Assembly: GCA_025362975.1 (NCBI GenBank)
Contig: JANYES010000018.1
Span: 147,309-211,308 of the forward strand
Origin: Alphaproteobacteria bacterium
GTDB taxonomy: Bacteria > Pseudomonadota > Alphaproteobacteria > Rickettsiales > SXRF01
DNA length: 64,000 bases
Reading direction: 5' to 3'
How positions within the stretch are numbered: the first letter of the stretch is position 1; each line of letters starts with the position of its first letter. Both the position numbers and the translations under genes were made by a program. The notes below the pieces were generated by a model, which saw only the letters and a program-made list of their open reading frames with translations, searched no databases and was not told the origin of the DNA. This document shows positions 1 to 64,000 of this stretch, one piece after another.

Positions 1-1
1 A

Positions 2-376
2 AATAGCTTTGAAAAGCTCTGTTTACTTCTATGGAAACGGCTTGGTTATCATACAGAGTTTAATAGCCGTCGCCCACAGGGAGGCGTTGATATTGTTGCT
101 ATCAAAGGCAATGATGGCGTTGTTATGCAATGCAAAAGCTCATCTCGCCATAATGCACATCTTGGCCGTGAAGCCCTCAGTGATGTCATCATGGATTATA
201 ACGAATTTGCTCAGATGATACCTGACGTCTCGTTTAAGAAAATTGCTATCACTAACCAATATTTCAATGAAGAGGTGAAGCGTCGCGCTATCCTCCACGG
301 GGTGGAGCTTATAGAGAAATTGGAAATACTAGAGTTGTTGGAGAAACATCCAATACGATTGGTTGAACTAATATAG
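2..376 (+). CDS. Mrr-type PD-(D/E)xK restriction endonuclease, C-terminal part (5' end outside window)
   Basis: Frame 2 is open from the window edge. The translation FEKLCLLLWKRLGYHTEFNSRRPQGGVDIVAIKGNDGVVMQCKSSS shows the Mrr catalytic core (GVDIVA ... MQCK). ORF-track entry 125..376 is its tail. Confidence 0.7.
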   Translation, partial: NSFEKLCLLLWKRLGYHTEFNSRRPQGGVDIVAIKGNDGVVMQCKSSSRHNAHLGREALSDVIMDYNEFAQMIPDVSFKKIAITNQYFNEEVKRRAILHGVELIEKLEILELLEKHPIRLVELI

Positions 377-444
377 AAAAATTACCCGAATGTTCTCTCC
401 ATTATACCTAAGTTATAATTAGAGTGAAGTAGCGGGCAGGATAT

Positions 445-464
445 GTAATGTTGGCTAACATTAC
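445..464 (+). terminator. Possible terminator hairpin after the Mrr-like gene
   Basis: Perfect 8-bp stem GTAATGTT/AACATTAC with a GGCT loop, about 70 nt after the stop. It is nested in a longer imperfect stem (433-441 with 499-507). The U tract is weak. Confidence 0.3.
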
Positions 465-612
465 GTCTTATTCGCAAAAGATGCTCAACGATAAGTTGTC
501 CTGCCGCGCAAAAAACTTGTACTCTGCGAGGCATAGGCTTCCGCTAGACGTAAGATAAAAAATGACTAATTATGAAAGTGTCTTTGCGGCAATAACCAAT
601 TAAGGTAGATGC

Positions 613-1395
613 ATGACTAAGTTTTTCGCTCATCGCAGGAATTGGCCCGCCGATTTTCCTGATGTTTTGACCCACTCGGAGGTGGCGACCCGTAATAAGC
701 ATCCGGCTTATATCAGTGCCAAAGCCGGTGATTCTCAGGCTGCACTTATCCTTGTGCGGGATTTATTGAACGATAATGCCATAGAACTGTTGCGACAAAT
801 TATCGGGCAGCGCAACGTGATCCTTGCCGCTGTCACCGCAGTCGAGAAAACAGGTTTTAATGCCATTCCCGACGCTATGGCACATACCATCGGCGGCAAA
901 TTAGGGCTGCCTGTTGATACCGGCGAGCTACGGCAAACCAATGTGGTGGCACATACGCGTGCAACTGGCTGGCATCGGCTCGTTACGCCGCCTTTGTTCG
1001 GCGGCGAAGTTGAGAAAAGCCGCGATTATGTTCTGATTGACGACCATGTGGGGCTTGGCGGAACATTGGCTAATATGCGGGGTTATATAGAAGAAAAAGG
1101 CGGAAAAGTCGTTGCTATGACTACACTTACAGAATCCAGAGATGCCCGAAAAATAGCACTTCACGTAGAAACCCTAAATATGTTAAGATTAAAGCATGGA
1201 AAAGACCTTGAAAAATACTGGCAAGAAATCTTCGGTTATGGCCTCGACTGCCTCACCGAAATTGAAGCGGGTTATATCGCTCGTCAATCATCCTTTGACG
1301 CCATCACAAGATGCCTGGTTGAGGCAACAGAAGAAGCTAGTAGCGGTGGCTTATCAACAATCGCTATCGGGAGTATAAACCCTACCAGTGTGTAG
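613..1395 (+). CDS. Phosphoribosyltransferase-fold protein of unknown function
   Basis: 260-aa ORF. The C-terminal half carries a type I PRTase PRPP-loop-like signature, YVLIDDHVGLGGTLANM. I recognise no motif in the N-terminal ~120 aa. Confidence 0.6.
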   Translation: MTKFFAHRRNWPADFPDVLTHSEVATRNKHPAYISAKAGDSQAALILVRDLLNDNAIELLRQIIGQRNVILAAVTAVEKTGFNAIPDAMAHTIGGKLGLPVDTGELRQTNVVAHTRATGWHRLVTPPLFGGEVEKSRDYVLIDDHVGLGGTLANMRGYIEEKGGKVVAMTTLTESRDARKIALHVETLNMLRLKHGKDLEKYWQEIFGYGLDCLTEIEAGYIARQSSFDAITRCLVEATEEASSGGLSTIAIGSINPTSV

Positions 1396-1473
1396 TGGTT
1401 TCCGCTTGGCAAATGGCGTACTGTCTTTGGGCGTTGGCTTTAGTGATATGCGGTTGGATTCAACACGAATCAC

Positions 1474-1504
1474 GCCCCCGCAACCAACCACCAGAGCCAG
1501 TTTC
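1474..1504 (+). repeat. att-like direct repeat A (tRNA-fMet acceptor 3' arm + CCA + 15-20 nt)
   Basis: GCCCCCGCAACCAACCACCAGAGCCAGTTTC compares with GCCCCCGCAACCAACACCAGAGCCACTTTC at 14267-14296. The left flank (GGATTCAA) looks like a decayed T-arm. Confidence 0.75.
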
Positions 1505-1533
1505 AGGCTTTTCCCTTGAACCCTAAGTTTCTG

Positions 1534-1555
1534 CCGTTGCCGCACCATTGCCGCA
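1534..1555 (+). repeat. Tandem 11-bp repeats CCGTTGCCGCA / CCATTGCCGCA (candidate integrase arm-type sites)
   Basis: Read directly. The same 11-mer family recurs at 14093-14134 and, as CCGTTGCTACC x2, at 14325-14346. Confidence 0.6.
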
Positions 1556-3205
1556 TCATGCAGTCCCTGCACGCCCCGGGTCTTTTACCCAAATTGCTAT
1601 AGAACGCATAAATGCCCATACGTCATTATCGCCGGGCATAATATAATTTGCGTCGGCAGGGTCACTTCCTAGCCTATTAAGCATGGCAATCGTCCATTTT
1701 GTTTTGTCACCGGGAACGTTTAGGTTTTCCAGCCAATTTTCGACTTCACCGTTTCTAACAGCAAAAATGCCGTATTTATCCAATGAATCAAAAAACGTAG
1801 CTGCCCCTGCGAAATCATCACCCCCAAGAAGGTTGATGCCCCCGTCTGTTTTTATATTTCGTCCAGTTGCTTCAAATATTTTGGCAGTAGCTAACCGAGT
1901 AGTACGATAAGAATGATATTGATCTCTCGGAATTTGGGCTGCTTTCATCCATCCTGTCCAGTTTTTACCGAAATCGTTTACGAGATCAATGTCAGCGATT
2001 CCAACGGCAGGGACACCGAATTGCCTTAGAGGGCCAATAATATCTCGAATTGTTTGCTTGTTTTGTGCATTAACAAACAAAAGTGAAGGAGCATCAGGTT
2101 CTTGTTGAACGAGGCGATAATAAATTTCCGAATAAAAGGCACGGTCGTTATCCGACTCACAAACAACAACCCCGTCATGAAAAAGGGCTGAAATTACATT
2201 GGCACTTCTCATTAGCGGACGTCTAAAAAATTCACGAAGTTGGTCAGCATTGACCATTTTCCCTCGTGATCTTCCATTATTGTATTCAAGACGTATAACG
2301 CTTACATCCGCCGCTCCTTGCAAGCAGCCCATTAAAAAATCTGAACTGTGCGTTGATGCCATCAGACATCCACCACGTTCGGAGTTGAGTTTTGCAAGAT
2401 TTCTACCAAGTTTTCGAGCTAAGGGCGGATGCAAGAATGCCTCCGGTTCATCAATTAGAACAGTGTGGAACTTTGCTGATAATATGGCCGTAGTAATACC
2501 CGTAAATGCCTGAACACCATCACTAGCCTCTTTAATATGTAATGCCTGCCCATGATAAGCTCGCGCCGCAACGTTAAGACTTTGTTCGTCATCAAGTGGC
2601 GGCCTTTGCGAAAGTTTAATTCGAAGTTGGCCTAAGTTTGTAGGGTCGATAACATAATATAATCCGAAGGCGTCGAAGATTTGTTCACGTACTTTTTGGC
2701 GTAGAAAATCGTTTTTGAATAGATGGGTTAGCATGTTCGATGAAGCAGATTGTAAATCGCCCCCTGTTTGGTCGTTGGTCAGGTCGAATCGCGTGCGCCC
2801 ATCTAAGCGTATAAGTTCCCAGCGCAGCACTTGAGATACCCACCATGCCTTGTTTTGCCGTGTCCGAACCATCTCAAGCATAGTAGGATAGTGAACGCTA
2901 TGAGATCCCCCATGATAAGGACTCAGCGCACCTAAATTTAGATGTTCAAACTGTATATCGTTTGTTTGAAGTGGAATAAGCGAATCTATAAGGGTCTGCA
3001 CTTCAGTCAATTCTGGCCATTCAATCTCAAAATCTTGCAACACTTTTCCTGTTGTATAAGGGGTATTGGATGAGAATGCAGTTTGCAGTTCTTTTAGCAC
3101 AAGACTTTTCCCAGAATTGTTAGGTCCAACAAAAATTGTGACGCCCGCTGTGGTAATTTCTAGCGGCTCATTCTCGGTAAATCGAAGTGTGATAGATTTT
3201 AACAT
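1556..3205 (-). CDS. ABC-type ATPase fused to a TOPRIM/DUF4435-like domain (OLD-family or single-chain PARIS-like AriA-AriB)
   Basis: Walker A GPNNSGKS, Walker B HTVLIDEPEAFLHP and H-loop ASTHSSDF. The C-terminal region has VVVCESDNDRAFY ... GVPAVGIADIDLV (E ... DxD Toprim-like acidic motifs). Confidence 0.75.
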   Translation of the reverse strand: MLKSITLRFTENEPLEITTAGVTIFVGPNNSGKSLVLKELQTAFSSNTPYTTGKVLQDFEIEWPELTEVQTLIDSLIPLQTNDIQFEHLNLGALSPYHGGSHSVHYPTMLEMVRTRQNKAWWVSQVLRWELIRLDGRTRFDLTNDQTGGDLQSASSNMLTHLFKNDFLRQKVREQIFDAFGLYYVIDPTNLGQLRIKLSQRPPLDDEQSLNVAARAYHGQALHIKEASDGVQAFTGITTAILSAKFHTVLIDEPEAFLHPPLARKLGRNLAKLNSERGGCLMASTHSSDFLMGCLQGAADVSVIRLEYNNGRSRGKMVNADQLREFFRRPLMRSANVISALFHDGVVVCESDNDRAFYSEIYYRLVQQEPDAPSLLFVNAQNKQTIRDIIGPLRQFGVPAVGIADIDLVNDFGKNWTGWMKAAQIPRDQYHSYRTTRLATAKIFEATGRNIKTDGGINLLGGDDFAGAATFFDSLDKYGIFAVRNGEVENWLENLNVPGDKTKWTIAMLNRLGSDPADANYIMPGDNDVWAFMRSIAIWVKDPGRAGTA

Positions 3206-3313
3206 GGCTTTGACAGGATGCGGTTGATGATGACATGAACTGATGCAAACTTATTTTTTGCAACCTACTTTCTGGCTGATGGTTCAGGAAAAAATTCACT
3301 GGTATCCATGAAA

Positions 3314-5629
3314 TTATCCTGCCCGCTGGTCATACAGGTATTGCTGGAAGCCAGTAAATATATCGCGGATTGAGGCTATGCTCCCAAGCCGTTCCGTTGC
3401 ATCACTTACGGCCTGATATTTCAGTTCCAGTAGGCTCGGTAGCTTGGCTTGGTCAAGTTCCTTTTCGCCTTCCTTCACATATTGGGACAGCACGAAGTCC
3501 AAAAACTCGCGTTGCTTATCATCATAGTGGGAAAAAATATGATTTTTATGGGATGCCGCCCGCTCGCCCCGCGTGATGGGGCTTAGGGCAAAGGCGATAT
3601 ATGCCAGCACATCAAACAGGTCGCTTTTTTCTGCATCAACCATGCGCTTAATTTCAGCCAGTTGCTCTGCGCCGAATCCTTTATCTGATAGGCTATCAAG
3701 CAGGGCTTTGCGTGTGTCAGGTTTGCTCCATATCGCCCGCAGCTCATCTTCATCTTTGAACAATTCCGGCAATTGCCCAAAGAGGTTTTGCAGAAATTCT
3801 GCCGCTGAAAGCGGCCTGCCATCGGCTCCCCAGAAGGTCGTTGCCATCATGTGCTGAATTGTGCGCTCCTTCCCATCGGCGAGCTTGATCTTAATTCGCG
3901 CTTGGGGCGCAGGAGGCTCGGTAATAGTTGGCGTGGTAGGATTAGGGTTAGGAACGGGATTGGGTCTTGGGGTGGTCGGCGTCGGTTCTATCGGCTCGCC
4001 ATCCCACTCAGGGTCGTTGAAATGCTCATAGGCTTTCACAAAGTCGTAGATAGTGAAATAATCTTTTCCGTCAAACAAACGGGTTCCGCGCCCGATAATT
4101 TGCTTAAATTCAATCATGGAGTTCACAGGGCGCATCAACACGATATTGCGGACGTTGCGAGCATCCACCCCCGTCGAAAGCTTTTGCGATGTGGTCAGGA
4201 TGGTGGGGATGGTTTTCTCATTATCCTGAAAGGCTCGGAGATTCTGGTCGCCAAGCGCACCGTCCCGCGCCGTTACCCGTTCACAATAATGCGGGTCGGT
4301 GCTGGTCTTCATTTGGTTGATGAGGTCGCGCACGGCGGCGGCGTGGTCTTGCGTGGCGCAAAAAACCAACGTCTTTTCGCGCTGGTCGATAGTATCCATA
4401 AAGATTTTTACGCGGTATTTTTCCCGCTCTTTAATCTCAATAATGCGGTTAAAGTCCGCTTCGGTATATCGCCTGCCTGCTTCCGGCTGCCCTTCAATCA
4501 GTTCATCATCGGAGGTATAAACATAATCATCCATTGTGGTGGCGATTTGCTTCACCTTAAACGGTGTGAGGAATCCGTCATTGATGCCTTCTTTGAGGGA
4601 ATAGATATATACAGGCTCACCAAAATATTTATAGGTGTCCACATTGTCCCGGCGCTTGGGTGTAGCGGTCAGGCCAAGCTGTACGGCGGGCGAGAAATAG
4701 TCTAAAATTTTCCGCCAGTTGCCTTCGTCATTCGCCCCACCCCGGTGGCACTCGTCAATGATTATGAAATCAAAAAAATCCGCCGGGTAATCGGCAAAAT
4801 TGGGTGCGGGGTTGCCCTCGGCATCCGTGCCACTCATGAAGGTTTGGAATATGGTGAAAAAGATGCTGCCGTTTTTAGGAGCGCGTCCCGTCCTTCGGAT
4901 TTCGTCCGGCGCAATCCGCACCAGTGCATCTTCGGGGAATGCGGAAAAGGAATTATAGGCTTGGTCAGCGAGGATATTACGGTCAGCCAGAAACAGGATG
5001 CGCGGACGCCGTTCCGGTTCGCGGCTCAGGTTCCAGCGGCTCTGGTACAGTTTCCATGCCAGTTGGAAGGCGATGAAGGTTTTGCCTGTGCCGGTCGCTA
5101 GTGTCAGCAATATGCGGTTTCTTCCTTCCGCTATGGCTTCCAGCGTTTTGCTGATGGCATTGTCCTGATAATACCGCGCCTGCCATTGTCCACCCTTGTC
5201 TTCAAAGGGGATAGCGGCGAAGCGGTCACGCCATGCGTTTTCTTTGGTAAAGGTCAGGTTCCACAGTTCATCGGGTGATGGGTAGCCAGCGGCATCACCT
5301 TCCTTGCCCGTTTCCATGTCTATGAGATATATGCCATCGCCGTTGGTGGCATAGGCGAAGCGTATATTGAGTTTTTGCGCATATAGCTTGGCCTGTCCAA
5401 CCCCTTCGGTGGCGGGGAGTTCACGCTTTTTGGCTTCAATGACCGCGAGCTTGGTGTTGCGGTAGATCAGCACATAATCGGCAATCAGGGGTTTGCCGCG
5501 CTTGCCTGCGCCTTCTAACCGCCCGAGGGTGATGTGTTCCCTGCGCACGCGGCTGCCTTCCACTATGCCCCAGCCTGCGGCTTTTAGCGCGGGGTCAATT
5601 AGCTCGGCTCTGGTTTCGGCTTCGTTCAT
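3314..5629 (-). CDS. hsdR: Type I restriction enzyme R subunit
   Basis: N-terminal MNEAETRAELIDPALKAAGW (type I R nuclease region), helicase motif I LATGTGKTF and motif II IIIDECHRG. The start is moved to ATG 5629 (the ORF track extends to 5722). Confidence 0.95.
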   Translation of the reverse strand: MNEAETRAELIDPALKAAGWGIVEGSRVRREHITLGRLEGAGKRGKPLIADYVLIYRNTKLAVIEAKKRELPATEGVGQAKLYAQKLNIRFAYATNGDGIYLIDMETGKEGDAAGYPSPDELWNLTFTKENAWRDRFAAIPFEDKGGQWQARYYQDNAISKTLEAIAEGRNRILLTLATGTGKTFIAFQLAWKLYQSRWNLSREPERRPRILFLADRNILADQAYNSFSAFPEDALVRIAPDEIRRTGRAPKNGSIFFTIFQTFMSGTDAEGNPAPNFADYPADFFDFIIIDECHRGGANDEGNWRKILDYFSPAVQLGLTATPKRRDNVDTYKYFGEPVYIYSLKEGINDGFLTPFKVKQIATTMDDYVYTSDDELIEGQPEAGRRYTEADFNRIIEIKEREKYRVKIFMDTIDQREKTLVFCATQDHAAAVRDLINQMKTSTDPHYCERVTARDGALGDQNLRAFQDNEKTIPTILTTSQKLSTGVDARNVRNIVLMRPVNSMIEFKQIIGRGTRLFDGKDYFTIYDFVKAYEHFNDPEWDGEPIEPTPTTPRPNPVPNPNPTTPTITEPPAPQARIKIKLADGKERTIQHMMATTFWGADGRPLSAAEFLQNLFGQLPELFKDEDELRAIWSKPDTRKALLDSLSDKGFGAEQLAEIKRMVDAEKSDLFDVLAYIAFALSPITRGERAASHKNHIFSHYDDKQREFLDFVLSQYVKEGEKELDQAKLPSLLELKYQAVSDATERLGSIASIRDIFTGFQQYLYDQRAG

Positions 5630-5707
5630 AGTGAGACAAACTAGCTGTATAAGTGTTATCTGGCTAGAATATATATAGTTTTGTCCATTTACCCTCAGTC
5701 TGGGGGC

Positions 5708-5790
5708 TTTGCAATAAAGCACTTATTTGATTGAAATATATGTATTTTTTAAAATTATCCACAGTTTTGTGTTTTTGCAATAAAACACTT
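5708..5790 (-). promoter_or_regulatory. Duplicated 17-nt element upstream of hsdR, each copy carrying a TTGCAA -35-like hexamer
   Basis: TTTGCAATAAAGCACTT (5708-5724) and TTTGCAATAAAACACTT (5774-5790), 66 bp apart. On the minus strand each TTGCAA is followed 17 nt later by TAATTT or TAAATG. Confidence 0.35.
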
Positions 5791-5791
5791 T

Positions 5792-7207
5792 TTATGCCCA
5801 ATAAGGCAAATAACGGGCATAGCGGGTGGACATGGTTTCTGAGTCGTCTGCCTTAATAAGACCTATATCTTTGGTCGCGCTTATAACCTGCGAAATAGTG
5901 GACATGGAATCGGGAAGCCCAAACCGTTCACGAAGGGATTGGTTCGACATGCGCTTATTACTAACGTACAGCAAACAGCAATGTTGGTAGCAGGCACGGA
6001 CACGATCATTCTTGCTCATATCCGCAAAGTCTTGGTGTCCAAACATGATGGCGGTCGTCCGCAAGTCGCCCTCCCTGAAATCCGGCGCAGGAAGCTGATA
6101 ATGTTCTGCTGCCTCTACCACCTTATCGACACCACTGCCTTTTTCTTCACAGATACCAAGGCGGCGCATCAAATCAGCTAACCGTTCATTGCGGGAGCGA
6201 TACTCGTCGATGAAACGCTCCACTTTGATAGGCGGTAAGCCGGGATTGGAAATCTCTACCCTGTCATCATACATTTCGATCATGACGGATGCGCCGGACG
6301 TATTGAAATCCTGATGAACCAGCGCATTGGCAATTAACTCGCGCAGTGCCTGCTTGGGAAACATCTTCACGTCTTCGCGCAATGTTTGCTCAACGACATG
6401 ATTGCGCGGGGCGGCGGCATGGACGAAATCTACCAGTCCTTCAAATGCAACGGCATAGCCTCGCGTTCCCATAATGTCGTCGCGGGTTTTTAATTTATTC
6501 GTGCCTTCATAATGTACGAAGCGTGGGGCTTTGCGGGCAAGTGAAGCAGGGAAGGCATCCAGCTTTTTGGCAAGCAGGATGGCGGCAAGATTGGTGATTG
6601 TCCAGCCTGACTCCGAACGGTTTATTAAACCCTCCCCTTCTAACCGTTCCAAAACCGCGTCGCGGTTGGTGGGATAGGGAAGTTTCAGCAGGTCGAAGTA
6701 AGCCTGCGTATCGAGTAGGGCGATGACTTCATCCGGGCTGGCATTGGTTTTTGCTGGCTGGGAAAACCAATCCGGCTGGCCTTCGGCAAAAATGGCGCGA
6801 AGCTTATCCTGCGTCATGGCGATGGTACTTTCACCGGAGCGCATCAAGTACGCCCCTTCAAACGCGATGGCCTGACCTATGCCACGGGAAGGAACTTCAA
6901 ACACCAATACGCGCCCGTCTGGGTGTTGTAATGCCGTTGTCTCAACGCATATGTCGAGCGTCTGAACAATACGCAGTTTAATAGCGTTTAAATCGGCTTG
7001 AGAGGCATAGGCATGTGACCCGACAACCTGTCGTGGTCTGGTATCCGTGACCCCCAGCACAATAAACCCGCCGCCTTCGTTAGCAAGAGCGGCGCAGTAG
7101 CGTAGAAGCTTAGTGGAATCATACTGCTGTTTGGCTTCCTTAAATTCGAGCCGTTCCGTTTCGCTCGGAGCGTCAAGCCAGCGTTGCAGGGTTTCGAGTG
7201 TAATCAT
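5792..7207 (-). CDS. AlbA_2 (divergent AAA / DNA-binding) + HATPase_c_4-like protein embedded in the hsd operon
   Basis: N-terminus SETERLEFKEAKQQYDSTKLLRYCAALANEGGGFIVLGV (AlbA_2 pattern). The C-terminal ATPase-like and wHTH-like region overlaps the hsdS stop by 4 nt. Confidence 0.75.
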   Translation of the reverse strand: MITLETLQRWLDAPSETERLEFKEAKQQYDSTKLLRYCAALANEGGGFIVLGVTDTRPRQVVGSHAYASQADLNAIKLRIVQTLDICVETTALQHPDGRVLVFEVPSRGIGQAIAFEGAYLMRSGESTIAMTQDKLRAIFAEGQPDWFSQPAKTNASPDEVIALLDTQAYFDLLKLPYPTNRDAVLERLEGEGLINRSESGWTITNLAAILLAKKLDAFPASLARKAPRFVHYEGTNKLKTRDDIMGTRGYAVAFEGLVDFVHAAAPRNHVVEQTLREDVKMFPKQALRELIANALVHQDFNTSGASVMIEMYDDRVEISNPGLPPIKVERFIDEYRSRNERLADLMRRLGICEEKGSGVDKVVEAAEHYQLPAPDFREGDLRTTAIMFGHQDFADMSKNDRVRACYQHCCLLYVSNKRMSNQSLRERFGLPDSMSTISQVISATKDIGLIKADDSETMSTRYARYLPYWA

Positions 7208-8370
7208 GCGGCGAGCCTGTCGGTATGCAATTCCCCGGCAAAGGCTTTTTGCAGGATGGATTGTTTGAGTGCCGCGAGCTGTTCTAGCTTTTGCTGGTAG
7301 ATGGCTTCGAGGCGCTTGGTTTCGGTGGCGAGGGTATCGAGTTGAGCGACGATACGTTGCTGTTCGGAGAGTGGCGGTATTGGCACTGGAATAGAATTCA
7401 ACGATTTTTGGTTTAGCTTCGGCTGTGCCATACCGCTTACATAATCATCTAGCTTGATTGAATTAAGATAATACTCAACGAAATGCTGAGTTTCCATTTT
7501 ATCAAACTTCAGTACATGGGCGTGATTATTTACCCAGACTTTACCGCTTACCGAGAAGGCGATGGGATAGGTTCTTGCTAACAAATTCGCTCCATCTTCG
7601 GAAACAAGCAGCAAGTCATCATCGAATATGAACTCGCCAACATAATCGACGATACCTGATGCGCCATAATAAGGGTATTGGCCTTCTGCACGGTCTTTTT
7701 TGGTAATCGGTACGCGCTTACTATCAAGGTTCTCGCATATCGCGCCCAGCTTCTTCTCCACCCACCCGTCGCCTTTGGTGGTGAAGATGGATTGCAGGTG
7801 GCTTTCAAACAGCTCCCGGGCGTTTTGCAGGTTCTTTTTGGCGTTCTCGGTAGCCGTCGCAATCCCCGAAAATGCCTTATCCAACGCCGCTACAATCCGC
7901 TGTTGTTCGAGCAATGGAGGAACTGGGATTGTAACGCCGCGCACTAAATCACTATTAAGATTTCTAACAGTCGAACCTGCAGCTAATCGGTCGAATTGTT
8001 GGTACACGACATCCGAACCAAGCAGGTAATACATATAATCATTGTTTATTTGATTATTCTTCGGGTGCAACACTAACCACCCGTCATGGATGCAGCCTGA
8101 CGTTTTCATGATATAGGGACGACCAAAACTCATAGAGTTGGATAGAATAAAGTCACCCTCATGCACCAAACGCGACATCTTCATGCCTTCCGGCTTTATT
8201 TTTTCCTTGGTCTCATAAATGTATTTCGTACTGGCGGTAGCATCGCTAATTTTTATCCAGTTGATGCCATTTGATTCAGTTGTCATGTAATTCTTAATCG
8301 GTCGAGGGGAACCACCCCTAGCGATTTCGTAGAGTTCTTCTAATTTCTTCACCTGCCAGCCGTTTTTCAT
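7204..8370 (-). CDS. hsdS: Type I R-M specificity subunit
   Basis: Two target-recognition halves, each ending in the conserved helix PPLLEQQRIVAALD or PPLSEQQRIVAQLD. It has 4-nt overlaps with hsdM and the AlbA_2 gene. Confidence 0.9.
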   Translation of the reverse strand: MKNGWQVKKLEELYEIARGGSPRPIKNYMTTESNGINWIKISDATASTKYIYETKEKIKPEGMKMSRLVHEGDFILSNSMSFGRPYIMKTSGCIHDGWLVLHPKNNQINNDYMYYLLGSDVVYQQFDRLAAGSTVRNLNSDLVRGVTIPVPPLLEQQRIVAALDKAFSGIATATENAKKNLQNARELFESHLQSIFTTKGDGWVEKKLGAICENLDSKRVPITKKDRAEGQYPYYGASGIVDYVGEFIFDDDLLLVSEDGANLLARTYPIAFSVSGKVWVNNHAHVLKFDKMETQHFVEYYLNSIKLDDYVSGMAQPKLNQKSLNSIPVPIPPLSEQQRIVAQLDTLATETKRLEAIYQQKLEQLAALKQSILQKAFAGELHTDRLAA

Positions 8371-9818
8371 GCAATCACCCGGATAGTTTGTAAAATTTCG
8401 GCGGCTTCTGCATCAAGGGCAGCTATTTCATCTATAATTTCCTGCGGAGTTCGGATAGCAGTTACTTCGGCTTTATTAGGATTCTTTACCGAAAGGTCGT
8501 AGGTGGAGGTGGGAATGGTTTTAGCATCAACCGTCCATGAATTGTCGGAATCGCCGAAACTGGTTTGTAGCCTCACAAACTCGTTCAGATCATTGTCATT
8601 CAGTGGGTTGGTTTTCCCCATATTGCGGGCTGGCTTTAACTGATAATACCAAATTTTACGTGTTGCTGCGCCTTTTTCAAAGAATAGCACTACGGTCTTT
8701 ACGCCTGCACCGAGGAAGGTTCCGCCGGGGCAGTCCAGCACCGTGTGCAGGTCGCAGCTAGCGAGCAATTCTTTCCGCAGGGCAATGGAGGCATTATCGG
8801 TATTGCTTAAGAAGGTGTTTTTAATCACCACCGCAGCGCGGCCTCCGGCTTTCAGGCTTTTCATGAAATGCTGCAAGAACAGCATGGCGGTTTCGCCTGT
8901 TTTAATGGGGAAGTTTTGCTGCACTTCCACACGTTCCTTGCCGCCAAATGGGGGATTGGCAAGGATGATGTCGAAACGGTCTTTTTCCTGAATATCGGTG
9001 ATGTTTTCCGCCAGCGTATTGGTGTGCAGGATGTTTGGGGTTTCGATGCCATGCAAAATCATGTTCATGATGGCGATGACATAGGCGAGGCTTTTCTTTT
9101 CCTTGCCGTAGAATGTGCGTTGTTGCAGGGTTTTCAGGTCGCTGGTGGTCAGTTCCTTGCTGCGCAGGTAATCATAGGCTTCGCACAAAAAGCCTGCTGA
9201 ACCGACCGCGCCATCATAAATCCGTTCGCCGATTCTAGGCTTTATCACCTGAATCATGGCGCGAATGAGGGGGCGCGGGGTGTAATATTCACCGCCGTTG
9301 CGTCCTGCATTACCCATATTCTTGATTTTGGTTTCGTACAGGTGCGAAAGTTCGTGCTTTTCTTTCTGGGAACGGAAACGCAACTCATCCGCCCGCTCCA
9401 ATACGTCGCGCAGCGTATAGCCGCTTTGGATTTTATTGCGAATTTCGCTGAATATTTCACCGATTTTATATTCGATGGTATCCGGGCTATCCGCCTTTTG
9501 CTTAAACCCTTTCAGGTAGGGAAACAGCTTGGAATCCACAAACTCGCGCAGGTCATCGCCTGTGAGTGCTTTGTTATGGTCAAACTTGCCATCGGCTGTT
9601 TTGGGCGCTGCCCATGATTCCCAGCGGTAAGCCTTGTCGATAATATATTCATATTTTTTGCCAACCAGTTCGGCTTCATCGGCTTTCTGGCGCTCTAGGT
9701 CATCAAGGTATTTGAGAAACAGTATCCATGAAGTCTGCTCGGTATAGTCCAGCTCGCTGGTGCAACCGGCATCTTTCCACAGCACATCGTCGATATTCTT
9801 AAAAACCTGTTCAAACAT
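8367..9818 (-). CDS. hsdM: Type I R-M N6-adenine DNA methyltransferase subunit
   Basis: HsdM N-terminal domain (MFEQVFKNIDDVLWKDAG), SAM motif DGAVGSAGFL and catalytic NPPFG. The start is moved to ATG 9818. Confidence 0.95.
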   Translation of the reverse strand: MFEQVFKNIDDVLWKDAGCTSELDYTEQTSWILFLKYLDDLERQKADEAELVGKKYEYIIDKAYRWESWAAPKTADGKFDHNKALTGDDLREFVDSKLFPYLKGFKQKADSPDTIEYKIGEIFSEIRNKIQSGYTLRDVLERADELRFRSQKEKHELSHLYETKIKNMGNAGRNGGEYYTPRPLIRAMIQVIKPRIGERIYDGAVGSAGFLCEAYDYLRSKELTTSDLKTLQQRTFYGKEKKSLAYVIAIMNMILHGIETPNILHTNTLAENITDIQEKDRFDIILANPPFGGKERVEVQQNFPIKTGETAMLFLQHFMKSLKAGGRAAVVIKNTFLSNTDNASIALRKELLASCDLHTVLDCPGGTFLGAGVKTVVLFFEKGAATRKIWYYQLKPARNMGKTNPLNDNDLNEFVRLQTSFGDSDNSWTVDAKTIPTSTYDLSVKNPNKAEVTAIRTPQEIIDEIAALDAEAAEILQTIRVIA

Positions 9819-9878
9819 TGTCTTATCCTGCTGGTAACGTTTGCTATAATTTAACGCCTTGGACGGACAATGCAATTG

Positions 9879-10973
9879 TTATGAAGGCGTGCTCATCCCC
9901 AGATAATTCAGCACTTCCTTAATGGTTTCCGGCGTAATAGCTATATTCTTTCCATCCAATCCCTTAATTAGTTCACCCTGACGCTCGACGCTGACGTTTC
10001 CGTAGCTACGAAAGGTAGTCATCACACTTTCATGCCCGATGTTCTGGCTCCATGCTTTAAATTCTTCCGGGGTGCGGCAACGTTGCTCGCCGACCTGTAC
10101 AAGCGTTTTACGCAGCAGGTGGGGATGGAAATAAGGCAAGCCGACGCGTGCATAAGCCTCGCGCATGATTTTGCGCACCGTTCCTGCCGTTGACCAGCAA
10201 ACCCGCTCAAAACCAACGGGCGCGAAGCCTGCGGTATCTGTGACGGCAAGTTTAGTGCGGGGGAATAGCGGGTCTTCGTTGCCGTACAGCAGGTTTTTGC
10301 GCAGGTAAGCTACCCAGTCCTTCACGATGGTTTTTAGATCGTCGCCCAACGGTGTCCAGTAAGTGAAAATCTGTTTACTGGCTTTGGTTTTTACCTCGTT
10401 AGGGTTTTGATCGACGAACTCGCGGTCAGCGTCGATATGTTTCAGGCGAAGGGAGATCAGCGCACTGTCGCGCATCCCCGTGAGAATCGCCAGCGCGAAA
10501 AGCGCCCGGTCGCGGCGTTCGATGTCGGTATTGCTTGGCATGGCAAGGATGGCGTGGCGCACCTGCTCCAAGGTGGGGAAGGGCTTGATAGGTCGGGCGC
10601 GAGCGATACGGCCTTCCTTCTCGCCAAAATTAAGGTATTCGGTGTCGCTGACTTTGATTTTGCTGCGATAGCCCGGTTCGCGGCTTAACCAGATAAAAAA
10701 GTCCTTCAACGCGCCGAGGATGTGTTGGATGGTCGATTTACTGAGCGGTTGCTTGTCGCGTTGGGCGAGCAGACCAGCAAGGTGCTTTTTAAAGGCAACC
10801 GCTACCTCTTTATTGAAGTGACCGAAGCTGCGGAAATGAGTATATTCTTCATAGCGGTGGATTGCAGCGCCGAGCGCCAAAGTGGTTTGCTCAGACTTAC
10901 GCATGGCCTCTCGCTGGTAGTCGAGATAGCGGCGTTTAATACGTTCATTTTCGGCGTTGTATTTCACCATCAT
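9879..10973 (-). CDS. Tyrosine recombinase (integrase A)
   Basis: SAM-like N-domain and a catalytic region with LTGMRDSAL (R), HPHLLRKT (HxxR) and GHESVMTTFRSYGNV (H ... Y). Confidence 0.9.
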   Translation of the reverse strand: MMVKYNAENERIKRRYLDYQREAMRKSEQTTLALGAAIHRYEEYTHFRSFGHFNKEVAVAFKKHLAGLLAQRDKQPLSKSTIQHILGALKDFFIWLSREPGYRSKIKVSDTEYLNFGEKEGRIARARPIKPFPTLEQVRHAILAMPSNTDIERRDRALFALAILTGMRDSALISLRLKHIDADREFVDQNPNEVKTKASKQIFTYWTPLGDDLKTIVKDWVAYLRKNLLYGNEDPLFPRTKLAVTDTAGFAPVGFERVCWSTAGTVRKIMREAYARVGLPYFHPHLLRKTLVQVGEQRCRTPEEFKAWSQNIGHESVMTTFRSYGNVSVERQGELIKGLDGKNIAITPETIKEVLNYLGMSTPS

Positions 10974-11455
10974 TTTTCTCCTTGGTTGAAGTCACGCATA
11001 ACGAGGGAAGCGGAACTCTCCTTTATGTGTTCTCCATTGATCGTCTGAACCACGAACAGTTGCCTTATCTCCGGCAGTTTTTTGTCGCTGGTGATGCGCT
11101 GCATTTTTGTACCACAAGATACGCATAGTGCCTTCACCAACCAACCGCCTTTTTTAAGGCTGATTAAGTCCACCAGTCGCTCCCATGCCTGCCGGGGTTG
11201 GCGGCATTTGCAGCAATAAAATTCCCCCGGCTGGCAGGTGCTTTTTCGGCTCTTTTGGCGCTGGTCATGGAACTGGGTAAGGTCGGAGCCGTGAATCATC
11301 ATCGGGCGGTTGCCGTCGATGGTTTTCAAGCCCTGCTTTACCCAGTTCGAGACCGCGTTTTTGTGGACGCCGAAAAGTTCCGCGACTTCGTGGACATAAT
11401 ACGCATGGTGTTTGCGTATCAGGCGGGTGTTATAGGTGCGCCGCTTCGTCGGCAT
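10970..11455 (-). CDS. HTH + zinc-ribbon protein accompanying integrase A
   Basis: HTH YYVHEVAELFGVHKNAVSNWVKQG and Cys pairs CCKC ... CVSC. It overlaps the integrase start by 4 nt. The start is set at ATG 11455. Confidence 0.6.
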   Translation of the reverse strand: MPTKRRTYNTRLIRKHHAYYVHEVAELFGVHKNAVSNWVKQGLKTIDGNRPMMIHGSDLTQFHDQRQKSRKSTCQPGEFYCCKCRQPRQAWERLVDLISLKKGGWLVKALCVSCGTKMQRITSDKKLPEIRQLFVVQTINGEHIKESSASLVMRDFNQGEK

Positions 11456-11459
11456 GATT

Positions 11460-11672
11460 TTATACCGATTCCAAGCCGACGACGCGAGCAGCAACAAAAG
11501 CCTGCAAATCGGACAGGCGGTATTTTACCAAACGCCCCACCTTGACATAGGGAAGGGGGTAACGTTTTGTGCAAGCCCATACTTCCAACGTGCCTTTTGA
11601 CACGCCAAGAAATGCGGCGGCTTCGGCGCGGGTAAGCAAGGTATTTTCTGATTCGGTCATATCGTTCTCCAT
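11460..11672 (-). CDS. AlpA/excisionase-type HTH protein
   Basis: LLTRAEAAAFLGVSKGTLEVWACTKRYPLPYVKVGRLVKYRLSDL matches the AlpA/MerR-like excisionase pattern. Confidence 0.8.
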   Translation of the reverse strand: MENDMTESENTLLTRAEAAAFLGVSKGTLEVWACTKRYPLPYVKVGRLVKYRLSDLQAFVAARVVGLESV

Positions 11673-11769
11673 TGGGGGTTGTTAAAGTTCCCAATGCAGC
11701 GATAACCTAGATTAGCCCAGCAAGTCAGCCCTCTGGGGGTCTGAGGGTGGGGGTCTGAGAGTCGGAGGG

Positions 11770-12903
11770 TTAGAGGCTGTTGCCGCCTTTTCTTGCGATA
11801 GGACAACGGATAATGGTGTCCATAATTTCAGCGCGGGTTTTGCTGAAATCGGTAATGCCTCTTTTACCTGCTTCCTCTTGGAGCCATGCCACTACGTCTT
11901 TTTTCATAGGTGCAACGCTCGGGTTGGGGTTGGCAAGATCATATCCTTTCCAAAAGTGATTGATAGCATCGTACATTAACGCCATGTCCGGCGTGACATG
12001 CGCTGGCCTTTCAGGTTTAGATGGGGTGGAGTCGAGCATGGCTAGTTTTAGGGGTAACGTTTCTGCCCATGCGATTAATTCATCGGGTATAACTTTTAAG
12101 TGTAGGCTTTCTGTCACCATATCCGTCGGCGTTTTAATAAGCTTTAATTGACCGGCGGTATGGGCATCTAGTGCGTAGTCTAGTAACCTGCCAAAAATAT
12201 CATTTTCACCTTTATAGACAGTTGCATTCGGAGCTTTACGGTTGCGCCTGCCTATAAGATACAAAATGCCCGTATCAAGTTCCCAAAGTGGTTCCTTGCG
12301 TAAGGATGCGAAGTCGCCGGGGGTGATAAGGGGGTAAAAAAACGCTTCTCTTTCCTGCGCTGCTTTCCTGCTGTTGACCAAATAGATAACTGTATGCGCG
12401 GCATCGACGATTTGCTTTGATACCGGAAAACCTCGATGTGCAGCCCAGTTCAGAAACACATAAGAATCGACATCACCGACGCGATAATAAGGAAATTCAC
12501 CCCACCTGTCCGGCTGGGGAACATAGTAACTTAATATTCCGGCCTCGATGTCTTGCTGCGCTGCTTCGTAGCAGGCTTTGGCATCGGGCATATTTAAGAT
12601 AAATTCTTTGGCGGCAGCAAAGAGTGCATCATCATTCGGGAATTTTGCGTCAGTTACGCGTGTAGACTTTGAACCGTCGAACATTTCCAGCAAGGCTTGG
12701 TAATCATCAAAATGGAACCTGCCATGTGTAAGACCATGCCTGTCCCAAAATTCTTCTGTAAACAGGATTGATACCAACCATACGAGCGGTTCGTGTTCGT
12801 GGATAGATAATTTGGACTTATTGGCAGCAGGAATGGCTATATCTGGAGCAACAACGGTCATATTGAGTTCGCTAAATTGTTTAATCCAATTTAAGCCACC
12901 CAT
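11770..12903 (-). CDS. Hypothetical protein (377 aa; alternative start at MTVVAPD, 15 codons in)
   Basis: Long clean ORF co-directional with its neighbours. I recognise no motif. Confidence 0.55.
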   Translation of the reverse strand: MGGLNWIKQFSELNMTVVAPDIAIPAANKSKLSIHEHEPLVWLVSILFTEEFWDRHGLTHGRFHFDDYQALLEMFDGSKSTRVTDAKFPNDDALFAAAKEFILNMPDAKACYEAAQQDIEAGILSYYVPQPDRWGEFPYYRVGDVDSYVFLNWAAHRGFPVSKQIVDAAHTVIYLVNSRKAAQEREAFFYPLITPGDFASLRKEPLWELDTGILYLIGRRNRKAPNATVYKGENDIFGRLLDYALDAHTAGQLKLIKTPTDMVTESLHLKVIPDELIAWAETLPLKLAMLDSTPSKPERPAHVTPDMALMYDAINHFWKGYDLANPNPSVAPMKKDVVAWLQEEAGKRGITDFSKTRAEIMDTIIRCPIARKGGNSL

Positions 12904-12918
12904 AATTTAACGCAATCG

Positions 12919-14085
12919 TTAACTTTCTTCGCTGACCTTTATAGGCGCAGCCAGCGCAAAGATAACATCCGTTGCCCGCTGCACCGATTCTCGCACGGGG
13001 TCGAGGTTCAGGCGTGAATAGACCTGCGTGGCCTGCTGGGATTTATGTCCTAGGGATTTGCCGATGATTGAAAGGGAAGCCTCGGTAATGGCCTGATAGC
13101 TGCCTAAGGTACGGCGGATGTCATGGATGCGGAGGTCGGTGATGCCAGCGGCTTCCATGACCCTTGTCCATGCGCGTTTGGGGTCGGAATAATGGGTGCT
13201 GCCGTTCTTGCCGGGAAATACCCATCGACTGCCTGTTCCTTTACGGCGGCGTTGCAGGATTTCGATAGCGGTGGGAATAAGCGGTAATGTTACCGGGTCG
13301 CCGTTCTTGGTTTCGGCGATGCGCCATTCCGCCCGTTCCCAATTCACCTCGCTCCATTGCATAGCGAGGACGTTCGACTTACGCGCACCCGTCAGCAGCG
13401 ACATAAGAATATAATCACGGGCGGTTTCATTCTTTTCCTTGCCAAGCGCCTCATGGAAACGAATCAGCTCATCGGTTTGCATAAAACGGTCGCGGGAGCG
13501 TTCACGGAACTTTTTGATGCCGAGGGTAGGATTGCTACCTTCCCAGCCCCATTCGATGGCTTTATTAAAGATGGCGCGGATGCGTTCCAGCAGGCGGTTA
13601 GCTTGGTACTGTCCGTTTTCCCGCCCAACCTTTTCGTGGAGCTTGGCGACTTCCTGTTTGGTGATCGACGAAATCTTACGGGTGAACCAGTGCGGCAGGA
13701 ATTTGTTTACCTCGCGCTGGTCGTATATCCACGATTTCTTGTGCGGCTTGCTGTATCGCTCCATGTAATCATGGAACAGCTCGGCGAAGGTCGTTTCCTG
13801 CCGCAGTTTAGTCTTTTCCATGTTAGGGTTCGCGCCGCCTGCGATAGCTGCCTTGGTTTTCAGCGCCGCTACCCGTGCCTGTTCGACTGTCATATCCGGG
13901 AAAGCGCCGAGTTTCACGCGCTCATCACGCCCGTGGATGCGCTTCCTTACGAAGAAAGTTACTGCACTACCCGCTGTAATATAAAGGCTAAGACCTTTTT
14001 CTTTGGTGTCACGGTAGGACATCATGCCCTTGGCGGGGACGGGTAATTTTTGAATCTCTGATTTGGTAAAATTGAACGCTTTCAT
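12919..14085 (-). CDS. int: P4-type tyrosine integrase (DUF4102 N-terminus)
   Basis: N-terminus KGLSLYITAGSAVTFFVRKRIHGRDERVKLG. Catalytic LTGARKSNV (R), HDIRRT (HxxR), LGHKSQQATQVYSRL (H ... Y). The start is set at ATG 14085. Confidence 0.9.
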   Translation of the reverse strand: MKAFNFTKSEIQKLPVPAKGMMSYRDTKEKGLSLYITAGSAVTFFVRKRIHGRDERVKLGAFPDMTVEQARVAALKTKAAIAGGANPNMEKTKLRQETTFAELFHDYMERYSKPHKKSWIYDQREVNKFLPHWFTRKISSITKQEVAKLHEKVGRENGQYQANRLLERIRAIFNKAIEWGWEGSNPTLGIKKFRERSRDRFMQTDELIRFHEALGKEKNETARDYILMSLLTGARKSNVLAMQWSEVNWERAEWRIAETKNGDPVTLPLIPTAIEILQRRRKGTGSRWVFPGKNGSTHYSDPKRAWTRVMEAAGITDLRIHDIRRTLGSYQAITEASLSIIGKSLGHKSQQATQVYSRLNLDPVRESVQRATDVIFALAAPIKVSEES

Positions 14086-14092
14086 AAACTCC

Positions 14093-14134
14093 TCATTGCC
14101 GCACCGTTGCCGCAAATTGGAGTCTATTGCCGCA
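14093..14134 (+). repeat. Three 11-bp repeats TCATTGCCGCA / CCGTTGCCGCA / CTATTGCCGCA next to the integrase start
   Basis: Read directly. They belong to the same family as 1534-1555 at the other island end. Confidence 0.6.
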
Positions 14135-14234
14135 ATTTTCATCATGCAAGGTTAAATAATGAAATCGCTGAGAGTCGCAGTTTATAAGGGTTGGGATGGC
14201 TGTATTAAATTTCGCTACACATACGTTCCTGTGG

Positions 14235-14296
14235 CTCATAACCTGAAGGCCGCAGGTTCAAATCCTGCCCCCGCAACCAACACCAGAGCCACTTTC
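14235..14296 (+). other. 3' part of an initiator tRNA-Met gene (anticodon loop CTCATAA to CCA) plus trailer; contains att-like direct repeat B
   Basis: CTCATAACCTGAAGGCCGCAGGTTCAAATCCTGCCCCCGCAACCA parallels the anticodon loop to 3' end of E. coli tRNA-fMet. No matching 5' half (acceptor or D-arm) precedes it. Confidence 0.8.
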
Positions 14297-14324
14297 CGAA
14301 GATTGGCTAAATCCTCAAAAAACT

Positions 14325-14346
14325 CCGTTGCTACCCCGTTGCTACC
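14325..14346 (+). repeat. Perfect tandem 11-bp repeat CCGTTGCTACC x2
   Basis: Read directly. It sits at the same distance from DR-B as 1534-1555 does from DR-A, suggesting the homologous left end of an older island. Confidence 0.6.
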
Positions 14347-14402
14347 TGTCGGGCAAGTTTATAGTAGGCTTCTAATAACAATCCGTTATTGAATAAGCCT
14401 AT

Positions 14403-14852
14403 ATGTCCTATTTAATAAACTTTGATGATCCCCAGAACTTTGAACCAAGATATTTTGAAACTCTTGGCGCAGTAATTGGCATTTATTTTGTTTTTCTAAC
14501 AAAAACGAAAATTGCCTATCCATTTAAGCCTTCACGACTCATTTATGTAGGTATGAGTGAGCGCAGAACAAATAGTATCGGCACACGGTTAACGGATCAC
14601 TATATTGGTCGCTCAGGTAATAAGGGGTTACAAAACTATCGTAAGATTGAGCAACTCCAATTCACTTATTTGAACTTCCAAATTTTGGAAGGAATATGGC
14701 CTTCTAAAATAGAAGACCTTGAAAGCTATCTATTATTAGACTTCGTTGAACGGTTTGGTGTATATCCAATTTGTAATAACAAGAGTACTTACCCAGAATC
14801 TCTATTCAATTCTCAAAAGCCTTTAGAAATAGACTGGAATTATTTTGATTGA
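14403..14852 (+). CDS. GIY-YIG superfamily nuclease (149 aa)
   Basis: Motifs in order: GIYFVF, YVGMS, R-x3-H (TRLTDH), acidic LESYLLLDF and CNN. Confidence 0.7.
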   Translation: MSYLINFDDPQNFEPRYFETLGAVIGIYFVFLTKTKIAYPFKPSRLIYVGMSERRTNSIGTRLTDHYIGRSGNKGLQNYRKIEQLQFTYLNFQILEGIWPSKIEDLESYLLLDFVERFGVYPICNNKSTYPESLFNSQKPLEIDWNYFD

Positions 14853-15042
14853 GGCAATGATGGCAAAAACAGGCACAGAGATTTTACAAGATTTTATAAA
14901 AGCCCTCGATAATAACCCCGGCTGGGATGCTGACGTAGTGTCTGTAATACAAACTCTATGTAAAGAGGGCAGGCTAACTGATAAAGCAATTTCCAACGAA
15001 TTAGAAAACCTTCGCAAGCAAAAGCTCAATGAAAATCCGTAA
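14845..15042 (+). CDS. Small helical protein (65 aa; alternative ATG at 14857)
   Basis: It overlaps the upstream stop by 8 nt and the downstream start by 14 nt. I recognise no motif. Confidence 0.5.
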   Translation: MIEAMMAKTGTEILQDFIKALDNNPGWDADVVSVIQTLCKEGRLTDKAISNELENLRKQKLNENP

Positions 15043-17416
15043 GCTGGAACTGAAAAACTTTAGAGGTGCAAGGGAGGCCATTCCTCTAATTTTGGAAACA
15101 GGCCAATCAGCATTGATCTATGGAGATAATGGGGCGGGCAAGAGTTCTTTTGCAGATGCTATTGAATGGTTCATAACAGACAAAATTTTTAGGTTAGATG
15201 GTGAAGAGGTTGGTACTTATGGGGGGGTACGAAACGAATTGTGCGCCCTTACTGATGAGTGTTCCGTTAGTATTGAATGTGTTGGTGGTTTAGGAGGCAC
15301 TAAAAAACTTCAAACAGTGGGAGATCGCCAAAAACCCGAAATCGATACAAAAGCCACAGAAATTATAGAGAAGCTTTCTAAAGAAAACCTGATTATTAGA
15401 AACTCTCAATTGGTTGATTTTATTATTGCCACCAAAGGGGAAAGATTAGTTGAAATATCTAATTTGGTTGGATTAGAGGAATTAATAAAAACAAAAGCCA
15501 CTTTAACAAAAGCGGCAAATGATCTTAAAAGACTTTTGCGCGATAGGAATTTTGAATCTCAAATAGCTTCTAAAAAGAAGCTGCTTTTAGAAAAGCTCAA
15601 CGCAAATATATCTAATCGAAAGCAATTTTATGCAGCTATAAATGCCAAGATAAAGCCCTTCGAGCTTGGCATTGAAGTTAAAGACTCCTTATCCTTAGCA
15701 CAGGTTATTAAGCTTCTCAAAGAAGGTATTAATGAGAAGGAACAAAAGGAACAAACCACTCTAGAGCTAGCCGAGAACTCTCTTAAAGAGCAATTTGAAA
15801 AGCTAGCGGATTTTGAATCTAAGCTTACAGAGTTTTCTAAGGGTATTGCAGCTCTCAAAGAAGAGAAGAAGTCACTTGGTCAGATAAAACTATCCAAGCT
15901 CTTAGAAGAGGCAGAAAAGGTACTCGCAATACATGAAAATGATGATTGCCCATTATGCCAAAAACCTATCGAGAGAGCTATTTTAATAGACCTGATTAAG
16001 AAAAGAATCGCCGATCTCAAATCAGTCCAAGAAAAATTCAAACTAATAAACGAATTAAGAGAATCGCTTTATGAATCTCTTAGATCAATATATCAGGCCA
16101 TTAAACTTAGGCTGACAGAAATACAGAATTTGGGGATTTCTAATATAGATATTTCCCATGCCTTAGAAGGCCAGAAAGCTTTAGAGCCTTTAGGGAAAGA
16201 GCTAAAAAAGGACACTTTAGAAATAGAAATTACTAGTCTTGTTTTTCCTAAGGAAAAACTTCAATCGATCCAAAATTTAGCTACTGAAATAAATACAGAA
16301 TTATTAAAGCGTCGAAAAAGTAATACCAGCCAAAAAATAGAGTTATTAACTACTATTGCGATAGCAGAAAGTACGCTCACTGATATTGAGAATATGGAAG
16401 CTGAAAAAGCCATAATTGACAAACAAAAAGAAGCTCTAGAGGGTATCAGAGATTATTTTATTGCCCTTCAGAGGCATGAAACTGAAATTCTAATTAAAGA
16501 CATAGCTGAAAAGGTAAATGAATATTTTGTATTCATGAATCAGGGGGCTAATGTTGATGGCATCAAATTTTCCCCTGTAATTTCCAATGAAGAGTTTGTC
16601 GGGATAGCGATTGAATTCGTTTTTCATAAAAAAACAGTCGCATCACCAAAAAAATTCTTGAGCGAATCATATCTAAACTGTATCGGATTGTGCCTATTTT
16701 TGGCATCGCTATCTGTTAATAAGAACGCAAACTTCTTTGTGCTTGATGATGTGATTTCAAGCTTTGATAAGAAGCATCGGATTAGATTTGGTCAATTATT
16801 AGCAAACAAATTCTCCAATTATCAAATTTTGGCTCTTACACATGAATCTGAATGGTTTGAAATCTTTGCAAATGAAGTTCGCGGTAAAGGCTGGAAAATC
16901 CATAAGGCAAAATGGAATCCTGAAACAGGTATATCGCTTGATATACCCTCTATTTCGTTATTAGAAAAAATCCAATCTAAGATTGATGCTTCTGAAGAAG
17001 ATGGACTAGGAAATACTCTTAGAATTTATACAGAGCGTCTATTTAAGGAAATGTGCTGTTCCTTAGGGGCTAGGGTTTATTTCCAGTTTAATGATAACAA
17101 TGAAAATCGCATGATGAGCGAATTACTCAATTATATAAAATCTCGCCTTGCAGAGAAAAACCCTGATCTTGCTAAATCCGATATAATCACAAACCTGAGT
17201 ACGACGAATTTTATTGCCAATACAACTTCGCATGATTCTTCCTTCAAAGAAAATATCGATGACTTCAAAGTAATTTGGCAGGATTTACAAAAATTGGATG
17301 GGCTTTTTAGATGTGGCGAATGTAAGAAACTTGTCAATTTCAAAACCTTCGATTCTTCTAGCAAAGAAATACATTGCGGATGCAGCAAAAGGAAAGCTGT
17401 GAATTGGAAGGATTGA
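15029..17416 (+). CDS. AAA_13-type ABC/SMC-like ATPase with coiled coil and CxxC hook; RloC/PrrC-like C-terminal region
   Basis: Walker A GDNGAGKSS (res 33-40), K/E/L-rich heptad region res ~120-500 with CPLC at 307-310, LSESY, Walker B FFVLDDV and LALTHE. The C-terminal region has LRIYTE (R-x3-E), SH at 734-735 and a terminal CGEC ... CGC zinc ribbon. Confidence 0.85.
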   Translation: MKIRKLELKNFRGAREAIPLILETGQSALIYGDNGAGKSSFADAIEWFITDKIFRLDGEEVGTYGGVRNELCALTDECSVSIECVGGLGGTKKLQTVGDRQKPEIDTKATEIIEKLSKENLIIRNSQLVDFIIATKGERLVEISNLVGLEELIKTKATLTKAANDLKRLLRDRNFESQIASKKKLLLEKLNANISNRKQFYAAINAKIKPFELGIEVKDSLSLAQVIKLLKEGINEKEQKEQTTLELAENSLKEQFEKLADFESKLTEFSKGIAALKEEKKSLGQIKLSKLLEEAEKVLAIHENDDCPLCQKPIERAILIDLIKKRIADLKSVQEKFKLINELRESLYESLRSIYQAIKLRLTEIQNLGISNIDISHALEGQKALEPLGKELKKDTLEIEITSLVFPKEKLQSIQNLATEINTELLKRRKSNTSQKIELLTTIAIAESTLTDIENMEAEKAIIDKQKEALEGIRDYFIALQRHETEILIKDIAEKVNEYFVFMNQGANVDGIKFSPVISNEEFVGIAIEFVFHKKTVASPKKFLSESYLNCIGLCLFLASLSVNKNANFFVLDDVISSFDKKHRIRFGQLLANKFSNYQILALTHESEWFEIFANEVRGKGWKIHKAKWNPETGISLDIPSISLLEKIQSKIDASEEDGLGNTLRIYTERLFKEMCCSLGARVYFQFNDNNENRMMSELLNYIKSRLAEKNPDLAKSDIITNLSTTNFIANTTSHDSSFKENIDDFKVIWQDLQKLDGLFRCGECKKLVNFKTFDSSSKEIHCGCSKRKAVNWKD

Positions 17417-17511
17417 TTTGTTTCTTCTTTCAAAACAATATGCTAATTGTATTATATAGTTATAATTTAAAAAATAAATACCGCGCAAGCAGTAGCTGGA
17501 GATTTTAAATA

Positions 17512-18141
17512 ATGCAAAATGCTAAATTTGATAGAGCAAAACATGTCTATAGAAATGAGGCTTTTGTAGAACTGGTCAAAGACGCAGTTCGTTTTTTTAA
17601 TGGAACTCCAGTACACGCCCTGCCTCCTCCTGAGAAATTTACCGGCACTGGGGTATATGCGCTTTATTACATAGGAAAAAATGAATTATATAAAAAATAC
17701 GCCGAGCTAAACAGGCTATCTTATGGTTATCCAATATATGTTGGAAAGGCTGTTCCAAGGGGATGGCGGCAATCTCGCCAATCAGATAACGCTCTGAATC
17801 AATCAAATGAATTGTTTTCGAGACTCAAAGAACATAGCAGAAATATAAGCTCAGGGCACGGGCTTGAGATAGCAGACTTTTATTGCCGCTTTGTGATATT
17901 TGAAGAAGATGGATCAGATATGATAAGCACTATAGAGGCAGCCCTAATAAAACTAAATAGACCCCTTTGGAACACTATTGTAGATGGGTTTGGCAATCAT
18001 ACTCCTGGTGCGGGGCGTTTTGAGCAAGCAAAGTCTGATTGGGATCAAATTCACCCCGGAAGAGGCTGGGCTGAGAAATGCAATGGTATGCCAAAAGATA
18101 AAGATAAAATTATCGCAGAAATTGAGAAACACTTTGGTTAG
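17512..18141 (+). CDS. Eco29kI-family (GIY-YIG) type II restriction endonuclease
   Basis: LPPPEKFTGTGVYALYYIG ... YPIYVGKAVPRGWR ... RLKEH ... GFGNHTPGAGR, as I recall the RE_Eco29kI family. Confidence 0.8.
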   Translation: MQNAKFDRAKHVYRNEAFVELVKDAVRFFNGTPVHALPPPEKFTGTGVYALYYIGKNELYKKYAELNRLSYGYPIYVGKAVPRGWRQSRQSDNALNQSNELFSRLKEHSRNISSGHGLEIADFYCRFVIFEEDGSDMISTIEAALIKLNRPLWNTIVDGFGNHTPGAGRFEQAKSDWDQIHPGRGWAEKCNGMPKDKDKIIAEIEKHFG

Positions 18142-18158
18142 CTGTAAAGGAGCGTCCT

Positions 18159-19319
18159 ATTCAATCTGTTGAACTTTTCTCAGGTGCAGGCGGCCTTGCT
18201 AAGGGGCTAGAAATCGCAGGTTTCCAACATATTGCGTTTGTTGAGTACAACAAAGACGCTTGCTCATCTTTACGTTCAAATTTTAGGCCTGACCTTGTTT
18301 TTCAAGGTGATATTAGAGATTTTGATCTAGATGTATTGTCCAATATTGCGATTGTTGCTGGCGGCCCACCATGCCAACCCTTTTCACTTGGTGGTAAACA
18401 TAAAGCTCACGATGACAACAGGGATATGTTTCCCTATGCAATTAAAGCAATTGAAAAGCTCAAACCAAGAGCTTTTGTGTTTGAAAACGTAAAGGGTTTA
18501 TTACGGCAATCGTTTTCTGAATATTTCCAATACATAATTCTAAGGCTAAGTTACCCAGACTTTTTACCTAATTTGGATGAAGATTGGAAAGAGCAATTAG
18601 TGCATCTTCGATCCATAAATTATAATAAGTACTCGGGAATTAAATATGATGTTAGTTATCAGCTAATAAATGCTGCTGATTATGGAGTGCCACAAACTCG
18701 TGAGCGTGTTGTAATTGTTGGTATTCGTTCAGATTTAAATAAGAAGTGGGAATTCCCAAAGGCCACTCACTCCAAGACTAGATTAATATGGGATCAATAT
18801 GTTTCTGGAGAATATTGGGACAATCATGGAATATGCGCCCCTGAAGGCTCTATTTTTGATAGATATACTCAGCAAACAATAGACCGCTTAAAACGGTATC
18901 ACGGCATGTTTCCTCCAGAAGAAAAGGCATGGAAAACCATACGAGATGCACTCGTGAATGTGCCTTCACCGCAAATGCCGCACACAATATCAGACCATAT
19001 ATTTAGAGATGGTGCAAAATGCTACCCGGGGCATACGGGCAGTGATCTAGATTGGCCTTCTAAAACTATTAAGGCTGGTGGACATGGAGTGCCGGGAGGA
19101 GAAAATATGATTAGGTTCCCCGATGGTACGGTGCGCTATCTTACAGTTTATGAAGCAAAGCTTCTGCAAACATTTCCTCGTGATTTTACTATTACGGGTG
19201 CTTGGGGTGAGGCAATGCGCCAAATTGGTAATGCTGTGCCTGTTTTAATGGCTGAAACAATTGGACGGCAATTGCACTCTCTTATCAGCCACCCAACTGC
19301 AAAAAAGAAAGTTGCCTAA
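18159..19319 (+). CDS. DNA (cytosine-5) methyltransferase; start codon uncertain (proposed ATT 18159)
   Basis: Motif I ELFSGAGG (from 18171), IV GGPPCQPFS, VI ENV, VIII QTRERV, X GNAVPV. The frame opens at 18126 and has no ATG, GTG or TTG before motif I. AAGGAG at 18147-18152 lies 6 nt before ATT. Confidence 0.8.
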   Translation: MQSVELFSGAGGLAKGLEIAGFQHIAFVEYNKDACSSLRSNFRPDLVFQGDIRDFDLDVLSNIAIVAGGPPCQPFSLGGKHKAHDDNRDMFPYAIKAIEKLKPRAFVFENVKGLLRQSFSEYFQYIILRLSYPDFLPNLDEDWKEQLVHLRSINYNKYSGIKYDVSYQLINAADYGVPQTRERVVIVGIRSDLNKKWEFPKATHSKTRLIWDQYVSGEYWDNHGICAPEGSIFDRYTQQTIDRLKRYHGMFPPEEKAWKTIRDALVNVPSPQMPHTISDHIFRDGAKCYPGHTGSDLDWPSKTIKAGGHGVPGGENMIRFPDGTVRYLTVYEAKLLQTFPRDFTITGAWGEAMRQIGNAVPVLMAETIGRQLHSLISHPTAKKKVA

Positions 19320-19499
19320 TTCCATAAAGTGATTTTTTCTATATTTTATTTATAAATATAAATCGCTCTTCTGCCTTTTTGTGATTTTTTGCGAATTTTT
19401 CAGGATTTTGGCTGATCCTGTTGATTAAATCACTTGCTACAAGGTCTAATACCCCGGGTATTTCAGATATGTCTCGCCCTATCACGGCTGTTAGGGAGG

Positions 19500-20552
19500 T
19501 CAACATTCCTGATATATGGCTCCCATATCCGTATTGCTCAGAAAGGTGTTTTTGATAACAATCGCAGCATGGCCACCTGCTTTCAGATGTTTAACGAAAT
19601 GCTGTAAGAACAGCGAGGCAGTCTCCCCCGTTTTGATGGGGAAGTTTTGCTGCACCTCTTTGCGCTGCTTACCCCCGAAGGGCGGGTTGGCAAGGATGAC
19701 GTCGAAGCGGTCTTTTTCCTGAATGTCGTTGATATTCTCAGCCAGAGTGTTGGTGTGCAGAATGTTCGGTGTCTCGATCCCATGCAAAATCATGTTCATG
19801 ATGGCGATGACATAGGCGAGGCTTTTCTTTTCTTTGCCGTAGAAGGTGCGCTGTTGCAGGGTTTGCAGGTCGCTGGTCGTCAGGTCCTTGCTGGCGCGTA
19901 GATACTCATACGCCTCGCACAAGAAGCCTGCGGAGCCGACCGCGCCATCGTAAATCCGTTCGCCGATTTCTGGCTTCGTCACCTGAATCATGGCACGAAT
20001 CAGCGAACGTGGGGTGTAATACTCGCCGCCGTTGCGCCCCGCATTGCCCATGTTTTTGATGCGGGTTTCATAGAGGTGCGAGAGTTCGTGCTTTTCCTTC
20101 TGCGAGCGGAAGCGTAGCTCATCCACCCGTTCCAGCACGTCGCGCAGGGTGAAGCCGCTTTGTACCTTATTGCGGATTTCACCGAATATTTCGCCGATTT
20201 TATACTCGATAGTGTCGGGGCTATCGGCCTTTTGCTTGAAGCCTTTGAGGTAGGGGAACAGCTTGGCATCTACAAACTCGCGCAGGTCGTCGCCCGTTAG
20301 CGCGTTATTGTGGTCGAATGTGCCATCGGCGGCTTTGGGTGCTGCCCATGATTCCCAGCGGTAGGGTGTGTCGATGATGTATTCGTATTTTTTGCCCACC
20401 AGCTCGGCTTCATCAGCTTTTTGGCGCTCCAGATCGTCGAGATATTTCAGGAATAAAATCCATGAGGTTTGCTCGGCATAATCCAGCTCGCTGGTGCAGC
20501 CTGCATCTTTGTGTAGCACATCGTCGATATTCTTGAAGACTTGTTCAAACAT
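19500..20552 (-). pseudogene. hsdM: Second hsdM copy, 3'-truncated (first ~343 codons, then 7 foreign codons)
   Basis: Near-identical to 8367-9818 through ...VIKNTFLSNTD. Homology is lost near 19520-19531 at the AT-rich cassette. Confidence 0.85.
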
Positions 20553-20641
20553 TGCGTTGCCTTGGTGAGTGTTGTTTTCCCTAACTTAACGCCCTGTCCA
20601 AACAATGCAATTATTATTAGTGTCCAGCCTGTTATCTTTCC

Positions 20642-20941
20642 TCATGAGGCTGACGGCGTCATCCCTAGGTAATTCAGCACGTTTTTGATGACTTCTGGTG
20701 TGATGGCAGGGTTCTTGACATCTAATCCTTTAATCAGTTCCCCTTGGCGCTCGACGCTGACATTACCATAGCTGCGGAAGGTGGTCATCACGCTCTCATG
20801 GCCGATATTCTGGCTCCATGCCTTAAATTCTTCGGGGCTTCGGCAACGCTGTTCGCCAACCTGCACCAGCGTCTTGCGGAGCAGGTGCGGGTGGTAATAA
20901 GGCAAGCCTACTTGTGCATAGGCTTCCCGCATAACCGGCAT
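20642..20941 (-). pseudogene. Integrase A remnant (C-terminal 96 codons fused to the first two codons of the HTH/Zn-ribbon gene)
   Basis: MPV-MREAYAQVGLPYYHPHLLRKT... aligns with residues ~266-364 of 9879-10973. The ATGCCG matches the start of 10970-11455. Confidence 0.8.
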
Positions 20942-20943
20942 GG

Positions 20944-21045
20944 TTATGCCTGTTCCGTGCCGACGGTGCGGGCGGTAACGAATGCCTGTAAATCAGACAG
21001 GCGGTATTTAACCAAGCGCCCGACCTTGACGTATGGAAGGGGGTA
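20944..21045 (-). pseudogene. AlpA-like gene remnant, C-terminal 33 codons
   Basis: The reverse translation YPLPYVKVGRLVKYRLSDLQAFVTARTVGTEQA* parallels the end of 11460-11672. Homology stops at 21045. Confidence 0.7.
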
Positions 21046-21136
21046 TCAAGCTATTGTGCAGCAAAAGACAAATCCTGTCATTATCCTGAGCCTGTCAAAT
21101 AAGCCTCAACCTTGCACTTTGCGGGATATAAAAATA

Positions 21137-21511
21137 GTGCCACTGGTAGAGTGCTTAGTACATCAGAAAGGTGGCTACCATATTTACTTTCCGGCATGGG
21201 TTTTCTCAGGTGCCGATCTGGTCAAACAGCGTGCGGGGCAGGCAAGGGCAGCGAATGATCCTATCCATAAACAGAAGGAAATCCTGCGTCCGTTTGTTCG
21301 GCAAAATATCATAAGCAAGTTCCTTACGCTAATGCATCATGAAATTGCAGGTGCAATTACTCAGGATCATGCGAAGCAAATTACTTACCATGACGGTCAC
21401 GGAAACCCGAAGCTGCTATCCCCTGCTATGGTGCGTGAGGTAGTTAAGGATGTGCTCATTGAAAAAGGCCTATCTGAGCGAATTTCCGGGCGTAAGCAGA
21501 CAGACGCCTAA
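21137..21511 (+). CDS. Hypothetical protein (GTG start guessed)
   Basis: This is the 3' part of ORF-track entry 20744..21511. The 5' part of that ORF is antisense to the integrase and AlpA remnants, so only the distal part is plausible. A hairpin CAGGTGGCC/GGCCACCTG follows it. Confidence 0.3.
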   Translation: MPLVECLVHQKGGYHIYFPAWVFSGADLVKQRAGQARAANDPIHKQKEILRPFVRQNIISKFLTLMHHEIAGAITQDHAKQITYHDGHGNPKLLSPAMVREVVKDVLIEKGLSERISGRKQTDA

Positions 21512-21627
21512 AGGGACAGGTGGCCTTCAGCACATGGGGTGCCTGTCAGCACAGGCCACCTGCCTTACCGATGCACTATCATTGACATAAAATGACCTCA
21601 CTTGATTAACAAACAGTGAGGTTCACC

Positions 21628-21774
21628 ATGCAATCCGAAAACATCCCTACCAATACCCAGCTTTTCACCCGCCGCCAAGCTGCCAACTATCTAGGCATCA
21701 AGGAAAACACCTTAGCAGTGTGGGCAACCACTAAACGGCATCCGCTATGCGCCGCAACAAACCGCTGCCATTAA
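21628..21774 (+). pseudogene. AlpA-like gene remnant, N-terminal 40 codons, opposite orientation
   Basis: MQSENIPTNTQLFTRRQAANYLGIKENTLAVWATTKRHPL, then unrelated codons. The break near 21747 falls at the same K-R-(Y/H)-P-L position as the remnant at 20944-21045. Confidence 0.65.
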
Positions 21775-22064
21775 TCAGATTAGGCGAGCAGAAACACGAT
21801 TTTATTCATTTACATGATGTAGTAAGCGCCTTAATGTTCTTGAGCAAGCAACCTACCTCTTTGGAAACCTATGATGTGGGAACTGGACACCATTATATGA
21901 TTCGTGACCTTGCCGAGCGTTTACACTGCCCGCTAGAACACATTGAGGTGCGCTTTTTTGACGTTGATGACCCCCACGGCAATATCTCCAGAATGGAAGC
22001 ACTGGGTTGGAAAGCGCGAGAAGATGTTATCGAGTATGTAGAACAATTGCGCGAGATAAAATAA
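21747..22064 (+). pseudogene. NAD-dependent epimerase/dehydratase, C-terminal fragment
   Basis: GEQKHDFIHLHDVVSALMFL ... YDVGTGHHYMIRDLAE matches the C-terminal third of SDR-type epimerases. No Rossmann N-terminus is present. Confidence 0.6.
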
Positions 22065-22071
22065 AAAGACC

Positions 22072-22878
22072 ATGAGCATGTTTAAAGTCTTTGGCCGCAG
22101 TTACGGATTCGCAAGACGTATGAAGTCCTGGTTTTTTTTCTATGTCGATTTTCTAACCGGATGTAGCAATATAGAGCCTGCTAATATACATCCCGACATC
22201 AAAATTTATCAGATATATTACAATGAAGGATCGCAACTTCAATTGGACAGGCAGTTTACTCCTTACCTAAACACGCACTGTACAAAATATTTTTCCGACC
22301 AGGTGGCAATAGAGCTTTATGATGCGGGCCTGATGGATGAATGCGATTATTTTGGCATAGTAAGCTGGCGTCTATGGCAAAAGATACGGCGCGGCGATAT
22401 ACGGGCACAAATATATGCAGATAACAAGGCGCATGATTTTTATTATTTCACTCGCCGCCTCCCTGGGATTAAGCAGAAGCAGCTGTGGCAACAGGCGAAT
22501 TTCCTTCACTCTACGGACCTAACCTCTTATATTCAGATGTTACTGTCTGAGTTGGGTTTTAATGTTGATTTATTGAAAATGGATCTAGTCCCCGCATATT
22601 TTAGCTATCAAATTTGTAAAACAATGCTGTATCAGGATTATATTGAAACGCTTTTAAAGCCAATGATAGCACTTATGGAGGATACATCTCGTCCCGACCT
22701 TCAAGCCTGGCTTAATCAGGATGCCAATTACGAGCGCTATGGCAATGCTCTGACAAAGGAGCGGCTACGTGAGATCACAGGCTTTCCTTATTATACAAAA
22801 CATACCTTCATAACCGAGCGCCTGTTTGCGACCTATGCTGCGCTGAAAGGCTGGAAGGGAAAAGTTATCAGCTTATGA
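22072..22878 (+). CDS. Hypothetical protein (268 aa)
   Basis: Clean ORF that overlaps the next gene by 4 nt (ATGA). I recognise no motif. Confidence 0.55.
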   Translation: MSMFKVFGRSYGFARRMKSWFFFYVDFLTGCSNIEPANIHPDIKIYQIYYNEGSQLQLDRQFTPYLNTHCTKYFSDQVAIELYDAGLMDECDYFGIVSWRLWQKIRRGDIRAQIYADNKAHDFYYFTRRLPGIKQKQLWQQANFLHSTDLTSYIQMLLSELGFNVDLLKMDLVPAYFSYQICKTMLYQDYIETLLKPMIALMEDTSRPDLQAWLNQDANYERYGNALTKERLREITGFPYYTKHTFITERLFATYAALKGWKGKVISL

Positions 22879-23867
22879 CCATCAAAGAGCCACAAAATCT
22901 TACGCCTGTTGTAACATGCCCCTACTGCATGCACCATGAATGCATTCCATTATATTCAAACGTTTACGACAGGTTGAAAATATCTACTAAATCCTGGAGC
23001 TTTCTGAGCTGCAAATTTTGCAAGGCCGCCATTCTTTCACCTCACCCCTCAAGGCAAGACTTAAACCGTTATTATCCGAATGATTATTTATTCACCACAA
23101 AGAAAAATAGCACTACTATAAATAAGTTAACATCCTGGCTTGCATATTTTTTCTTCTACCGTTTTTTGCGCTCCGATGTGACCAAAAATCTTTCTCCTAA
23201 CTGCGGAACTGGTCACGAAAAGAAAAAAATATTAGATATCGGGTGCGGCATGGGAAATCTACTTCGTAAGGCTGTAAAAAACGGATTTGATGCCTATGGC
23301 ATTGATTTTTCAAAGGCTAACATAGTTCAGGTTAATACTATACCAGGAGTTAAAGCTTATCATGCCGATATTCATCAGGCTACCAACCTGTTTCCTGCAG
23401 GGTCATTTGATATTGTTACCGCGTTTCATGTGCTGGAACATGTTGTTGAGCCGGTTACCCTTCTGAAACAATGTAATATACTATTGAAAGAAAATGGTGA
23501 ATTGGCAATAGAAGTTCCTGCAATCGATAGTTTGCAAGCAAAAATACTTAGGCATAAATGGATAACACTACGCGAAGCACCAAGGCATTTGACCGTGCCA
23601 TCAAAACACGCGCTTGAGATAGCATGTCACGCGGCAGGGTTCAGAAAAATCGTGATTGCTCCTGGCAGACTTTTCGACAGTGCCGGGTTCATTGCGTTAT
23701 CGTTGCTGCCATATAGTGCAGAGCATTTTCAAAATAGTGGAATAAATTGGCCAAAATTTGCGAGATTGCTATCGGCTGTCATCATACTAGCAAGTTTACC
23801 TTGGGTGTGGTTCGAATCGTATATTTGTAAACGCCCTGCTACAATTATTTTACATGCTTATAAATAA
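22875..23867 (+). CDS. Class I SAM-dependent methyltransferase with N-terminal zinc ribbon
   Basis: CPYC ... CKFC pairs, SAM motif ILDIGCGMGNLL, and post-I/II motifs (AYGIDFS, VTAFHVLEHV). Confidence 0.8.
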   Translation: MTIKEPQNLTPVVTCPYCMHHECIPLYSNVYDRLKISTKSWSFLSCKFCKAAILSPHPSRQDLNRYYPNDYLFTTKKNSTTINKLTSWLAYFFFYRFLRSDVTKNLSPNCGTGHEKKKILDIGCGMGNLLRKAVKNGFDAYGIDFSKANIVQVNTIPGVKAYHADIHQATNLFPAGSFDIVTAFHVLEHVVEPVTLLKQCNILLKENGELAIEVPAIDSLQAKILRHKWITLREAPRHLTVPSKHALEIACHAAGFRKIVIAPGRLFDSAGFIALSLLPYSAEHFQNSGINWPKFARLLSAVIILASLPWVWFESYICKRPATIILHAYK

Positions 23868-23933
23868 AAACTCAGCATCTAAAGTTGCCTTTTTCTTAAC
23901 CGTGTTGACGTATGGCATTCGAATTTTTTTTCT

Positions 23934-24178
23934 GTGGAGCATGTTTTGCCCCAAACTCTGGCTGACGCCATCCAATGGAAGAAGGATTTCACTGATGAGC
24001 AGCGAAAGGAATGGACTGACCGGCTCGGAAATCTAGTCTTGATAAGCACGACGAAAAACAGCTCACGGTGGCGGTTTGATTACGCTGAAAAGAAGTCAAA
24101 ATACTTCGCCAAGAAAATCAATTTACCTGCAAATATTACCTTAAGCACAGCTGGAAACAAAAATCCGAATATCATGCA
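23934..24178 (+). pseudogene. DUF1524/HNH-like (GmrSD C-terminal type) fragment
   Basis: VEHVLPQT ... W ... RLGNLVLISTTKNS matches the EH-x-x-P ... LGNL-x-L ... N motif series. There is no N-terminal DUF262 part, and the reading frame runs into the antisense of the MCP gene. Confidence 0.55.
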
Positions 24179-25834
24179 TTATACAGCCGAGAGACGTCTA
24201 ATGCGTTGTGCAATATCCTCGACTGAACCAGCCATTTTTTGGGTATTGCCAGAAATCTCTTTGGTCACTGCACTTTGCTCTTCAACCGCACTTGCAACGC
24301 CGGTGATATATTGGTTCAGCTTATCTGCTGAATTCGCAATCGTCTGGATGCTCTCTGCAACTTTGCTGGAAACATTTTGGACCTCTTGAATTTGTTTCGC
24401 AATGTCTTCCGTTGCTTTAGTAGTTTGTGTGGCGAGATTCTTAACTTCAGAAGCAACTACAGCAAAACCTTTGCCTGCATCGCCTGCGCGTGCAGCCTCG
24501 ATGGTAGCATTGAGCGCCAACAAATTCACTTGACTAGCTATGTTATTGATTAACTGAACCACGTTCTCCATGGTTTTCATGCTTGCACTAAGCTGCGTCG
24601 CAGCTGCGCTGGACTGCGTTGAGTCGTCCAGGATGCCCATTGCAGCATCCTGAGAGAGCCGCATGTTTTTACTGATCTCACCAATTGACGCTGTCATCTC
24701 CTCAACAGCGGCAGCAACGTTTTGTGTGTTAGCAACGGTTTCTTCGGCGATTTTCCCTGTTTGAATTATCTGTGTTACCTCGGTAGCGTATTTAACCACC
24801 TTGAACGGGCGGCCATTCGCATCGAAAATAGGGTTATAAGAAGCCTGAATCCATATCTCGCGCCCACCTTTGGCAATGCGTTTATAGACGCGTGCATCAA
24901 ATTCACCACGCCCAAGCTTTTGCCAGAACGCTGCATAATCAGGAGACTTGGCTTCAGCAGGATCAACAAACATGCGGTGATGTTGACCTTTAATTTCTTC
25001 CAGGGAATACCCCACCGCGCTCAGGAAATTCTGGTTAGCGGTGATGATGGTTCCGTCAGTGTTAAACTCAATCACTGCTTGTGATTTACCAATGGCATCA
25101 AGCTGGCCTTTGGTATCTGCTGATGCCAGTTTTTGTTTAGTTATATCGGTTGCGTATTTGACTACTTTGAAAGGGCGCCCATTCATATCTGCAATAGGAT
25201 TGTAAGAAGCCTGAATCCATATCTCCTTGCCGCCCTTGCCGAAGCGTTGAAACTCATCGACGAAAAATTCGCCATTATTCAGGCGTGACCAGAAGCTTTT
25301 GTAATCCGAACTTCTGGCATACTCAGGATCAGCAAACATACTGTGATGTTGGCCTTTGATCTCATTAAGCGTATAGCCCAATGTGCTCAGAAAATTCTCA
25401 TTTGCGGTGATGATGGTGCCATCCATATTGAATTGAATCACCGCCTGTGCACGACCAATGGCAGCAAGCTGCCCGTCATAGTCAGCAAATTGCAGCTTCT
25501 GCTTGGTAATATCGGTGGCATACTTCACCACGCTGGTGACTTTTCCAGAGGTATCAATAAGAGGGTTATAGGAGGCCTCGATCCATATTTCTTTGCCACC
25601 TTTACCAAGGCGTTTAAATTGAGCAGCCTGAAACTCACCTTCTACCAATTTGCGCCAAAAATCTTTATACTCCGCGCTTTGCGCATAGGTGGGATCACAG
25701 AACATACGGTGATGCTGCCCCTTAATCTCCCCGAGCGAATAGCCCAGGGCATTCAAGAAGTTTTCATTAGCATGTAAAATAGTGCCATCGGGGGTGAAGT
25801 GAATTACTGCGCTGAGAGCGCCCCAAGGCTTCAA
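24179..25834 (-). CDS. Soluble methyl-accepting chemotaxis protein with three tandem PAS/PAC modules (5' end frameshifted, see findings)
   Basis: Three ~120-aa repeats (AVI-x-F-x-x-DGTI-x-x-AN-x-NFL ... GQHH-x-MF) followed by the MCP signalling hairpin [30 protein letters not shown]. No TM segment is present. Confidence 0.85.
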
Positions 25835-26173
25835 GTTCGGCTCTAGCCGGGCTCGATTTGCTGAAAAACATAATTTCCTACTACGCTACATGCTTTGGTT
25901 ATTGTACATGCAAAACTGCACGGAATGATTTTATGACATTACAATAATTCAGTTAAAAAGTTATTAAAATTCCTCCGATATTGACTTGAAGCAAATGAGT
26001 AAGATTACGCAATTTACCAGCATACGCCGCGAGATACGGGCCTGTAATGTGATGGTGTGTCCCGATCTCTTGCACGGGAGGGGGAATACTCAGCCGAGCG
26101 CGCTTCCAGCACCTGCTCGAATTATCCCGACAAGCCGATGAATAGCCCGGGGGTTGCTTTATCTTATCGGCAA

Positions 26174-28342
26174 CTACTTTGTGTTATCTGGTACAGGCTC
26201 TTTATTTAAATGGCTAATATGAAATTTCAATATGGTTTGCAACTGCGCCGGATCGAAGGGCTTGGCGATATAATCATCCATGCCAGAAGCGATGCAGCGT
26301 TCACGGTCGCCGACGAGCGCGTGCGCCGTCATTCCGATAATGGCAAGTCTTGGCTTACCCTGTTGTTTTTCCCATGCACGGACTAAACTCGTAGCCTCCA
26401 GACCGTTCATTTCAGGCATCTGTATATCCATGATGGCGACGGCGTAATGAGCAGATTTGATTTTTTCAATAGCTTCGATACCATTATACGCTACGTCGCT
26501 CACATAACCGAAATGCTCAAGATAGGTAGTCGCTACCATTATATTCGCCGGATAATCTTCTACCAGCAGGATCCTGTGCTTGCTGGCATTCGATAAATTT
26601 TTTTCAGAAATGTCAGGCATTGAGCTATTGGAGTTTTGAACATCGGTCTTACCCGTTGTTTCTAACGGCAGACAAACTTTAAAAGTAGAACCGGTCCCAA
26701 CCTCGCTTTCCACTTCGATCGTGCCGCCCATAATTTCAGTCAGCGTTTTTGTAATGGCCAGCCCTAAACCAGTGCCACCATACTTACGGGTAATGGACGA
26801 ATCAGCCTGAATAAATTTATAAAAAATACTGTCCAAATTTTCCTGCGCAATGCCTATTCCTGTGTCCGTAACTGCAATGCAAACCGTTTCCCTATTTTCC
26901 TGTTCCATCGGATGACAGATAATGCTGACATGCACGCCGCCTTTTTCGGTGAATTTAATCGCATTGCTGCATAGGTTAACTATAATCTGGCGTACCCGCG
27001 TCGGATCGCCGATAAACATGCGATGCTGTGTGCAATCGCGGTCACCGGTAAAAGTAAGGCCCTTCTCGCGCACGCGTACGGACATCATGCTGGCCACTTC
27101 CTCGATCAGTTGTGTCAAACTGAACGGCACGCACTCCAAATCTACCGTACGCGCTTCGATTTTAGCGATGTCCAACAAATCATTGATAAGCGCCAGCAAC
27201 GAATCAGCACTGGTCTGCAATGTTTTAACAAATTGCTGTTCTTTAGACGTGAGCGTCTTACTCATGCCCAAAAGATTTGACAGCCCGATAATGGCATTCA
27301 TCGGCGTCCTGATCTCATGGCTCATATTAGCCAGAAACTCGCTCTTGGCGATATTAGCGGCTTCAGCGGCTTCTTTGGCCACATGTAGCGCTTCCTCTAT
27401 AAGTTTGCGTTCCAAAATATAGGCATTAGCCTTTTCCAATGCTTCCCGTTGTTCTGTAATGTCGGTATTAGTACCAAACCATCTGATAACCTTACCATCT
27501 TTATTTTTAATGGGTAATGCGAGGGTTAAATGCCAACGCATTTCTCCATCGTATCGCCGCAGCGGGAACGTGGACTCAAAAGGCTGGCTAGTGACCAGGG
27601 CGGATTTCCATGAGACCAGCAGCCGTTCAAGCTCAATTGGACCATGCACCTTTTTCCACCCCCAGCCTTGCATTTCCTCAAATGTGGTGCCGGTATAATC
27701 GTACCAGCGGCGATTGTACCAGAACAGCCAGCCCGTCTCGTCAGACATCCATGCCAGTTGAGGTATAGAATCCGCCAGTTGCCGGAATTGCTCTTCGCTT
27801 GCCCGTAATTCCTCTGCCTGCTTAGCCGATTGTTCAAATGAATGACTTAACTCCCTGCGCGCACGATCTAATGATTCCGTCAGTGTTTTAGCATCTGCGG
27901 CTGTTTCCTGGGCAATGCTTGTTTTGGCTTGAGCATTCTTCACCATCTGCTCGCCTTTGAAAGCGGCGGCGAGTAAGGGCAAAAGCAACCTGACTTCTTC
28001 AACTTCATCTTTATCGGGAGCACCGCCAATCATTGCAAGGAGAATATTACCCAGCGGCCCAAGCACACTAATAACTTGCACAGGCTCCGCCAAACCTACA
28101 TAGGAAAGTGCTGCTGTAGATTGCCCATTTTTTTTGCATTCGTCTAAAAACGTCTTCCATTTCCGACCCTCAGGCAAAGTCTGAGGAAAACCCGGCGCAG
28201 GTAAATATGTTTGAATATCTGCGTCAAAAATAAAAATGGTAAGATCGTCAGCACCAAGATATTTTGCTAGCTCCCGCGCCGTTTGCATACGCTGGGTATC
28301 CTCAATAAGTCTGACAATTAGAGAGAGCTTTTCGGGCTGCAA
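26174..28342 (-). CDS. Hybrid sensor histidine kinase / response regulator (N-terminal sensor, PAS, HisKA, HATPase_c, REC)
   Basis: H-box FLANMSHEIRTPMNAI, G-boxes DTGIGI and GGTGLGLAI, REC with RILLVEDY ... IMDIQMPEMNG ... KP. TTG start 12 nt after the FIST stop. Confidence 0.9.
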   Translation of the reverse strand: MQPEKLSLIVRLIEDTQRMQTARELAKYLGADDLTIFIFDADIQTYLPAPGFPQTLPEGRKWKTFLDECKKNGQSTAALSYVGLAEPVQVISVLGPLGNILLAMIGGAPDKDEVEEVRLLLPLLAAAFKGEQMVKNAQAKTSIAQETAADAKTLTESLDRARRELSHSFEQSAKQAEELRASEEQFRQLADSIPQLAWMSDETGWLFWYNRRWYDYTGTTFEEMQGWGWKKVHGPIELERLLVSWKSALVTSQPFESTFPLRRYDGEMRWHLTLALPIKNKDGKVIRWFGTNTDITEQREALEKANAYILERKLIEEALHVAKEAAEAANIAKSEFLANMSHEIRTPMNAIIGLSNLLGMSKTLTSKEQQFVKTLQTSADSLLALINDLLDIAKIEARTVDLECVPFSLTQLIEEVASMMSVRVREKGLTFTGDRDCTQHRMFIGDPTRVRQIIVNLCSNAIKFTEKGGVHVSIICHPMEQENRETVCIAVTDTGIGIAQENLDSIFYKFIQADSSITRKYGGTGLGLAITKTLTEIMGGTIEVESEVGTGSTFKVCLPLETTGKTDVQNSNSSMPDISEKNLSNASKHRILLVEDYPANIMVATTYLEHFGYVSDVAYNGIEAIEKIKSAHYAVAIMDIQMPEMNGLEATSLVRAWEKQQGKPRLAIIGMTAHALVGDRERCIASGMDDYIAKPFDPAQLQTILKFHISHLNKEPVPDNTK

Positions 28343-28353
28343 AAAGTTCCCCT

Positions 28354-29520
28354 TTAATCCGGTATTATGCTAACAACCGCCGTGCAGTTATGAAATCCAC
28401 CAAACTGTCCTTCAGCGCGTGCGATTTGCTCATAAGTATTACAACCGACAAATTGCGCGGGAAGCAAGGTATCCTGTAAAGCGGTCAGCTCCAGGCCAAA
28501 GTCCTGCCCGGTACGCAACCTGGTAGCCACGCAATCAAAGAACAGGGCTGCTTTAGGCTTATGGGAATTTGACTGTGCAAGGGCGGATTTTGTTGCTATT
28601 TCTGCTGCTTTGGCGGCTGACAATTCGGTTGCCTTCATAATACATATCATGCTGCCCACAGAGATATCCGCAGCGCAGTTAATCGACCCGTCCTCATTCA
28701 AACTCAGAGGAACGCGCAACCGGTAATTGTTTCCGGTCTGGATTCCGAGCACATTGGATAAAAAGAAAGGAAGCGGATCTTCTTTATTAAACGTTTGCCC
28801 GGTCGATTCAGCATATTCCTGAAAAGCATCAACGGCAGCTGCGGCGTTTAAGCTTATCAGCTTCGAGCCATCACTTTCTGTTACACGCATTAGCTGGCTT
28901 GCGGGTTCCCAGCCGTGATGCACACCAATGCCTATAGGTTTATTAGATAAAATCTCAAGCGCAATCGCGGCATCCGGATACGCTTCCGTACCGTGAAAAA
29001 CGTGCGTTCGCTGAAATTTAGCATCATCACCCGCACCGCCGCCAAAAAGCTGATATGCCCCGGCTGTTAATACAGTTATTTGTTCAATGAGGTTATCGGC
29101 ATAGCCCGCAAGCGCATCAGTCATGACCATAGCAGAGCGGTAAGCATAACCAGTTGTGTGCGGTCCTTTAAAAGCTGCCACCAGTTCTTTGGCAACACCA
29201 ACCATATCAGCCCGTAATCCTTTGCCGATGGTAGATGAGAAAAGCATATCGTCTGAGCATAGCGCCATCGCGCATGCCGTGCTTATTTGGGGCGTTGAAC
29301 TGGAAAACTCTCCTGCTGATGAACAGCCAACCAAAATCTTCGGATGACAAGTATCGTTAATCGCCTTTAACAATATCTTATAATCGTATCGAGGTGATGT
29401 AAAAAGTATTAAAGCATCAGGAATTTTCTGGTTAAGTTTTTCTTTAAGTTCCTGGCTTAAAAATACTCCGGCTTCATAGCTATCAGTTACATTGGTTTGG
29501 GATACGGCTACGTCGGTCAT
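28354..29520 (-). CDS. FIST-domain signal transduction protein
   Basis: FIST_N-like LILFTSPRYDYKILLKAINDTCHPKILVGCSSAGEF and a FIST_C-like end ...GCNTYEQIA...GGFHNCT. Confidence 0.8.
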   Translation of the reverse strand: MTDVAVSQTNVTDSYEAGVFLSQELKEKLNQKIPDALILFTSPRYDYKILLKAINDTCHPKILVGCSSAGEFSSSTPQISTACAMALCSDDMLFSSTIGKGLRADMVGVAKELVAAFKGPHTTGYAYRSAMVMTDALAGYADNLIEQITVLTAGAYQLFGGGAGDDAKFQRTHVFHGTEAYPDAAIALEILSNKPIGIGVHHGWEPASQLMRVTESDGSKLISLNAAAAVDAFQEYAESTGQTFNKEDPLPFFLSNVLGIQTGNNYRLRVPLSLNEDGSINCAADISVGSMICIMKATELSAAKAAEIATKSALAQSNSHKPKAALFFDCVATRLRTGQDFGLELTALQDTLLPAQFVGCNTYEQIARAEGQFGGFHNCTAVVSIIPD

Positions 29521-29808
29521 AAAGCTCTTTCAGTCAATCATTTAAAATTAGAAAATAAGCATTGGATAGAGAGCCAAATAAAGATTCAATTGGTGATTAA
29601 AAAAACTTATAATACCGTATTATAATAGAGGTGCGTATCAGCAACACCAGCGACAGGTTTGAGGCTGTACCAGAAAACTAGATTAGATACTGATCAGTGT
29701 TTAATTGATGTAATTGTATGTATGAGTTTGAGTTTATTAAATGCCATTCACATGCCTTCAAAATAGCCTAAATGTTGCATGTGTATACCGTTTTCTCATA
29801 TGCCGTTG

Positions 29809-29987
29809 GCCTTAAAAACTTATTCAAACATTCCTTTGTCCTATTGGGGCATTTGATATAACTTAACTTCTTGTACGGACTATGTAATTGTTATGAACGT
29901 TGACTCATTCCAAGATAATTCAGCACTTTCTTAATGGTTTCAGGGGTAATAGCTATATTTTTTCCATCCAGACACTTAATCAATTAG
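29809..29987 (-). pseudogene. Third copy of the hsdM-start / integrase-A-3'-end junction (about 180 bp only)
   Basis: It aligns base-for-base with 9795-9975 and 20530-20720. It retains the hsdM ATG plus ~7 codons (with TAA replacing Gln4) and the last ~30 integrase codons. Confidence 0.75.
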
Positions 29988-30190
29988 CGGCGCTTATGCT
30001 AAGGCAAGTTATCCACAGTAAAAATACCGGAAAAACGCATATTATCTCCTGAATTGGGGATCATTATCAAAGCAATATACTTTGTCCATGCTGACTTTCC
30101 TTCACATTGAACACTTATAAGCTGCGATGCTTTCAGCATCTTTTCTTTATCTGCGAATCTTTACTTTCAACGTTTTCAAGGGAGGTGTTA

Positions 30191-30487
30191 ATGCGTGCGG
30201 CTGTTTTTATTGCGAGCATCGCACTTAGCCTGATTGGTGATTCGTGTTGGGCGGCGGCGATTGTCAATCTTTCTAGTGAACCGCAAACGATACAGTTTTC
30301 ACAGTGGCAAGGCGGGGCATCTGTGACGATTTCCCCCAAGCAGGCGTGGCGTGTGCCGGGGAGGGTGGCCGTATGGTATGGCGGGCGCGAAGTGCACATC
30401 GATGAGGAAGAGGAATTCGCTATCTGGAAAACGGGCGAACTCGGTCCGCAGCGTCGCATGATGCGACGTTCGCATTCTGGTTTTTAA
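30191..30487 (+). CDS. Small secreted protein (98 aa), first gene of the PKS operon
   Basis: GGAGG 6 nt upstream of the ATG and signal peptide MRAAVFIASIALSLIGDSCWAA. Its stop lies 1 nt before the PKS ATG. Confidence 0.6.
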   Translation: MRAAVFIASIALSLIGDSCWAAAIVNLSSEPQTIQFSQWQGGASVTISPKQAWRVPGRVAVWYGGREVHIDEEEEFAIWKTGELGPQRRMMRRSHSGF

Positions 30488-30488
30488 C

Positions 30489-31556
30489 ATGGGCCCGGCA
30501 CGCGACGCTTATATCAACCGCATCGCAACTTCGGTGCCGGATCACGATATACATGATAAATTCGTCAACTATGCGCCTTCGATGATTGCTGACGAGCGCA
30601 AGCGCGGGATTTTTAAGCGGATGGTGGAGCGGGCGCAGATCGAGCACCGCTATTCGTTCCTGCCGCCGCATAAGGATTCAGATAAGCTCGACGAACATCG
30701 ATTTTACCGAAGCGGAAATTTCCCCGATACGGCGCAGCGAATGCGTTTTTATGAAGACCACGCATTGCGCCTTGCTACTAGCGCGCTGGATGGGCTGGGG
30801 CTGGATGAGATGCGCGGCGAAATTACGCATTTGATCGTGACTAGCTGCACGGGCTTTTACGCGCCGGGGTTGGATTTGCAGATTGTAACCCAGTATGGGC
30901 TTAAGGCTTCGGTGGAGCGCACCGTGGTGGGATTTATGGGCTGCTACGCGGCGATGAATGCGCTGAAGCTGGCACGCCATATCGTGCGTTCGGAAGCGGA
31001 TGCTAAAGTGCTGGTGGTGAATCTTGAGTTATGCACGCTGCACCTTAAAGAAAGCGGGGATATCGAGCAGCTGCTGTCATTCCTGCTTTTTGGAGACGGC
31101 TGCGCGGCCAGTATCGTGTCGGCGCGAAGGGAAGGCATCGAGATGCGAGATTTTGCCTGCACGTTGCTGCCTGATAGTGGTGGGCAGATTACGTGGCATA
31201 TCGGCCAGCTCGGGTTTGATATGCTACTTTCAGGGCAGGTGCCGCTGACCATTGCAGCGCAGTTGCAGACGCGCAGGCGCGATGTGCTGGCGAATGTCGA
31301 AGAGATACGCCACTGGGCGGTGCACCCGGGCGGGCGCAGCGTGCTGGACGCGGTGGAGACGGGGCTTGAGCTTTCGCCCGGACGGCTGGCCGTTTCGCGT
31401 GATGTGCTGCGGCGGTTCGGCAATACATCCTCGGCATCGATCATGATGGTGCTAAAAGAAATGCTGCGCGGCGGCGAGGAAGGGCTGGGCTGCGCCATGG
31501 CGTTCGGGCCGGGGCTGACGATGGAAAGCATGCGCTTTGCAATGGACCGGCCATGA
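30489..31556 (+). CDS. Type III polyketide synthase (chalcone/stilbene synthase family)
   Basis: Catalytic Cys in IVTSCTGFYAPG, His in WAVHPGG and Asn in FGNTSSAS. Confidence 0.9.
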   Translation: MGPARDAYINRIATSVPDHDIHDKFVNYAPSMIADERKRGIFKRMVERAQIEHRYSFLPPHKDSDKLDEHRFYRSGNFPDTAQRMRFYEDHALRLATSALDGLGLDEMRGEITHLIVTSCTGFYAPGLDLQIVTQYGLKASVERTVVGFMGCYAAMNALKLARHIVRSEADAKVLVVNLELCTLHLKESGDIEQLLSFLLFGDGCAASIVSARREGIEMRDFACTLLPDSGGQITWHIGQLGFDMLLSGQVPLTIAAQLQTRRRDVLANVEEIRHWAVHPGGRSVLDAVETGLELSPGRLAVSRDVLRRFGNTSSASIMMVLKEMLRGGEEGLGCAMAFGPGLTMESMRFAMDRP

Positions 31557-32254
31557 ATTTTAAACAGCGCAGCCAGCAAGCGGAGCTGATGGACAGCGAA
31601 CAAGTTTCGTTCGAGGAATTCAATGGATGCCTGCATGATTTGCGTATTATAAACCAGTGGACGCTAGCTTACCGCCCGACGATCATGTGGCTGGAAAGCA
31701 TGATGTGGGGGCAGCGCGGGCCGGTGACTATTATGGATATCGGTTGCGGCGGCGGCGATATGTTGCGCCGGATTGCGGTGTGGGCGAAAAAACGCGGCAT
31801 CGAAGTTAAGCTGGTGGGTGTCGATCTCAATCCGTGGTCAAAATTATCGGCCGAATCCACTACGCCACCCGATATGCCGATACGTTATGAAACTGCCGAT
31901 ATTTTTGCGTTCGATCCCAGCAAAAAAGCTGATTTTATTATCAGCTCGTTGTTTACGCATCACTTAAGCGATACGCAAATACCGGATTTCGTCCGGTGGA
32001 TGGAGCTTCATGCAACGCAGGGCTGGTTTATCAACGATTTGCACCGGCACCGCCTGCCGTGTTTCCTGATCCGGCATGCGGTTCGGATATTGCGTTTCAA
32101 CCGGCTGGTGCGGCACGACGCGCCGGTATCGGTCATGCGGGCATTTACCGCGTCTGACTGGCGGCATTTGCTGGCGCAGGCGGGTGTTCCGATGCGGCGC
32201 GTATCACTGCGCTGGTATATGCCGTTTCGGTATGGCGTGGGGTGCGGGCTATGA
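31553..32254 (+). CDS. SAM-dependent methyltransferase
   Basis: IMDIGCGGGDML motif I, with 4-nt and 13-nt overlaps with its neighbours. Confidence 0.85.
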   Translation: MNFKQRSQQAELMDSEQVSFEEFNGCLHDLRIINQWTLAYRPTIMWLESMMWGQRGPVTIMDIGCGGGDMLRRIAVWAKKRGIEVKLVGVDLNPWSKLSAESTTPPDMPIRYETADIFAFDPSKKADFIISSLFTHHLSDTQIPDFVRWMELHATQGWFINDLHRHRLPCFLIRHAVRILRFNRLVRHDAPVSVMRAFTASDWRHLLAQAGVPMRRVSLRWYMPFRYGVGCGL

Positions 32255-33360
32255 GGTGGGACGCCATTGTTGTCGGTGGCGGCCCCGCGGGAAGTGCTGC
32301 TGCCATCCGGCTGGCGCAAGCGGGACGCAACGTGCTGCTGCTGGAAAAAACTGTCACCGCCCATCACAAGGTTTGCGGCGAATTCGTGAGCATTGAGGCG
32401 CGGCATTTGCTGGAGCAATTGAATTTCGATTGCACGAGCGCGGGCGCTGTAGCCATTGGCCATATCCGGCTGGCAAAGGGGAAAGCGGTGGTGCGCGCCG
32501 CACTGCCTTTCCAAGGTTTAAGCCTTTCGCGCGAAAAGCTGGACGAAGCGCTGCTGGCGCTGGCTGTTAACGCAGGTGTCACCGTTAAGCGTGGCCGCGC
32601 GGTAAAGGGCATGCGTTATCAGGATGGGGGCTGGAGAGTTTCTACACCAGATAATGATTATGTTGCACATAACGTGTTCCTTGCATCAGGTAAGCATGAT
32701 GTGGGCGGTTTTAATCGCTCCGGTGGCCTGCAAAATGATTTCATTGGGTTCAAATCGCACTTTATCTTGTCGCAGGAACAGGCCGCGGGGCTGGCGGGGC
32801 ATAGTGAGCTGGTGTTGTTTAATGGCGGCTATGCCGGGCTTGAAATGAATGAGAGCGGCAAAGCTAATCTGTGCATGGTTATTTCTAAAACGCACTTCCT
32901 GTCTCTGGACAAAAGCTGGCAAGGGCTTCTGACCCACCTTACGCAATCGACACCGTGGCTCGCCGCCCGGTTACTGGGGGCGCAAGCGGTTTTCGGGCAG
33001 CCGCTGTCTATCTACCGTATTCCCTATGGTTTCGTTTATCGCGATTCGGCGGATGCGCCTCCAGGCCTGTACCGCATAGGCGACCAGATGGCGGTGATTC
33101 CCTCATTCTGCGGGGATGGAATTGCCATTGCGCTGCGCACAGCGTTTCTTGCTACCCAGCACTATTTGCAGGAAGGCTCGCAAGCCTACCATCGCCATGC
33201 GCATGCGCTTTTGTTTCCGCAAATTCGGTTTGCATCGCGGTTGTCGCGGATACTTGCCGTGCCTGCGCTTCAATCGGGATTGCTTGGACTGTGCCGGATT
33301 ATCCCGGGGCTGATACCTGCTATGGCACGCAGGACTCGCCTTGCGGATTTCTGCAATTAG
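32242..33360 (+). CDS. FAD-dependent oxidoreductase (geranylgeranyl-reductase / aromatic hydroxylase-like)
   Basis: DAIVVGGGPAGSAAAIRLAQAGRNVLLLEK dinucleotide-binding motif and a GD motif (YRIGDQMAVIP). Confidence 0.85.
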   Translation: MRAMRWDAIVVGGGPAGSAAAIRLAQAGRNVLLLEKTVTAHHKVCGEFVSIEARHLLEQLNFDCTSAGAVAIGHIRLAKGKAVVRAALPFQGLSLSREKLDEALLALAVNAGVTVKRGRAVKGMRYQDGGWRVSTPDNDYVAHNVFLASGKHDVGGFNRSGGLQNDFIGFKSHFILSQEQAAGLAGHSELVLFNGGYAGLEMNESGKANLCMVISKTHFLSLDKSWQGLLTHLTQSTPWLAARLLGAQAVFGQPLSIYRIPYGFVYRDSADAPPGLYRIGDQMAVIPSFCGDGIAIALRTAFLATQHYLQEGSQAYHRHAHALLFPQIRFASRLSRILAVPALQSGLLGLCRIIPGLIPAMARRTRLADFCN

Positions 33361-33637
33361 TAGGTGCTTGGGGGATCGCTGGCAGGAAACAGGTGGTCAA
33401 AAATGGGGGACAGCTTATAAATGTGACGCGTGAGGGCGAGGTGAATAGTTTTATCGCGCAAAGCCTCACTAAGGTTTCTCTATCGGATTCGACGTTTGAT
33501 TCCTTGCTGCGTAAATCCTGATAGATATCGCGCATTTATATAAAAGCGCTCGATCCAGCCAACGTTTTTATATCGTTTTTGCTACTGTTTACTCACCTCT
33601 GAACGAGGTTATTTCTAACTTAAACAGGAGAATTATT

Positions 33638-33787
33638 ATGAATAACGATCAGAACAAAGGCAGTAGCAGCCAGCGTGGTGTCCCCAGTGAGCAGCCTGCC
33701 GAAGCAGGGCGCCAGAGCCATAAGAACGACGATAAGAAAAGCGGTTCGACCGGTGCTAAGTCCAGCTCGCCCAGCAATAAAAAATAA
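33638..33787 (+). CDS. Small hydrophilic protein (49 aa), not in the ORF track
   Basis: AGGAG 7 nt upstream. Sequence MNNDQNKGSSSQRGVPSEQPAEAGRQSHKNDDKKSGSTGAKSSSPSNKK. A terminator follows. Confidence 0.5.
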   Translation: MNNDQNKGSSSQRGVPSEQPAEAGRQSHKNDDKKSGSTGAKSSSPSNKK

Positions 33788-33804
33788 TTTCTTTAGTATC
33801 GTAT

Positions 33805-33839
33805 AAAAAAGGGAGGGAAATAATTTCCCTTCCTTTTTT
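33805..33839. terminator. Bidirectional rho-independent terminator
   Basis: AAAAAAGGGAGGGAAATAATTTCCCTTCCTTTTTT has a GC-rich stem flanked by A and T runs. Confidence 0.55.
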
Positions 33840-33861
33840 AGTTGTTTAGCGGACTTGCTTT

Positions 33862-34112
33862 CTATTCGGCAGCGTTAAATACTGTTTTATATTTTTCCAA
33901 CATAGCGCGTAAAACACAAGCCTCAATGGGCTTGGAAATATAATCATTCATGCCAGCCGAAAGATATTTTTCACGGTAGCCCAGCAGCGCATGCGCCGTC
34001 ATGGCCACGATGGCGCGGGAAAATTATCAGGCAACTGCACCAGTAAGTTGGAAAGGGCGTCGATTCCTCCTGATGAAGCACCGATAACGACGATTGGTTG
34101 TTCCATATTCAT
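33862..34112 (-). pseudogene. Deletion scar joining a CheB-type methylesterase N-terminal fragment to a receiver-domain C-terminal fragment
   Basis: MNMEQPIVVIGASSGGIDALSNLLVQLPDNFPAP (CheB catalytic-domain start), then out of frame AIVAMTAHALLGYREKYLSAGMNDYISKPIE (REC alpha4-beta5 region). Confidence 0.55.
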
Positions 34113-34166
34113 GAGAATCCTAAATATTTATTAGCGACCTCTGAATAACAAATTGTTATATGGTTT

Positions 34167-34705
34167 TTACTTTTTTGCCGGTTCATTCAGTAACATAAGC
34201 TCTGCCAGCTCATACCAGCTATATTTTTGTCTCGACCAGTGGCTATTGATGCCGGAGGTGGAGCAGTAGATGAAGAGGGAGGTATTGCCGATTTTAATAT
34301 CCTGTAACCCCAATGTGGCGGATTTATCGTTTAAAAAGGCTTTTCCTGCGGTCAGGCTGTCGAAGGCGAGAATTCCTGGCTGGTATTTTAAGATTTTCTG
34401 CCTTAAGTCCTCTGGGTTGAACGCATTTGCGGGGAGCTGGTTGTCGTTACCGAATGTGTTTTGCAAAGGTCGGTCAGGCCGATGCCATAATTTAGCAGTA
34501 ACGGGTAATCGCCGGGGCGCAGCTGGTGAGGTGTTAGGTTTACCTCATGAAGTATTGGCCAGAATCTATTTCCCGGCTTCGCATAATAGGCTTGTTGGCG
34601 CGCGGAAATAAGGCTGGGGGCTGTGCCGCACAATACCAGCTTTAAACCAGGAACCAATAGATCGTCCAATATGAAGCCAGCTTTAGTCGGCATGCTATCT
34701 ATCAC
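34167..34705 (-). pseudogene. Mug/TDG-type uracil-DNA glycosylase superfamily gene split by a frameshift
   Basis: ORFs 34403..34705 (LVLCGTAPS ... PGNRFW ... GIGLTDLCKTH) and 34167..34466 (FGNDNQLP ... YQPGILAF ... STSG) together form one UDG-family protein. The frames switch near 34450-34465. Confidence 0.7.
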
Positions 34706-34779
34706 CTGACGGTTAGTGCTGATGGGCGAACTCTCTCATGTAACATATAAAAATCCTATCCTGATAATATTGCTTACTT

Positions 34780-36165
34780 ATGCCCGGTATCAAAGGATAC
34801 CGTATGCTATTTTCACAGTATTTACCCTTTGACAGCAAGTTCTGGCATGGTTGCAATTATGCCGGCCTCGTTTCTGGCGCGGTCGAAATCCGGGATAAAA
34901 ATCCTATTTCGCTGACCAGTAACATCTGGTTACGGTTCCGGCGGTATGCGGGCATAGGGTTTCTGGTTGCCGTTGGTTATATGGACCCGGGGAACTGGGC
35001 GACGGATATCGAAGCCGGATCGAGATTCGGTTACAGTCTTTTATGGGTTGTGCTGTCGTCATGCTTTGTTGCGATGATTTTACAAACTTTGTGCGTGCGG
35101 CTTGGTATGGTTTCGGGCAAGGACCTTGCGCAGTTGTGCCGCATTCATTTCCCGCCGCGATATTGCAAGATGCTGTGGGGGCTGGCTCAAATTTCGATTC
35201 TTGCGTGCGATTTTGCCGAGGTGCTCGGAACAGCGCTGGCGCTAAAGTTTTTATTCGGGCTGCCCTTGCAGGCGGGCATCTTACTGACTGCCTTCGACAC
35301 GTTGGTGATATTTGGCATGCAGCGGGCGGGGGTCTGGCGCGTTGAAACCATTGTCGCTATCATGGTATGCGTGATCGCAATCGCTTTTTCCATCGAACTT
35401 GCTATCAGCCCACCCGATCTCTGGCAGCTTGTTAAAGGGGTGGTGCCCGATACGTTGCTGTTCAGCGACCCTAAGGCGCGGCTGGTCGCCATTGGCATTA
35501 TCGGCGCTACCGTCATGCCGCATAATCTTTACCTGCATTCCGCGGCGGTCAGCAGCCGAAAATTATTTCCCGGAGCAGGTGTTAAGCGGGATGCCATCCG
35601 CCTGCTGACATGGGATACGGTGGCGACGCTCAGTTTGGCGCTGCTGGTCAACGCCGCGATTTTGATTTTAGCGGCCAGCGTCTTTCATTCTGCAGGCCAT
35701 AACAATGTGGCGGATATCGCTGATGCCTATAAAATGCTGGCAACGCTTCTGGGAACGAGTCTGGCAAGTATTGTTTTCGGCCTCGCGCTTTTTGTTTCCG
35801 GGCAGAGTTCTACCATCACCGGAACTATGGCGGGGCAAGTGATCCTGCAAGGCTTTATGGAACTTAAAATACCGGGCTGGCAACAACGCCTGTTTACCCG
35901 GCTCATTACCGTTATGCCCGCATGGCTGGTAATTATGTGGAACGGGGAAGGGTGCCTTGGCGAATTGCTTGTTTATAGCCAGGTTGTGCTGAGCATGCAG
36001 CTGCCTTTTGCTATGGCGCCGCTGATATGGTTCAACACGCGCCGCGACATTATGGGTGAGTGGCAACTGTCGCCAGTGTGGCGTTGTCTGTGCTGGGTTA
36101 TTTTCGTGACAATCACCATAGCCAATATCTATCTCGTTTACACGATCTTTCAGCAAAGCGCTTAG
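34780..36165 (+). CDS. mntH: Nramp-family divalent metal (Mn2+/Fe2+) transporter
   Basis: YMDPGNWATDI and ATVMPHNLYLHS Nramp signatures, with about 11 TM segments. The true start is possibly internal. Confidence 0.9.
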   Translation: MPGIKGYRMLFSQYLPFDSKFWHGCNYAGLVSGAVEIRDKNPISLTSNIWLRFRRYAGIGFLVAVGYMDPGNWATDIEAGSRFGYSLLWVVLSSCFVAMILQTLCVRLGMVSGKDLAQLCRIHFPPRYCKMLWGLAQISILACDFAEVLGTALALKFLFGLPLQAGILLTAFDTLVIFGMQRAGVWRVETIVAIMVCVIAIAFSIELAISPPDLWQLVKGVVPDTLLFSDPKARLVAIGIIGATVMPHNLYLHSAAVSSRKLFPGAGVKRDAIRLLTWDTVATLSLALLVNAAILILAASVFHSAGHNNVADIADAYKMLATLLGTSLASIVFGLALFVSGQSSTITGTMAGQVILQGFMELKIPGWQQRLFTRLITVMPAWLVIMWNGEGCLGELLVYSQVVLSMQLPFAMAPLIWFNTRRDIMGEWQLSPVWRCLCWVIFVTITIANIYLVYTIFQQSA

Positions 36166-36300
36166 CTTTCACACAACACTTTTATTTTTAAAATGGCTTA
36201 CTGCTTCCACGGCCTGAACAAGCCACTACTATATTTTTCGCATCTGAATGACGCCCGTTTACTGGTGAAGGTTTTATTTAAACCAATGAGGAGTTTTACC

Positions 36301-36429
36301 ATGTTTATGCATAATAAACGCCTGATGTATACTGTTCGCGTCGGGGAGACCGACCCGCGCATGGCCAATCTTATCCTTGAGTAGTTCGGCGGCGCGGATG
36401 GAGAACTTGCTGCGGCGATGGCTGCTTAA
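36301..36429 (+). pseudogene. Manganese catalase, N-terminal 42 codons with an in-frame TAG
   Basis: MFMHNKRLMYTVRVGETDPRMANLILE*FGGADGELAAAM matches the Mn-catalase N-terminus. TAG at 36382 sits where Gln is expected, and homology ends near 36420. Confidence 0.7.
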
Positions 36430-36495
36430 GCGTCATCTACCGAAAACGGGCAGGGAATTTCCTGTCCGTTTGTTGTGAAGCTTGTGATGAAACAG

Positions 36496-38478
36496 TCATT
36501 TGATCGCGTTTAATTGTTTAAGGGCTTTTTCCAGATTGATGCCTTTGCCAAGGACGGGTTTGAAAATATCGCCGGCCTCGCGAATGCGTGCGATGGAGTT
36601 ATCGATGGTGAAATCCGTCATGCGCAGGCCTGTTTTTACCTCGTCCCAGTGTAGCGGCATCGAAACGGTGGCGCCGGGTTTTGGACGCAGGCAATAGGGT
36701 GCTGCTATGGTGGCTTGAGGGCGGTTTTGAAGGAAATCTAGATACATTTTCCCGCCACGGTTGGCGACATGGCGCTCGATGCTGGTGAATTTTGGAAGTT
36801 CGGAATGGACGATGGTGACGATGGAGCGGGCGAATTCCTTGGACTGCTCGTAAGTGTTTTTCGCAGCCAACGGGACGTAAATGTGCAGACCGGTTGAGCC
36901 GGAGGTTTTGCAGTAGGAAGGGATGCCCAGAAGTTTGAACAGATTATGCGTGACTTGCGCCGCCTGAATGACCTGATTGAAGCTGTTTTTGTCGGGGTCG
37001 AGGTCGATGACGCACCAATCGGGATTGTCTGGGTTTTCGGCGCGGCTGCTCCACGGGCTTATTTCGATGCAGCCTAAGGATACAAGATAGAGCAGGCTGG
37101 CTTCGTCGTCGCAGATGAAGAATTCTTTTTTGCGTTTATCGATTTCGGAGTAGTAGGTGAGGGTATTTATCCAGTCGGGCACTTTGCCTTTGACATCTTT
37201 CTGGTAGAACTGCTTGCCGTTGATACCGTTCGGGTGGCGGTTGAGCGATTGCGGGCGGTCTTTCAGGTAGGGTAGGATAGTGGGGGCGACCCGGTAATAA
37301 TAATTCAGCATGTCGCGCTTGGTGATGTGATCGTCCGGCCAGTAGAGTTTGCTTAGATTGGTTAGCTTCAAATCGTGGCCGCCCATGTTACGCACCTGAC
37401 TTTCATCGGTGGGGTTGAGCAGCGTTTTGCGTTCTTTTTTGTTCGTTGGGACAATGATTTTTTTGCTGGCCAATGTTTTATGGGCGCCTGTCAGTTTTGA
37501 GCTTTCGGTTTCTTTTTCCAGTACGATGTCGGTTGCTTTTTTGTCGATGCGCATGCTTTCGAAAGAAGGGTGGCGCATTACCTCGTCGGAGGTCATTTCG
37601 GTGAAGCTTACTTCGCAGACAAGCTCAGGCTTTAGCCATGTGGCGGTGGCATGGGGTGGGTCGGGGCGGAAACGCGAGGGGCTGTTAATATCGGGCAAGG
37701 CCGAAAAAGGATTTGTGGTGCGGATAAGGGGTTTAAATTTTTGCAGCATGTCAGTTTGGGTTTTGATACTGAAACCGGTGCCGATTTTGCCGGTGTATTT
37801 GAGCTGTTTTCCATCAAACACGCCGACGAGCAAAGAGCTGAAAGGCTTGGTCGAACCTTCGTTATTTGTGTAACCGCCGATCACCATTTCCTGACGTTTG
37901 CTGGCTTTGATTTTAAGCCATTGTTTAGAGCGCTCGCCGGGCTGGTACAGACTGTCGTTTTTCTTGGCCATGATGCCTTCAAGGTTCATTTTTAAGGCGG
38001 TGGCGAAAGCGTCTTTGCCTGAGCCGTCGAGATTTTCGCTCAGGCGAATTATTTCGTGGTCCTTTGGCATGATCGATCTAAGGATGGTGCGCCTTTCGTG
38101 GAACGGTAGGGAGGTTAAATCTTTGCCTTCCAACCAGAGGATATCGAAGGCGTAAAATATCAACAGACCGTCCGCTTCGCTGCGCCAGTTTTGAAGTGTG
38201 CCAAAACTGGAGACACCTTTGTTGTCGGTCACTACGATTTCGCCGTCAATCACGGCGTTGATTTTCCATTGCTTCATCGCGTTCAGGACGGAGTAGAACT
38301 TCTTGTTGAAGGATTTGTCATTGCGGGATTTGAGGTCGACTTTTCCTTTGTTGATGAAGGCGAGCGCGCGGTAGCCGTCCCATTTAATTTCGTAGGACCA
38401 GTTGCTGTCACTGAAGGGTTTGTCGACGAGCGTGGCGAGCATGGGTTTTAGCTTTTCGGGGAATGCGCTTTTTGCCAT
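36496..38478 (-). CDS. ligD: ATP-dependent DNA ligase LigD (ligase + polymerase/primase domains, no phosphoesterase domain)
   Basis: Adenylation motif EIKWDGYR and an OB region, followed by a Pol domain with VIDLDP and KTSGSTGLHIYVPL. The start is set at the ATG sharing one base with the xthA stop. Confidence 0.9.
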   Translation of the reverse strand: MAKSAFPEKLKPMLATLVDKPFSDSNWSYEIKWDGYRALAFINKGKVDLKSRNDKSFNKKFYSVLNAMKQWKINAVIDGEIVVTDNKGVSSFGTLQNWRSEADGLLIFYAFDILWLEGKDLTSLPFHERRTILRSIMPKDHEIIRLSENLDGSGKDAFATALKMNLEGIMAKKNDSLYQPGERSKQWLKIKASKRQEMVIGGYTNNEGSTKPFSSLLVGVFDGKQLKYTGKIGTGFSIKTQTDMLQKFKPLIRTTNPFSALPDINSPSRFRPDPPHATATWLKPELVCEVSFTEMTSDEVMRHPSFESMRIDKKATDIVLEKETESSKLTGAHKTLASKKIIVPTNKKERKTLLNPTDESQVRNMGGHDLKLTNLSKLYWPDDHITKRDMLNYYYRVAPTILPYLKDRPQSLNRHPNGINGKQFYQKDVKGKVPDWINTLTYYSEIDKRKKEFFICDDEASLLYLVSLGCIEISPWSSRAENPDNPDWCVIDLDPDKNSFNQVIQAAQVTHNLFKLLGIPSYCKTSGSTGLHIYVPLAAKNTYEQSKEFARSIVTIVHSELPKFTSIERHVANRGGKMYLDFLQNRPQATIAAPYCLRPKPGATVSMPLHWDEVKTGLRMTDFTIDNSIARIREAGDIFKPVLGKGINLEKALKQLNAIK

Positions 38479-39272
38479 TAGCTCTTTTTCCGGTGGGTTT
38501 TCGATTTCAGCTCGATCCATGTGGGCGCGTGGTCGCTGGTTTTATCCCAGCTGCGTACGTCGCGGTCGACGCCTGCGGCGATGAGTTGGGGGGCAATTTG
38601 CGGACTTAGCAGGAAATGGTCGATACGTATGCCAGCATTACGGGGGAAGGCGTTGCGGAAATAGTCCCAATATGTGAATATTTTCTCGTTCGGGTGCAAT
38701 TCGCGAAGTGCGTCAGTCCAGCCTTGGGCTACAAGTTTTCGGTAGGCTTCGCGAGATTCGGGGAAGAATAGGGCGTCGTCGACCCAGCTTGATGGCTTAT
38801 GGCAATCGAATTCCGTAGGGATGACGTTGTAGTCACCGGTGAGGATGACGGGAATTTCGCGGGCGAGTAGCGTTTTAGCGTATTTAGTGAGGCGTTTGAA
38901 CCATTGCAGCTTGTAGTCGAATTTGGGGCCGGGCGCGGGGTTGCCGTTGGGCAGATAGAGGCAGCCGATGAGGATGCCGTTGATTTCGGCTTCGATGTAG
39001 CGGCTGTGGGGATCTTCAGGATCGCCGGGGAGGCCGCGGCGGGTTTCTTTGGGTTGCTGCCCTTTGGCGAGGATCGCGACGCCGTTCCAGCTTTTCTGCC
39101 CGTGCCAGATAGCGTGGTAGCCCGCATTAAGGATTGCGGTTTCGGGAAATTTTTCCTGCGGGGCTTTGAGCTCTTGCAGGCACACGACATCGGGCTGGAA
39201 GTCTGCTAACCAACGAAGCAGTACAGGGAGGTGGCCATTGACGCCATTGACATTGTAGGTAGCTATTTTCAT
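38478..39272 (-). CDS. xthA: Exodeoxyribonuclease III
   Basis: MKIATYNVNG, CLQELK, YNVIPT and SDHAP motifs of the ExoIII/APE1 family. Confidence 0.9.
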   Translation of the reverse strand: MKIATYNVNGVNGHLPVLLRWLADFQPDVVCLQELKAPQEKFPETAILNAGYHAIWHGQKSWNGVAILAKGQQPKETRRGLPGDPEDPHSRYIEAEINGILIGCLYLPNGNPAPGPKFDYKLQWFKRLTKYAKTLLAREIPVILTGDYNVIPTEFDCHKPSSWVDDALFFPESREAYRKLVAQGWTDALRELHPNEKIFTYWDYFRNAFPRNAGIRIDHFLLSPQIAPQLIAAGVDRDVRSWDKTSDHAPTWIELKSKTHRKKS

Positions 39273-39371
39273 AGGACAGACTGTGGAGCTTCAGCGATAA
39301 AATTTCGATATGAAGCCTGCTTGCAGGTGTTATTGAATAGATATTTTCACCGCACTTTTTTTGCCATAAAA

Positions 39372-39400
39372 TATGCCGCCCTTGTTTAAGGGGCGGCATA
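39372..39400. terminator. Bidirectional terminator hairpin
   Basis: 10-bp perfect stem TATGCCGCCC/GGGCGGCATA flanked by A/T runs. It lies 16 nt after the stop of 39416-40042. Confidence 0.65.
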
Positions 39401-39415
39401 AGACGGGGGAGATAA

Positions 39416-40042
39416 TTAGCGATTGCCGCTGCCGCTTTTCTTCGTGTGTTTATCTGCGGCTTTTTTAGCATGTTTTTTGCCACGGCCACTATGGGATTTA
39501 GCCTGAATTGCACTATGTGCGGCTTTCTCATGGTTTCCGTTTTTACTGTGTTTGGCAGCATCGGCATGATGGCGGGCAGCTTCTTTATAGCTGCTTGAAG
39601 CCTTCGAATGGGACGAGGATGCGTTATCATCTTCGTCTTCATCATCGCTGCTGAAACGGCCTTCTTCGTTACGGCCGTGCGACTGGCTGCGCGACGAACT
39701 GTTACGCGAGGAGGAGCCTGAACGCTGGCCTTCATCCTCGTCATCGCGGTTTGAACGGCTTGCGCGTGAAGAGCGGCTGCCTTCATCGTCATTGTCATGG
39801 CTATGACTACCAGCTTCCGAATGACCTTCCGAATCACCATGCCAACCGCGTCCATCCGAGTTCGAATTGCGGCTTGAATTGCTGCTCGATGAAGAACCAC
39901 GGCGGGAAGAACCGGATTCACTGTCCTGGTCCTCGTCATCGCGATTCGAGCGGCTGCTTCGCGACTGGCCAGCACTACTGCTGCCTTTATAAAAACGTTC
40001 GTTCTCGTCTTCCTGTTTTTTGGAATTTGAAGTTTTAGCCAT
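39416..40042 (-). CDS. Ser/Asp/Arg-rich intrinsically disordered protein with a basic His/Lys tail
   Basis: AAGAGG 7 nt upstream, with internal repeats (SRSNRDDEDQD / SRSNRDDEDEG). It is chosen over the overlapping alternative-frame ORF 39127..39975. Confidence 0.6.
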   Translation of the reverse strand: MAKTSNSKKQEDENERFYKGSSSAGQSRSSRSNRDDEDQDSESGSSRRGSSSSSNSSRNSNSDGRGWHGDSEGHSEAGSHSHDNDDEGSRSSRASRSNRDDEDEGQRSGSSSRNSSSRSQSHGRNEEGRFSSDDEDEDDNASSSHSKASSSYKEAARHHADAAKHSKNGNHEKAAHSAIQAKSHSGRGKKHAKKAADKHTKKSGSGNR

Positions 40043-40177
40043 AAAATCCTCTTTAGGTTACGAGTAGATGATTCTACGTCGGAGGAGAAGGATAACGAAA
40101 AGAATATAAATACGTGGGAATGAATCGACGGGGAATTATAAAAGTGGAATGCTGATGGTGGTCAGCCCAACTTTTGT

Positions 40178-40642
40178 ATGGTAATTTTAACATCGGAAGC
40201 ACAAAGTCAGATTCTTAACAAATGGAAAGCGGCACGCATTGTCATGACAGTTAAACCTTCAATCCCGCACCCTTTCATCAATCGCCTCTCTGAGCATCTT
40301 GAAAAATTCAGCCATAGCTTTGCCAAATGGGCGGGTAGTGCCGCTGGTTTTATCGTGGCCCTTGTTTCGATGCTGATCTGGCTTTTAATAGGGGAATTGT
40401 ATCAATTTTCCAATAAATGGGAAAACGCCCTCACCATTTATATCGGGGTGCTTACTTTCCTGATGATATTTTTAATGCAGCGGTCGCAAATTAAAGAACT
40501 GGGTGCTTTGCATTTGAAGCTTAATGAGCTGATTGTCGCAACGAAGGGTGCCGATAACAGCCTTATAAGGGTCGAGCAAATGACAGAAAAAGAAATATCC
40601 GAAGTTCACCAGAACCACCTTGATATCGTTGATGTTTTATAG
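40178..40642 (+). CDS. Low-affinity iron permease family (Fet4-like small membrane protein); alternative start 40244
   Basis: FAKWAGSAAGFIVALVSMLIWLL ... TFLMIFLMQRSQ ... LHLKLNELI matches the family pattern I recall. Confidence 0.65.
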   Translation: MVILTSEAQSQILNKWKAARIVMTVKPSIPHPFINRLSEHLEKFSHSFAKWAGSAAGFIVALVSMLIWLLIGELYQFSNKWENALTIYIGVLTFLMIFLMQRSQIKELGALHLKLNELIVATKGADNSLIRVEQMTEKEISEVHQNHLDIVDVL

Positions 40643-40904
40643 AACTTACTTTCCTTTGTCATGGTCGCCTTTGATGATGGCGATCGCGTCTTGTTGGGTA
40701 TGGTGATCACCTGTGGTGGGGTGTGTAGTAACTTATCATTAGCCTATGGCTGATAACCAACCCATGCGGCAGGGAGGGTGAGTTAATTCTTTACGGCCTG
40801 CCCTTCGCATACATTTTTTATAAATACGCTAATAGTTAGGTCTATCTTACTAATGTTGCGCAGCGCCTAATTTACCGCTCATATTTAGTAAGGTACAAAT
40901 TTTT

Positions 40905-42083
40905 ATGAAAGCTCTTTGTTGGCATGGTAAAGGCGACGTGCGTATCGATAACGTGGACGACCCGAAAATTCTGGACCCGCGCGACGCGATTATTCGCATT
41001 ACCACCACCTGCATCTGCGGTTCGGATTTACATTTGCTGGATGGGTATATGCCGACGATGGAATCGGGCGATATCATGGGTCATGAGAATATGGGCGAGG
41101 TCGTGGAAGTCGGTAGCGCGGTGAAGAATTTGAAAAAGGGCGACCGCGTTGTCGTGCCTTTTACCATCTCTTGCGGCGAGTGCTATTTTTGTAAGAAGGG
41201 GCTGTTCTCCATGTGTGACGTGTCCAACCCGAATGCGGAAATCGCGCGTAAGGCGATGGGGCATTCGCCAGCGGGCTGCTTTGGATTTTCGCATATGCTC
41301 GGCGGGTTCTCGGGCGGGCAAGCGGAATATCTGCGCATTCCTTACGCCGATGTTGGCCCTATCAAAATTGAATCCGGGCTTGAAGACGAGCAGGTGGTGT
41401 TCCTCTCGGATATTTTCCCTACGGGCTATATGGCGGCGGAGAATTGCGGCATTGAGCCGGGCGATACGGTGGCGGTGTGGGGTTGCGGACCTGTGGGGCA
41501 GTTTGCCATACAGAGCGCGTGGATGCTGGGCGCTGGCCGCGTCATTGCTATCGATTGTGTAGAAGAACGCTTACGTATGGCTGAGACGCATGGCAAGGCC
41601 GAAACCATCAATTTTATGGAGAATAAGGAAAAGGTCTACGATACGCTAATGGAAATGACGGCAGGGCGCGGACCGGACCGTTGTATCGACGCGGTCGGCT
41701 GCGAAGCGCATGTCGGCGGCAGGCTAGATTCATATATCGATAAAGTTAAAACCCTTACTTTGCTGGGCACCGACCGCGCGCATGTCATCCGTGAAGCGAT
41801 TCGCTGCTGCCGTAAGGGCGGGACGATTTCGGTTCCAGGCGTATATGTCGGGATGCTGGATAATATTCCGTTTGGCGCCGCGATGAACAAGGGGATTACG
41901 TTCAAGATGGGCCAGACGCATGTGCAGCATTACCTGAGACCGCTGCTCAAAAAAATTGAAAGCGGCGAAATCGATCCTTCTTTCATCATTACCCACCGCG
42001 CACCGCTTTCCGACGCGCCGGAACTGTATAAAACATTCCGCGATAAGAAAGACGGCTGCATTAAAGTTGTTCTCAAACCATAG
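40905..42083 (+). CDS. Zinc-dependent alcohol / formaldehyde dehydrogenase family
   Basis: [14 protein letters not shown], structural-zinc CGECYFC and the NAD motif VWGCGPVG. Confidence 0.9.
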
Positions 42084-42090
42084 GAGATTT

Positions 42091-42294
42091 ATGTCAAACG
42101 AAAACGAAATCCCGGCAGATGAAGACGGTACGGTTGGTTTCAGCCCGCAGCTTGGCGGCCACGGCAAGGCGAACCATGCTGGTACGTCAGGGTTTATGCG
42201 TCCGGTGCCTCCGGACCTGGAAGTGGCTGGGCAGGATAAGCAAACTAAACACGAGGATACTAAGTCGATGGTAGCCCGAATTACGAAGGAATAA
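42091..42294 (+). CDS. Small hypothetical protein (67 aa)
   Basis: GGAG 5 nt upstream of ATG 42091, abutting the next ORF. Confidence 0.45.
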   Translation: MSNENEIPADEDGTVGFSPQLGGHGKANHAGTSGFMRPVPPDLEVAGQDKQTKHEDTKSMVARITKE

Positions 42295-42295
42295 C

Positions 42296-42619
42296 ATGGG
42301 TATCTTAGCGGCTATATTCAGGCTGAATTTGCAGACGACGCGCTTGCTGATGTCATCCACCGAGGTCATTTATTACCGCAGCGATATGATCCATAAAGCC
42401 ATGTCCGGGCAGATGCCTTGGGCCGATCCTGAATTCACCACAATGTGGCAGGAAAAATATAATGCCAATCTTGAGGCATATATTGCGTTGCAAAAAAACC
42501 TTGCTAAGAACCCGTTGAACCTCACGGCATGCTTGGAAGTGCTGACAGAAGTCGGGCGTCCTTATCATAAAAAAGCGGCGGCCAATGTCAAACGACTACG
42601 ACGCGGGCGCAAGCAGTAA
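42296..42619 (+). CDS. Hypothetical protein (107 aa)
   Basis: ORF with a terminator hairpin 14 nt downstream. I recognise no motif. Confidence 0.5.
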   Translation: MGILAAIFRLNLQTTRLLMSSTEVIYYRSDMIHKAMSGQMPWADPEFTTMWQEKYNANLEAYIALQKNLAKNPLNLTACLEVLTEVGRPYHKKAAANVKRLRRGRKQ

Positions 42620-42632
42620 TAATCAGATCATA

Positions 42633-42671
42633 AAGTTGGGGCTTACCTGATTAAGAGGGAAGCCCCAACTT
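42633..42671. terminator. Bidirectional terminator hairpin
   Basis: 12-bp perfect stem AAGTTGGGGCTT/AAGCCCCAACTT between convergent genes. Confidence 0.65.
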
Positions 42672-42684
42672 GCATTGAGGGAAA

Positions 42685-42951
42685 TTAAGCCGCTTTTTTG
42701 GTTTTCGCAGTGGTATTAGGTTTATCGGTTATTTTCTTCGCAGCGGATTTGTTGCTCTTTTTTGCAGTCTTGGAATGTTTTTTTGCGGCTTCGGTATCCT
42801 TGACCGCTTTTTTTAGCGATTTTTTCGCCTTTTTCAGTCTGCCTTCGCTCGCCTGACTTGCAGCTTTGCTATGCGATTTTGCTGCTTTAGCGTGCGATTT
42901 TGCCGCTTTGGTATGGGCATTGGTAATTTTTTTAACAGACGATTTAGCCAT
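42685..42951 (-). CDS. Lys/Ala-rich histone H1-like basic protein (88 aa)
   Basis: MAKSSVKKITNAHTKAAKSHAKAAKSHSKAA ... with AKK/KKA repeats. The start is moved to ATG 42951. Confidence 0.55.
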   Translation of the reverse strand: MAKSSVKKITNAHTKAAKSHAKAAKSHSKAASQASEGRLKKAKKSLKKAVKDTEAAKKHSKTAKKSNKSAAKKITDKPNTTAKTKKAA

Positions 42952-43029
42952 AAATACTCCTGTAATGGTTGGAATTAAGTTATGGGCATAGACGGATAAG
43001 AATTCCATATGGTACGGGGTACTTGTACG

Positions 43030-43557
43030 TTATGATTTCTTAAAAGCGATCACCATTTCGCCTGCATCGAAACCGAATTTGCTCAGGCGGATACGATTGA
43101 TGCCGGTGGTTTCGCTGGTGAGTAGAATCCAGTCTTCAGCTGAAAGGACGGGGCCCATGCTGCCATCTTTTTCCATAATATGCAGGCTGTAACGCATGTT
43201 GAGCGCGTTGCCGTACATCAGTCCTTTTGCAACGCCGTCGACATCGGCGGCGGTGCCGGTGACGTGGTGGTTATCGGTGACATGCAAGTTCCACATGCGG
43301 TCCTGAACACGGCCGTCGCTGTAGACGAAATGTTCTTTCAAGGTGCCGTCGTCGCCGTGCCACACGCCTTTGAGGGCGATCGTGAATTGCGGATCGGCTT
43401 TGCCACTGGGCGAGAAATAGGTGCCGACTGCTTTCAGGTCGCCGTTGAAGAATTCGCGCACGTCGAGTGCTGGCGAACGGTTGGCATAGTCTTTTGCATC
43501 CGGCGAGGCGCAGCCTGTCAGCATAAGGCAGCATAGACCGGTTATGGGAATTCGCAT
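43030..43557 (-). CDS. DUF3833-like lipoprotein
   Basis: Lipobox LMLTGC, then LDVREFFNGDLKAVG ... as I recall for DUF3833. Confidence 0.65.
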   Translation of the reverse strand: MRIPITGLCCLMLTGCASPDAKDYANRSPALDVREFFNGDLKAVGTYFSPSGKADPQFTIALKGVWHGDDGTLKEHFVYSDGRVQDRMWNLHVTDNHHVTGTAADVDGVAKGLMYGNALNMRYSLHIMEKDGSMGPVLSAEDWILLTSETTGINRIRLSKFGFDAGEMVIAFKKS

Positions 43558-43634
43558 ATTGTCTCCTGTGTTTGAAATGGATTCGTGCGTTTACAGTCTG
43601 CTGCGGCGGATAAAGGAAAAATGGCTAATTAACG

Positions 43635-44567
43635 TTACTGCTTTTCTAATTTTTTCAACTGGGTAAGAAGCGTTTTCGCATTTTTGATGGCGTGGCCTTC
43701 GCGGTCGTTGTTGAAATAACACCATACGTGAGCGGCTTTGCTGGCATGGATGCGCTCAGCCCAGATGTTGAGTTCTTCATTCGTGTAATTGTAGCGATAC
43801 CATTGTTTGATGCCGTGGAAGCGGATGTAAATATCGTCTGCGGTTTTGATTAATTCATCGGGTAATTCTGGACCACTGCTGGAGCAGAAAATAACGCCGG
43901 CTTTGCGGAAGGCGGCATAAACCTTTTCATTCCACCAGCTTTTATGGCGGAATTCTACTACGTTGCGACGGGTGGATTCCAGCTGGCTGACAATAGTTTT
44001 TAAGCGTGCGGGCGTGTAGTGGAAGCTGGGCGGCAGCTGGTAAAGAAAGCAGCCCATGTGAGGGCCTAGCAGATCGGCGATGTAGCCGAAATCCTTTACC
44101 AGTTCTTTGGTGGCTTTAAAGCGCTTGATGTGGGTGATGAGCTCGCATACTTTTACCGTATATACGAAGCGTTTTTTACCGGCCTGTCTGATCCATGATT
44201 TAACCGTGGCGACGGTGGGCCAGCCGTAAAATGGCGCGTTCAGCTCCACGGTTTTAAAATGGCGGGAGTAATGGGGGAACCAGTCTGCGGTTGTGCTGTC
44301 TTTCGGGTAGAAAATGCCGCGCCAATCCCAGTAAAACCAGCCGGAGCAACCTATGTAATATTTTGTCTGCTTATCCGGCTTCGGGACTAACGGCAGGGAC
44401 GTATCGGCGATACGGGCTGCATGCATTTTTTTAACGCGCAGGATATTCGCCTCGCGCTGTTTGTCGCGCCGCGCCTGCCGCGTTTGCTTGCGTTTTATAA
44501 AGTCTGCATCAGTTTTTGGCATAATGATGTTTTTATGATTCATAGTAAATCTATGGTAATGCCCCAC
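43635..44567 (-). CDS. DUF72 family protein with a basic N-terminal extension
   Basis: YYIGCSGWFYWDWRGIFYP ... FKTVELNAPFY matches the DUF72 hallmarks. Confidence 0.75.
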   Translation of the reverse strand: MGHYHRFTMNHKNIIMPKTDADFIKRKQTRQARRDKQREANILRVKKMHAARIADTSLPLVPKPDKQTKYYIGCSGWFYWDWRGIFYPKDSTTADWFPHYSRHFKTVELNAPFYGWPTVATVKSWIRQAGKKRFVYTVKVCELITHIKRFKATKELVKDFGYIADLLGPHMGCFLYQLPPSFHYTPARLKTIVSQLESTRRNVVEFRHKSWWNEKVYAAFRKAGVIFCSSSGPELPDELIKTADDIYIRFHGIKQWYRYNYTNEELNIWAERIHASKAAHVWCYFNNDREGHAIKNAKTLLTQLKKLEKQ

Positions 44568-44699
44568 TGGATACGATGTGGTGCCGATAGCGAATGTATT
44601 ATTTTTCTGTAATGATAATGCGGAGGTAGCCCTTCGACTAAACGGCAGCAGACATAAGTGCGAAGTGATTAATTCTATAAAGCAATTGGTTATACCGAT

Positions 44700-44721
44700 C
44701 TCAACCTGAAGGCCGCAGGTT
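44700..44721 (+). other. Third fragment of the initiator tRNA-Met gene (anticodon loop to T-stem only)
   Basis: AACCTGAAGGCCGCAGGTT is a 19-nt exact match to 14240-14258, preceded by CTCA. Homology stops inside the T-loop. Confidence 0.7.
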
Positions 44722-44814
44722 TAGTAAGCTGCGAATCGGGTGGATAAACCATATAAATGGTTTGCTTTGTAGGCCTTAGTTGCTACAAACAGGCATAAAT
44801 TTTGCCTCGCTGTA

Positions 44815-45564
44815 ATGACCAAGGTGCAAATCATGACGCATACTAAAAATCCCATACTTGCCCTCGCATTGTTTTTTATGTGCATGGCACACCCGGCATT
44901 AGCTGCTGAGGGAAAAGCGTTTAACGATAGTTTTTCTGCCCTCGATAAATCCCGCTGGTACGTTTCCAGCGGCTGGACCAACGGAACGCACCAGTCGTGT
45001 GAATGGCGTGACGATGCGGTTTCTATCAAAGACGGCAAATTGCTTTTAACCCTGTCGGATCACGGCGGGAAAGTGCTTCCGATCGGATGCCCGGAACTTC
45101 ATACGAAAGAACGTTTGAATTATGGGCGTTATGAGGCGCGCATGCGTAGCGCGGCGGGTTGGGGGTTGAATACGGCGTTTTTCAGCTATATCGGGCCGCC
45201 CAACGGGGTTCCTGAATGGGATGAGATCGACTTCGAATTCCTTGGTATTACGCCGACTAAGGTTGAAGTTAATTATGTGGTGAACGGAAAAATCATTCAT
45301 GGGAAAACCGTCGATCTCGGGTTTGATGCGTCGAAAAATTTTCATGATTACGTCTTTGACTGGTCAAAGACGGGGATAACATGGTTTGTCGACGGCAAAG
45401 AAGTGTACAAGACGCAAGCTGGCGCAGTGTTGCCACGCAATCCCGGCTCTATGTTCTTTAGCCTTTGGTCAGGAACGGCTGTTGAGGACTCATGGATGGG
45501 CAAGTTTACCTATACCAAGCCTGTAAGCGCTGAAGTGGTCTGGGCACGATTTACGCCGCATTGA
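44815..45564 (+). CDS. Glycoside hydrolase family 16 (beta-glucanase), secreted
   Basis: Signal peptide ALALFFMCMAHPALAA and the catalytic EIDFEF motif. Confidence 0.85.
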   Translation: MTKVQIMTHTKNPILALALFFMCMAHPALAAEGKAFNDSFSALDKSRWYVSSGWTNGTHQSCEWRDDAVSIKDGKLLLTLSDHGGKVLPIGCPELHTKERLNYGRYEARMRSAAGWGLNTAFFSYIGPPNGVPEWDEIDFEFLGITPTKVEVNYVVNGKIIHGKTVDLGFDASKNFHDYVFDWSKTGITWFVDGKEVYKTQAGAVLPRNPGSMFFSLWSGTAVEDSWMGKFTYTKPVSAEVVWARFTPH

Positions 45565-45573
45565 AGCATCTCT

Positions 45574-46719
45574 ATGGCGTCGCAGTTACCCCTAACAGTT
45601 CCGGCCACGTTTTCAACCCAGTTGGCGCTGGCACATGGCATTCCTTCGGGGTTTAATTACCTGCGTTTATTTTTAGCGGTTGAAGTGCTGGTTTGGCATA
45701 CGGTGTTGATGACGTATGGGTTTTCAACGCAAAATTATATATTGGACCAATCCGTTTACGGGCCGATTCCTTCTTTGATATTGCCGATGTTTTTTGCATT
45801 GAGCGGTTTTTTGGTCGCAGGAAGCCTTGATCGGGCAAAAAACGTTTTTGATTTTATATGCCTGCGCCTGCTGCGCATTTTACCGGCACTTTGGTTGGTT
45901 GTCATTTTAGCGGCGTTGGGGCTGGGACCGCTTGTCACCTCTTATTCAACGGGCGAATATTTTTCAGATTCACAGTTTATCCTCTACTTCCTGACATTTT
46001 TTGGGAATGTGCAGAATGAATTGCCAGGCGTTTTCGAGAACAATACATTTCCCAATATCGTCAATGGCCAACTCTGGACTATTCCGCTTGAGCTTTCGTG
46101 CTATGCGCTTTTAGGATTCACGGCCCTGCTTGGAATTTATCGCCGTCCGACATTGTTTCTGGCCGTTTTTATCGCTGGCCAGACGGCATTTGGGCTGAGG
46201 GCTTTTTTGGTGCCGGTGATATGGGGAGGCGTTCCTCCGAGCGTTCTGCTCATCTGTTTTCTGGCTGGCTCTGTGATGAATGTTTATCGGGCGAAAATTC
46301 CGTTTCGCCTCGATTTAGCGTGTTTATGCGGCGCGTCGGGTTTCGGCATGATTTATCTTTCCGGGGGCAGTTATTTCATTGCAGCGCCTGTGGCTTATTT
46401 CACGATTTACCTGGGGCTTTTTAACCCTAAAAAAATGCTATTGGTCAGTAGTGGCGATTATTCGTACGGAATCTATTTATTTGCCTTTCCTGTGCAGCAG
46501 TGGATTGCCTATCTGGAGGGAAGGGACGCGCCTTGGTACGCCAATCTTTTACTGGCTTTGCCGCTGGCGTTTGTATGTGCCGTTATGTCGTGGCATCTTG
46601 TCGAGAAGCGAGCGCTTTTACTTCGCCGCCACATTCCCGAATTTCACCGCAGGGTGCTTAGGGTTTTGCTGATTAAGGAAAAAATGGTCTATAACGATTC
46701 TTCAACGGATAAGAACTGA
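45574..46719 (+). CDS. Acyltransferase family 3 (membrane O-acyltransferase)
   Basis: About 10 TM segments and an N-terminal LRLFLAVEVLVWH motif typical of Acyl_transf_3. Confidence 0.75.
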   Translation: MASQLPLTVPATFSTQLALAHGIPSGFNYLRLFLAVEVLVWHTVLMTYGFSTQNYILDQSVYGPIPSLILPMFFALSGFLVAGSLDRAKNVFDFICLRLLRILPALWLVVILAALGLGPLVTSYSTGEYFSDSQFILYFLTFFGNVQNELPGVFENNTFPNIVNGQLWTIPLELSCYALLGFTALLGIYRRPTLFLAVFIAGQTAFGLRAFLVPVIWGGVPPSVLLICFLAGSVMNVYRAKIPFRLDLACLCGASGFGMIYLSGGSYFIAAPVAYFTIYLGLFNPKKMLLVSSGDYSYGIYLFAFPVQQWIAYLEGRDAPWYANLLLALPLAFVCAVMSWHLVEKRALLLRRHIPEFHRRVLRVLLIKEKMVYNDSSTDKN

Positions 46720-48011
46720 TGCTTTTAGATGCACACAAAACGGGCTTTGGTCTAGGCAGGCCTGCCGCACCTGAAAAGGAAGAAGCTTCACCGCTGTTTA
46801 TCGGAATCAGCACGCTCTTGCTGATCGCGGTGAATATCCGGACGCTGGGAACGTTGTGGATTGTTTTTATCGTTCTGCTTTGCGTGGTGATTCTCAGCAA
46901 AAGCTTTTCGAGCATTTTTTCACTCATGTTCCGACAGCCTATTTTGATTCTGCTTCCCGTTTTTTATGTTTTATCGTGTCTATGGTCGGATGAGTTTACC
47001 ATATCGCTGTCGCTCGGCATGCAAACGCTGCTTGCAACTTTAACGGCGGTCACCATCGCCCAGCGCACGACGAACCGGCAATTCCTCCTCATCATTTTTC
47101 TTGCTATCAGCTTTACCTGCATCGGCTGCATTCTCGACGGCGAAGTGGGGCCATCGGCGGAGGGTATGGTGCTGATCGGATATTTAGGCAGCAAGGATGC
47201 TATGGGGCTTATGGCGTATTCCGGGGTCATGACTTCGCTTGCGATGATGCTGGACCGCGAAAGGTCGTTTATGATGCGCGGCTTTGCCATCCTGATGGCA
47301 TTAGTCGAGTTGAGGATTGCGACATCGGTTCACGCGGCCACGGCCATTGTGTGTCTTGGATTGGGGGTTAGTATTTTCCTGCTAACATATTTCGTCCTCG
47401 CGCGATTTACGGTTGCGCGCTGGATCAGCTATTTCTTTATTTCACTGATGGCGATGGCATTTCTGGTTTTTGCTTCGGAATTTGTTCAGCTGTTCCTGGA
47501 AATGTCGAGCAGTCATCTGGGCAAGGATGCGTCGCTTACTGGGCGCACGGTTCTTTGGGAAAAAGGGCTTGCCCTGCTGGGGGAATCGCCATTAATAGGC
47601 CACGGGTATCGAGCATTCTGGGCCGGATCGTCTTTCGATGCGAGGCATATGCTGGCATCGATGAATATTGCGGACGGGCGTGGCTTCCACTTTCATGAGC
47701 AGTATTTGGAAGTGCTTGTCGATACGGGCATTTTAGGGTTTCTCGTTTTCCTGTCAACGTTCGTGATATTCACAAAAAAAATATTGAAAAGCGCCATCGT
47801 CCAGCCCTCGTGCTATACCGCATATGCGTTTGCGATTGTAGTTGTCGATTTGATCCGGTGGGTTTTTGAAACGGCTTTCCTACCGTTTTCTTTCGATATG
47901 ATGATATTTTACGGATTGGCTGCCGCTGCCATGAGGCCGCCGAAAAAGATAATGAAGAAAGCACCTCTGTTATCACCGCTCGATGCTAATAAGCCAACTG
48001 CGACAGCGTAA
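46719..48011 (+). CDS. O-antigen ligase/polymerase-like (Wzy_C) membrane protein
   Basis: Polytopic, with a periplasmic loop containing GHGYRAFW. Its start overlaps the upstream stop. Confidence 0.7.
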   Translation: MLLDAHKTGFGLGRPAAPEKEEASPLFIGISTLLLIAVNIRTLGTLWIVFIVLLCVVILSKSFSSIFSLMFRQPILILLPVFYVLSCLWSDEFTISLSLGMQTLLATLTAVTIAQRTTNRQFLLIIFLAISFTCIGCILDGEVGPSAEGMVLIGYLGSKDAMGLMAYSGVMTSLAMMLDRERSFMMRGFAILMALVELRIATSVHAATAIVCLGLGVSIFLLTYFVLARFTVARWISYFFISLMAMAFLVFASEFVQLFLEMSSSHLGKDASLTGRTVLWEKGLALLGESPLIGHGYRAFWAGSSFDARHMLASMNIADGRGFHFHEQYLEVLVDTGILGFLVFLSTFVIFTKKILKSAIVQPSCYTAYAFAIVVVDLIRWVFETAFLPFSFDMMIFYGLAAAAMRPPKKIMKKAPLLSPLDANKPTATA

Positions 48012-48034
48012 TTATGGCCAGCGCCTGTTCAACT

Positions 48035-48334
48035 TTAAATCAGCCTGTGGGCGATAAACGCGAAGAAAAATCCGGTTATATACATAGCCAGTGAAAAACA
48101 GAAAACACCGAAGCTGATACGCCGCATCCGCGCGCATGCTTTTGCTTTTTTGGGGTCTGCGGGGCAGGGGGCATTTCGTGTCAGGTATCGGCTCAGGGCA
48201 GAAATCGTTAGCATAACACCTGCGAAGATGAACAAGCCGGTTTTATGCTCCGATAACCAGATGAGCTGGGGAACGGTGCTGACGAGGCCGGCCAAAGCTG
48301 CGCCGGCCCCTAACGATACAAACAGCGCAGGCAA
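48035..48334 (-). CDS. Small membrane protein (possibly MerC/MerT-like metal transporter remnant)
   Basis: 3 TM segments and a TTG start. The upstream in-frame sequence GCALPALFVSLGAG resembles a Cys-P-A-L metal-transporter N-terminus. It overlaps the MerR-type gene by 25 nt. Confidence 0.35.
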   Translation of the reverse strand: MPALFVSLGAGAALAGLVSTVPQLIWLSEHKTGLFIFAGVMLTISALSRYLTRNAPCPADPKKAKACARMRRISFGVFCFSLAMYITGFFFAFIAHRLI

Positions 48335-48645
48335 CGCGCAGCCAGTTCTGCGATACGCGTTTCCGCTTCTTTAATTTTGCCTTCGGTGTGTTTCAGGATT
48401 TGGGCGCAGGTGGATTTGTCGGAGCTTTTGAGCAGTAGTAGCTGTTTGATTTCATCCAGGGTGAAGTTGAGCGCTTTTGCACCGCGGATAAAGCGCACCC
48501 TGCGTATGGCTTCTTCATTGTATAGCCTGTATCCGCCTGCAGAGCGCGACTCGACTGAAATGAGATTCATCTTTTCGTAATAGCGCAATGTATCCGCGCT
48601 TACGGCAGTCAGTTGGGCCAGTTTTCCGATTGTGATTTTTTTCAT
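48310..48645 (-). CDS. MerR-family transcriptional regulator
   Basis: MKKITIGKLAQLTAVSADTLRYYEKMNLI ... YRLY wHTH, followed by a coiled coil. The C-terminal end is unusually short. Confidence 0.8.
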   Translation of the reverse strand: MKKITIGKLAQLTAVSADTLRYYEKMNLISVESRSAGGYRLYNEEAIRRVRFIRGAKALNFTLDEIKQLLLLKSSDKSTCAQILKHTEGKIKEAETRIAELAARCLRCLYR

Positions 48646-48669
48646 GAATACATCTTACACCTTAAGGAA

Positions 48670-49020
48670 GTAAGCAACCCTCAACGCTCTAAGATAACCA
48701 TTCAAAACACATTGCGCCGGATACTGGAAAATTACTTCAAGATTCTTGGCAACCTCGATAAAGACAAGTTCATCGAAAAATTTACAGGGAAAGATAAGCA
48801 AATCTGTGGCTCCTTATTCTCATGGGTTAATGATGGTTCCCACGCCGTACATGATGACCTTTACATCTCAGCCGACGATGCCGCTATCGAGCGTTACCTA
48901 GATGTGTTCAAACGGATTTTTGAAATCACGGGACACATGGAACATTATAACATGATGATGAAAATTGAACCTGTGGCTGCACCGCCTCAGCCAGTAGTTG
49001 CAGAACTAGCAGTAGCATAA
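48670..49020 (+). pseudogene. C-terminal fragment of an AAA_13 / PrrC-RloC-like ATPase
   Basis: NTLRRILENYFKILG ... VNDGSHAVHDD shows the R-x3-E ... H pattern. No ATPase domain lies upstream. Confidence 0.55.
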
Positions 49021-49299
49021 ATAGAGTATACGACACATTGCATTTACTACTGATTCTGCTATAATTGCGCCACTGGATACAGGAAGGGTTTTACTGGCAG
49101 GACTGTCGGTGGTTGTCGAAGCTAGGGCGTTAACTCGTCACGGTAGGTACATAAAGCTTACAGCAGTAATGAGCTTGTTTCCTAGGATTTACCTACAAGT
49201 GCTATTTTGGGGAATACTGTTGTTTTGCCCTAGCTCTAAATTGGTAGATAGAACCAAGTTCAATTCTCCCGTCTTCGCACCATATAACTACTATATTAA

Positions 49300-49340
49300 T
49301 ACCGTTCCTCGCTTCGCTGCGGTACGCTTCGCTTACGGTA
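49300..49340 (+). repeat. CGCT-rich element, copy 1
   Basis: T-ACCGT-tcc-TCGCTTCGCT-gcggta-CGCTTCGCT-t-ACGGT-A. The flanking pentamers are reverse complements. Confidence 0.6.
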
Positions 49341-49459
49341 AGTCAACCGTTCTTTATACCAGATTGTTTATACAGGCTGTAAAGCAATGTCACGATAGTA
49401 TGGCTTAAAATCATAATGCCAAGAGATATAGATAGTGAGAACAAACATAGTCAGTTTGT

Positions 49460-49605
49460 AACTGGTGTACTCGTATACATACTATGTTAACGCACGTACG
49501 TGCATCATCTCCGGTTATCTATGGTGGTACATGCCATACTGGTTACTGGTATGTATCTGGTAATAATTACATCTGATATTATTACTGGTGATATAATTAC
49601 TGTTC
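49460..49605 (+). repeat. Iteron-like cluster of TACTGGT and GGT(A/G)AT..AATTAC repeats
   Basis: TACTGGT occurs at 49537, 49544 and 49583, with variants at 49460 and 49555. GGTAATAATTAC and GGTGATATAATTAC are also present. Confidence 0.55.
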
Positions 49606-49623
49606 ACATTTCGCTAAATGTAA

Positions 49624-49667
49624 CCATGTTCTCTTCGCTTCGCTCGTGCCGCTATTCGCTCACATGG
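49624..49667 (+). repeat. CGCT-rich element, copy 2
   Basis: CCATG-ttctc-TTCGCTTCGCT-cgtgc-CGCTATTCGCT-ca-CATGG. Confidence 0.6.
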
Positions 49668-49842
49668 GGATTAAGGCTTCTACTAAGTATGAGGCAAAGA
49701 TATAAGTGTATTGATTAATATATATTATTTAGATGACACATTTCTGTTGCTTACATCTGTAATATTACTATGTTCTGCCATCTAAAATTAAATCAGTATA
49801 TTGATATGATTGTACTGCTTATTTGCTATTCAGGTATGTAAT

Positions 49843-49879
49843 CCACGTGTTCGCTTCGCTCACCCGCTATCGCTAACGT
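49843..49879 (+). repeat. CGCT-rich element, copy 3
   Basis: CACGT-g-TTCGCTTCGCT-caccc-GCTATCGCT-a-ACGTG. Confidence 0.6.
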
Positions 49880-49966
49880 GAGGATAGATTTTGAAACTGA
49901 TACCAGAGGTAATCAGGGTAATTTTATTAAGCATGAGACAAGGTTATAATTTATATGAATACGGTA

Positions 49967-50632
49967 TTACTGCTCTTCCGGTGGCTGCTTAAAGCCTTCG
50001 GTCAGCCAGTTCTTTGAATTGGTATAAGGCTTACTCTGCGTAACGAGAATTTCCGACTTCCTGAAGCCTCCGACAATCCAACTGACCAGTACCGGAAAAT
50101 TGTCTTTCACGGTAAGGGTATACAATATCCTACCTATACATTCGATACTCATAAGTGGGGCAACAATATACAATAGGTATACTATCCATACCATCACATA
50201 GATAACTATAACTACGCTATACTTTTCATTCCCTGATATGAAGCCAGCGCATAGTAATACTGCTACTAAGGGAATCGAAATCGTATCCAGCCAGAATGTC
50301 AGTGTGTTTAGCAGATTCTTAGTCCGGCTATACCATCTCCAATTCGCCATACTAAATGGTAATTTAGAGTAGAAGAAATGAATCAACCCATAGTTGTCAC
50401 TAACAAGCGGATACCTCTTGCAGCGCGTTTTAATCCTCTGCAGTAATACTCCGATAAAAAGATTCGCGGCTATAGCCATGTTACCAGATATGCTGTCACT
50501 TGGGTGTGTTATATTCATCATTACAAAAATAGTTCCAATTACCAGAAACGTATGCCTGAAGTAGAGAGCTATCAGCACAGTGATGACCAGCGGTATATTA
50601 AATACTATTCCAATGATAAATAAGCCGTTCAT
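49967..50632 (-). CDS. Polytopic membrane protein (221 aa), unknown function
   Basis: About 6 hydrophobic segments, with AGGGAG 6 nt upstream of the ATG. Confidence 0.6.
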   Translation of the reverse strand: MNGLFIIGIVFNIPLVITVLIALYFRHTFLVIGTIFVMMNITHPSDSISGNMAIAANLFIGVLLQRIKTRCKRYPLVSDNYGLIHFFYSKLPFSMANWRWYSRTKNLLNTLTFWLDTISIPLVAVLLCAGFISGNEKYSVVIVIYVMVWIVYLLYIVAPLMSIECIGRILYTLTVKDNFPVLVSWIVGGFRKSEILVTQSKPYTNSKNWLTEGFKQPPEEQ

Positions 50633-50644
50633 GGTCTACTCCCT

Positions 50645-50680
50645 AAAGCAAAACGGCCACCAGATGAATCTCTGGTGACC
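50645..50680 (-). terminator. Terminator-like hairpin abutting the RBS of the membrane-protein gene
   Basis: The minus strand reads GGTCACCAGA-gattca-TCTGGTGGCC-GTTTTGCTTT, followed immediately by AGGGAG-N6-ATG. Confidence 0.5.
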
Positions 50681-50880
50681 GAGGAGTTTGTACCGCTACA
50701 TGAACGGCGCAGCCTATTCGCTTGCGCTATTATATTCAGCCGCCTCCTCAGCCCTAAGGTGAGAAAGGCAGCATCATTGGTTACGGCCCGATGCTGTATT
50801 TAAGCCGCATGTAGAGGGTACAAAGCCTCAAAAGCCCTATCGGACTTCTGGCTACAGGGTATGGGAGGGACAGCAATACG

Positions 50881-52530
50881 TCAATCGCTATTGATAACGA
50901 TATTGGCAGGGTCGTACTTGTCCATTGCGGCTTTAAGCTGCTGGAGGGTATAGCCTTCTGCATTGTAATTACGCTGTGAGGTTCCAGTACGTTCATGCCC
51001 GATTAACATCTCTATGATCGGCTGTGAAACGTCAGCTTGGTACAGGCAGGTATTAACCGTATGGCGGAACGAATGAAATACATACGCTTTAGTTTTCTTG
51101 TCATCGCGTTTTTTGATACCCAACTGGACGAGCAGTATTTCATTGAAGTAATGGCTTAATTTCTTACCATAGCCGTTCTTCTTGCAGTAAGTCAGTTCAT
51201 ACAAAAAGCGTTCATGTTTTTGCTTACGCAACCGCTTTACTTCATCAATAATGCCAGCCTGTAACAAGACAGTGTGAATTGGAACCCTGCGCCGTGATGC
51301 AGCCGTTTTTAGTTTTTTATCTTCGGCATCATTATTGATATGGAAGTACCAGATACCTGCGCTTTCCTTAATGTCTTCTACCTTTAACTGTGCAATTTCA
51401 TTTACACGCGCTCCTGTGTACATACCCAGCAATGCACCCCAGTATTGATAATGTTTGCCTTCTGTTTTTGTGGTGCTGATTGCTTTCTGAAGATGAAGAA
51501 CCTGATGGGCATTAAAGGGCTTACGGACAATCTTATCCTTGTCTTTTTTGTCAACGCTGGCTTTTATGTTAGTAAACGGATTGGTCGTTAGATAACCCTC
51601 CGCAACACACCAGCTAAAGAAGGCTCCGTAGCAGTTCAGGTATTGCTTGACCGTAGTTGCCGACATCTTGCTTGCGTTAGATTTGATTGCATCCATAAGC
51701 GACAAATTTTTTACCAATGGATTCTTATGGCGGTTCGCTGGCAACTGTTTAACTGTATCGCGTATCTCACGCGCTTCATCCTGCCCAATATCCAAGATAG
51801 GATAATCGCCACCTTTGATCTCTAGAAGCATGTTTAGTATGGCTTGTCTATTCTCCCTTGTGCTTTCATTCCATGCCTTATCTGCTACATGCACCGCGAC
51901 AAATTTACTGACCATTGCACCTAATTTAAGTGTACCACCAGCAGGATTTTTACGCCGTGAGGGTATGGATGGTGGTATGGCTGTAGGCGTAAAATCAAAG
52001 TTATCCTGCTCATGATTGAACCTTATGATCTCAGCGCATACCGCTTGCATTGCCTTTACGTATGCTTTGCGGAGGCGTTCATACTCCGGTGTGTTCTCGG
52101 CTATGTCGATCTGCATCGTGTTAATCAGCTTAGTCAAACCATCTGAATAAAGGCTAACCCCGTCATTGGCTAAGTCGCTTAAAAATGAGGTATCGTCTAT
52201 GGTGGCTTGCAGACGGGCTATCTCGGCAGGTGGCAGTACGTCACCTTCAAGGATACGGCGTTTTTTCTCATCCAAGAACCGCTGGCAGTATTCCTGCACT
52301 ATGGCCTTTATCTGTTGGTGTGGCATACCCTTCACCCAGTCCTGCTGTATTATGCTGTTGGCACGATAGGCTAGGATTTGAGCAAGATACAGTGCTGCTT
52401 TGGACTGCCGTGTACCTAGCGATAATTTGACATAACGGCGTTTAGCATCCGGCAGGAAATGCAGCGGGATAGGCCAGCGGAAATGATATACATGATACTC
52501 CGATAGAACCAGATAAGCAGGATTGTACAT
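50881..52530 (-). CDS. Large tyrosine recombinase / integrase (549 aa)
   Basis: Catalytic TGARVNEIAQL (R), HSFRHT (HxxR) and LIGHERTGTSQRNYN (H ... Y), with a long N-terminal arm-binding-like region. Confidence 0.9.
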   Translation of the reverse strand: MYNPAYLVLSEYHVYHFRWPIPLHFLPDAKRRYVKLSLGTRQSKAALYLAQILAYRANSIIQQDWVKGMPHQQIKAIVQEYCQRFLDEKKRRILEGDVLPPAEIARLQATIDDTSFLSDLANDGVSLYSDGLTKLINTMQIDIAENTPEYERLRKAYVKAMQAVCAEIIRFNHEQDNFDFTPTAIPPSIPSRRKNPAGGTLKLGAMVSKFVAVHVADKAWNESTRENRQAILNMLLEIKGGDYPILDIGQDEAREIRDTVKQLPANRHKNPLVKNLSLMDAIKSNASKMSATTVKQYLNCYGAFFSWCVAEGYLTTNPFTNIKASVDKKDKDKIVRKPFNAHQVLHLQKAISTTKTEGKHYQYWGALLGMYTGARVNEIAQLKVEDIKESAGIWYFHINNDAEDKKLKTAASRRRVPIHTVLLQAGIIDEVKRLRKQKHERFLYELTYCKKNGYGKKLSHYFNEILLVQLGIKKRDDKKTKAYVFHSFRHTVNTCLYQADVSQPIIEMLIGHERTGTSQRNYNAEGYTLQQLKAAMDKYDPANIVINSD

Positions 52531-52580
52531 AGGATTGTCCCTGTTGGGAGTACCTCTGCCCTGTTTATTAGGCTAAGTCT

Positions 52581-53219
52581 TTGGATTTCAAGTGTTTGGT
52601 GGAGAATAGGAGAATGGAATGTGCGGAAATGTTGCGCGACAGCTCCGCCATGCTGCTGGAGTTAATGAAAAATATGCTGGATACGTCGAAACTCAATGCC
52701 GGAATGATGGAGATTGAGCATATCCAATTTGACCTTGCTAAAATGGTGCAGAGTGCGGTGCATATTATTGCAACCAGCGCGGCGGAAAAAGGACTCGACC
52801 TGCAGGTGCATCTTGCGGCGGGCTTGCCTGAGCATTGCATCGGCGACCCGTTGCGCATTTCCCAGATACTGCTGAATCTTTTAGGTAACGCTGTAAAATT
52901 TACTGAAAAAGGGAGCGTGACGCTGTATGTGGCTGTTGGGATTGGAGCCGATGGTACGGAACAACTCTGCATTACGGTTGCGGATACGGGGGTGGGCATC
53001 AGTGAAAAAGGCCGCGAAAAGATTTTTACCAAATATATGCAGGAAAATTCCAGCATCAGCCGTAATTACGGCGGAACCGGACTCGGACTTACCATCAGTC
53101 AGGATTTGGCGCATCTGATGCATGGGACGATTGTGGTTAAAAGCTGGCCGGGCATGGGCTCGCATTTTATCGTTACCTTGCCACTCAACAAATCATCGGC
53201 GCTTTCAACCGCAGCGTAA
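52581..53219 (+). pseudogene. Histidine kinase, 5'-truncated (end of the HisKA helix plus HATPase_c)
   Basis: LLELMKNMLDTSKLNAGMMEIEHIQFDL, then N-box LLNLLGNAVKFT, and G-boxes DTGVGI and GGTGLGLTI. No H-box or sensor region lies upstream. Confidence 0.8.
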
Positions 53220-53283
53220 GCATTCCTTATGAACTTCTAATAATTTTCTTTGATGTAAATCAAACCAGATTGCTGAGGCGGTT

Positions 53284-53577
53284 GTGAGCGAGATTGGCTA
53301 TGAGATGAAAGAAACCGGCAGCCGTATGGCCGCTGATTTTTTAGCGCTTTCGCAGGAAGCTTTAGCCTGCCGGACGCTGGGCGAGTTGATGGTATCGCAT
53401 AATAAATTAATGGAACAAGCCTCTACCAATTATTTCGAGGGCGTGAATAAGCTCTATGGCATGATGTTCAATTCATGGCCAAATGTAGCAGCGCCGCTGC
53501 GCGAGTATTCTGCCGCTGCGTCGGATAAAATGCGCAAAGTGATGGCGCGTAATTGCCGTTTAGAGATGAGCCTGTGA
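53284..53577 (+). CDS. Phasin-like small protein (GTG start; possibly truncated)
   Basis: This is weak pattern recognition only (helical, LMEQASTNYFEGVNKLYGMM). Confidence 0.4.
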   Translation: MSEIGYEMKETGSRMAADFLALSQEALACRTLGELMVSHNKLMEQASTNYFEGVNKLYGMMFNSWPNVAAPLREYSAAASDKMRKVMARNCRLEMSL

Positions 53578-53816
53578 ATAACAGCCGCCTACAAAGCTGA
53601 GCAGGCGGTCGATGGAATCGATAGTGACGCTGTTGCCGGCGATCTGAATGTTGGTTTCTTCGCGCAGGATGTTGAGGGCGCGGGAGAAGGTGGCGGCGTC
53701 ATCCAGAGAGTGGAGGCGATCAGAACTTTATCGTAAGGAAGGTTAACTAATGGCTCTATATTTAATATACAACATGTAGCATACTGTTGTCGGTGTGCAG
53801 ACTAATTATACTTGCG

Positions 53817-53972
53817 TCACGGGTTACCGGTTTCGTTGCCGAATACATCCTTGGTGCTGTTGCCTTCTGCGTCCTTAGGGCGTTCGCCTTCGGCATTTTT
53901 GTCTTTTGGGTTGCCCTGCACGTCGGTTCCGATGGGGTTTCCAAAGACGTCCGTTCCTGTTTCAGTGCTCAT
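53817..53972 (-). CDS. Small hydrophilic protein (51 aa) with DVFGN-x-x-G repeats, not in the ORF track
   Basis: MSTETGTDVFGNPIGTDVQGNPKDKNAEGERPKDAEGNSTKDVFGNETGNP. Its ATG overlaps the upstream stop (ATGA). Confidence 0.4.
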   Translation of the reverse strand: MSTETGTDVFGNPIGTDVQGNPKDKNAEGERPKDAEGNSTKDVFGNETGNP

Positions 53973-54118
53973 GATTTTTTACCGGACGGAGCACGATTGG
54001 TAAAATGGTTAGTGTGTTCCTGACGCGCGATGTCGCGCATGTCGTTCACCTTACTGTCGTTGGCGGGGTTGTGGATGGCTTTAGGGTTCTGATCCTGTGG
54101 GATGGTTTTCTTCGTCAT
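53969..54118 (-). CDS. Small hydrophilic protein (49 aa)
   Basis: MTKKTIPQDQNPKAIHNPANDSKVNDMRDIARQEHTNHFTNRAPSGKKS. It is translationally coupled to 53817-53972. Confidence 0.4.
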   Translation of the reverse strand: MTKKTIPQDQNPKAIHNPANDSKVNDMRDIARQEHTNHFTNRAPSGKKS

Positions 54119-54420
54119 ATGCCGACCTTTCTGTGAGTTTTGATAGGTAGAGTGTAGTGTATTGCGTGTAAGTTTGTCGTATGGTTTGCACAATCCATGC
54201 TTCAACCGTCCGCTTTATATGAGATAAGGCAGCATAAAATAATATAAATATTTCAAATAGATAATCGTATCTATCGGGGGTGTATGGGTATAGACTCGTT
54301 CGACAAAAAGGACGAAGCTCCTGCCGCTACCGATAAGAAATAATATCTGAGACCGGAATGCGCGGTTTGAAAAAGTCGCTGCATTTCTATTTGTCCGGGT
54401 GATCAACAAGAGAAAGTATT

Positions 54421-54600
54421 ATGTCAGTTCACGGAACTAAGTTTACCTGCGCGGAAGTCAGCTGCCAGACGAAATTTTACGATATGAATAAGGAATCGCC
54501 GGTGTGCCCGAAATGCGGGCTAGTGGTCGTGATACCAAAGGCGCGCAAGCGCGGCGCGGGTGACGAGGCGCTCAAGGCTAAACGCAAGAAATGGCAATAG
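54421..54600 (+). CDS. FYDLN_acid-type zinc-ribbon protein (59 aa), not in the ORF track
   Basis: [29 protein letters not shown] matches the C-x-x-C ... KFYD(L/M)NK ... CPKCG pattern of the TIGR02300 family as I recall it. Confidence 0.65.
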
Positions 54601-54606
54601 CGGCCA

Positions 54607-54810
54607 TTACCAGTTGAAAAAACGGGATTCTGCTTTTAATTTTTTGATGCGCCGTTCCGCATCGTCTTTGAACATGCCGTATTTTTCTTTGACGGCCTTG
54701 TAAAACGCTTCAGGCTGTTCCTGATAGGATGCGATTTCTTCGTCGCTTAACTTGTCCCAATTCTTTTTTATTTTTGTGTTGAGACGCTTTATCTTTTGGG
54801 TCATCTGCAT
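54607..54810 (-). CDS. CsbD/YjbJ-like small stress protein
   Basis: KKNWDKLSDEEI ... KEKYGMFKDDAERRIKKL follows the W-x-x-L(T/S)-(D/E) ... YG ... A-E pattern. Confidence 0.5.
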   Translation of the reverse strand: MQMTQKIKRLNTKIKKNWDKLSDEEIASYQEQPEAFYKAVKEKYGMFKDDAERRIKKLKAESRFFNW

Positions 54811-54909
54811 TTAGTGGCGTTTCTTTAACTGAGTGCCGGGCAACCAAACGTTGACCGGGGGTGCGGCGGCATGACCGCCGCTGTCATGAAGTGCCAAATC
54901 GTAGCGTTA

Positions 54910-55026
54910 TTATTTGCCTGCGGGCTTGGGCTTGCCGAAAGGACTGCTGGAACCGGCGGGCGGTTTCGGCGGCGGGGTTTTTTTCGGTTTTTTAGCTTCG
55001 CGGTTCGACTTTTGTCCTTTAGCCAT
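54910..55026 (-). CDS. Very small basic protein (38 aa)
   Basis: MAKGQKSNREAKKPKKTPPPKPPAGSSSPFGKPKPAGK. It is the tail of ORF-track entry 54910..55293. Confidence 0.3.
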   Translation of the reverse strand: MAKGQKSNREAKKPKKTPPPKPPAGSSSPFGKPKPAGK

Positions 55027-55212
55027 GTTCATTCCTTCTGGGTTAATGATTTTTATTATGGGCGCATAAACCGGCAATGTCACGCTCCAGTTCGTGGAAT
55101 CTTCTTTTATGTTTACGGCGTTTGACACTGTGTCCGGCGCCAATCGTATTAAGATTTTATAACGCATGCCGTATAAAATATGGACTTCATTTAAACCATC
55201 AGGAGAAGCATT

Positions 55213-56070
55213 ATGACGATGATCAGCACGCGCGACGGCACCGAATTGTATGTTAAAGACTGGGGCAAGGGCCGTCCGGTTGTGTTGCTGCATGGCTGGC
55301 CGCTTTCGGCGGATATGTGGGATTCTCAGGCGATGGCGCTGGCAGAAGCTGGCTTCCGCGTGATCGCTTATGACCGCCGCGGGTTTGGGCGTTCGCAGCA
55401 GCCCTGGGCTGGGTATAATTACGATACGCTGACGGACGATCTGGCCGATGTGATGAAAGAAACGGGCGCGGACAAGGATGTGACGCTGCTAGGTTTTTCA
55501 ATGGGTGGCGGCGAAGTGGCGCGCTATATGAGCCGATATCAGGGCAAGGGCGTGATATCGGCGGGGCTGATTTCGTCGGTGGTGCCATATATGCTTAAGA
55601 CGTCGGATAACCCGGACGGCACGCCGGAAAAAATGTTTGCCGATATTGCCGACGGGATTAAAAAAGACCGCGCGCATTTCTTCCGCCAGACGTTCTTCCC
55701 GCAGTTCTTCGGGGTGGGGATGATTTCGCACCCGGTGAGCGATGAGGTGCTGGATATGGCAACCGCCGTGGCATTGCAAGGCAGCCTGAAGGCAACGCTG
55801 GATTGCGCCAAAGCGTTCGGGCATACGGATTTCCGAGGCGATCTTGCGTCATTCAAGGTGCCGACGCTGATCATTCACGGTACGGAGGATAAGACCGTGC
55901 CGATTGATGCGGCGGGGCGCGCGGCGGCGAAAGGCATTAAGCAATCGCGTTTGATTGAATATGACGGCGAGCCGCATGGGCTTAACATGACGGCCAGCGA
56001 TCGGTTGACTAAGGATATCCTTGAGTTTGTGAAGGCAGGCGCAGTTTTCCAGAAGCAGAAAGCGGCTTAA
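55213..56070 (+). CDS. Alpha/beta hydrolase (non-haem haloperoxidase / arylesterase type)
   Basis: LLHGWPLS, nucleophile elbow GFSMGG, and a C-terminal HG motif. Confidence 0.9.
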   Translation: MTMISTRDGTELYVKDWGKGRPVVLLHGWPLSADMWDSQAMALAEAGFRVIAYDRRGFGRSQQPWAGYNYDTLTDDLADVMKETGADKDVTLLGFSMGGGEVARYMSRYQGKGVISAGLISSVVPYMLKTSDNPDGTPEKMFADIADGIKKDRAHFFRQTFFPQFFGVGMISHPVSDEVLDMATAVALQGSLKATLDCAKAFGHTDFRGDLASFKVPTLIIHGTEDKTVPIDAAGRAAAKGIKQSRLIEYDGEPHGLNMTASDRLTKDILEFVKAGAVFQKQKAA

Positions 56071-56205
56071 GGTACTGATTGTTAATTAAGTGATTTGATT
56101 GGTTATGTAAAAATTATGCGTCGGTAGGCTTTTTGACACAGATTCCTTACATTGGTTTACGTAAGCTTTGTTTACTAAGGCAATTAACCAATGAAGGAGA
56201 GTGTT

Positions 56206-56424
56206 ATGAATAATACAGGCGCAAAAGGTGCAATCAATCAGGCTTCGGGTTCCGTAAAAAAAGCAACGGGCGAAGCGCTTGAATCCATCGGCAAAGCGAC
56301 CGGAAGCGCGAAGATCGCGGCTGAAGGTGCCAAGCTGGATGTTAAAGGTACGGCGCAGAAAACGGTTGGAAAAGTTCAGTCGGCTATCGGCGACGTGAAA
56401 GATAAGTTGAACAGCGAGGCGTAA
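56206..56424 (+). CDS. CsbD-family general stress protein (72 aa)
   Basis: Repeated G-x-x-K-x-x-x-G pattern (GSVKKATGEALESIGKATG ... KGTAQKTVGKVQSAIGDVKDKL), with GGAGAG upstream of ATG 56206. Confidence 0.75.
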   Translation: MNNTGAKGAINQASGSVKKATGEALESIGKATGSAKIAAEGAKLDVKGTAQKTVGKVQSAIGDVKDKLNSEA

Positions 56425-56450
56425 GTCCCACGCGTTAGCGTTCGATTTTA

Positions 56451-56483
56451 AAAAGGCACGGGCTTTGGTCCGTGCCTTTTTTT
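56451..56483. terminator. Bidirectional rho-independent terminator
   Basis: AAAAGGCACGG-gctttggt-CCGTGCCTTTTTTT between convergent genes. Confidence 0.75.
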
Positions 56484-56488
56484 GTTGG

Positions 56489-57088
56489 TCAACCCGGGCT
56501 TAGATGGTGGGCGATGTTGTCGATGGTAGCTTTGGGCTGGATGGCTTCGGCCCATTTTTTGTTTGGCAGGGTCTGGGTATCCTCATGCAAGGCGGCGGCT
56601 GCCTGACAGGGGGTGGCAGGGGGCGCGTTGTTGAAGGGATCGGCTTCGGCGACGCTTGATTTGCGTTGCAGCTTGCCAGCGCCGAGCTGCCATTCGGTGA
56701 CGACTTTCTTGCTCTCCAGCCAGTTCGATACGCACATGCACAGGCCGCCGAAAGCAGTCATGCCGATGAGCAGGTTATTGTACTTTTTGTTGCTGAAGAC
56801 GGCGGGCACTTTGGGGTCGGTGGATTTGAACAGCGGCAGGCCTTTTTCGACGGCGGCGAAGACTTTTTGCGAGACAACGCCGAGCACGCCGATATTGGTG
56901 GCGCCCGAGATGGCGAACAGCCACGACGAAATCGCCGAATAGATCGAGTGATCGCGCATGAACTGCTTTTCGGTCATCGTTTGTTTTTCGCACGCGTCAG
57001 GCGCGGGCTTGGGCTTTGCTACGATGATGGTGCGGTCTGGCTGGCAGGAGGATAGCTCCTCCCGGCGGCAGTCGGCGTTTATGCTCAT
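56489..57088 (-). CDS. Membrane protein (199 aa), unknown function; second gene behind the B12 riboswitch
   Basis: Two hydrophobic segments (SAISSWLFAISGATNIGVLGVV; LLIGMTAFGGLCMCV). It starts 5 nt after the upstream stop. Confidence 0.55.
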   Translation of the reverse strand: MSINADCRREELSSCQPDRTIIVAKPKPAPDACEKQTMTEKQFMRDHSIYSAISSWLFAISGATNIGVLGVVSQKVFAAVEKGLPLFKSTDPKVPAVFSNKKYNNLLIGMTAFGGLCMCVSNWLESKKVVTEWQLGAGKLQRKSSVAEADPFNNAPPATPCQAAAALHEDTQTLPNKKWAEAIQPKATIDNIAHHLSPG

Positions 57089-57092
57089 AACG

Positions 57093-57563
57093 TTATTCCT
57101 TGCTGGAAAGGGTCACTAACGAAGCGTGGATCATGTTGCCCGCGGGAGTATCGGAGGCTTGTTTCATTTGCACCGGCAGGACGTAGGCGCTTTGGAAATC
57201 GAGGCGTGAGTCGGTGGTGGAGTAATAGCACATCAGGTTGCCGGCTTTGCTGCCGGTGCGGTCGTTGACGGTGGCGGCGAAGATCAGGCCGCGCTGGAAA
57301 TTGCCCTGGCCTTTCCAGAACAGGCGGTCGTAGACGACTTTGGACAGCGGCTCGTCGAAGGCGAGGGTGCCGTCGATGGTATACTCAGCTTTATAGCGGG
57401 TGTTAAAGGCTTTGAGGCAGGCTTGCTGTTGCGTGGCGTCGAAGCTGGAAAGCGCGGTGTCTTTATCCATGTCGAAGAGTTTCTGGCGGGCGTTGGTTTC
57501 GTCGGCGAAGGCTGGGGCGCTGAGGCACAGGGCGGCGCAGAGTAATGTGGCAGAAAAACGCAT
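57093..57563 (-). CDS. Secreted protein (156 aa), unknown function; first gene behind the B12 riboswitch
   Basis: Signal peptide MRFSATLLCAALCLSAPAFA. The start is moved to ATG 57563. Confidence 0.6.
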   Translation of the reverse strand: MRFSATLLCAALCLSAPAFADETNARQKLFDMDKDTALSSFDATQQQACLKAFNTRYKAEYTIDGTLAFDEPLSKVVYDRLFWKGQGNFQRGLIFAATVNDRTGSKAGNLMCYYSTTDSRLDFQSAYVLPVQMKQASDTPAGNMIHASLVTLSSKE

Positions 57564-57829
57564 ACGATTATTCCTTTTCAGAGGTTCAGGATTGTTTGAA
57601 ATATGTGGAAGCGTACGCGCGCCGAAAAACGACGACTGCGATAGGGAGGGGCACAAAACGGGTGTAACAGCTGAAACAGCTTGCGCATTAGCATTGGATA
57701 CACACTCCCAGACGTTGACGGCCTGCCCCGGTGTCGTTAAACACCGGCGCGTGTCACCGCACTGCAAAGAGTGGATGGGCGGTTAGGCCCTACCAATGTA
57801 CTCCAACGAAAACACCCCGTTTCCTGAGC

Positions 57830-58030
57830 ATGCGTGACACTTAATGGCAGGTCTCCTGACTTGCGGGTCGCGGCTCTTGGCATGTCTTCCCAGATTCGTA
57901 ATGAACCCAGTGACGGTGTGTCGTTTGCCTTAAGCTCGCCGCTTACAGTTGCGGGGGCAGTCGTGGCTTTGGAGATGAATCCGTACCACATTCCCTTTTC
58001 ATCATCCTTGCGGATGAACCATTGGGCGAG
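57830..58030 (-). promoter_or_regulatory. Cobalamin (B12) riboswitch
   Basis: The minus strand reads AAAAGGGAAUGUGGU ... ACUGCCCCCGCAACUGUAAGCGG ... CACUGGG ... CUGGGAAGAC ... CCCGCAAGUCAGGAGACCUGCCAUUAAG. These are the conserved core and the B12 box. Confidence 0.88.
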
Positions 58031-58124
58031 AACCTAGCGGCGAAGATAGGGTGTCGTCAACTGATTTGTTACAGTTTGATGACAGTTTGTGGACAAGCGG
58101 TCTGATTCGCTTTACAAAATCTGC

Positions 58125-58541
58125 ATGAAAAATTTTGAAGCGACCATCTATCACAATCCGAAATGCGGTACGTCGCGCAATGTGCTGGCGATGATTCGTG
58201 CGAGCGGCGTTGAACCGACGGTGGTGGAATATGTGCAGGGTGGGTGGGAGAAAAAACAGTTGGAGGCGCTGATTGCGGCGATGGGTGTGAGCGCGAAAGA
58301 TATTATGCGCGTGAAGGGGACGCCGTGTTTAGAGCTGGGGCTGGATAAGCCGGGGGTGACGGACGCGCAGGTAATTGCGGCGATGGTGGCGCATCCGATT
58401 TTAGTGGAGCGGCCGATTGTGGTGACGCCTAAAGGCGCGAAGGTTTGCAGGCCTTCGGAGGTGGTGTTTACGCTGCTGGAGAATGTGCCGAAATTGTTTA
58501 CCAAAGAAGACGGCGAAGTTGTGAGTATCAAGCCGGTTTGA
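58125..58541 (+). CDS. arsC: Arsenate reductase (glutaredoxin-coupled ArsC family)
   Basis: IYHNPKCGTSRN active-site motif and ILVERPIV. The start is moved to ATG 58125. Confidence 0.88.
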   Translation: MKNFEATIYHNPKCGTSRNVLAMIRASGVEPTVVEYVQGGWEKKQLEALIAAMGVSAKDIMRVKGTPCLELGLDKPGVTDAQVIAAMVAHPILVERPIVVTPKGAKVCRPSEVVFTLLENVPKLFTKEDGEVVSIKPV

Positions 58542-58810
58542 GCGGTGTGTGATCGCGGACCCCGCTATACAGCGGGGTGACAAATAGATATTATTCGCGT
58601 TTGCGGTTGCTGCATTTTAAGTCCATTGGCTCTTTGTGTAAACCGTGATGTATTTTGGCGACTCGGTGACGAAAAAATGAGTTTTTTTAATCGGTTGTTG
58701 TTTTTTGGGTATTGGTTTTCGCGGGCGAAAGCTGCCGGTTTAGAGGCTTGGCGGTAAAAGCACTTGTCTTTAGAGATAACTGCTCTATAACCCGTTACTC
58801 ACTTTTGTGC

Positions 58811-58886
58811 GCCCAGATAGCTCAGTTGGTAGAGCAAGGGACTGAAAATCCCTGTGTCGCTGGTTCGATCCCGGCTCTGGGCACCA
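58811..58886 (+). tRNA. tRNA-Phe (anticodon GAA)
   Basis: Full cloverleaf by hand: acceptor GCCCAGA/TCTGGGC, D-arm GCTC-AGTTGGTA-GAGC, anticodon arm AGGGA-CTGAAAA-TCCCT, T-arm GCTGG-TTCGATC-CCGGC, and encoded CCA. Confidence 0.97.
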
Positions 58887-59495
58887 TTTCAAGTTTGCCC
58901 CAGATTAATAATGGCGGCTTTCTAAGTATTTTCCGACTAACCGCCTTCGCGGGGTTTTGGCTTTTTTTTCTCCGCCACGAATAGGGGCTTCAGCTTGTCT
59001 GGTTTGCGCCTCTGTTGCTTTTAATGAGGTCATGGCATTATCTATGAAGCCTTGCCTGTCTGCCTGCCATGCCTCGTCATCGAAAATGCCTGAACTGCTC
59101 CTGTCAAACCGGGTTGAGCGCATGTTGGAAATCATGTAAAAAAATCTTTCTAGGGTGAATGGCAATTGTTCGTCGCGTTCGTCGAGTAATTTTGCTGTTT
59201 CAACGACGTTGGGATTGACGAAAACGGCTTAATAGCGGTTGGTGACGCTCATGCATGGCTCTTTGGCGGTGAGCTGGGTTTCGATGGCGGCTGATGAAGG
59301 AGGCGATGCTGAGAGGACCATGATGGGCGTGTGGTGCCCGCCCATCATGGATTTAAAGTGCTGCGAGGGATTAGAAGATGGGGCCGGGAGAGGTTAAGAA
59401 AAGCACGATCATGCGGCGAAGCGAGAGGCCGCGGATGCCGCGTGGGGTTTTGGTGGTTTCGGGTATGAAAGCAAGCATGCGAATTCTCCTGAAGG

Positions 59496-60113
59496 TTAAA
59501 ACGGCTTGATGTGGTTGGTACTGACCGGGCGAATGGATACGAGCATCACGCCGCAGATTATATTTTCCATCTCCGCGTCGAGGATGATGGGATCGTATTT
59601 TTTATTGTCGGCTTCGAGCCATGTGCGCCCGCGCAACTTGATGAGGCGCTTGAGGGTGAGGCCGCCGTCGATAGAGGCGAGGATGACGTCGCCGTGCAGG
59701 GCTTCGATGCCAGCGTCGATCATGGCGAGGTCACCGGCAAAGACCGTGGGTTCCATCGAATCGCCTTCGACGGGGTGGAAGAAGGTTTGCTCGGGGTGGC
59801 GGATGAGTTCGTTGAGGTTGAGGGTGCGGTCGACGAAGTCGATGCTGGCTTTCATCAGGCCCATCGGCACCTTCATGGCGTAAACGGGAAGGTTGAAGCC
59901 TTTGTTCTCCACATAGTTCATCACCGACTGTTCCATGCTGGCGGGAACGCGCAGCGCCTTGGTGGGCTCGCCGAATTTGCGTTTGGGGCCGGTGTTGGGG
60001 CGGGCGCCACCGCGCGGGGCGGTGAAAGGGATGACATCGGACTTCGGACGATTGGAGCTGCCTTTCTTGCGACCTGCACCGTTTCTGGAACCTCCCCACT
60101 GCGACATTGCCAA
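59496..60113 (-). CDS. S24 (LexA/UmuD-like) peptidase-domain repressor-type protein
   Basis: EGDSMEP (Ser nucleophile) and LKRLI (Lys) dyad. The basic N-terminus has GGSRNGAGRKKG and GGARPNTGPKRK repeats. Confidence 0.8.
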   Translation of the reverse strand: MAMSQWGGSRNGAGRKKGSSNRPKSDVIPFTAPRGGARPNTGPKRKFGEPTKALRVPASMEQSVMNYVENKGFNLPVYAMKVPMGLMKASIDFVDRTLNLNELIRHPEQTFFHPVEGDSMEPTVFAGDLAMIDAGIEALHGDVILASIDGGLTLKRLIKLRGRTWLEADNKKYDPIILDAEMENIICGVMLVSIRPVSTNHIKPF

Positions 60114-60124
60114 CCTCCGTAATT

Positions 60125-60169
60125 AATCAAGTTTGAATATGTACAGTAAGCTTGATTTCCAACTTGATT
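60125..60169. promoter_or_regulatory. Candidate operator upstream of the S24 gene
   Basis: A 9-bp perfect inverted repeat, AATCAAGTT (60125-60133) and AACTTGATT (60161-60169), plus a third near-copy AAGCTTGATT at 60148. Confidence 0.35.
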
Positions 60170-60336
60170 GCAAGCGAAATTGTTGCCCTCGGTCGAGTTA
60201 AGGCAAAATATGTGCTAAGTTGCGACATGCGTGATGTCGCCGGGCGCTGGCTGCGCGGGCATTGATTTTTGGAGAAGTTTCACGCTATACTTATAGAAGA
60301 TTTAAATAAATTCAAATCGTAATCTGGACATCCTGC

Positions 60337-61233
60337 ATGATGCGTTTGTTGATTTTCGCTTTATTCTGTCTCGTTGTGAATATGCCGCATGCGCGCGCCG
60401 AGGGCGCCGTGGCGCGCACGCTGAAAGTGGGCACGATGGAGCGGGAGTATACGATTTATCGCCCTGTAAAGGCTGACAAATCAAAACCGGCAAGTGTAGT
60501 GATTATGCTGCACGGAGGGTTCGGTACGCCCGCGCAGGCGGAAGAGGCCTATGGCTGGAATGCGCTGGCGGATCAGCAGGGGTTTGTGGTGGTGTATCCC
60601 GAGGGGAAATCGCGCAGCTGGAATGCGGGTGGCGAATGCTGCGGCAAGGCGAATAAAAATAACGTCGACGATGTCTGGTTCCTGACGCAGCTTATTGAGC
60701 AGCTGGCGACGGATGAGAATATCAGCCTGAAAAATATCTATATCGCGGGCATGAGCAATGGTGCGGCGATGGCGTACCGGTATGCGTGCGAGGGGGAATA
60801 TCCGGTGGCGGCGATCGGCGCGGTGGCGGGGAGCTTCGCGTATGCGTGCCCGAAACTGCATGCGCCGGTGTCGGTGGTGGAAATTCACGGCACGGATGAC
60901 CAGCATGTGCCGCTGGCCGGGGGCAAGGGCAGCAAAAGCCTGACGCCGATCAACTGGCTGGGCGTGGACCAGACGCTGGACGTGTTTCGCCAGTCGGATC
61001 ATTGCAAGTCGCCGGTGGCGAACCAGAAGGGCAAAGCCCATTGGTCGATTTCGATGTGCGAGAAAGGCGTGAAAGTGCTGCTGATTACGATCGACGGAGC
61101 GAAGCACCAGTGGCCGGGCAGCAAGGAACGCACCGGCTGGTTAGCCAAGCTGCTGCCGCTCGACCCGCCGATGCAGCGCTTCAATACCACGCAGACGCTG
61201 TGGAACTTTTTCGCTTCGTCGCAATCTCAATAA
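60337..61233 (+). CDS. PHB-depolymerase-family (LpqC-like) secreted esterase
   Basis: Signal peptide, VIMLHGG, SWNAGGECCG and nucleophile elbow GMSNGA. Confidence 0.8.
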   Translation: MMRLLIFALFCLVVNMPHARAEGAVARTLKVGTMEREYTIYRPVKADKSKPASVVIMLHGGFGTPAQAEEAYGWNALADQQGFVVVYPEGKSRSWNAGGECCGKANKNNVDDVWFLTQLIEQLATDENISLKNIYIAGMSNGAAMAYRYACEGEYPVAAIGAVAGSFAYACPKLHAPVSVVEIHGTDDQHVPLAGGKGSKSLTPINWLGVDQTLDVFRQSDHCKSPVANQKGKAHWSISMCEKGVKVLLITIDGAKHQWPGSKERTGWLAKLLPLDPPMQRFNTTQTLWNFFASSQSQ

Positions 61234-61235
61234 TT

Positions 61236-62075
61236 TTACGCTAAAAGCTGCTGCCTGATAGAGGCGGGCGTGACGCCGTCTTCGCGCAATTGCGCGATGC
61301 TGGGGCTGTTTTTGCTTTTGGAGAGCTTGTCGCCTTCTTCGCCGGTGAGGAGCGGATGATGGTGGTAGAGCGGTTTGGGGAGGTTTAGCAGGGTTTGCAA
61401 CAGCGTATGCAAATCGGTGGCGGCTTCGAGGTCGGCGCCGCGCACGACATGGGTGATGTTTTGCAACGCGTCGTCAACGACGACGGATATATGGTAGCTG
61501 GTGGGGATTTCCTTGCGGGCGAGGATGACGTCGCCCCAGCGCGCAGGGTTAGCAGCAACCGACTGGGTCGCCAATGAGTGCAGCGCGAAGCGCGTGTAGC
61601 TGTGCGGGCCGGGCATGAGGGCGAGCGCGTTATCCATGTTGAGGCGCCATGAATGCGACACGCCCTGTTCGATCAGGTTTTCGGATTCGTGCGAGGGAAT
61701 GTGACGGCAGGTACCAGGGTAGAGCGGTGCGCCGTCGGGGTCTTTTTGCGTGGCTGCTTCGGCTATTTCCTTGCGGGTGCAGAAGCAGGGGTAGAGCAAA
61801 TCGCGCGAGATGAGGGAGATCAGGGCGCCGGTGTAATCGGCCCAGTGTTCGGATTGGATGCGCACGCCTTCGTCCCATTCGATGCCGAGCCAGAGAAGGT
61901 CGGTCAGGCACTGGTCGGCGAGGGTGGGGGAGCAGCGGGTGATGTCGATATCTTCGATGCGCACGAGGAAAGTGCCGCCGGTTTGCTGCGCGAGTTTCGC
62001 GTTGAGCAGGGCGGAGTAGGCATGGCCTAAATGCAGGCGGCCATTGGGGCTGGGTGCGAAGCGGAAAATCGGCAT
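61236..62075 (-). CDS. gluQ: Glutamyl-Q tRNA(Asp) synthetase
   Basis: FAPSPNGRLHLGHAYSAL (HIGH), RIEDID, KLSKS. At about 280 aa it is a truncated GluRS paralogue. Confidence 0.9.
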   Translation of the reverse strand: MPIFRFAPSPNGRLHLGHAYSALLNAKLAQQTGGTFLVRIEDIDITRCSPTLADQCLTDLLWLGIEWDEGVRIQSEHWADYTGALISLISRDLLYPCFCTRKEIAEAATQKDPDGAPLYPGTCRHIPSHESENLIEQGVSHSWRLNMDNALALMPGPHSYTRFALHSLATQSVAANPARWGDVILARKEIPTSYHISVVVDDALQNITHVVRGADLEAATDLHTLLQTLLNLPKPLYHHHPLLTGEEGDKLSKSKNSPSIAQLREDGVTPASIRQQLLA

Positions 62076-62130
62076 GGCGCGCAGTGTAGCGATTTACTGC
62101 GCGGGCAGCAAGCTGCGACGGTGAGTAAGT

Positions 62131-62418
62131 TTAAAGCAACGGGATAGTGCGTTCGAAGTTGCGCAGGTAGTTTTCAACGACGTGCGTGGCGATGCCGTAT
62201 TTCTGCGAAATCAGGGCGGCTATGCGGCGGCAGTTGGGGCCGGTTTCGGCGAGGTCGGCGCTGGTGAGCAGGGTCCATTGCTGGAGAAGCTGGCGGCGAA
62301 GGACGTGCCAGTTGCATAGCAGGATGGAGGACGGGGCGTAGGCCGCATCGACGGCGAAGGACGAGGATGAAAAATGATTGGCGCTAGCGGTGCTTAACGA
62401 TTCGGTGGCTTTCTGCAT
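62131..62418 (-). CDS. Hypothetical protein with a YjbJ/CsbD-like C-terminal pattern
   Basis: QQWTLLTSADL ... SQKYGIATHVVENYLRNF. Confidence 0.4.
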   Translation of the reverse strand: MQKATESLSTASANHFSSSSFAVDAAYAPSSILLCNWHVLRRQLLQQWTLLTSADLAETGPNCRRIAALISQKYGIATHVVENYLRNFERTIPLL

Positions 62419-62755
62419 GACCTTCTCCTTAGTTGTGTGCGGAGCGAGGCTCCATGAGGAAAATGGAGCAAGTGATATGCCAAGTTGTTAATAAATTTTC
62501 TTGTTGAGTTGCAGGTGGTTGGGTCTGTGAAAAGTAATAGAAAATTTATTATTATTAAATTTCGATTAATATATCGGGTGTGGGAGACGGGAGTTGCCGG
62601 TGGGTGGGAAGAATGTGCCGGGAGCGGAATGACGGCGTTGTGGAGGCACGGACACCGTCATGCGACGGGGTGACAGTTTTACCATCGGGGACGGGCTGAG
62701 ATGAGGTGGCGACCTGAGAAGGGAATATGGCTTATAGGACCGTGGTGGCTTTAAC

Positions 62756-63337
62756 TTAGCCGCCGCCACAGCCGCCGCCGCAGCCATGTCCGCAGCCGTG
62801 GCCGTGGCTGCCACCGCCGCGATGGCTGGAATAGCTGCAACCGCTGCCGCCGCTGGTGCTGTCGTGGCTGGAACCGCCTTTGCGGCTGCGGGATTTGCGC
62901 GCGGCGTTCATGACAGCGTAGGTCAGGCCGCCGGCGACGATGGAGTTGACGGCGGAGAAGCCCAGTGCGCGGTTTTTTTCGCCGCCGCTGAGCGTGTTCC
63001 ATGCGCCGGAGAAGGTGTCAACATTACGACTGGTGATGATGTCACGCTTTTTGGCGCGGAAACTTCCGTTGATTTTGTTGAGGGCGACGTTCTGCGGGTC
63101 GGTAAGCTCGCGGTTTTCGTCTTCGAGTTGTTGGTCGAGAGATTTGATGTTGAGGGGGATGGCGACGCCGGTGACGGTTTGCATGGCCTCAGCGCGTTCT
63201 TCGCGGATGCCTTTAAAGGCGCCTTCGAGGTTCAGATGTTTGATGGCGGCGGTTTTGACTTTAAAATACAGCGATGCCGCACCGGCGATACCGCCGATGA
63301 CGAGTGCAGGAAGGAGGGCTGTAGATTTGGGGTTCAT
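62756..63337 (-). CDS. Membrane protein with a Gly/Cys/His-rich C-terminal tail
   Basis: Two TM segments and the tail GGSGCSYSSHRGGGSHGHGCGHGCGGGCGGG. Confidence 0.6.
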   Translation of the reverse strand: MNPKSTALLPALVIGGIAGAASLYFKVKTAAIKHLNLEGAFKGIREERAEAMQTVTGVAIPLNIKSLDQQLEDENRELTDPQNVALNKINGSFRAKKRDIITSRNVDTFSGAWNTLSGGEKNRALGFSAVNSIVAGGLTYAVMNAARKSRSRKGGSSHDSTSGGSGCSYSSHRGGGSHGHGCGHGCGGGCGGG

Positions 63338-63433
63338 GGTGCGCCTATCATTTAACTTGCAGCATTATAAGGCATTATGAAGTTGATTTACATTCTTTTT
63401 TGCTGCATGCTGGCTGCTGGTTAATATATTGTA

Positions 63434-64000
63434 ATGTCTATGGTTATGCACAGCGTACCTCTTAGCAATCCCAAATTGGGCTTCGGCCTTGGCCTGCGCG
63501 AGCAGCATTTCGACACCGTGGTGGAGAGCCGGGTGGGGGTGGATTGGTTCGAGTTGCTTTCGGAAAATTACATGGAAGCGCATGACGGGTATTTCGAGTT
63601 CATCGCGCGGGTGAGGAAGATGTACCCGCTGGTGATGCATGGGGTGGCGATGAATCTTGGGGGCACGGATGCGGTGGATGTGCAGTATCTGAAAAAGCTG
63701 CTGCGGCTGGCGGAGGTGGCCAAGCCCGTGTTTATTTCGGACCATTTATGCTGGACGGGAACGCACGGGGTACATACGCATGATCTGCTGCCGGTGCCGT
63801 ATACGCGCGAAGCGCTGGCGCATATTTCGGACCGGGTGAAGCATGTGCAGGATATTTTAGGGCGCAGGATGGTGGTCGAGAATCCTTCGACTTATGCGGA
63901 GTTTGTGATTGAGCAGATGCCGGAATGGGAATTCATGTGCGAGCTGGCGGAGAAAAGCGACTGCCAGATTTTGCTGGATGTGAATAATGTGTTTGTCGGC
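63434..64000 (+). CDS. DUF692 / MNIO-family (MbnB-like) enzyme, 3' end outside window
   Basis: LGFGLGLREQHF ... VDWFELLSENY ... SDHLCWTG ... LLPVPYT ... VENPSTY are DUF692 hallmarks. The frame is open to the window edge. Confidence 0.85.
   Translation, partial: MSMVMHSVPLSNPKLGFGLGLREQHFDTVVESRVGVDWFELLSENYMEAHDGYFEFIARVRKMYPLVMHGVAMNLGGTDAVDVQYLKKLLRLAEVAKPVFISDHLCWTGTHGVHTHDLLPVPYTREALAHISDRVKHVQDILGRRMVVENPSTYAEFVIEQMPEWEFMCELAEKSDCQILLDVNNVFVG

Follow-up and report, generated by a model that had tools for sequence, protein, structure and literature searches.

The 549-aa protein encoded at one end of a small integrative island in the window (the whole 64,000-nt stretch of alphaproteobacterial DNA that was analysed) is an OLD-family nuclease, in which an ABC-type ATPase is fused to a Toprim domain with intact catalytic residues. 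We give a probability of about 70% to the reading that it is a stand-alone Class 1 OLD enzyme with a P2-Old-like C-terminal architecture, working as an independent abortive-infection nuclease that the island carries as cargo. The Class 1 assignment is made by context, as the locus holds no partner helicase, reverse transcriptase (RT) or ncRNA. Class 1 OLDs are a known kind of anti-phage protein, of which this is a further member. The coordinates of all features are collected in Table 1.

Table 1. Features of the OLD gene and of its island, with positions in the window
Feature	Position	Strand	Evidence
OLD-family ATP-dependent nuclease gene, Class 1 by context	1556..3205 (incl. stop codon)	-	ORF, Pfam, PADLOC
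ABC-type ATPase region, aa 1-320	2246..3205	-	motifs, invariant columns, AAA_21/AAA_15 matches on aa 1-319
Walker A GPNNSGKS, aa 27-34	3104-3127	-	translation
Signature SDGVQ, aa 228-232	2510-2524	-	translation
Walker B/D-loop VLIDEPEAFLHP, aa 249-260, contains VLIDEPE	2426-2461	-	translation
H-loop STHS, aa 284-287	2345-2356	-	translation
Toprim core, aa 341-407; E350 and D354 (ESDND), D405xD407 (ADID)	1985..2185	-	PF20469 match end to end
Acidic motif VVVCESDNDRAFY, aa 346-358			translation
GIADIDLV, aa 402-409			translation
Helical insert of ~70 aa, aa 410-478, between DxD strand and last Toprim strand	1772..1978	-	AF2 model
Last Toprim strand and GEVENW, aa 479-492	1730..1771	-	strand 480-482 in AF2 model; alignment
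C-terminal helical tail, aa 493-549	1559..1729	-	invariant columns, P2 Old alignment
Left direct-repeat copy (att core), holds last 13 nt of tRNA-Met-like gene	1473..1506	+	repeat family D7, alignment
TTGCCGCA twice, 11 nt apart, the last base adjoining the OLD stop codon	1537..1555	+	repeat family D6
Spacer between hsdR stop and OLD start, 108 nt	3206..3313	-	translation check, promoter/terminator scan
Remaining island cargo (context, not OLD system)	3314..14145	-	Pfam annotation
hsdR	3314..5722	-	Pfam ResIII, EcoEI_R_C, HSDR_N
SLFN_AlbA_2/HATPase_c_4 gene	5792-7207	-	
hsdS	7204-8370	-	
hsdM	8367-9875	-	
Integrase-like gene	9879-10973	-	
HTH_17 gene	10970-11497	-	
377-aa gene of unknown kind	11770-12903	-	
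Integrase	12919-14145	-	
Three TTGCCGCA repeats just within the right island end; overlap with the integrase start	14096..14134	+	repeat search
3' 51-nt tRNA-Met fragment (14233-14283), then rest of right direct-repeat copy	14233..14296	+	tRNA identity, alignment

According to the ORF listing of the window, the gene is intact, starts with ATG and encodes a single polypeptide right after hsdR, as the first-pass annotation had described. An identical protein (P0001) is present in NCBI assembly GCA_043761865.1. A look-up of exact-sequence clusters returned no names for the protein, no NCBIfam family scored above its cut-off, and 5,426 complete E. coli genomes gave no megablast match to the locus, so the window is not enterobacterial. 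By the relatives of GluQRS, the host belongs among uncultured Alphaproteobacteria. Every motif that had been read from the letters (Walker A, Walker B, H-loop and the two C-terminal acidic motifs) was recovered by translation, together with the ABC signature. The residues G27, K33, S34, D252, E253, H286, E350, D352, D354, D405 and D407 show no variation among 26 homologues with 53-59% identity to the protein, and the ATPase motifs GPNNSGKS, SDGVQ, VLIDEPE and STHS are likewise invariant. Since these key residues are invariant and the family counts 1,585 clusters, the motifs are not chance occurrences.

Both halves of the protein were assigned by profile searches. In Pfam, the full protein matched AAA_21 (5.6e-16) and AAA_15 (2.1e-14), both above the cut-off, while OLD-like_TOPRIM (PF20469) scored 29-31 bits against a gathering cut-off of 23.2, with the full protein as well as with the C-terminal domain alone, and covered profile positions 1-67 of 67 on the Toprim core. 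The best PADLOC model was Old, both with the full protein (2.9e-22) and with the isolated C-terminal domain. By sequence, the best solved relative is the Class 1 OLD of Thermus scotoductus (Ts OLD, 6p74), found at 8.5e-7 and, using the family profile, at 1.9e-10. In the phmmer alignment to this structure, E350, D354, D405 and D407 correspond to E377, D381, D431 and D433, so that the catalytic residues pair with experimentally tested metal ligands of Ts OLD. An AF2 model (pLDDT 85.5, pTM 0.83) was compared to known structures with Foldseek, which ranked the retron-Eco8 OLD, Ts OLD and GajA first, followed by Rad50/SMC heads. Among predicted viral structures, Foldseek listed giant-virus 'ATP-dependent endonucleases' as well as ABC ATPases; this search is uninformative for classification, because P2 Old was absent among the matches listed. 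The profile alignment with P2 Old itself (hhalign) had a probability of 94.8% and an E-value of 5.4e-8 over aa 247-540, from Walker B to the C-terminus, taking in the long insert and the GEVE/GDIE motif; identity is 22.6% over aa 104-412. No significant similarity to E. coli YbjD was found by hhalign (probability 2.7%). The 'OLD-like' label given by the first-pass annotation is therefore borne out by Pfam PF20469, PADLOC Old, 6p74, Foldseek and the P2 Old profile alignment.

In the AF2 model, the ATPase region holds a mixed alpha/beta insertion (around aa 56-210) at the place of the Ts OLD dimerization domain. The helices of the insert that follows the Toprim core span residues 416-422, 427-447, 456-459 and 462-476. 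Behind it, G486, E487, E489 and W491 are invariant in the 26 homologues. Judging from their place after beta4, E487 and E489 are probably the second part of the metal B site, equivalent to S478/E480 of Ts OLD. Invariant residues are also found in the tail (G499, K501, T502 and W504), and a catalytic role might be conjectured for K501.

The first-pass annotation had also suggested a fused PARIS (AriAB). In such a system, the ATPase would sense Ocr-type DNA mimics that disable type I R-M and would free or activate a tRNA-cleaving, DUF4435-type Toprim nuclease. AriA-type ATPases carry the hexamer-forming coiled-coil insertions IS1 and IS2. Merged ariAB genes are known and PARIS senses Ocr (PMC11464382); moreover, the OLD gene adjoins hsdR in the same direction, and the full-length protein matched the PADLOC models AriA (5.5e-18) and AriAB (6.7e-14). 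However, these matches come mainly from the generic ATPase part, where the partial AriA HMM matches cover aa 169-290, and the AriAB match (aa 249-407) is weaker than that of Old. With the C-terminal domain alone, Pfam (at E up to 10) gave PF20469 as the sole match and PADLOC gave only Old and GajA, with no match to DUF4435 (PF14491), AriB or AriAB, and the protein aligns with P2 Old to its C-terminal end. In a PDB search with the family profile, no AriA or AriB chain came up at E<=0.1, and no PARIS chain was among the top 50 Foldseek matches. The predicted DUF4435/AriB-like C-terminal domain gave way to an OLD-type one in both Pfam and PADLOC, and a fused PARIS is highly improbable.

The OLD gene is the last of the cargo genes on a 12.8-kb island that bears an integrase and has inserted at a tRNA-Met site. 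The boundaries of the island are marked by an imperfect direct repeat, GCCCCCGCAACCAAC(C)ACCAGAGCCA(G/C)TTTC, at approximately 1473-1506 and 14262-14296; for a 24-nt pattern taken from its left copy (1476-1499), the expected number of chance occurrences is 0. The right copy forms the end of the 51-nt 3' tRNA-Met fragment, which is 86-90% identical to annotated E. coli tRNA-Met genes; ARAGORN found no complete tRNA at the right island end. The OLD stop codon (1556-1558) touches the left pair of TTGCCGCA repeats. Based on their mirrored position at the two island ends, these repeats are probably arm-type sites of the integrase. TTGCCGCA is not enriched in the whole window (8 found versus 5.2 expected); its significance lies solely in the clusters at the two island ends. 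The remark that the stop abuts island-end repeats was corroborated by the direct repeat, the tRNA-Met fragment and the mirrored TTGCCGCA clusters. Defence genes continue beyond the island, as a type I Zorya system lies just past its left boundary, and the larger hot spot comprises Zorya, type I R-M, a Lamassu-like ATPase and type II R-M.

The first-pass annotation was right that the OLD gene and hsdR are co-directional, and its gap of 109 nt between them was corrected to 108 nt by recount. On the coding strand of this spacer, the promoter/terminator scan found neither a terminator-like site nor a sigma-70-like promoter, and signals across the locus were at background level. Since a 108-nt spacer without terminator-like site separates the genes, co-expression of OLD with the R-M system, by co-transcription with hsdR, is possible. 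One could thus regard the protein as a functional accessory of the neighbouring type I R-M system, guarding the restriction/RecBCD-AddAB axis or processing restricted DNA. Some pairs of ATPase and Toprim-like genes (the Rlo genes, AbiL) are known to be embedded in type I R-M loci, and here both OLD and hsdR are cargo of one island. RloB and AbiL are listed in PMC11464382, and P2 Old, whose C-terminal half aligns with the family, responds to RecBCD inhibition (PMC11464382, PMC13261556). The genomic evidence points the other way. Using the subunits of the window's island and those of EcoKI as queries, no type I R-M genes were found within 10 kb in any of 80 OLD homologue loci (the best-scoring 80 of at least 529, with flanks of ±10 kb and genes taken simply as the longest ORFs). 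In the reverse search, an OLD homologue was absent from all 80 loci that hold close hsdR relatives (65-78% identical). The OLD family is otherwise solitary, the protein has no RloB (PF13707) match in Pfam, and the GC content of the OLD gene (43.5%) differs by 8.5 points from that of hsdR (52%), a difference that counts in support of a separate origin of the two genes. A role as R-M accessory is therefore quite unlikely. Less likely still is a P2-Old-like guard wired to restriction, co-transcribed with hsdR and recruited to back up R-M as a second layer. It would serve as a tripwire against phages that disable the type I enzyme or AddAB/RecBCD, the nuclease that finishes restricted DNA. The basis of this second version is the adjacency (a spacer without terminator and a shared small element), and conservation of the pairing is seen in neither direction.

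The predicted co-occurrence of homologues with type I R-M did not materialise in either set of 80 loci, and the data lend no support to a PARIS-like backup layer behind type I R-M. The absence of DUF4435/AriB and the absence of type I R-M co-occurrence had both been named in advance as observations that would speak against that proposal.

The family as a whole comprises about 1,585 clusters at 50% identity (E<=1e-30), all of approximately 550 aa and spread across many phyla. It is found in at least about 529 of 185,579 species (representative genomes), a patchy distribution that fits an accessory gene. The OLD family has no conserved partner. Among 301 neighbour ORFs located at most three genes away (74 loci with an OLD gene called, L001 included), the largest cluster had at most 4 members, and no Pfam family occurred in more than 3 of the 81 immediate neighbours. 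No helicase, reverse-transcriptase or DUF4435 partner recurs among the homologue neighbours. Small conserved ORFs were essentially absent from the 450-nt flanks of the homologues, these flanks being conserved in 3 and 6 of about 2,400 pairs. In the window, the 3' neighbour of the OLD gene is a convergent 260-aa PRTase-like ORF. Considered as a candidate conserved partner, this ORF was rejected with 0 matches in the 80 homologue loci (best 80 of at least 529); it is also unlike the 273-aa gene downstream of the closest OLD homologue.

These data also bear on the possibility that a partner gene was overlooked and that the protein belongs to Class 2 (Gabija GajA) or Class 3 (retron). GajA and the retron-Eco8 OLD are among its best structural matches, both give weak profile matches, and one homologue, situated among housekeeping genes, has a UvrD-type helicase upstream. 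However, the flanking genes in the window are the convergent PRTase-like ORF and hsdR, the families listed for the 81 immediate neighbours of the homologues include neither UvrD nor RVT, Rfam found no retron RNA in positions 1-16000, and the NCBIfam model retron_eff_Eco8 (NF038234) scored 23.7 bits against a cut-off of 250. An overlooked partner is thus barely conceivable.

The genomic surroundings of the homologues are mixed. The closest one (59% identity) lies beside an integrase on an element that also encodes a relaxase and a coupling protein, and further homologues are found in islands with an integrase or resolvase. Several others are located among housekeeping genes, without mobile or defence context, and PADLOC models match only a minority of the immediate neighbours of homologues. 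Given these housekeeping contexts and few PADLOC-matching neighbours, a defence role for the whole family is not established. The protein might then be a housekeeping or genome-maintenance ATPase-nuclease (repair, replication restart, cell cycle), as proposed for archaeal Cran1, an OLD-family protein that serves as precedent for a non-defence role (PMC12796447). Such a function would agree with homologues that sit between ordinary metabolic or ribosomal genes, with a length and sequence highly conserved over many phyla, and with the rarity of the family in phages and plasmids (3 and 8 records). For the gene in the window it is unlikely, as the gene is cargo of an integrative island in a dense defence hot spot, its closest homologues are on mobile elements and the family is patchily distributed.

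The stand-alone Class 1 enzyme that we favour combines an ABC/Rad50-like N-terminal ATPase with an OLD-type Toprim nuclease, which would use a two-metal acidic active site. By analogy to characterised Class 1 OLDs, it may form homo-oligomers via the ATPase insertion and may be kept inactive as long as no phage infection disturbs the cell. On infection, binding or hydrolysis of ATP would license the Toprim site to cut nucleic acid, and the infection would be stopped at the cost of the cell. Its substrate might be DNA, attacked by nicking or exonuclease activity in line with Ts OLD and Vc OLD, or the anticodon stems of tRNA, in line with P2 Old. What is proposed here on trigger, substrate and abortive phenotype is borrowed from relatives that are about 14-23% identical. 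OLD would act alone, and its position beside hsdR would result from defence genes being packed as modules onto one mobile island rather than from a dedicated partnership. Class 1 OLDs that defend on their own are P2 Old (PMC12445682), Vc OLD (PMC12392090) and YbjD (PMC13261556). Because the Toprim domain of YbjD is dispensable for its phenotype (PMC13261556), a nuclease-centred mechanism is not universal among them.

The main value of the analysis is negative, as the idea of a fused PARIS guarding type I R-M does not hold. To our knowledge, Class 1 is the least understood branch of the family that also supplies Gabija, some retrons and PARIS, and studies of this class are limited to P2 Old, Vc OLD, Ts OLD and YbjD, which differ in substrate and ATP use. 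The analysis defines a large, uniform and uncharacterised P2-Old-like subfamily of partnerless proteins, with the OLD of the window as terminal cargo of a small tRNA-Met-associated island in a multi-system hot spot. This subfamily and its island setting make the protein a convenient candidate for finding out what solitary OLDs sense and cut.

[quoted passage not shown] The overall fold is also that of Gabija GajA (Class 2) and the retron-Eco8 OLD (Class 3). Unlike Gabija, however, there is no GajB/UvrD helicase at the locus or recurring in homologue loci, and unlike the retron, there is no RT or ncRNA partner at the locus or in homologue loci. The ATPase is related to the AAA_15/21 ATPases of RloA/RloB and AbiLi/AbiLii (PADLOC AbiLi 2.5e-10), and the location of the gene resembles the Rlo arrangement beside type I R-M genes. 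It differs from RloAB and AbiL in being one fused protein with an OLD-type Toprim in place of RloB (PF13707), and in that the R-M association is not conserved.

Vc OLD and YbjD/OldB are, like the protein described here, solitary bacterial old genes, and both have phage phenotypes; Vc OLD, likened here by description, rides a small integrase-bearing defence element next to DarTG (PMC12392090). YbjD is set apart by its lack of significant profile similarity, and neither the DNA nickase activity of Vc OLD nor the Toprim-independent phenotype of YbjD is transferable to the OLD of the window. Ts OLD, the best solved relative by sequence and one of the first structural matches, is only about 14% identical in the structural alignment; its dimerization domain is helical instead of mixed alpha/beta, and it lacks the long helical insert, with 45 aa (D433-S478) where the protein in the window has 80 aa. 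P2 Old (UniProt P13520), the archetypal Class 1 member, is triggered by RecBCD inhibition and cuts the anticodon stem of tRNA-Thr (PMC12445682). Its N-terminal ATPase half was left unaligned by hhalign, it has 586 aa instead of 549, and it is a prophage gene rather than cargo of an alphaproteobacterial chromosomal island. Like the OLD of the window, it consists of a single ABC ATPase and OLD Toprim without partner gene, and the two share an insert of the same length, a spacing of 80-86 aa from DxD to G-[ED]-[IV]-E and a GxKxxxW tail, with the GEVE segment aligning to GDIE of P2 Old and the tail to its GKKQTEW and C-terminus.

The OLD gene is a single ORF running in the same direction as hsdR, which lies upstream across a spacer of 108 nt, in agreement with the first-pass annotation except for one nucleotide in the spacer (109 bp there). 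All motifs which that annotation quoted were found where expected in the translation. They are invariant across an alignment of 26 homologues (A1) with an identity of only 53-59%, and therefore represent functional signatures rather than chance matches. The identical protein is recorded in NCBI assembly GCA_043761865.1 (contig JAYUNH010000020.1). The top named relatives of GluQRS, encoded by a housekeeping gene in the window, come from Microvirga and from uncultured 'Rickettsiales bacterium' MAGs, which points to a poorly sampled alphaproteobacterium as host.

Features of the OLD gene, its island and the surrounding region (window positions, or residues of the OLD protein where marked aa)
Feature	Position	Strand	Remarks
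ZorD C-terminus	2-376	plus	Mrr_cat; 1270-aa SNF2-Mrr protein; window begins inside gene
traJ-II RNA match	434-515	plus	spacer between zorD and 260-aa ORF
260-aa PRTase-like ORF	613-1395	plus	convergent with OLD gene
Imperfect direct repeat, left	~1473-1506		~35 nt; island end
TTGCCGCA x2	1537-1555		inside left end; last base directly before OLD stop codon
OLD ORF	1556-3205	minus	only long ORF there; ATG start; 549 aa
Walker A GPNNSGKS	aa 27-34		translation
ABC signature SDGVQ	aa 228-232		translation
Walker B/D-loop VLIDEPEAFLHP	aa 249-260		translation
H-loop STHS	aa 284-287		translation
Acidic motif VVVCESDNDRAFY	aa 346-358		translation
GIADIDLV	aa 402-409		translation
hsdR	3314-5722	minus	Pfam: ResIII, EcoEI_R_C, HSDR_N
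Two 49-nt direct repeats	5679-5727, 5745-5793		73% identical; in and around spacer between SLFN-like gene and hsdR
SLFN_AlbA_2/HATPase_c_4 gene	5792-7207	minus	471 aa; between hsdS and hsdR
Island hsdM	8367-9875
TTGCCGCA x3	14096-14134		inside right end; at tyrosine-integrase gene start
Imperfect direct repeat, right	~14262-14296		~35 nt; island end
Low-GC block (34-40%)	14403-19319	plus	right of island, just beyond tRNA-Met repeat
Truncated hsdM	19500-20552	minus	350 aa; HsdM_N and part of N6_Mtase; beyond low-GC block
Second large tyrosine integrase	50881-52530	minus	549 aa; DUF6538 and Phage_integrase
tRNA-Phe gene	58811-58886	plus	~6 kb from the 549-aa integrase

The protein had been proposed to be either OLD-like or a fused PARIS-like protein, and the domain searches decide for the former. 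In Pfam, the full protein matches AAA_21 (5.6e-16), AAA_15 (2.1e-14) and the entire OLD-like_TOPRIM model PF20469 at aa 341-407, with 29 bits (gathering score 23.2). PADLOC places Old on top (2.9e-22), followed by the AriA, NsnB, AriAB and ATPase-Toprim models. OLD, PARIS and RloB systems were told apart with these Pfam models by Burman et al. (PMC11464382). To discriminate the OLD Toprim from AriB/DUF4435, the last 230 residues were scanned separately. Their sole Pfam match at E up to 10 is PF20469 (31 bits), and PADLOC returns Old (2.7e-9) and GajA (2.3e-4), with no match to AriB, AriAB or DUF4435 in either search. Therefore, the AriA and AriAB matches of the full protein come mainly from the generic ATPase. 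As the Toprim is PF20469 and not the DUF4435 that defines PARIS, the fused PARIS-like reading was dropped.

Structural comparison gives the same picture. Among solved structures, the Class 1 OLD of Thermus scotoductus (Ts OLD, PDB 6p74) is the only significant relative by sequence, with an E-value of 8.5e-7 for the single protein and 1.9e-10 for the family profile, while GajA, AriA and AriB chains are absent at E 0.1 or better. An AlphaFold2 model built from A1 is confident (pLDDT 85.5, pTM 0.83), and its leading Foldseek matches in the PDB are the retron-Eco8 OLD (2.2e-11), Ts OLD (8.2e-11) and GajA (4.4e-9), with Rad50, SMC and cohesin heads ranking after the OLD family and no PARIS chain among the best 50. 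In every trait open to testing, the protein agrees with the OLD family and with Class 1.

A phmmer alignment to 6p74 pairs E350, D354, D405 and D407 with Ts E377, D381, D431 and D433. In Ts OLD, metal A is bound by E377, D431 and D433 and metal B by D381, S478 and E480, and all cleavage is lost when both sites are mutated (Schiltz et al., PMC7049728). An invariant G486-E487-x-E489-x-W491 segment directly follows the last Toprim strand (modelled at aa 480-482) and is the likely positional counterpart of Ts S478-x-E480. This strand is separated from the DxD strand by a helical insert of ~70 residues (aa 410-478), which Ts OLD lacks but phage P2 Old shares. The A1 profile aligns to P2 Old from Walker B to the final residue of both (probability 94.8%, E 5.4e-8), pairing GEVE with GDIE and GDKTKW with GKKQTEW, although the two proteins are otherwise only remotely related (22.6% identity over aa 104-412). 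Based on the residue alignment to Ts OLD, the insert and the C-terminal alignment with P2 Old, the protein is assigned to the OLD family as a P2-Old-like member whose ATPase and predicted two-metal nuclease site are both complete.

Among 1.84 billion cluster representatives, a profile search retrieved 1,585 family clusters at E<=1e-30, nearly all of 545-585 aa and matching end to end. Relatives occur in representative genomes of at least 529 species, including Pseudomonadota, Bacteroidota, Cyanobacteria, Bacillota, Planctomycetota, Gemmatimonadota and others, and are rare in phage (3) and plasmid (8) records. No experimental study of this large subfamily was found in the literature. Neighbours were analysed in the best 80 of the at least 529 homologue loci, with flanks of up to 10 kb per side. 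No neighbour cluster exceeds four members among the 301 ORFs within three genes of OLD, and no Pfam family is common to more than three of the 81 immediate neighbours, the families that some of them have in common being transposase or resolvase domains. PADLOC matches are scattered and single, the 450-nt flanks on either side show almost no conservation between loci, and no recurrent helicase, reverse-transcriptase or DUF4435/RloB partner appears in these 80 loci. Since OLD classes are defined by genetic context (PMC7049728, PMC10568477, PMC12392090), this solitary organisation makes the gene a Class 1 OLD. Gabija, retron-OLD and RloAB/AbiL were rejected, as their defining partners are missing. 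In one Acetobacter locus (L176, 5645-9653; homologue P0116), a 740-aa UvrD-type helicase gene lies directly upstream and co-directional, in the reverse of the Gabija order; this single case, in housekeeping surroundings, may be coincidence.

The suggested co-occurrence with type I R-M did not hold in either direction. The queries were the island HsdR, HsdM and HsdS, the second hsdM fragment of the window and E. coli EcoKI HsdR/M/S (phmmer and tblastn). Against one another, these queries reach 1e-45 to 1e-48 (HsdM, HsdR) and ~1e-9 (HsdS), indicating adequate sensitivity across type I families. Type I genes were found in 0 of the 80 homologue loci (best 80 of at least 529, flanks up to 10 kb). 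Conversely, an OLD homologue was found in 0 of 80 metagenomic loci with an HsdR 65-78% identical to that of the island (flanks up to 6 kb), most of which hold the cognate hsdM and hsdS. At 43.5% GC, the OLD gene differs from hsdR (52%) and from the remaining island genes (46-53%), and its nearest homologue (59% identity) adjoins an integrase, in an element that also encodes a relaxase and a coupling protein and has no R-M genes; both observations argue for separate origins. Further homologues lie in integrase- or resolvase-bearing islands or in housekeeping surroundings. With the type I link absent both ways and such varied surroundings, the OLD-hsdR adjacency is specific to this island. In the 108-nt spacer, neither a terminator-like hairpin nor a clear promoter was detected. 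Co-transcription with hsdR may occur, which by itself does not indicate functional coupling. A role of OLD as a guard tied to the island's R-M/AddAB axis, for which the adjacency is the one argument, is very improbable.

The repeats announced beside the OLD stop codon are present, as direct repeats and TTGCCGCA clusters occur at both island ends; the clusters are putative arm-type recombinase sites. The right repeat copy is the end of a 51-nt 3' tRNA-Met fragment (86-90% identity to annotated E. coli tRNA-Met genes), where ARAGORN found no complete tRNA. Read from the right end, the ~12.8-kb element encodes an integrase, an unknown protein of 377 aa, an HTH_17 protein and another integrase-like protein, followed by hsdM, hsdS, the SLFN_AlbA_2/HATPase_c_4 gene, hsdR and OLD. 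The SLFN-like gene has weak PADLOC matches to Argonaute-associated PNTD modules. Its homologue occurs in just five of the 80 close-hsdR loci, between hsdS and hsdR in three, and the remainder vary in the hsdS-hsdR gap. The 49-nt repeats near the hsdR start (annotated at 5629 in a 771-aa version) may be duplicated regulatory sequence.

The island is embedded in a larger defence-rich hot spot. To its left lie the PRTase-like ORF and, in full, the type I Zorya system zorABCD. In L001, the NCBI locus with the identical OLD protein, this system (12830-21050) continues beyond the left edge of the window, with EH_Signature, MotB_plug and ZorA-like genes ahead of the SNF2-Mrr gene, and it directly abuts the OLD/R-M island. 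The 260-aa ORF contains the PRPP-binding-like motif VLIDDHVGLGGTL, and its aa 129-176 weakly resemble adenine phosphoribosyltransferases (E 0.005); it falls into no Pfam or PADLOC family. Members of its conserved family (~255 aa) are found beside purEK as well as in mobile elements, where they follow an HTH_17 gene near ParA and ArdC. A conserved partnership of this ORF with OLD was rejected, as it has no match in the 80 OLD homologue loci. Its nearest homologue lies ~4 kb from another OLD-family gene (locus L170, 762-2645; 627 aa, AAA_15/AAA_21 and OLD-like_TOPRIM) in a small mobile element. The traJ-II RNA match is sub-threshold in Rfam (35.3 bits, gathering score 40, E 0.002) and probably due to chance. 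The low-GC block encodes a 149-aa unknown ORF, a 795-aa SMC_N/LmuB-like ATPase (PADLOC LmuB 4.9e-24), possibly a Lamassu-like system, and an Eco29kI-family restriction endonuclease (1e-70) with a C5 cytosine methyltransferase. The truncated hsdM, whose protein is 90.8% identical to that of the island hsdM, appears to stem either from a second, closely related type I R-M locus, as its remnant, or from recombination at the same hot spot. The second large integrase and tRNA-Phe may mark another integrated element.

The OLD gene is solitary cargo of a mobile island in a defence-rich region. By analogy with P2 Old, Ts OLD, Vc OLD and YbjD (PMC12445682, PMC7049728, PMC12392090, PMC13261556), the protein would homo-oligomerise via its ATPase insertion and stay latent until infection. 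ATP would then control the switching-on of the nuclease, which might cut DNA (by nicking or as an exonuclease) or tRNA anticodon stems, with abortive infection as the expected outcome. Given the P2-like C-terminal architecture, a P2-like mode, with a tRNA target and sensing of perturbed host functions, is a reasonable first hypothesis, although the identity to P2 Old is low. The direct precedent is Vc OLD, a solitary OLD beside DarTG on a small defence element (PMC12392090), and here too a solitary OLD lies beside another defence system on a small element.

Follow-up and report, generated by a model that had tools for sequence, protein, structure and literature searches.

DNA hairpins of the sequence GCGNAGC or GCGNNAGC, together defined as mini-hairpin DNA, are extraordinarily stable, and two consecutive mini-hairpins are bound poorly by SSB (Kimoto and Hirao review, PMC13037366). 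The motif is present at the primase start of the complementary-strand origins of phages G4, St-1 and alpha3, and ssiA of RSF1010 has a related CCGAAGG hairpin, with the primase RepB' contacting regions close by (PMC13037366). To date the motif has been mainly a subject of physical chemistry, with a few phage and plasmid origins. Integrons, islands and transposons all carry members of the sRNA-Xcc1 family (RF02221), in some cases arrayed in tandem, and a Xylella genomic island has five tandem homologues ~380 nt apart (PMC12189769). [quoted passage not shown] Many small islands have an integrase and defence cargo and show no visible means of replicating or moving.

The window, the whole 64-kb stretch of DNA analysed here, includes a kilobase without recognizable genes (49021-49966) in which a CGCT-rich element occurs three times. 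Direct reading of the + strand shows the form TCGCTTCGCT-N4-6-CGCT(N0-2)TCGCT at 49300-49340, 49624-49667 and 49844-49880, and each element contains four direct repeats of the pentamer TCGCT. All three are assigned to the minus strand; in + strand letters element 1 is TACCGT tcc TCGCTTCGCT gcggta CGCTTCGCT t ACGGTA (arms TACCGT/ACGGTA), element 2 is CCATGT tctct TCGCTTCGCT cgtgc CGCTATTCGCT c ACATGG (arms CCATGT/ACATGG), and element 3 is CACGT gt TCGCTTCGCT cacc CGCTATCGCT a ACGTG (arms CACGT/ACGTG). The pattern CGCTTCGCT-N3-8-CGCT-N0-3-CGCT has exactly three matches in the 64 kb, which are these three elements, all on the + strand, and none in 100 shuffles; the scan found no further copy in the 63 kb outside this region. 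The three copies with a shared core reported in the initial annotation are thus real. A CRISPR array was considered and rejected, as the copies are spaced 326 and 216 nt apart and no cas gene is present among the ORFs at 38-58 kb, nine of which were scanned with Pfam.

The arms that frame the three cores differ in sequence and are 6, 6 and 5 bp long, extending slightly beyond the complementary pentamers noted initially, and in all three elements the 3' arm begins 1 nt past the core. For random sites across the window the probability of arms reaching 5 bp or more is P=0.042, and of 6 bp or more P=0.0076, giving a joint chance for the three elements of about 1e-5 (2e-6 to 9e-5). The innermost arm pairs (YGT...ACR) are conserved across the elements, so that true covariation is limited to the outer 3-4 pairs, a restriction missed in the initial annotation. 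Were element 3 to have a sixth outer pair, it would be T.G, a wobble, on the minus strand and C.A, a mismatch, on the plus strand. When the window elements are combined with the hairpins of related loci (see below), five of the six stem positions have two-sided changes, 23 of 24 cells are Watson-Crick, and the observed stem pairing is not equalled in any of 23 permutations of the 3' arms; hairpins of this build do occur in homologous loci. The three CGCT repeats are covarying hairpins with non-random flanking complementarity.

The loops differ between the strands. On the minus strand, which is the integrase-sense strand, the element 1 loop contains two GCGAAGC motifs (A-GCGAAGC-G tac cgc A-GCGAAGC-G), that of element 2 contains GCGAATAGC and GCGAAGC, and that of element 3 contains GCGATAGC (within AGCGATAGCG, as in the L328 and L350 loops described below) and GCGAAGC. 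All of these units except one conform to GCGNAGC or GCGNNAGC, the exception being the sixth unit, GCGAATAGC, which has three N and lies outside the class. Within the three elements the class is represented five times on the minus strand and not at all on the plus strand; the density window-wide is 0.89 per kb per strand, the regional enrichment has P ~0.002, and the region is the window's richest 1-kb bin for these motifs. The apical loop varies in length (GAA, GATA and GAATA, with GGCA in L237), but always opens with G and closes with A between unchanged GC clamps. The informative strand is probably the minus strand, judging from these GCGNAGC/GCGNNAGC mini-hairpins, rather than the pyrimidine-rich one first described. 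Folding with ViennaRNA, using DNA and RNA parameters on both strands, gives elements no more stable than shuffles (z -0.9 to +0.7). Nearest-neighbour folding misses the extra stability of mini-hairpin DNA.

As in G4, St-1 and alpha3 and in RSF1010 ssiA and ssiB, a GC-clamped G..A loop tops a longer hairpin on one strand, and as in RSF1010 oriV the hairpins stand beside direct iterons and an AT-rich segment. The likeness to the G4 and ssiA systems stops at the short motif, with no further sequence similarity. The arrangement is also distinct, with two mini-hairpins per element and three direct elements, compared with three adjacent hairpins in G4 and two facing ssi sites in IncQ plasmids. The setting here is a chromosomal tRNA-Ala island rather than a phage or plasmid, and unlike the ssi systems it has no primase, helicase or initiator gene.

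The iteron cluster (49459-49605) has five + strand copies of (T/A)(T/A)ACTGGT and a 15-nt-period array, ATAATTACTGGTGAT, at 49563-49602. Allowing at most one mismatch, TTACTGGT occurs five times on the + strand within these 146 bp, where ~0.1 copies are expected. The unit on the integrase-sense strand, ACCAGTAATAAT, is conserved in the related locus L237, with 88% identity and an E value of 1e-5 between window 49564-49597 and L237 4184-4216; the iterons proposed initially are thus both real and conserved. Hairpins 2 and 3 are separated by an AT-rich stretch (49670-49830) of 24-26% GC; were the module an origin, this stretch could be where the DNA unwinds. GC content is 0.39 for the region as a whole, within a low-GC patch of 0.39-0.44 that contrasts with about 0.48-0.50 in the adjoining kilobases. 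No DnaA box is present at one mismatch or fewer in 49021-49966.

Nearer the left edge is a conserved non-coding block (49040-49126, + strand) that aligns with L237 4592-4677 over 86 nt at 73% identity (E 3e-12). It includes a sigma-70 extended -10 promoter-like site, TTGCAT-N17-(TGC)TATAAT (TGCTATAGT in L237), directed at the hairpins. A second, short block (49164-49188) is colinear with L237 4488-4512, and its weak E value of 0.024 is backed by this colinearity. A candidate tRNA or tmRNA fragment at 49262-49290 (...GTTCAATTCTCCCGTCTTCGCACCA) was rejected because ARAGORN and Rfam are empty and the strand is wrong for an att repeat.

The gene-free designation is upheld: neither of the two ORFs that overlap the region (99 aa and 72 aa) has a match in Pfam or PHROG, the 99-aa ORF matches only itself among 5.8 billion proteins, and no credible ORF lies between the three copies. 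A decayed gene was similarly rejected, as tblastn of the post-integrase ORFs of relatives against 48600-50900 gives no match, and the indels that distinguish the copies have lengths not divisible by 3.

The predicted 549-aa recombinase (50881-52530, minus strand) is a tyrosine integrase with Phage_integrase and DUF6538 domains, of a family that adjoins tRNA-Ala genes. Just downstream of its gene is a conserved sRNA-Xcc1-like element (50640-50790, minus strand) with a terminator hairpin at its end, whose central hairpin has 6-bp arms (GCAGCG/CGCTGC) around the mini-hairpin motif A-GCGCAAGC-G; the match (50669-50753) is full-length and sub-threshold, at 42.7 bits against a gathering score of 53. 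Between it and the gene-free kilobase is a 221-aa hydrophobic orphan ORF (49967-50632, minus strand), which is uncertain as a real gene and occupies the slot taken in related islands by variable ORFs after the sRNA-like element. On the other side the low-GC patch ends in a truncated left edge, recognizable by the C-terminal fragment of a PrrC/RloC-like AAA_13 ATPase (48613-49020, + strand; profile positions 617-713 of 713). The gene-free kilobase had been placed inside an integrase-bearing element, and it does adjoin the integrase; the element itself is truncated. Within the window there is no tRNA-Ala, no repeat of a tRNA-Ala 3' end and no att repeat, and the integrase locus is thus a remnant. 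The gene-free kilobase belongs to the decayed remnant of a small tRNA-Ala island, at about 48646-52555, and its copy of the module is therefore perhaps no longer functional. The same integrase occurs only on contigs that match the window at 100% identity, and the window proteins are singletons at 90% identity.

Related islands are more complete. In six loci a tRNA-Ala lies 65-140 nt upstream of the related integrase, and 19-nt att repeats define islands of 6.1-6.4 kb whose cargo is defence and toxin-antitoxin genes. Domain scans and gene tables show no Rep, primase, helicase or relaxase domains in either the window patch or the related islands. In size, integrase, cargo and the absence of replication, packaging and transfer genes these islands are like the minimal islands introduced above; they differ in that no AlpA/Xis-type gene is recognised in the family and, from the few source names on integrase homologues, the hosts appear to be mainly alphaproteobacteria. 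A tblastn search of plasmids with the integrase gives one distant E. coli match only.

The window's gene-free kilobase is colinear with the L237 non-coding region through the iterons and both conserved blocks. L237, L328 and L350 (two copies) have hairpins with arms CCATGC/GCATGG and a loop of AGCG(R)(Y)AGCGAC, all on the integrase-sense strand and 1.4-2.4 kb past the integrase stop, and in L237 and L350 the hairpin comes after the iterons. Element 1 is the positional counterpart of the single L237 hairpin, between the iterons and the conserved blocks, and the element 2 arms are one compensated pair away from those of all three relatives. A structural descriptor has three matches in 1.9 kb here, compared with 33 across 1.09 Mb of unrelated DNA. 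The window copies are missed (E>10) by a covariance model made from the four hairpins outside the window, and BLASTN does not link the window elements to the relatives' hairpins, so that homology between the two sets is a matter of architecture, strand and position only. The hairpin is seen in 4 of 12 family loci and is absent from all three loci with mapped ends. From comparison of the sequences, a non-coding module is common to some small tRNA-Ala-targeting islands, three relatives having one or two hairpins of the same build; exact copies of the window elements were not found elsewhere. Semi-conserved sequence follows the stem in L328, L350, L237 and window elements 1-3, with element 1 and the L237 hairpin both followed by TTAATATAG. 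A further relative, L234, has GCGTTAGC hairpins on both strands ~85 nt apart within large inverted repeats, and this octamer is that of St-1 and alpha3 (PMC13037366).

We tentatively favour the interpretation that the gene-free kilobase is a single-stranded-DNA origin or priming module acting in cis for a helper-dependent tRNA-Ala island, a reading suggested by its sequence organization. The three elements would be DNA hairpins acting on the minus (integrase-sense) strand, each with two GC-clamped G..A loops (GCGAAGC, GCGATAGC or GCGAATAGC) inside an outer stem of 5-6 bp, and together with the ACCAGTAATAAT iterons and the 24-26% GC stretch they would match the layout of an iteron-type origin equipped with single-strand initiation signals. 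We infer that upon excision of the island, or transfer or displacement of its strand, the DNA would become single-stranded, and that the mini-hairpins would fold, remain free of SSB and mark the start of complementary-strand synthesis for a primase or RNA polymerase from the host or a helper element. The iterons would bind an initiator, presumably supplied in trans because the ~6-kb islands have no rep, primase or relaxase gene. The broader proposal, that these islands propagate through a trans-activated origin or priming module of iterons and GCGNAGC/GCGNNAGC hairpins, is doubtful.

Two features of iteron origins, direct repeats and an adjacent AT-rich region, are present here, and a Rep gene in cis and a DnaA box are absent. 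Other observations also weigh against an origin: the folding z-scores, the negative covariance-model and BLASTN results, the occurrence in only 4 of 12 loci, the lack of plasmid or phage matches and of a nearby initiator gene, and the common direction of all three hairpins, in contrast to the opposed ssiA and ssiB of IncQ plasmids. As a helper-activated origin or priming signal the module would be the missing cis element of one island family, and these would be the first natural Hirao-type mini-hairpins acting as strand-specific initiation signals outside ssDNA phages and IncQ plasmids, giving mini-hairpin DNA a biological role in bacterial chromosomes. The family would then be a minimal island or satellite of a new, helper-dependent kind in alphaproteobacteria, with the sRNA-Xcc1-like neighbour part of the same conserved backbone, and further examples could be sought as an iteron block with hairpins after it whose apexes read GCGN(1-2)AGC in the integrase sense.

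It is unlikely that the elements instead act as RNA, either as stem-loops in the integrase sense within a non-coding transcript or the 3' UTR of an upstream ORF, serving as sRNA modules or protein-binding hairpins, or in a transcript from the + strand promoter-like site (49040-49068). Stem covariation suits RNA as well as ssDNA, and the sRNA-Xcc1-like element 1 kb away is on the same strand and has the same build, with a GC-clamped tetraloop at the centre of its hairpin; tandem copies of its homologues in the Xylella island also resemble the 216-326 nt spacing here. The CGCT elements differ from sRNA-Xcc1 in being half as long and lacking the second stem-loop and terminator, and Rfam gives no match at E values up to 10 over 48900-50100, sRNA-Xcc1 included. 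Since fold energies are also no better than shuffles, a free-standing structured RNA, one of the two forms of hairpin envisaged initially, is unsupported. A structured RNA at 49070-49360 was likewise rejected (z +0.45), and the 5' block conserved in L237 has no compensatory changes backing an RNA fold. The promoter-like site is conserved in L237 and aims at the elements, but would yield the CGCU sense rather than AGCG. A weak terminator-like hairpin (49335-49350) uses the 3' arm of element 1, but the elements fail as Rho-independent terminators, with no T-run (U-tract) after elements 2 and 3 and only an overlap with this weak site at element 1. The loops GAUA, GGCA and GAA are, we take it, outside the GNRA and UNCG classes of RNA loops, whereas all are within the stable DNA class.

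That the elements are non-functional or selfish small repeats, either local duplications or REP/MITE-like mini-elements that arrived with the low-GC patch, is quite unlikely. Like REP/BIME and Rickettsia palindromic elements they are short, GC-rich hairpin-forming repeats in AT-richer intergenic DNA, and the patch is foreign by GC and decaying. A Rickettsiales MAG has a dispersed intergenic repeat on two contigs with a core, TCGCTTCGCTCATGCTCGCTATTCGCTCA, nearly identical to that of element 2. In a variant of this explanation a tiny core inserts into short palindromes, as the joined arms TACC-GTAC-GGTA, CCAT-GTAC-ATGG and CAC-GTAC-GTG would allow, which explains perfect arms without selection. 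The MAG copies lack the outer arms, however, and in a stricter metagenome scan only 3 of 53 matches have arms, which is the chance rate. Within the window the elements form one cluster with no copy in the remaining 63 kb; unlike REP/BIME, their stems differ and hairpins of the same build hold a fixed integrase-adjacent position and strand in three related islands; neither the ORF table nor Pfam reveals a transposase or RAYT gene near the region. If the elements are inert they represent merely tidy compensatory change in a decaying island.

It is very unlikely that the elements are double-stranded binding sites, in which TCGCT would be the operator of a regulatory or partition protein or of the integrase/excisionase, with more proteins bound at the iterons. 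The four direct pentamers per element and the clustering with iterons in regulatory-looking AT-rich intergenic DNA are consistent with such sites, but the covariation of the flanking arms would be left without reason. The pentamers are also variably spaced (0, 1 or 2 nt; 4, 5 or 6 nt), which would shift half-sites around the helix and is tolerated by hairpin loops. Arm-type sites, as also suggested initially for the iterons, are expected near att ends and are unlikely here, given that in L235, the one relative with both a mapped att repeat and an AT-rich repeat block, this block (8640-9070) has attL 2.7 kb away and attR 2.9 kb away. Integron attC sites (40-140 nt), which are active as folded single strands, share imperfect inverted repeats, linkage to a tyrosine recombinase and several copies in one orientation; attC ends are conserved (RYYYAAC...GTTRRRY) and the centre variable, the reverse of the pattern in these elements, the integrase here is of the DUF6538 type with tRNA-Ala rather than IntI, and there are no cassette ORFs between copies. 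An oriT mimicking that of a helper conjugative element, in which the hairpin would be the inverted repeat that a relaxase binds, with the conserved 3' flank ((G)GAATACAT or TTAATATAG) as nick region, would suit small islands without transfer genes, the conserved stem with its semi-conserved flank and an ssDNA-type loop motif on a transferred strand, but is highly improbable given the lack of similarity among 72,556 plasmids, the absence of relaxase and accessory genes, and three direct copies with iterons, which to our knowledge are atypical of oriT.

The region has no similarity to any plasmid in PLSDB (72,556 plasmids, searched with four module versions) or to any INPHARED phage, and a literature search with the 10-mer returns only primers. 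A widespread TCGCTTCGCT hairpin family was rejected, the scan matches being mostly low-complexity or tandem repeats; the pattern is loose, and among the matches listed roughly 8% have arms, about the chance rate. No common neighbour gene was found around the pattern matches. Viral sequences give 111 matches compared with 36 for a C/G-swapped control, a threefold excess consisting mostly of 14-15-nt tandem arrays. The form CCATGC..AGCGNNAGCG..GCATGG has eight matches (five distinct) in viral contigs, approximately the chance level and none beside a related integrase, and was also rejected. A few of the matches listed have long arms around the TCGCTTCGCT core (L047, L151, L207 and the L178 group). 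Most distant integrase relatives in viral contigs are too divergent for comparison; two others, L334 and L335, have a hairpin-rich gene-free kilobase after the integrase.

Three CGCT-rich elements lie in the gene-free kilobase at 49021–49966. Read directly from the sequence (stretch 48700–50300) on the plus strand, they are TACCGT tcc TCGCTTCGCT gcggta CGCTTCGCT t ACGGTA (element 1, 49300–49340), CCATGT tctct TCGCTTCGCT cgtgc CGCTATTCGCT c ACATGG (element 2, 49624–49667) and CACGT gt TCGCTTCGCT cacc CGCTATCGCT a ACGTG (element 3, 49844–49880). The three copies reported in the initial annotation are borne out, with the gapped core pattern present at these places only in 64 kb and matched in 0 of 100 dinucleotide-preserving shuffles. 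Each copy is indeed framed by a different complementary pair; perfect complementarity extends at best over 6, 6 and 5 bp respectively, and the 3' arm starts 1 nt past the core in all three. A random window site has arms of 5 bp or more with P=0.042 and of 6 bp or more with P=0.0076, and arms in all three elements are thus an event of the order of 1e-5. The covariation proposed for these arms holds for the outer 3–4 pairs, which differ between elements with complementarity kept, but not for the innermost pairs, which are constant (YGT...ACR). Indels of 1–2 nt separate the copies, which are therefore not a conserved peptide, and neither of two overlapping ORFs (99 and 72 aa) matches Pfam or PHROG; a search of 5.8 billion proteins with the 99-aa ORF gave no match but itself. 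This is in keeping with the earlier view that the region has no ORF of note and argues against decayed coding sequence. Identity with attC sites was rejected, as the elements vary where attC is conserved and are conserved where attC varies, and an IntI integrase is absent; membership of RF02221, terminators and CRISPR repeats were likewise rejected.

On the minus strand, the sense strand of the integrase, the loops are composed of short units, A-GCGAAGC-G twice in element 1, A-GCGAATAGC-G plus A-GCGAAGC-G in element 2, and A-GCGATAGC-G plus A-GCGAAGC-G in element 3. Units in related loci, which carry homologues of the integrase, are GCGGCAGC (L237), GCGATAGC (L328 and L350) and GCGTTAGC (L234). 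The GC clamps, first G and last A are invariant; length and interior vary. Judged as sequences, the elements satisfy the definition of mini-hairpin DNA, GCGNAGC/GCGNNAGC, given in the review of Kimoto and Hirao (PMC13037366). Five such motifs are on the minus strand of the region and none on the plus strand; set against 0.89 per kb per strand over the whole window, the minus-strand count has P of about 0.002. Mini-hairpin DNA has two G-C pairs and a sheared G-A pair, stays folded even in 7 M urea, and has a stability unexplained by conventional thermodynamic estimates (PMC13037366). The motif is found at the primase start in the complementary-strand origins of phages G4 (GCGAAAGC) and St-1/alpha3 (GCGTTAGC), RSF1010 ssiA has a related CCGAAGG hairpin with regions nearby contacted by primase RepB', and SSB binds two consecutive mini-hairpins poorly (PMC13037366).

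The cluster of iteron-like direct repeats noted previously is confirmed, with five plus-strand copies of TTACTGGT (at most 1 mismatch) at 49459–49604 where ~0.1 are expected, and a 15-nt-period array at 49563–49602 identified by Tandem Repeats Finder. GC content is down to 24–26% in the sequence separating elements 2 and 3. Public contigs with the same integrase are all identical to the window, and the comparison was therefore made through integrase homologues of 40–54% identity, at 11 loci. Sensitive BLASTN shows the region to be colinear with a non-coding stretch of L237 (3985–5042), including a conserved block of 86 nt (49042–49126 vs L237 4592–4677; 73% identity, E 3e-12), a short block (49164–49188 vs 4488–4512; E 0.024) and the iterons (49564–49597 vs 4184–4216; 88% identity, E 1e-5). 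Within the 86-nt block, TTGCAT-N17-TGCTATAAT (TGCTATAGT in L237) resembles a promoter with an extended -10 and is directed toward the hairpins; an RNA fold of this block receives no support from compensatory changes. L235 and L237 have a further block in common (E 5e-20) and both contain AT-rich repeat arrays; L350 has its own iterons, CTATGTGAACAA, in 3–4 copies. On these sequence comparisons, the gene-free kilobase constitutes a non-coding module that has been conserved.

Screening the relatives with the plus-strand CGCT motif gave no match because their loops are shorter. Hairpins of the form CCATGC-(N3-5)-AGCG(R)(Y)AGCGAC-(N0-2)-GCATGG are found on the integrase-sense strand of L237 (4361–4390), L328 (3802–3829) and L350 (3303–3335, with an additional variant at 3148–3185), 1.4–2.4 kb beyond the integrase stop, and those of L237 and L350 directly follow iterons. 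The element 2 arms, CCATGT/ACATGG, differ from CCATGC/GCATGG by a single compensated pair, element 3 shares an identical decamer (AGCGATAGCG) with L328 and L350, and element 1 has the same position as the L237 hairpin, between iterons and conserved blocks, with TTAATATAG following both. Among four distinct stems there are two-sided changes at 5 of 6 positions with Watson-Crick pairing in 23 of 24 cells, which no permutation of the 3' arms attains. A structural descriptor that requires AGCG-N1-3-AGCG within perfect arms of 5 bp or more has three matches in the 1.9 kb of the region (both strands) vs 33 in 1.09 Mb of unrelated sequence. A covariance model from four non-window hairpins failed to recover the window copies (E>10, filters off) and BLASTN gave no link between them and the relatives' hairpins, so that architecture, strand, position and short identities are what support the relationship; the hairpin is present in only 4 of 12 loci.

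The gene-free kilobase lies within a low-GC patch (0.39–0.44 vs ~0.48–0.50 in neighbouring kilobases) that begins at the left with a C-terminal fragment of an AAA_13 (PrrC/RloC-like) ATPase (48613–49020); to the right of the kilobase are a minus-strand 221-aa hydrophobic ORF (49967–50632) and, at the right end, the 549-aa tyrosine integrase with its DUF6538 N-terminus. Six related loci (L234, L235, L237, L330, L348, L351) have a tRNA-Ala gene 65–140 nt upstream of the integrase, and in three loci the far end is marked by a direct repeat of 19 nt from the tRNA 3' end, which gives islands of 6.1–6.4 kb. As cargo they carry toxin-antitoxin and defence genes (HipA, SocA_Panacea, Abi_alpha, AbiJ, RES, SIR2-STAND), with no replication, primase, packaging or relaxase domains seen in the island gene tables. 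The window lacks both the tRNA-Ala gene and its repeat; the conserved integrase leader ACTCCCAACAGGGACAATCCTATG is kept at 52531–52580 but is cut off beside a truncated histidine-kinase gene (52581–53219, plus strand, 212 aa, TTG start) that abuts it and contains only the HATPase_c half. What the window holds is thus the decayed remains of an island of this type, and the initial placement of the region in an integrase-bearing element stands with that qualification. Inspection of the neighbouring ORFs (38–58 kb) revealed no N-terminal kinase half, so the decay of the island went along with a deletion or rearrangement.

With its iterons, its AT-rich stretch and its strand-specific hairpins topped by mini-hairpins, the module has the anatomy of an iteron-type origin with single-strand initiation signals, and our leading though tentative reading, for which we infer every functional step, is that it may be such an origin. 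Two of four iteron-origin features are found, an initiator/DnaA-box is not (the gene-free region has no DnaA box), and the fourth is the functional one, autonomous replication. As the islands have neither their own initiator or primase nor a DnaA box, the module would need activation in trans by host or helper functions, on which mobilizable genomic islands and minimalist phage satellites likewise depend (PMC10803314). The closest textbook case is RSF1010 oriV, with iterons, an AT-rich stretch and single-strand initiation signals. What we rate as new is the setting of this putative hairpin-plus-iteron initiation module, and its anatomy offers a testable idea on how gene-poor islands move.

Directly after the integrase stop is an sRNA-Xcc1-like element (50640–50790, minus strand), also present in L234 (2775–2925), L235 (7722–7872), L330 (9305–9460) and L360 (about 3100–3270). 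Across these loci ~150–230 nt past the stop have ~73–76% DNA identity, with integrases of ~40–54% protein identity. The match to RF02221 is full-length and sub-threshold (42.7 bits vs a gathering score of 53, E 2e-6), and at the end of the element is a terminator hairpin that shows compensatory changes, with a ribosome-binding site and an ORF of variable identity directly after it. The element has the appearance of a backbone RNA conserved in the island family. In the window the ribosome-binding site is a good one and precedes the 221-aa multi-pass ORF, whose sole homologue among 5.8 billion proteins is a truncated call on an identical contig, and which is either a real orphan gene or spurious.

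That the three elements are themselves RNA elements on the integrase-sense strand is unlikely: the sRNA-Xcc1-like element is of similar build on the same strand, and sRNA-Xcc1 occurs as tandem arrays in a Xylella island, but under standard RNA or DNA energy models the elements are not more stable than shuffles, which argues against an ordinary RNA hairpin and has no bearing on the mini-hairpin property. Inert or selfish repeats are less probable again; the 64-kb window, with its single cluster of the core pattern, does not identify the elements as REP-type repeats. We give still less credence to duplex protein-binding sites, given that the arms covary and the pentamer spacing is variable. An oriT mimic is very improbable, no plasmid similarity having been found.

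Similar cores and hairpins occur elsewhere. The Rickettsiales MAG REEB497 (GC 0.33) has a dispersed intergenic repeat on two contigs (L091 5304–5345 and L106 about 6436–6476), between housekeeping genes, with a core (TCGCTTCGCTCATGCTCGCTATTCGCTCA) almost identical to that of element 2, no outer arms, and two more hairpins after the core, one with a compensatory change between copies; it is related or convergent. Acidobacteriota MAGs (L062, L071, L065, L098, L021, L056) contain a dispersed repeat, ...CGACTGCGCGCTGC-TCGCTTCGCT-CACAGCGCTTCGCTCAGGATGACAGG, without a matching Rfam family, in which the stem around the TCGCTTCGCT loop covaries between genomes (GCGCTG/CAGCGC, GCGTTG/CAACGC, GCGGGG/CCCCGC). 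About 35 phage and giant-virus contigs within L123–L233 (e.g. L124, L162, L164, L168, L227) have tandem arrays of 2–5 or more TCGCTTCGCT units with variable 4–5 nt spacers, each unit containing GCGAAGC on the opposite strand; the period is 14 or 15, period 14 excluding a coding repeat, and the pattern has 111 matches in viral contigs vs 36 for a C/G-swapped control. In the viral contigs L334/L335 (integrase 27% identical), a gene-free kilobase after the integrase (9700–10650) has an 18-bp-stem hairpin with loop C-AGCGAAGCG-TTC and an adjoining hairpin that reuses CATACTTGAAG, another integrase-adjacent hairpin with a GCGAAGC apex. The TCGCTTCGCT...CGCT core also lies at the apex of long imperfect palindromes in viral contigs L207 (about 1100–1270, arms up to about 60 bp each) and L178/L212/L216/L223; the L178 hairpin is intergenic, with a 3' arm that overlaps the ribosome-binding site of the gene downstream.

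Elsewhere in the window, a second low-GC stretch (14001–19000; 0.34–0.40 vs ~0.46–0.54 in flanking kilobases) suggests another foreign insertion. A cobalamin riboswitch (57829–58038, minus strand, 118 bits) and a tRNA-Phe gene (58811–58886, plus strand) are ordinary and unrelated to the module.
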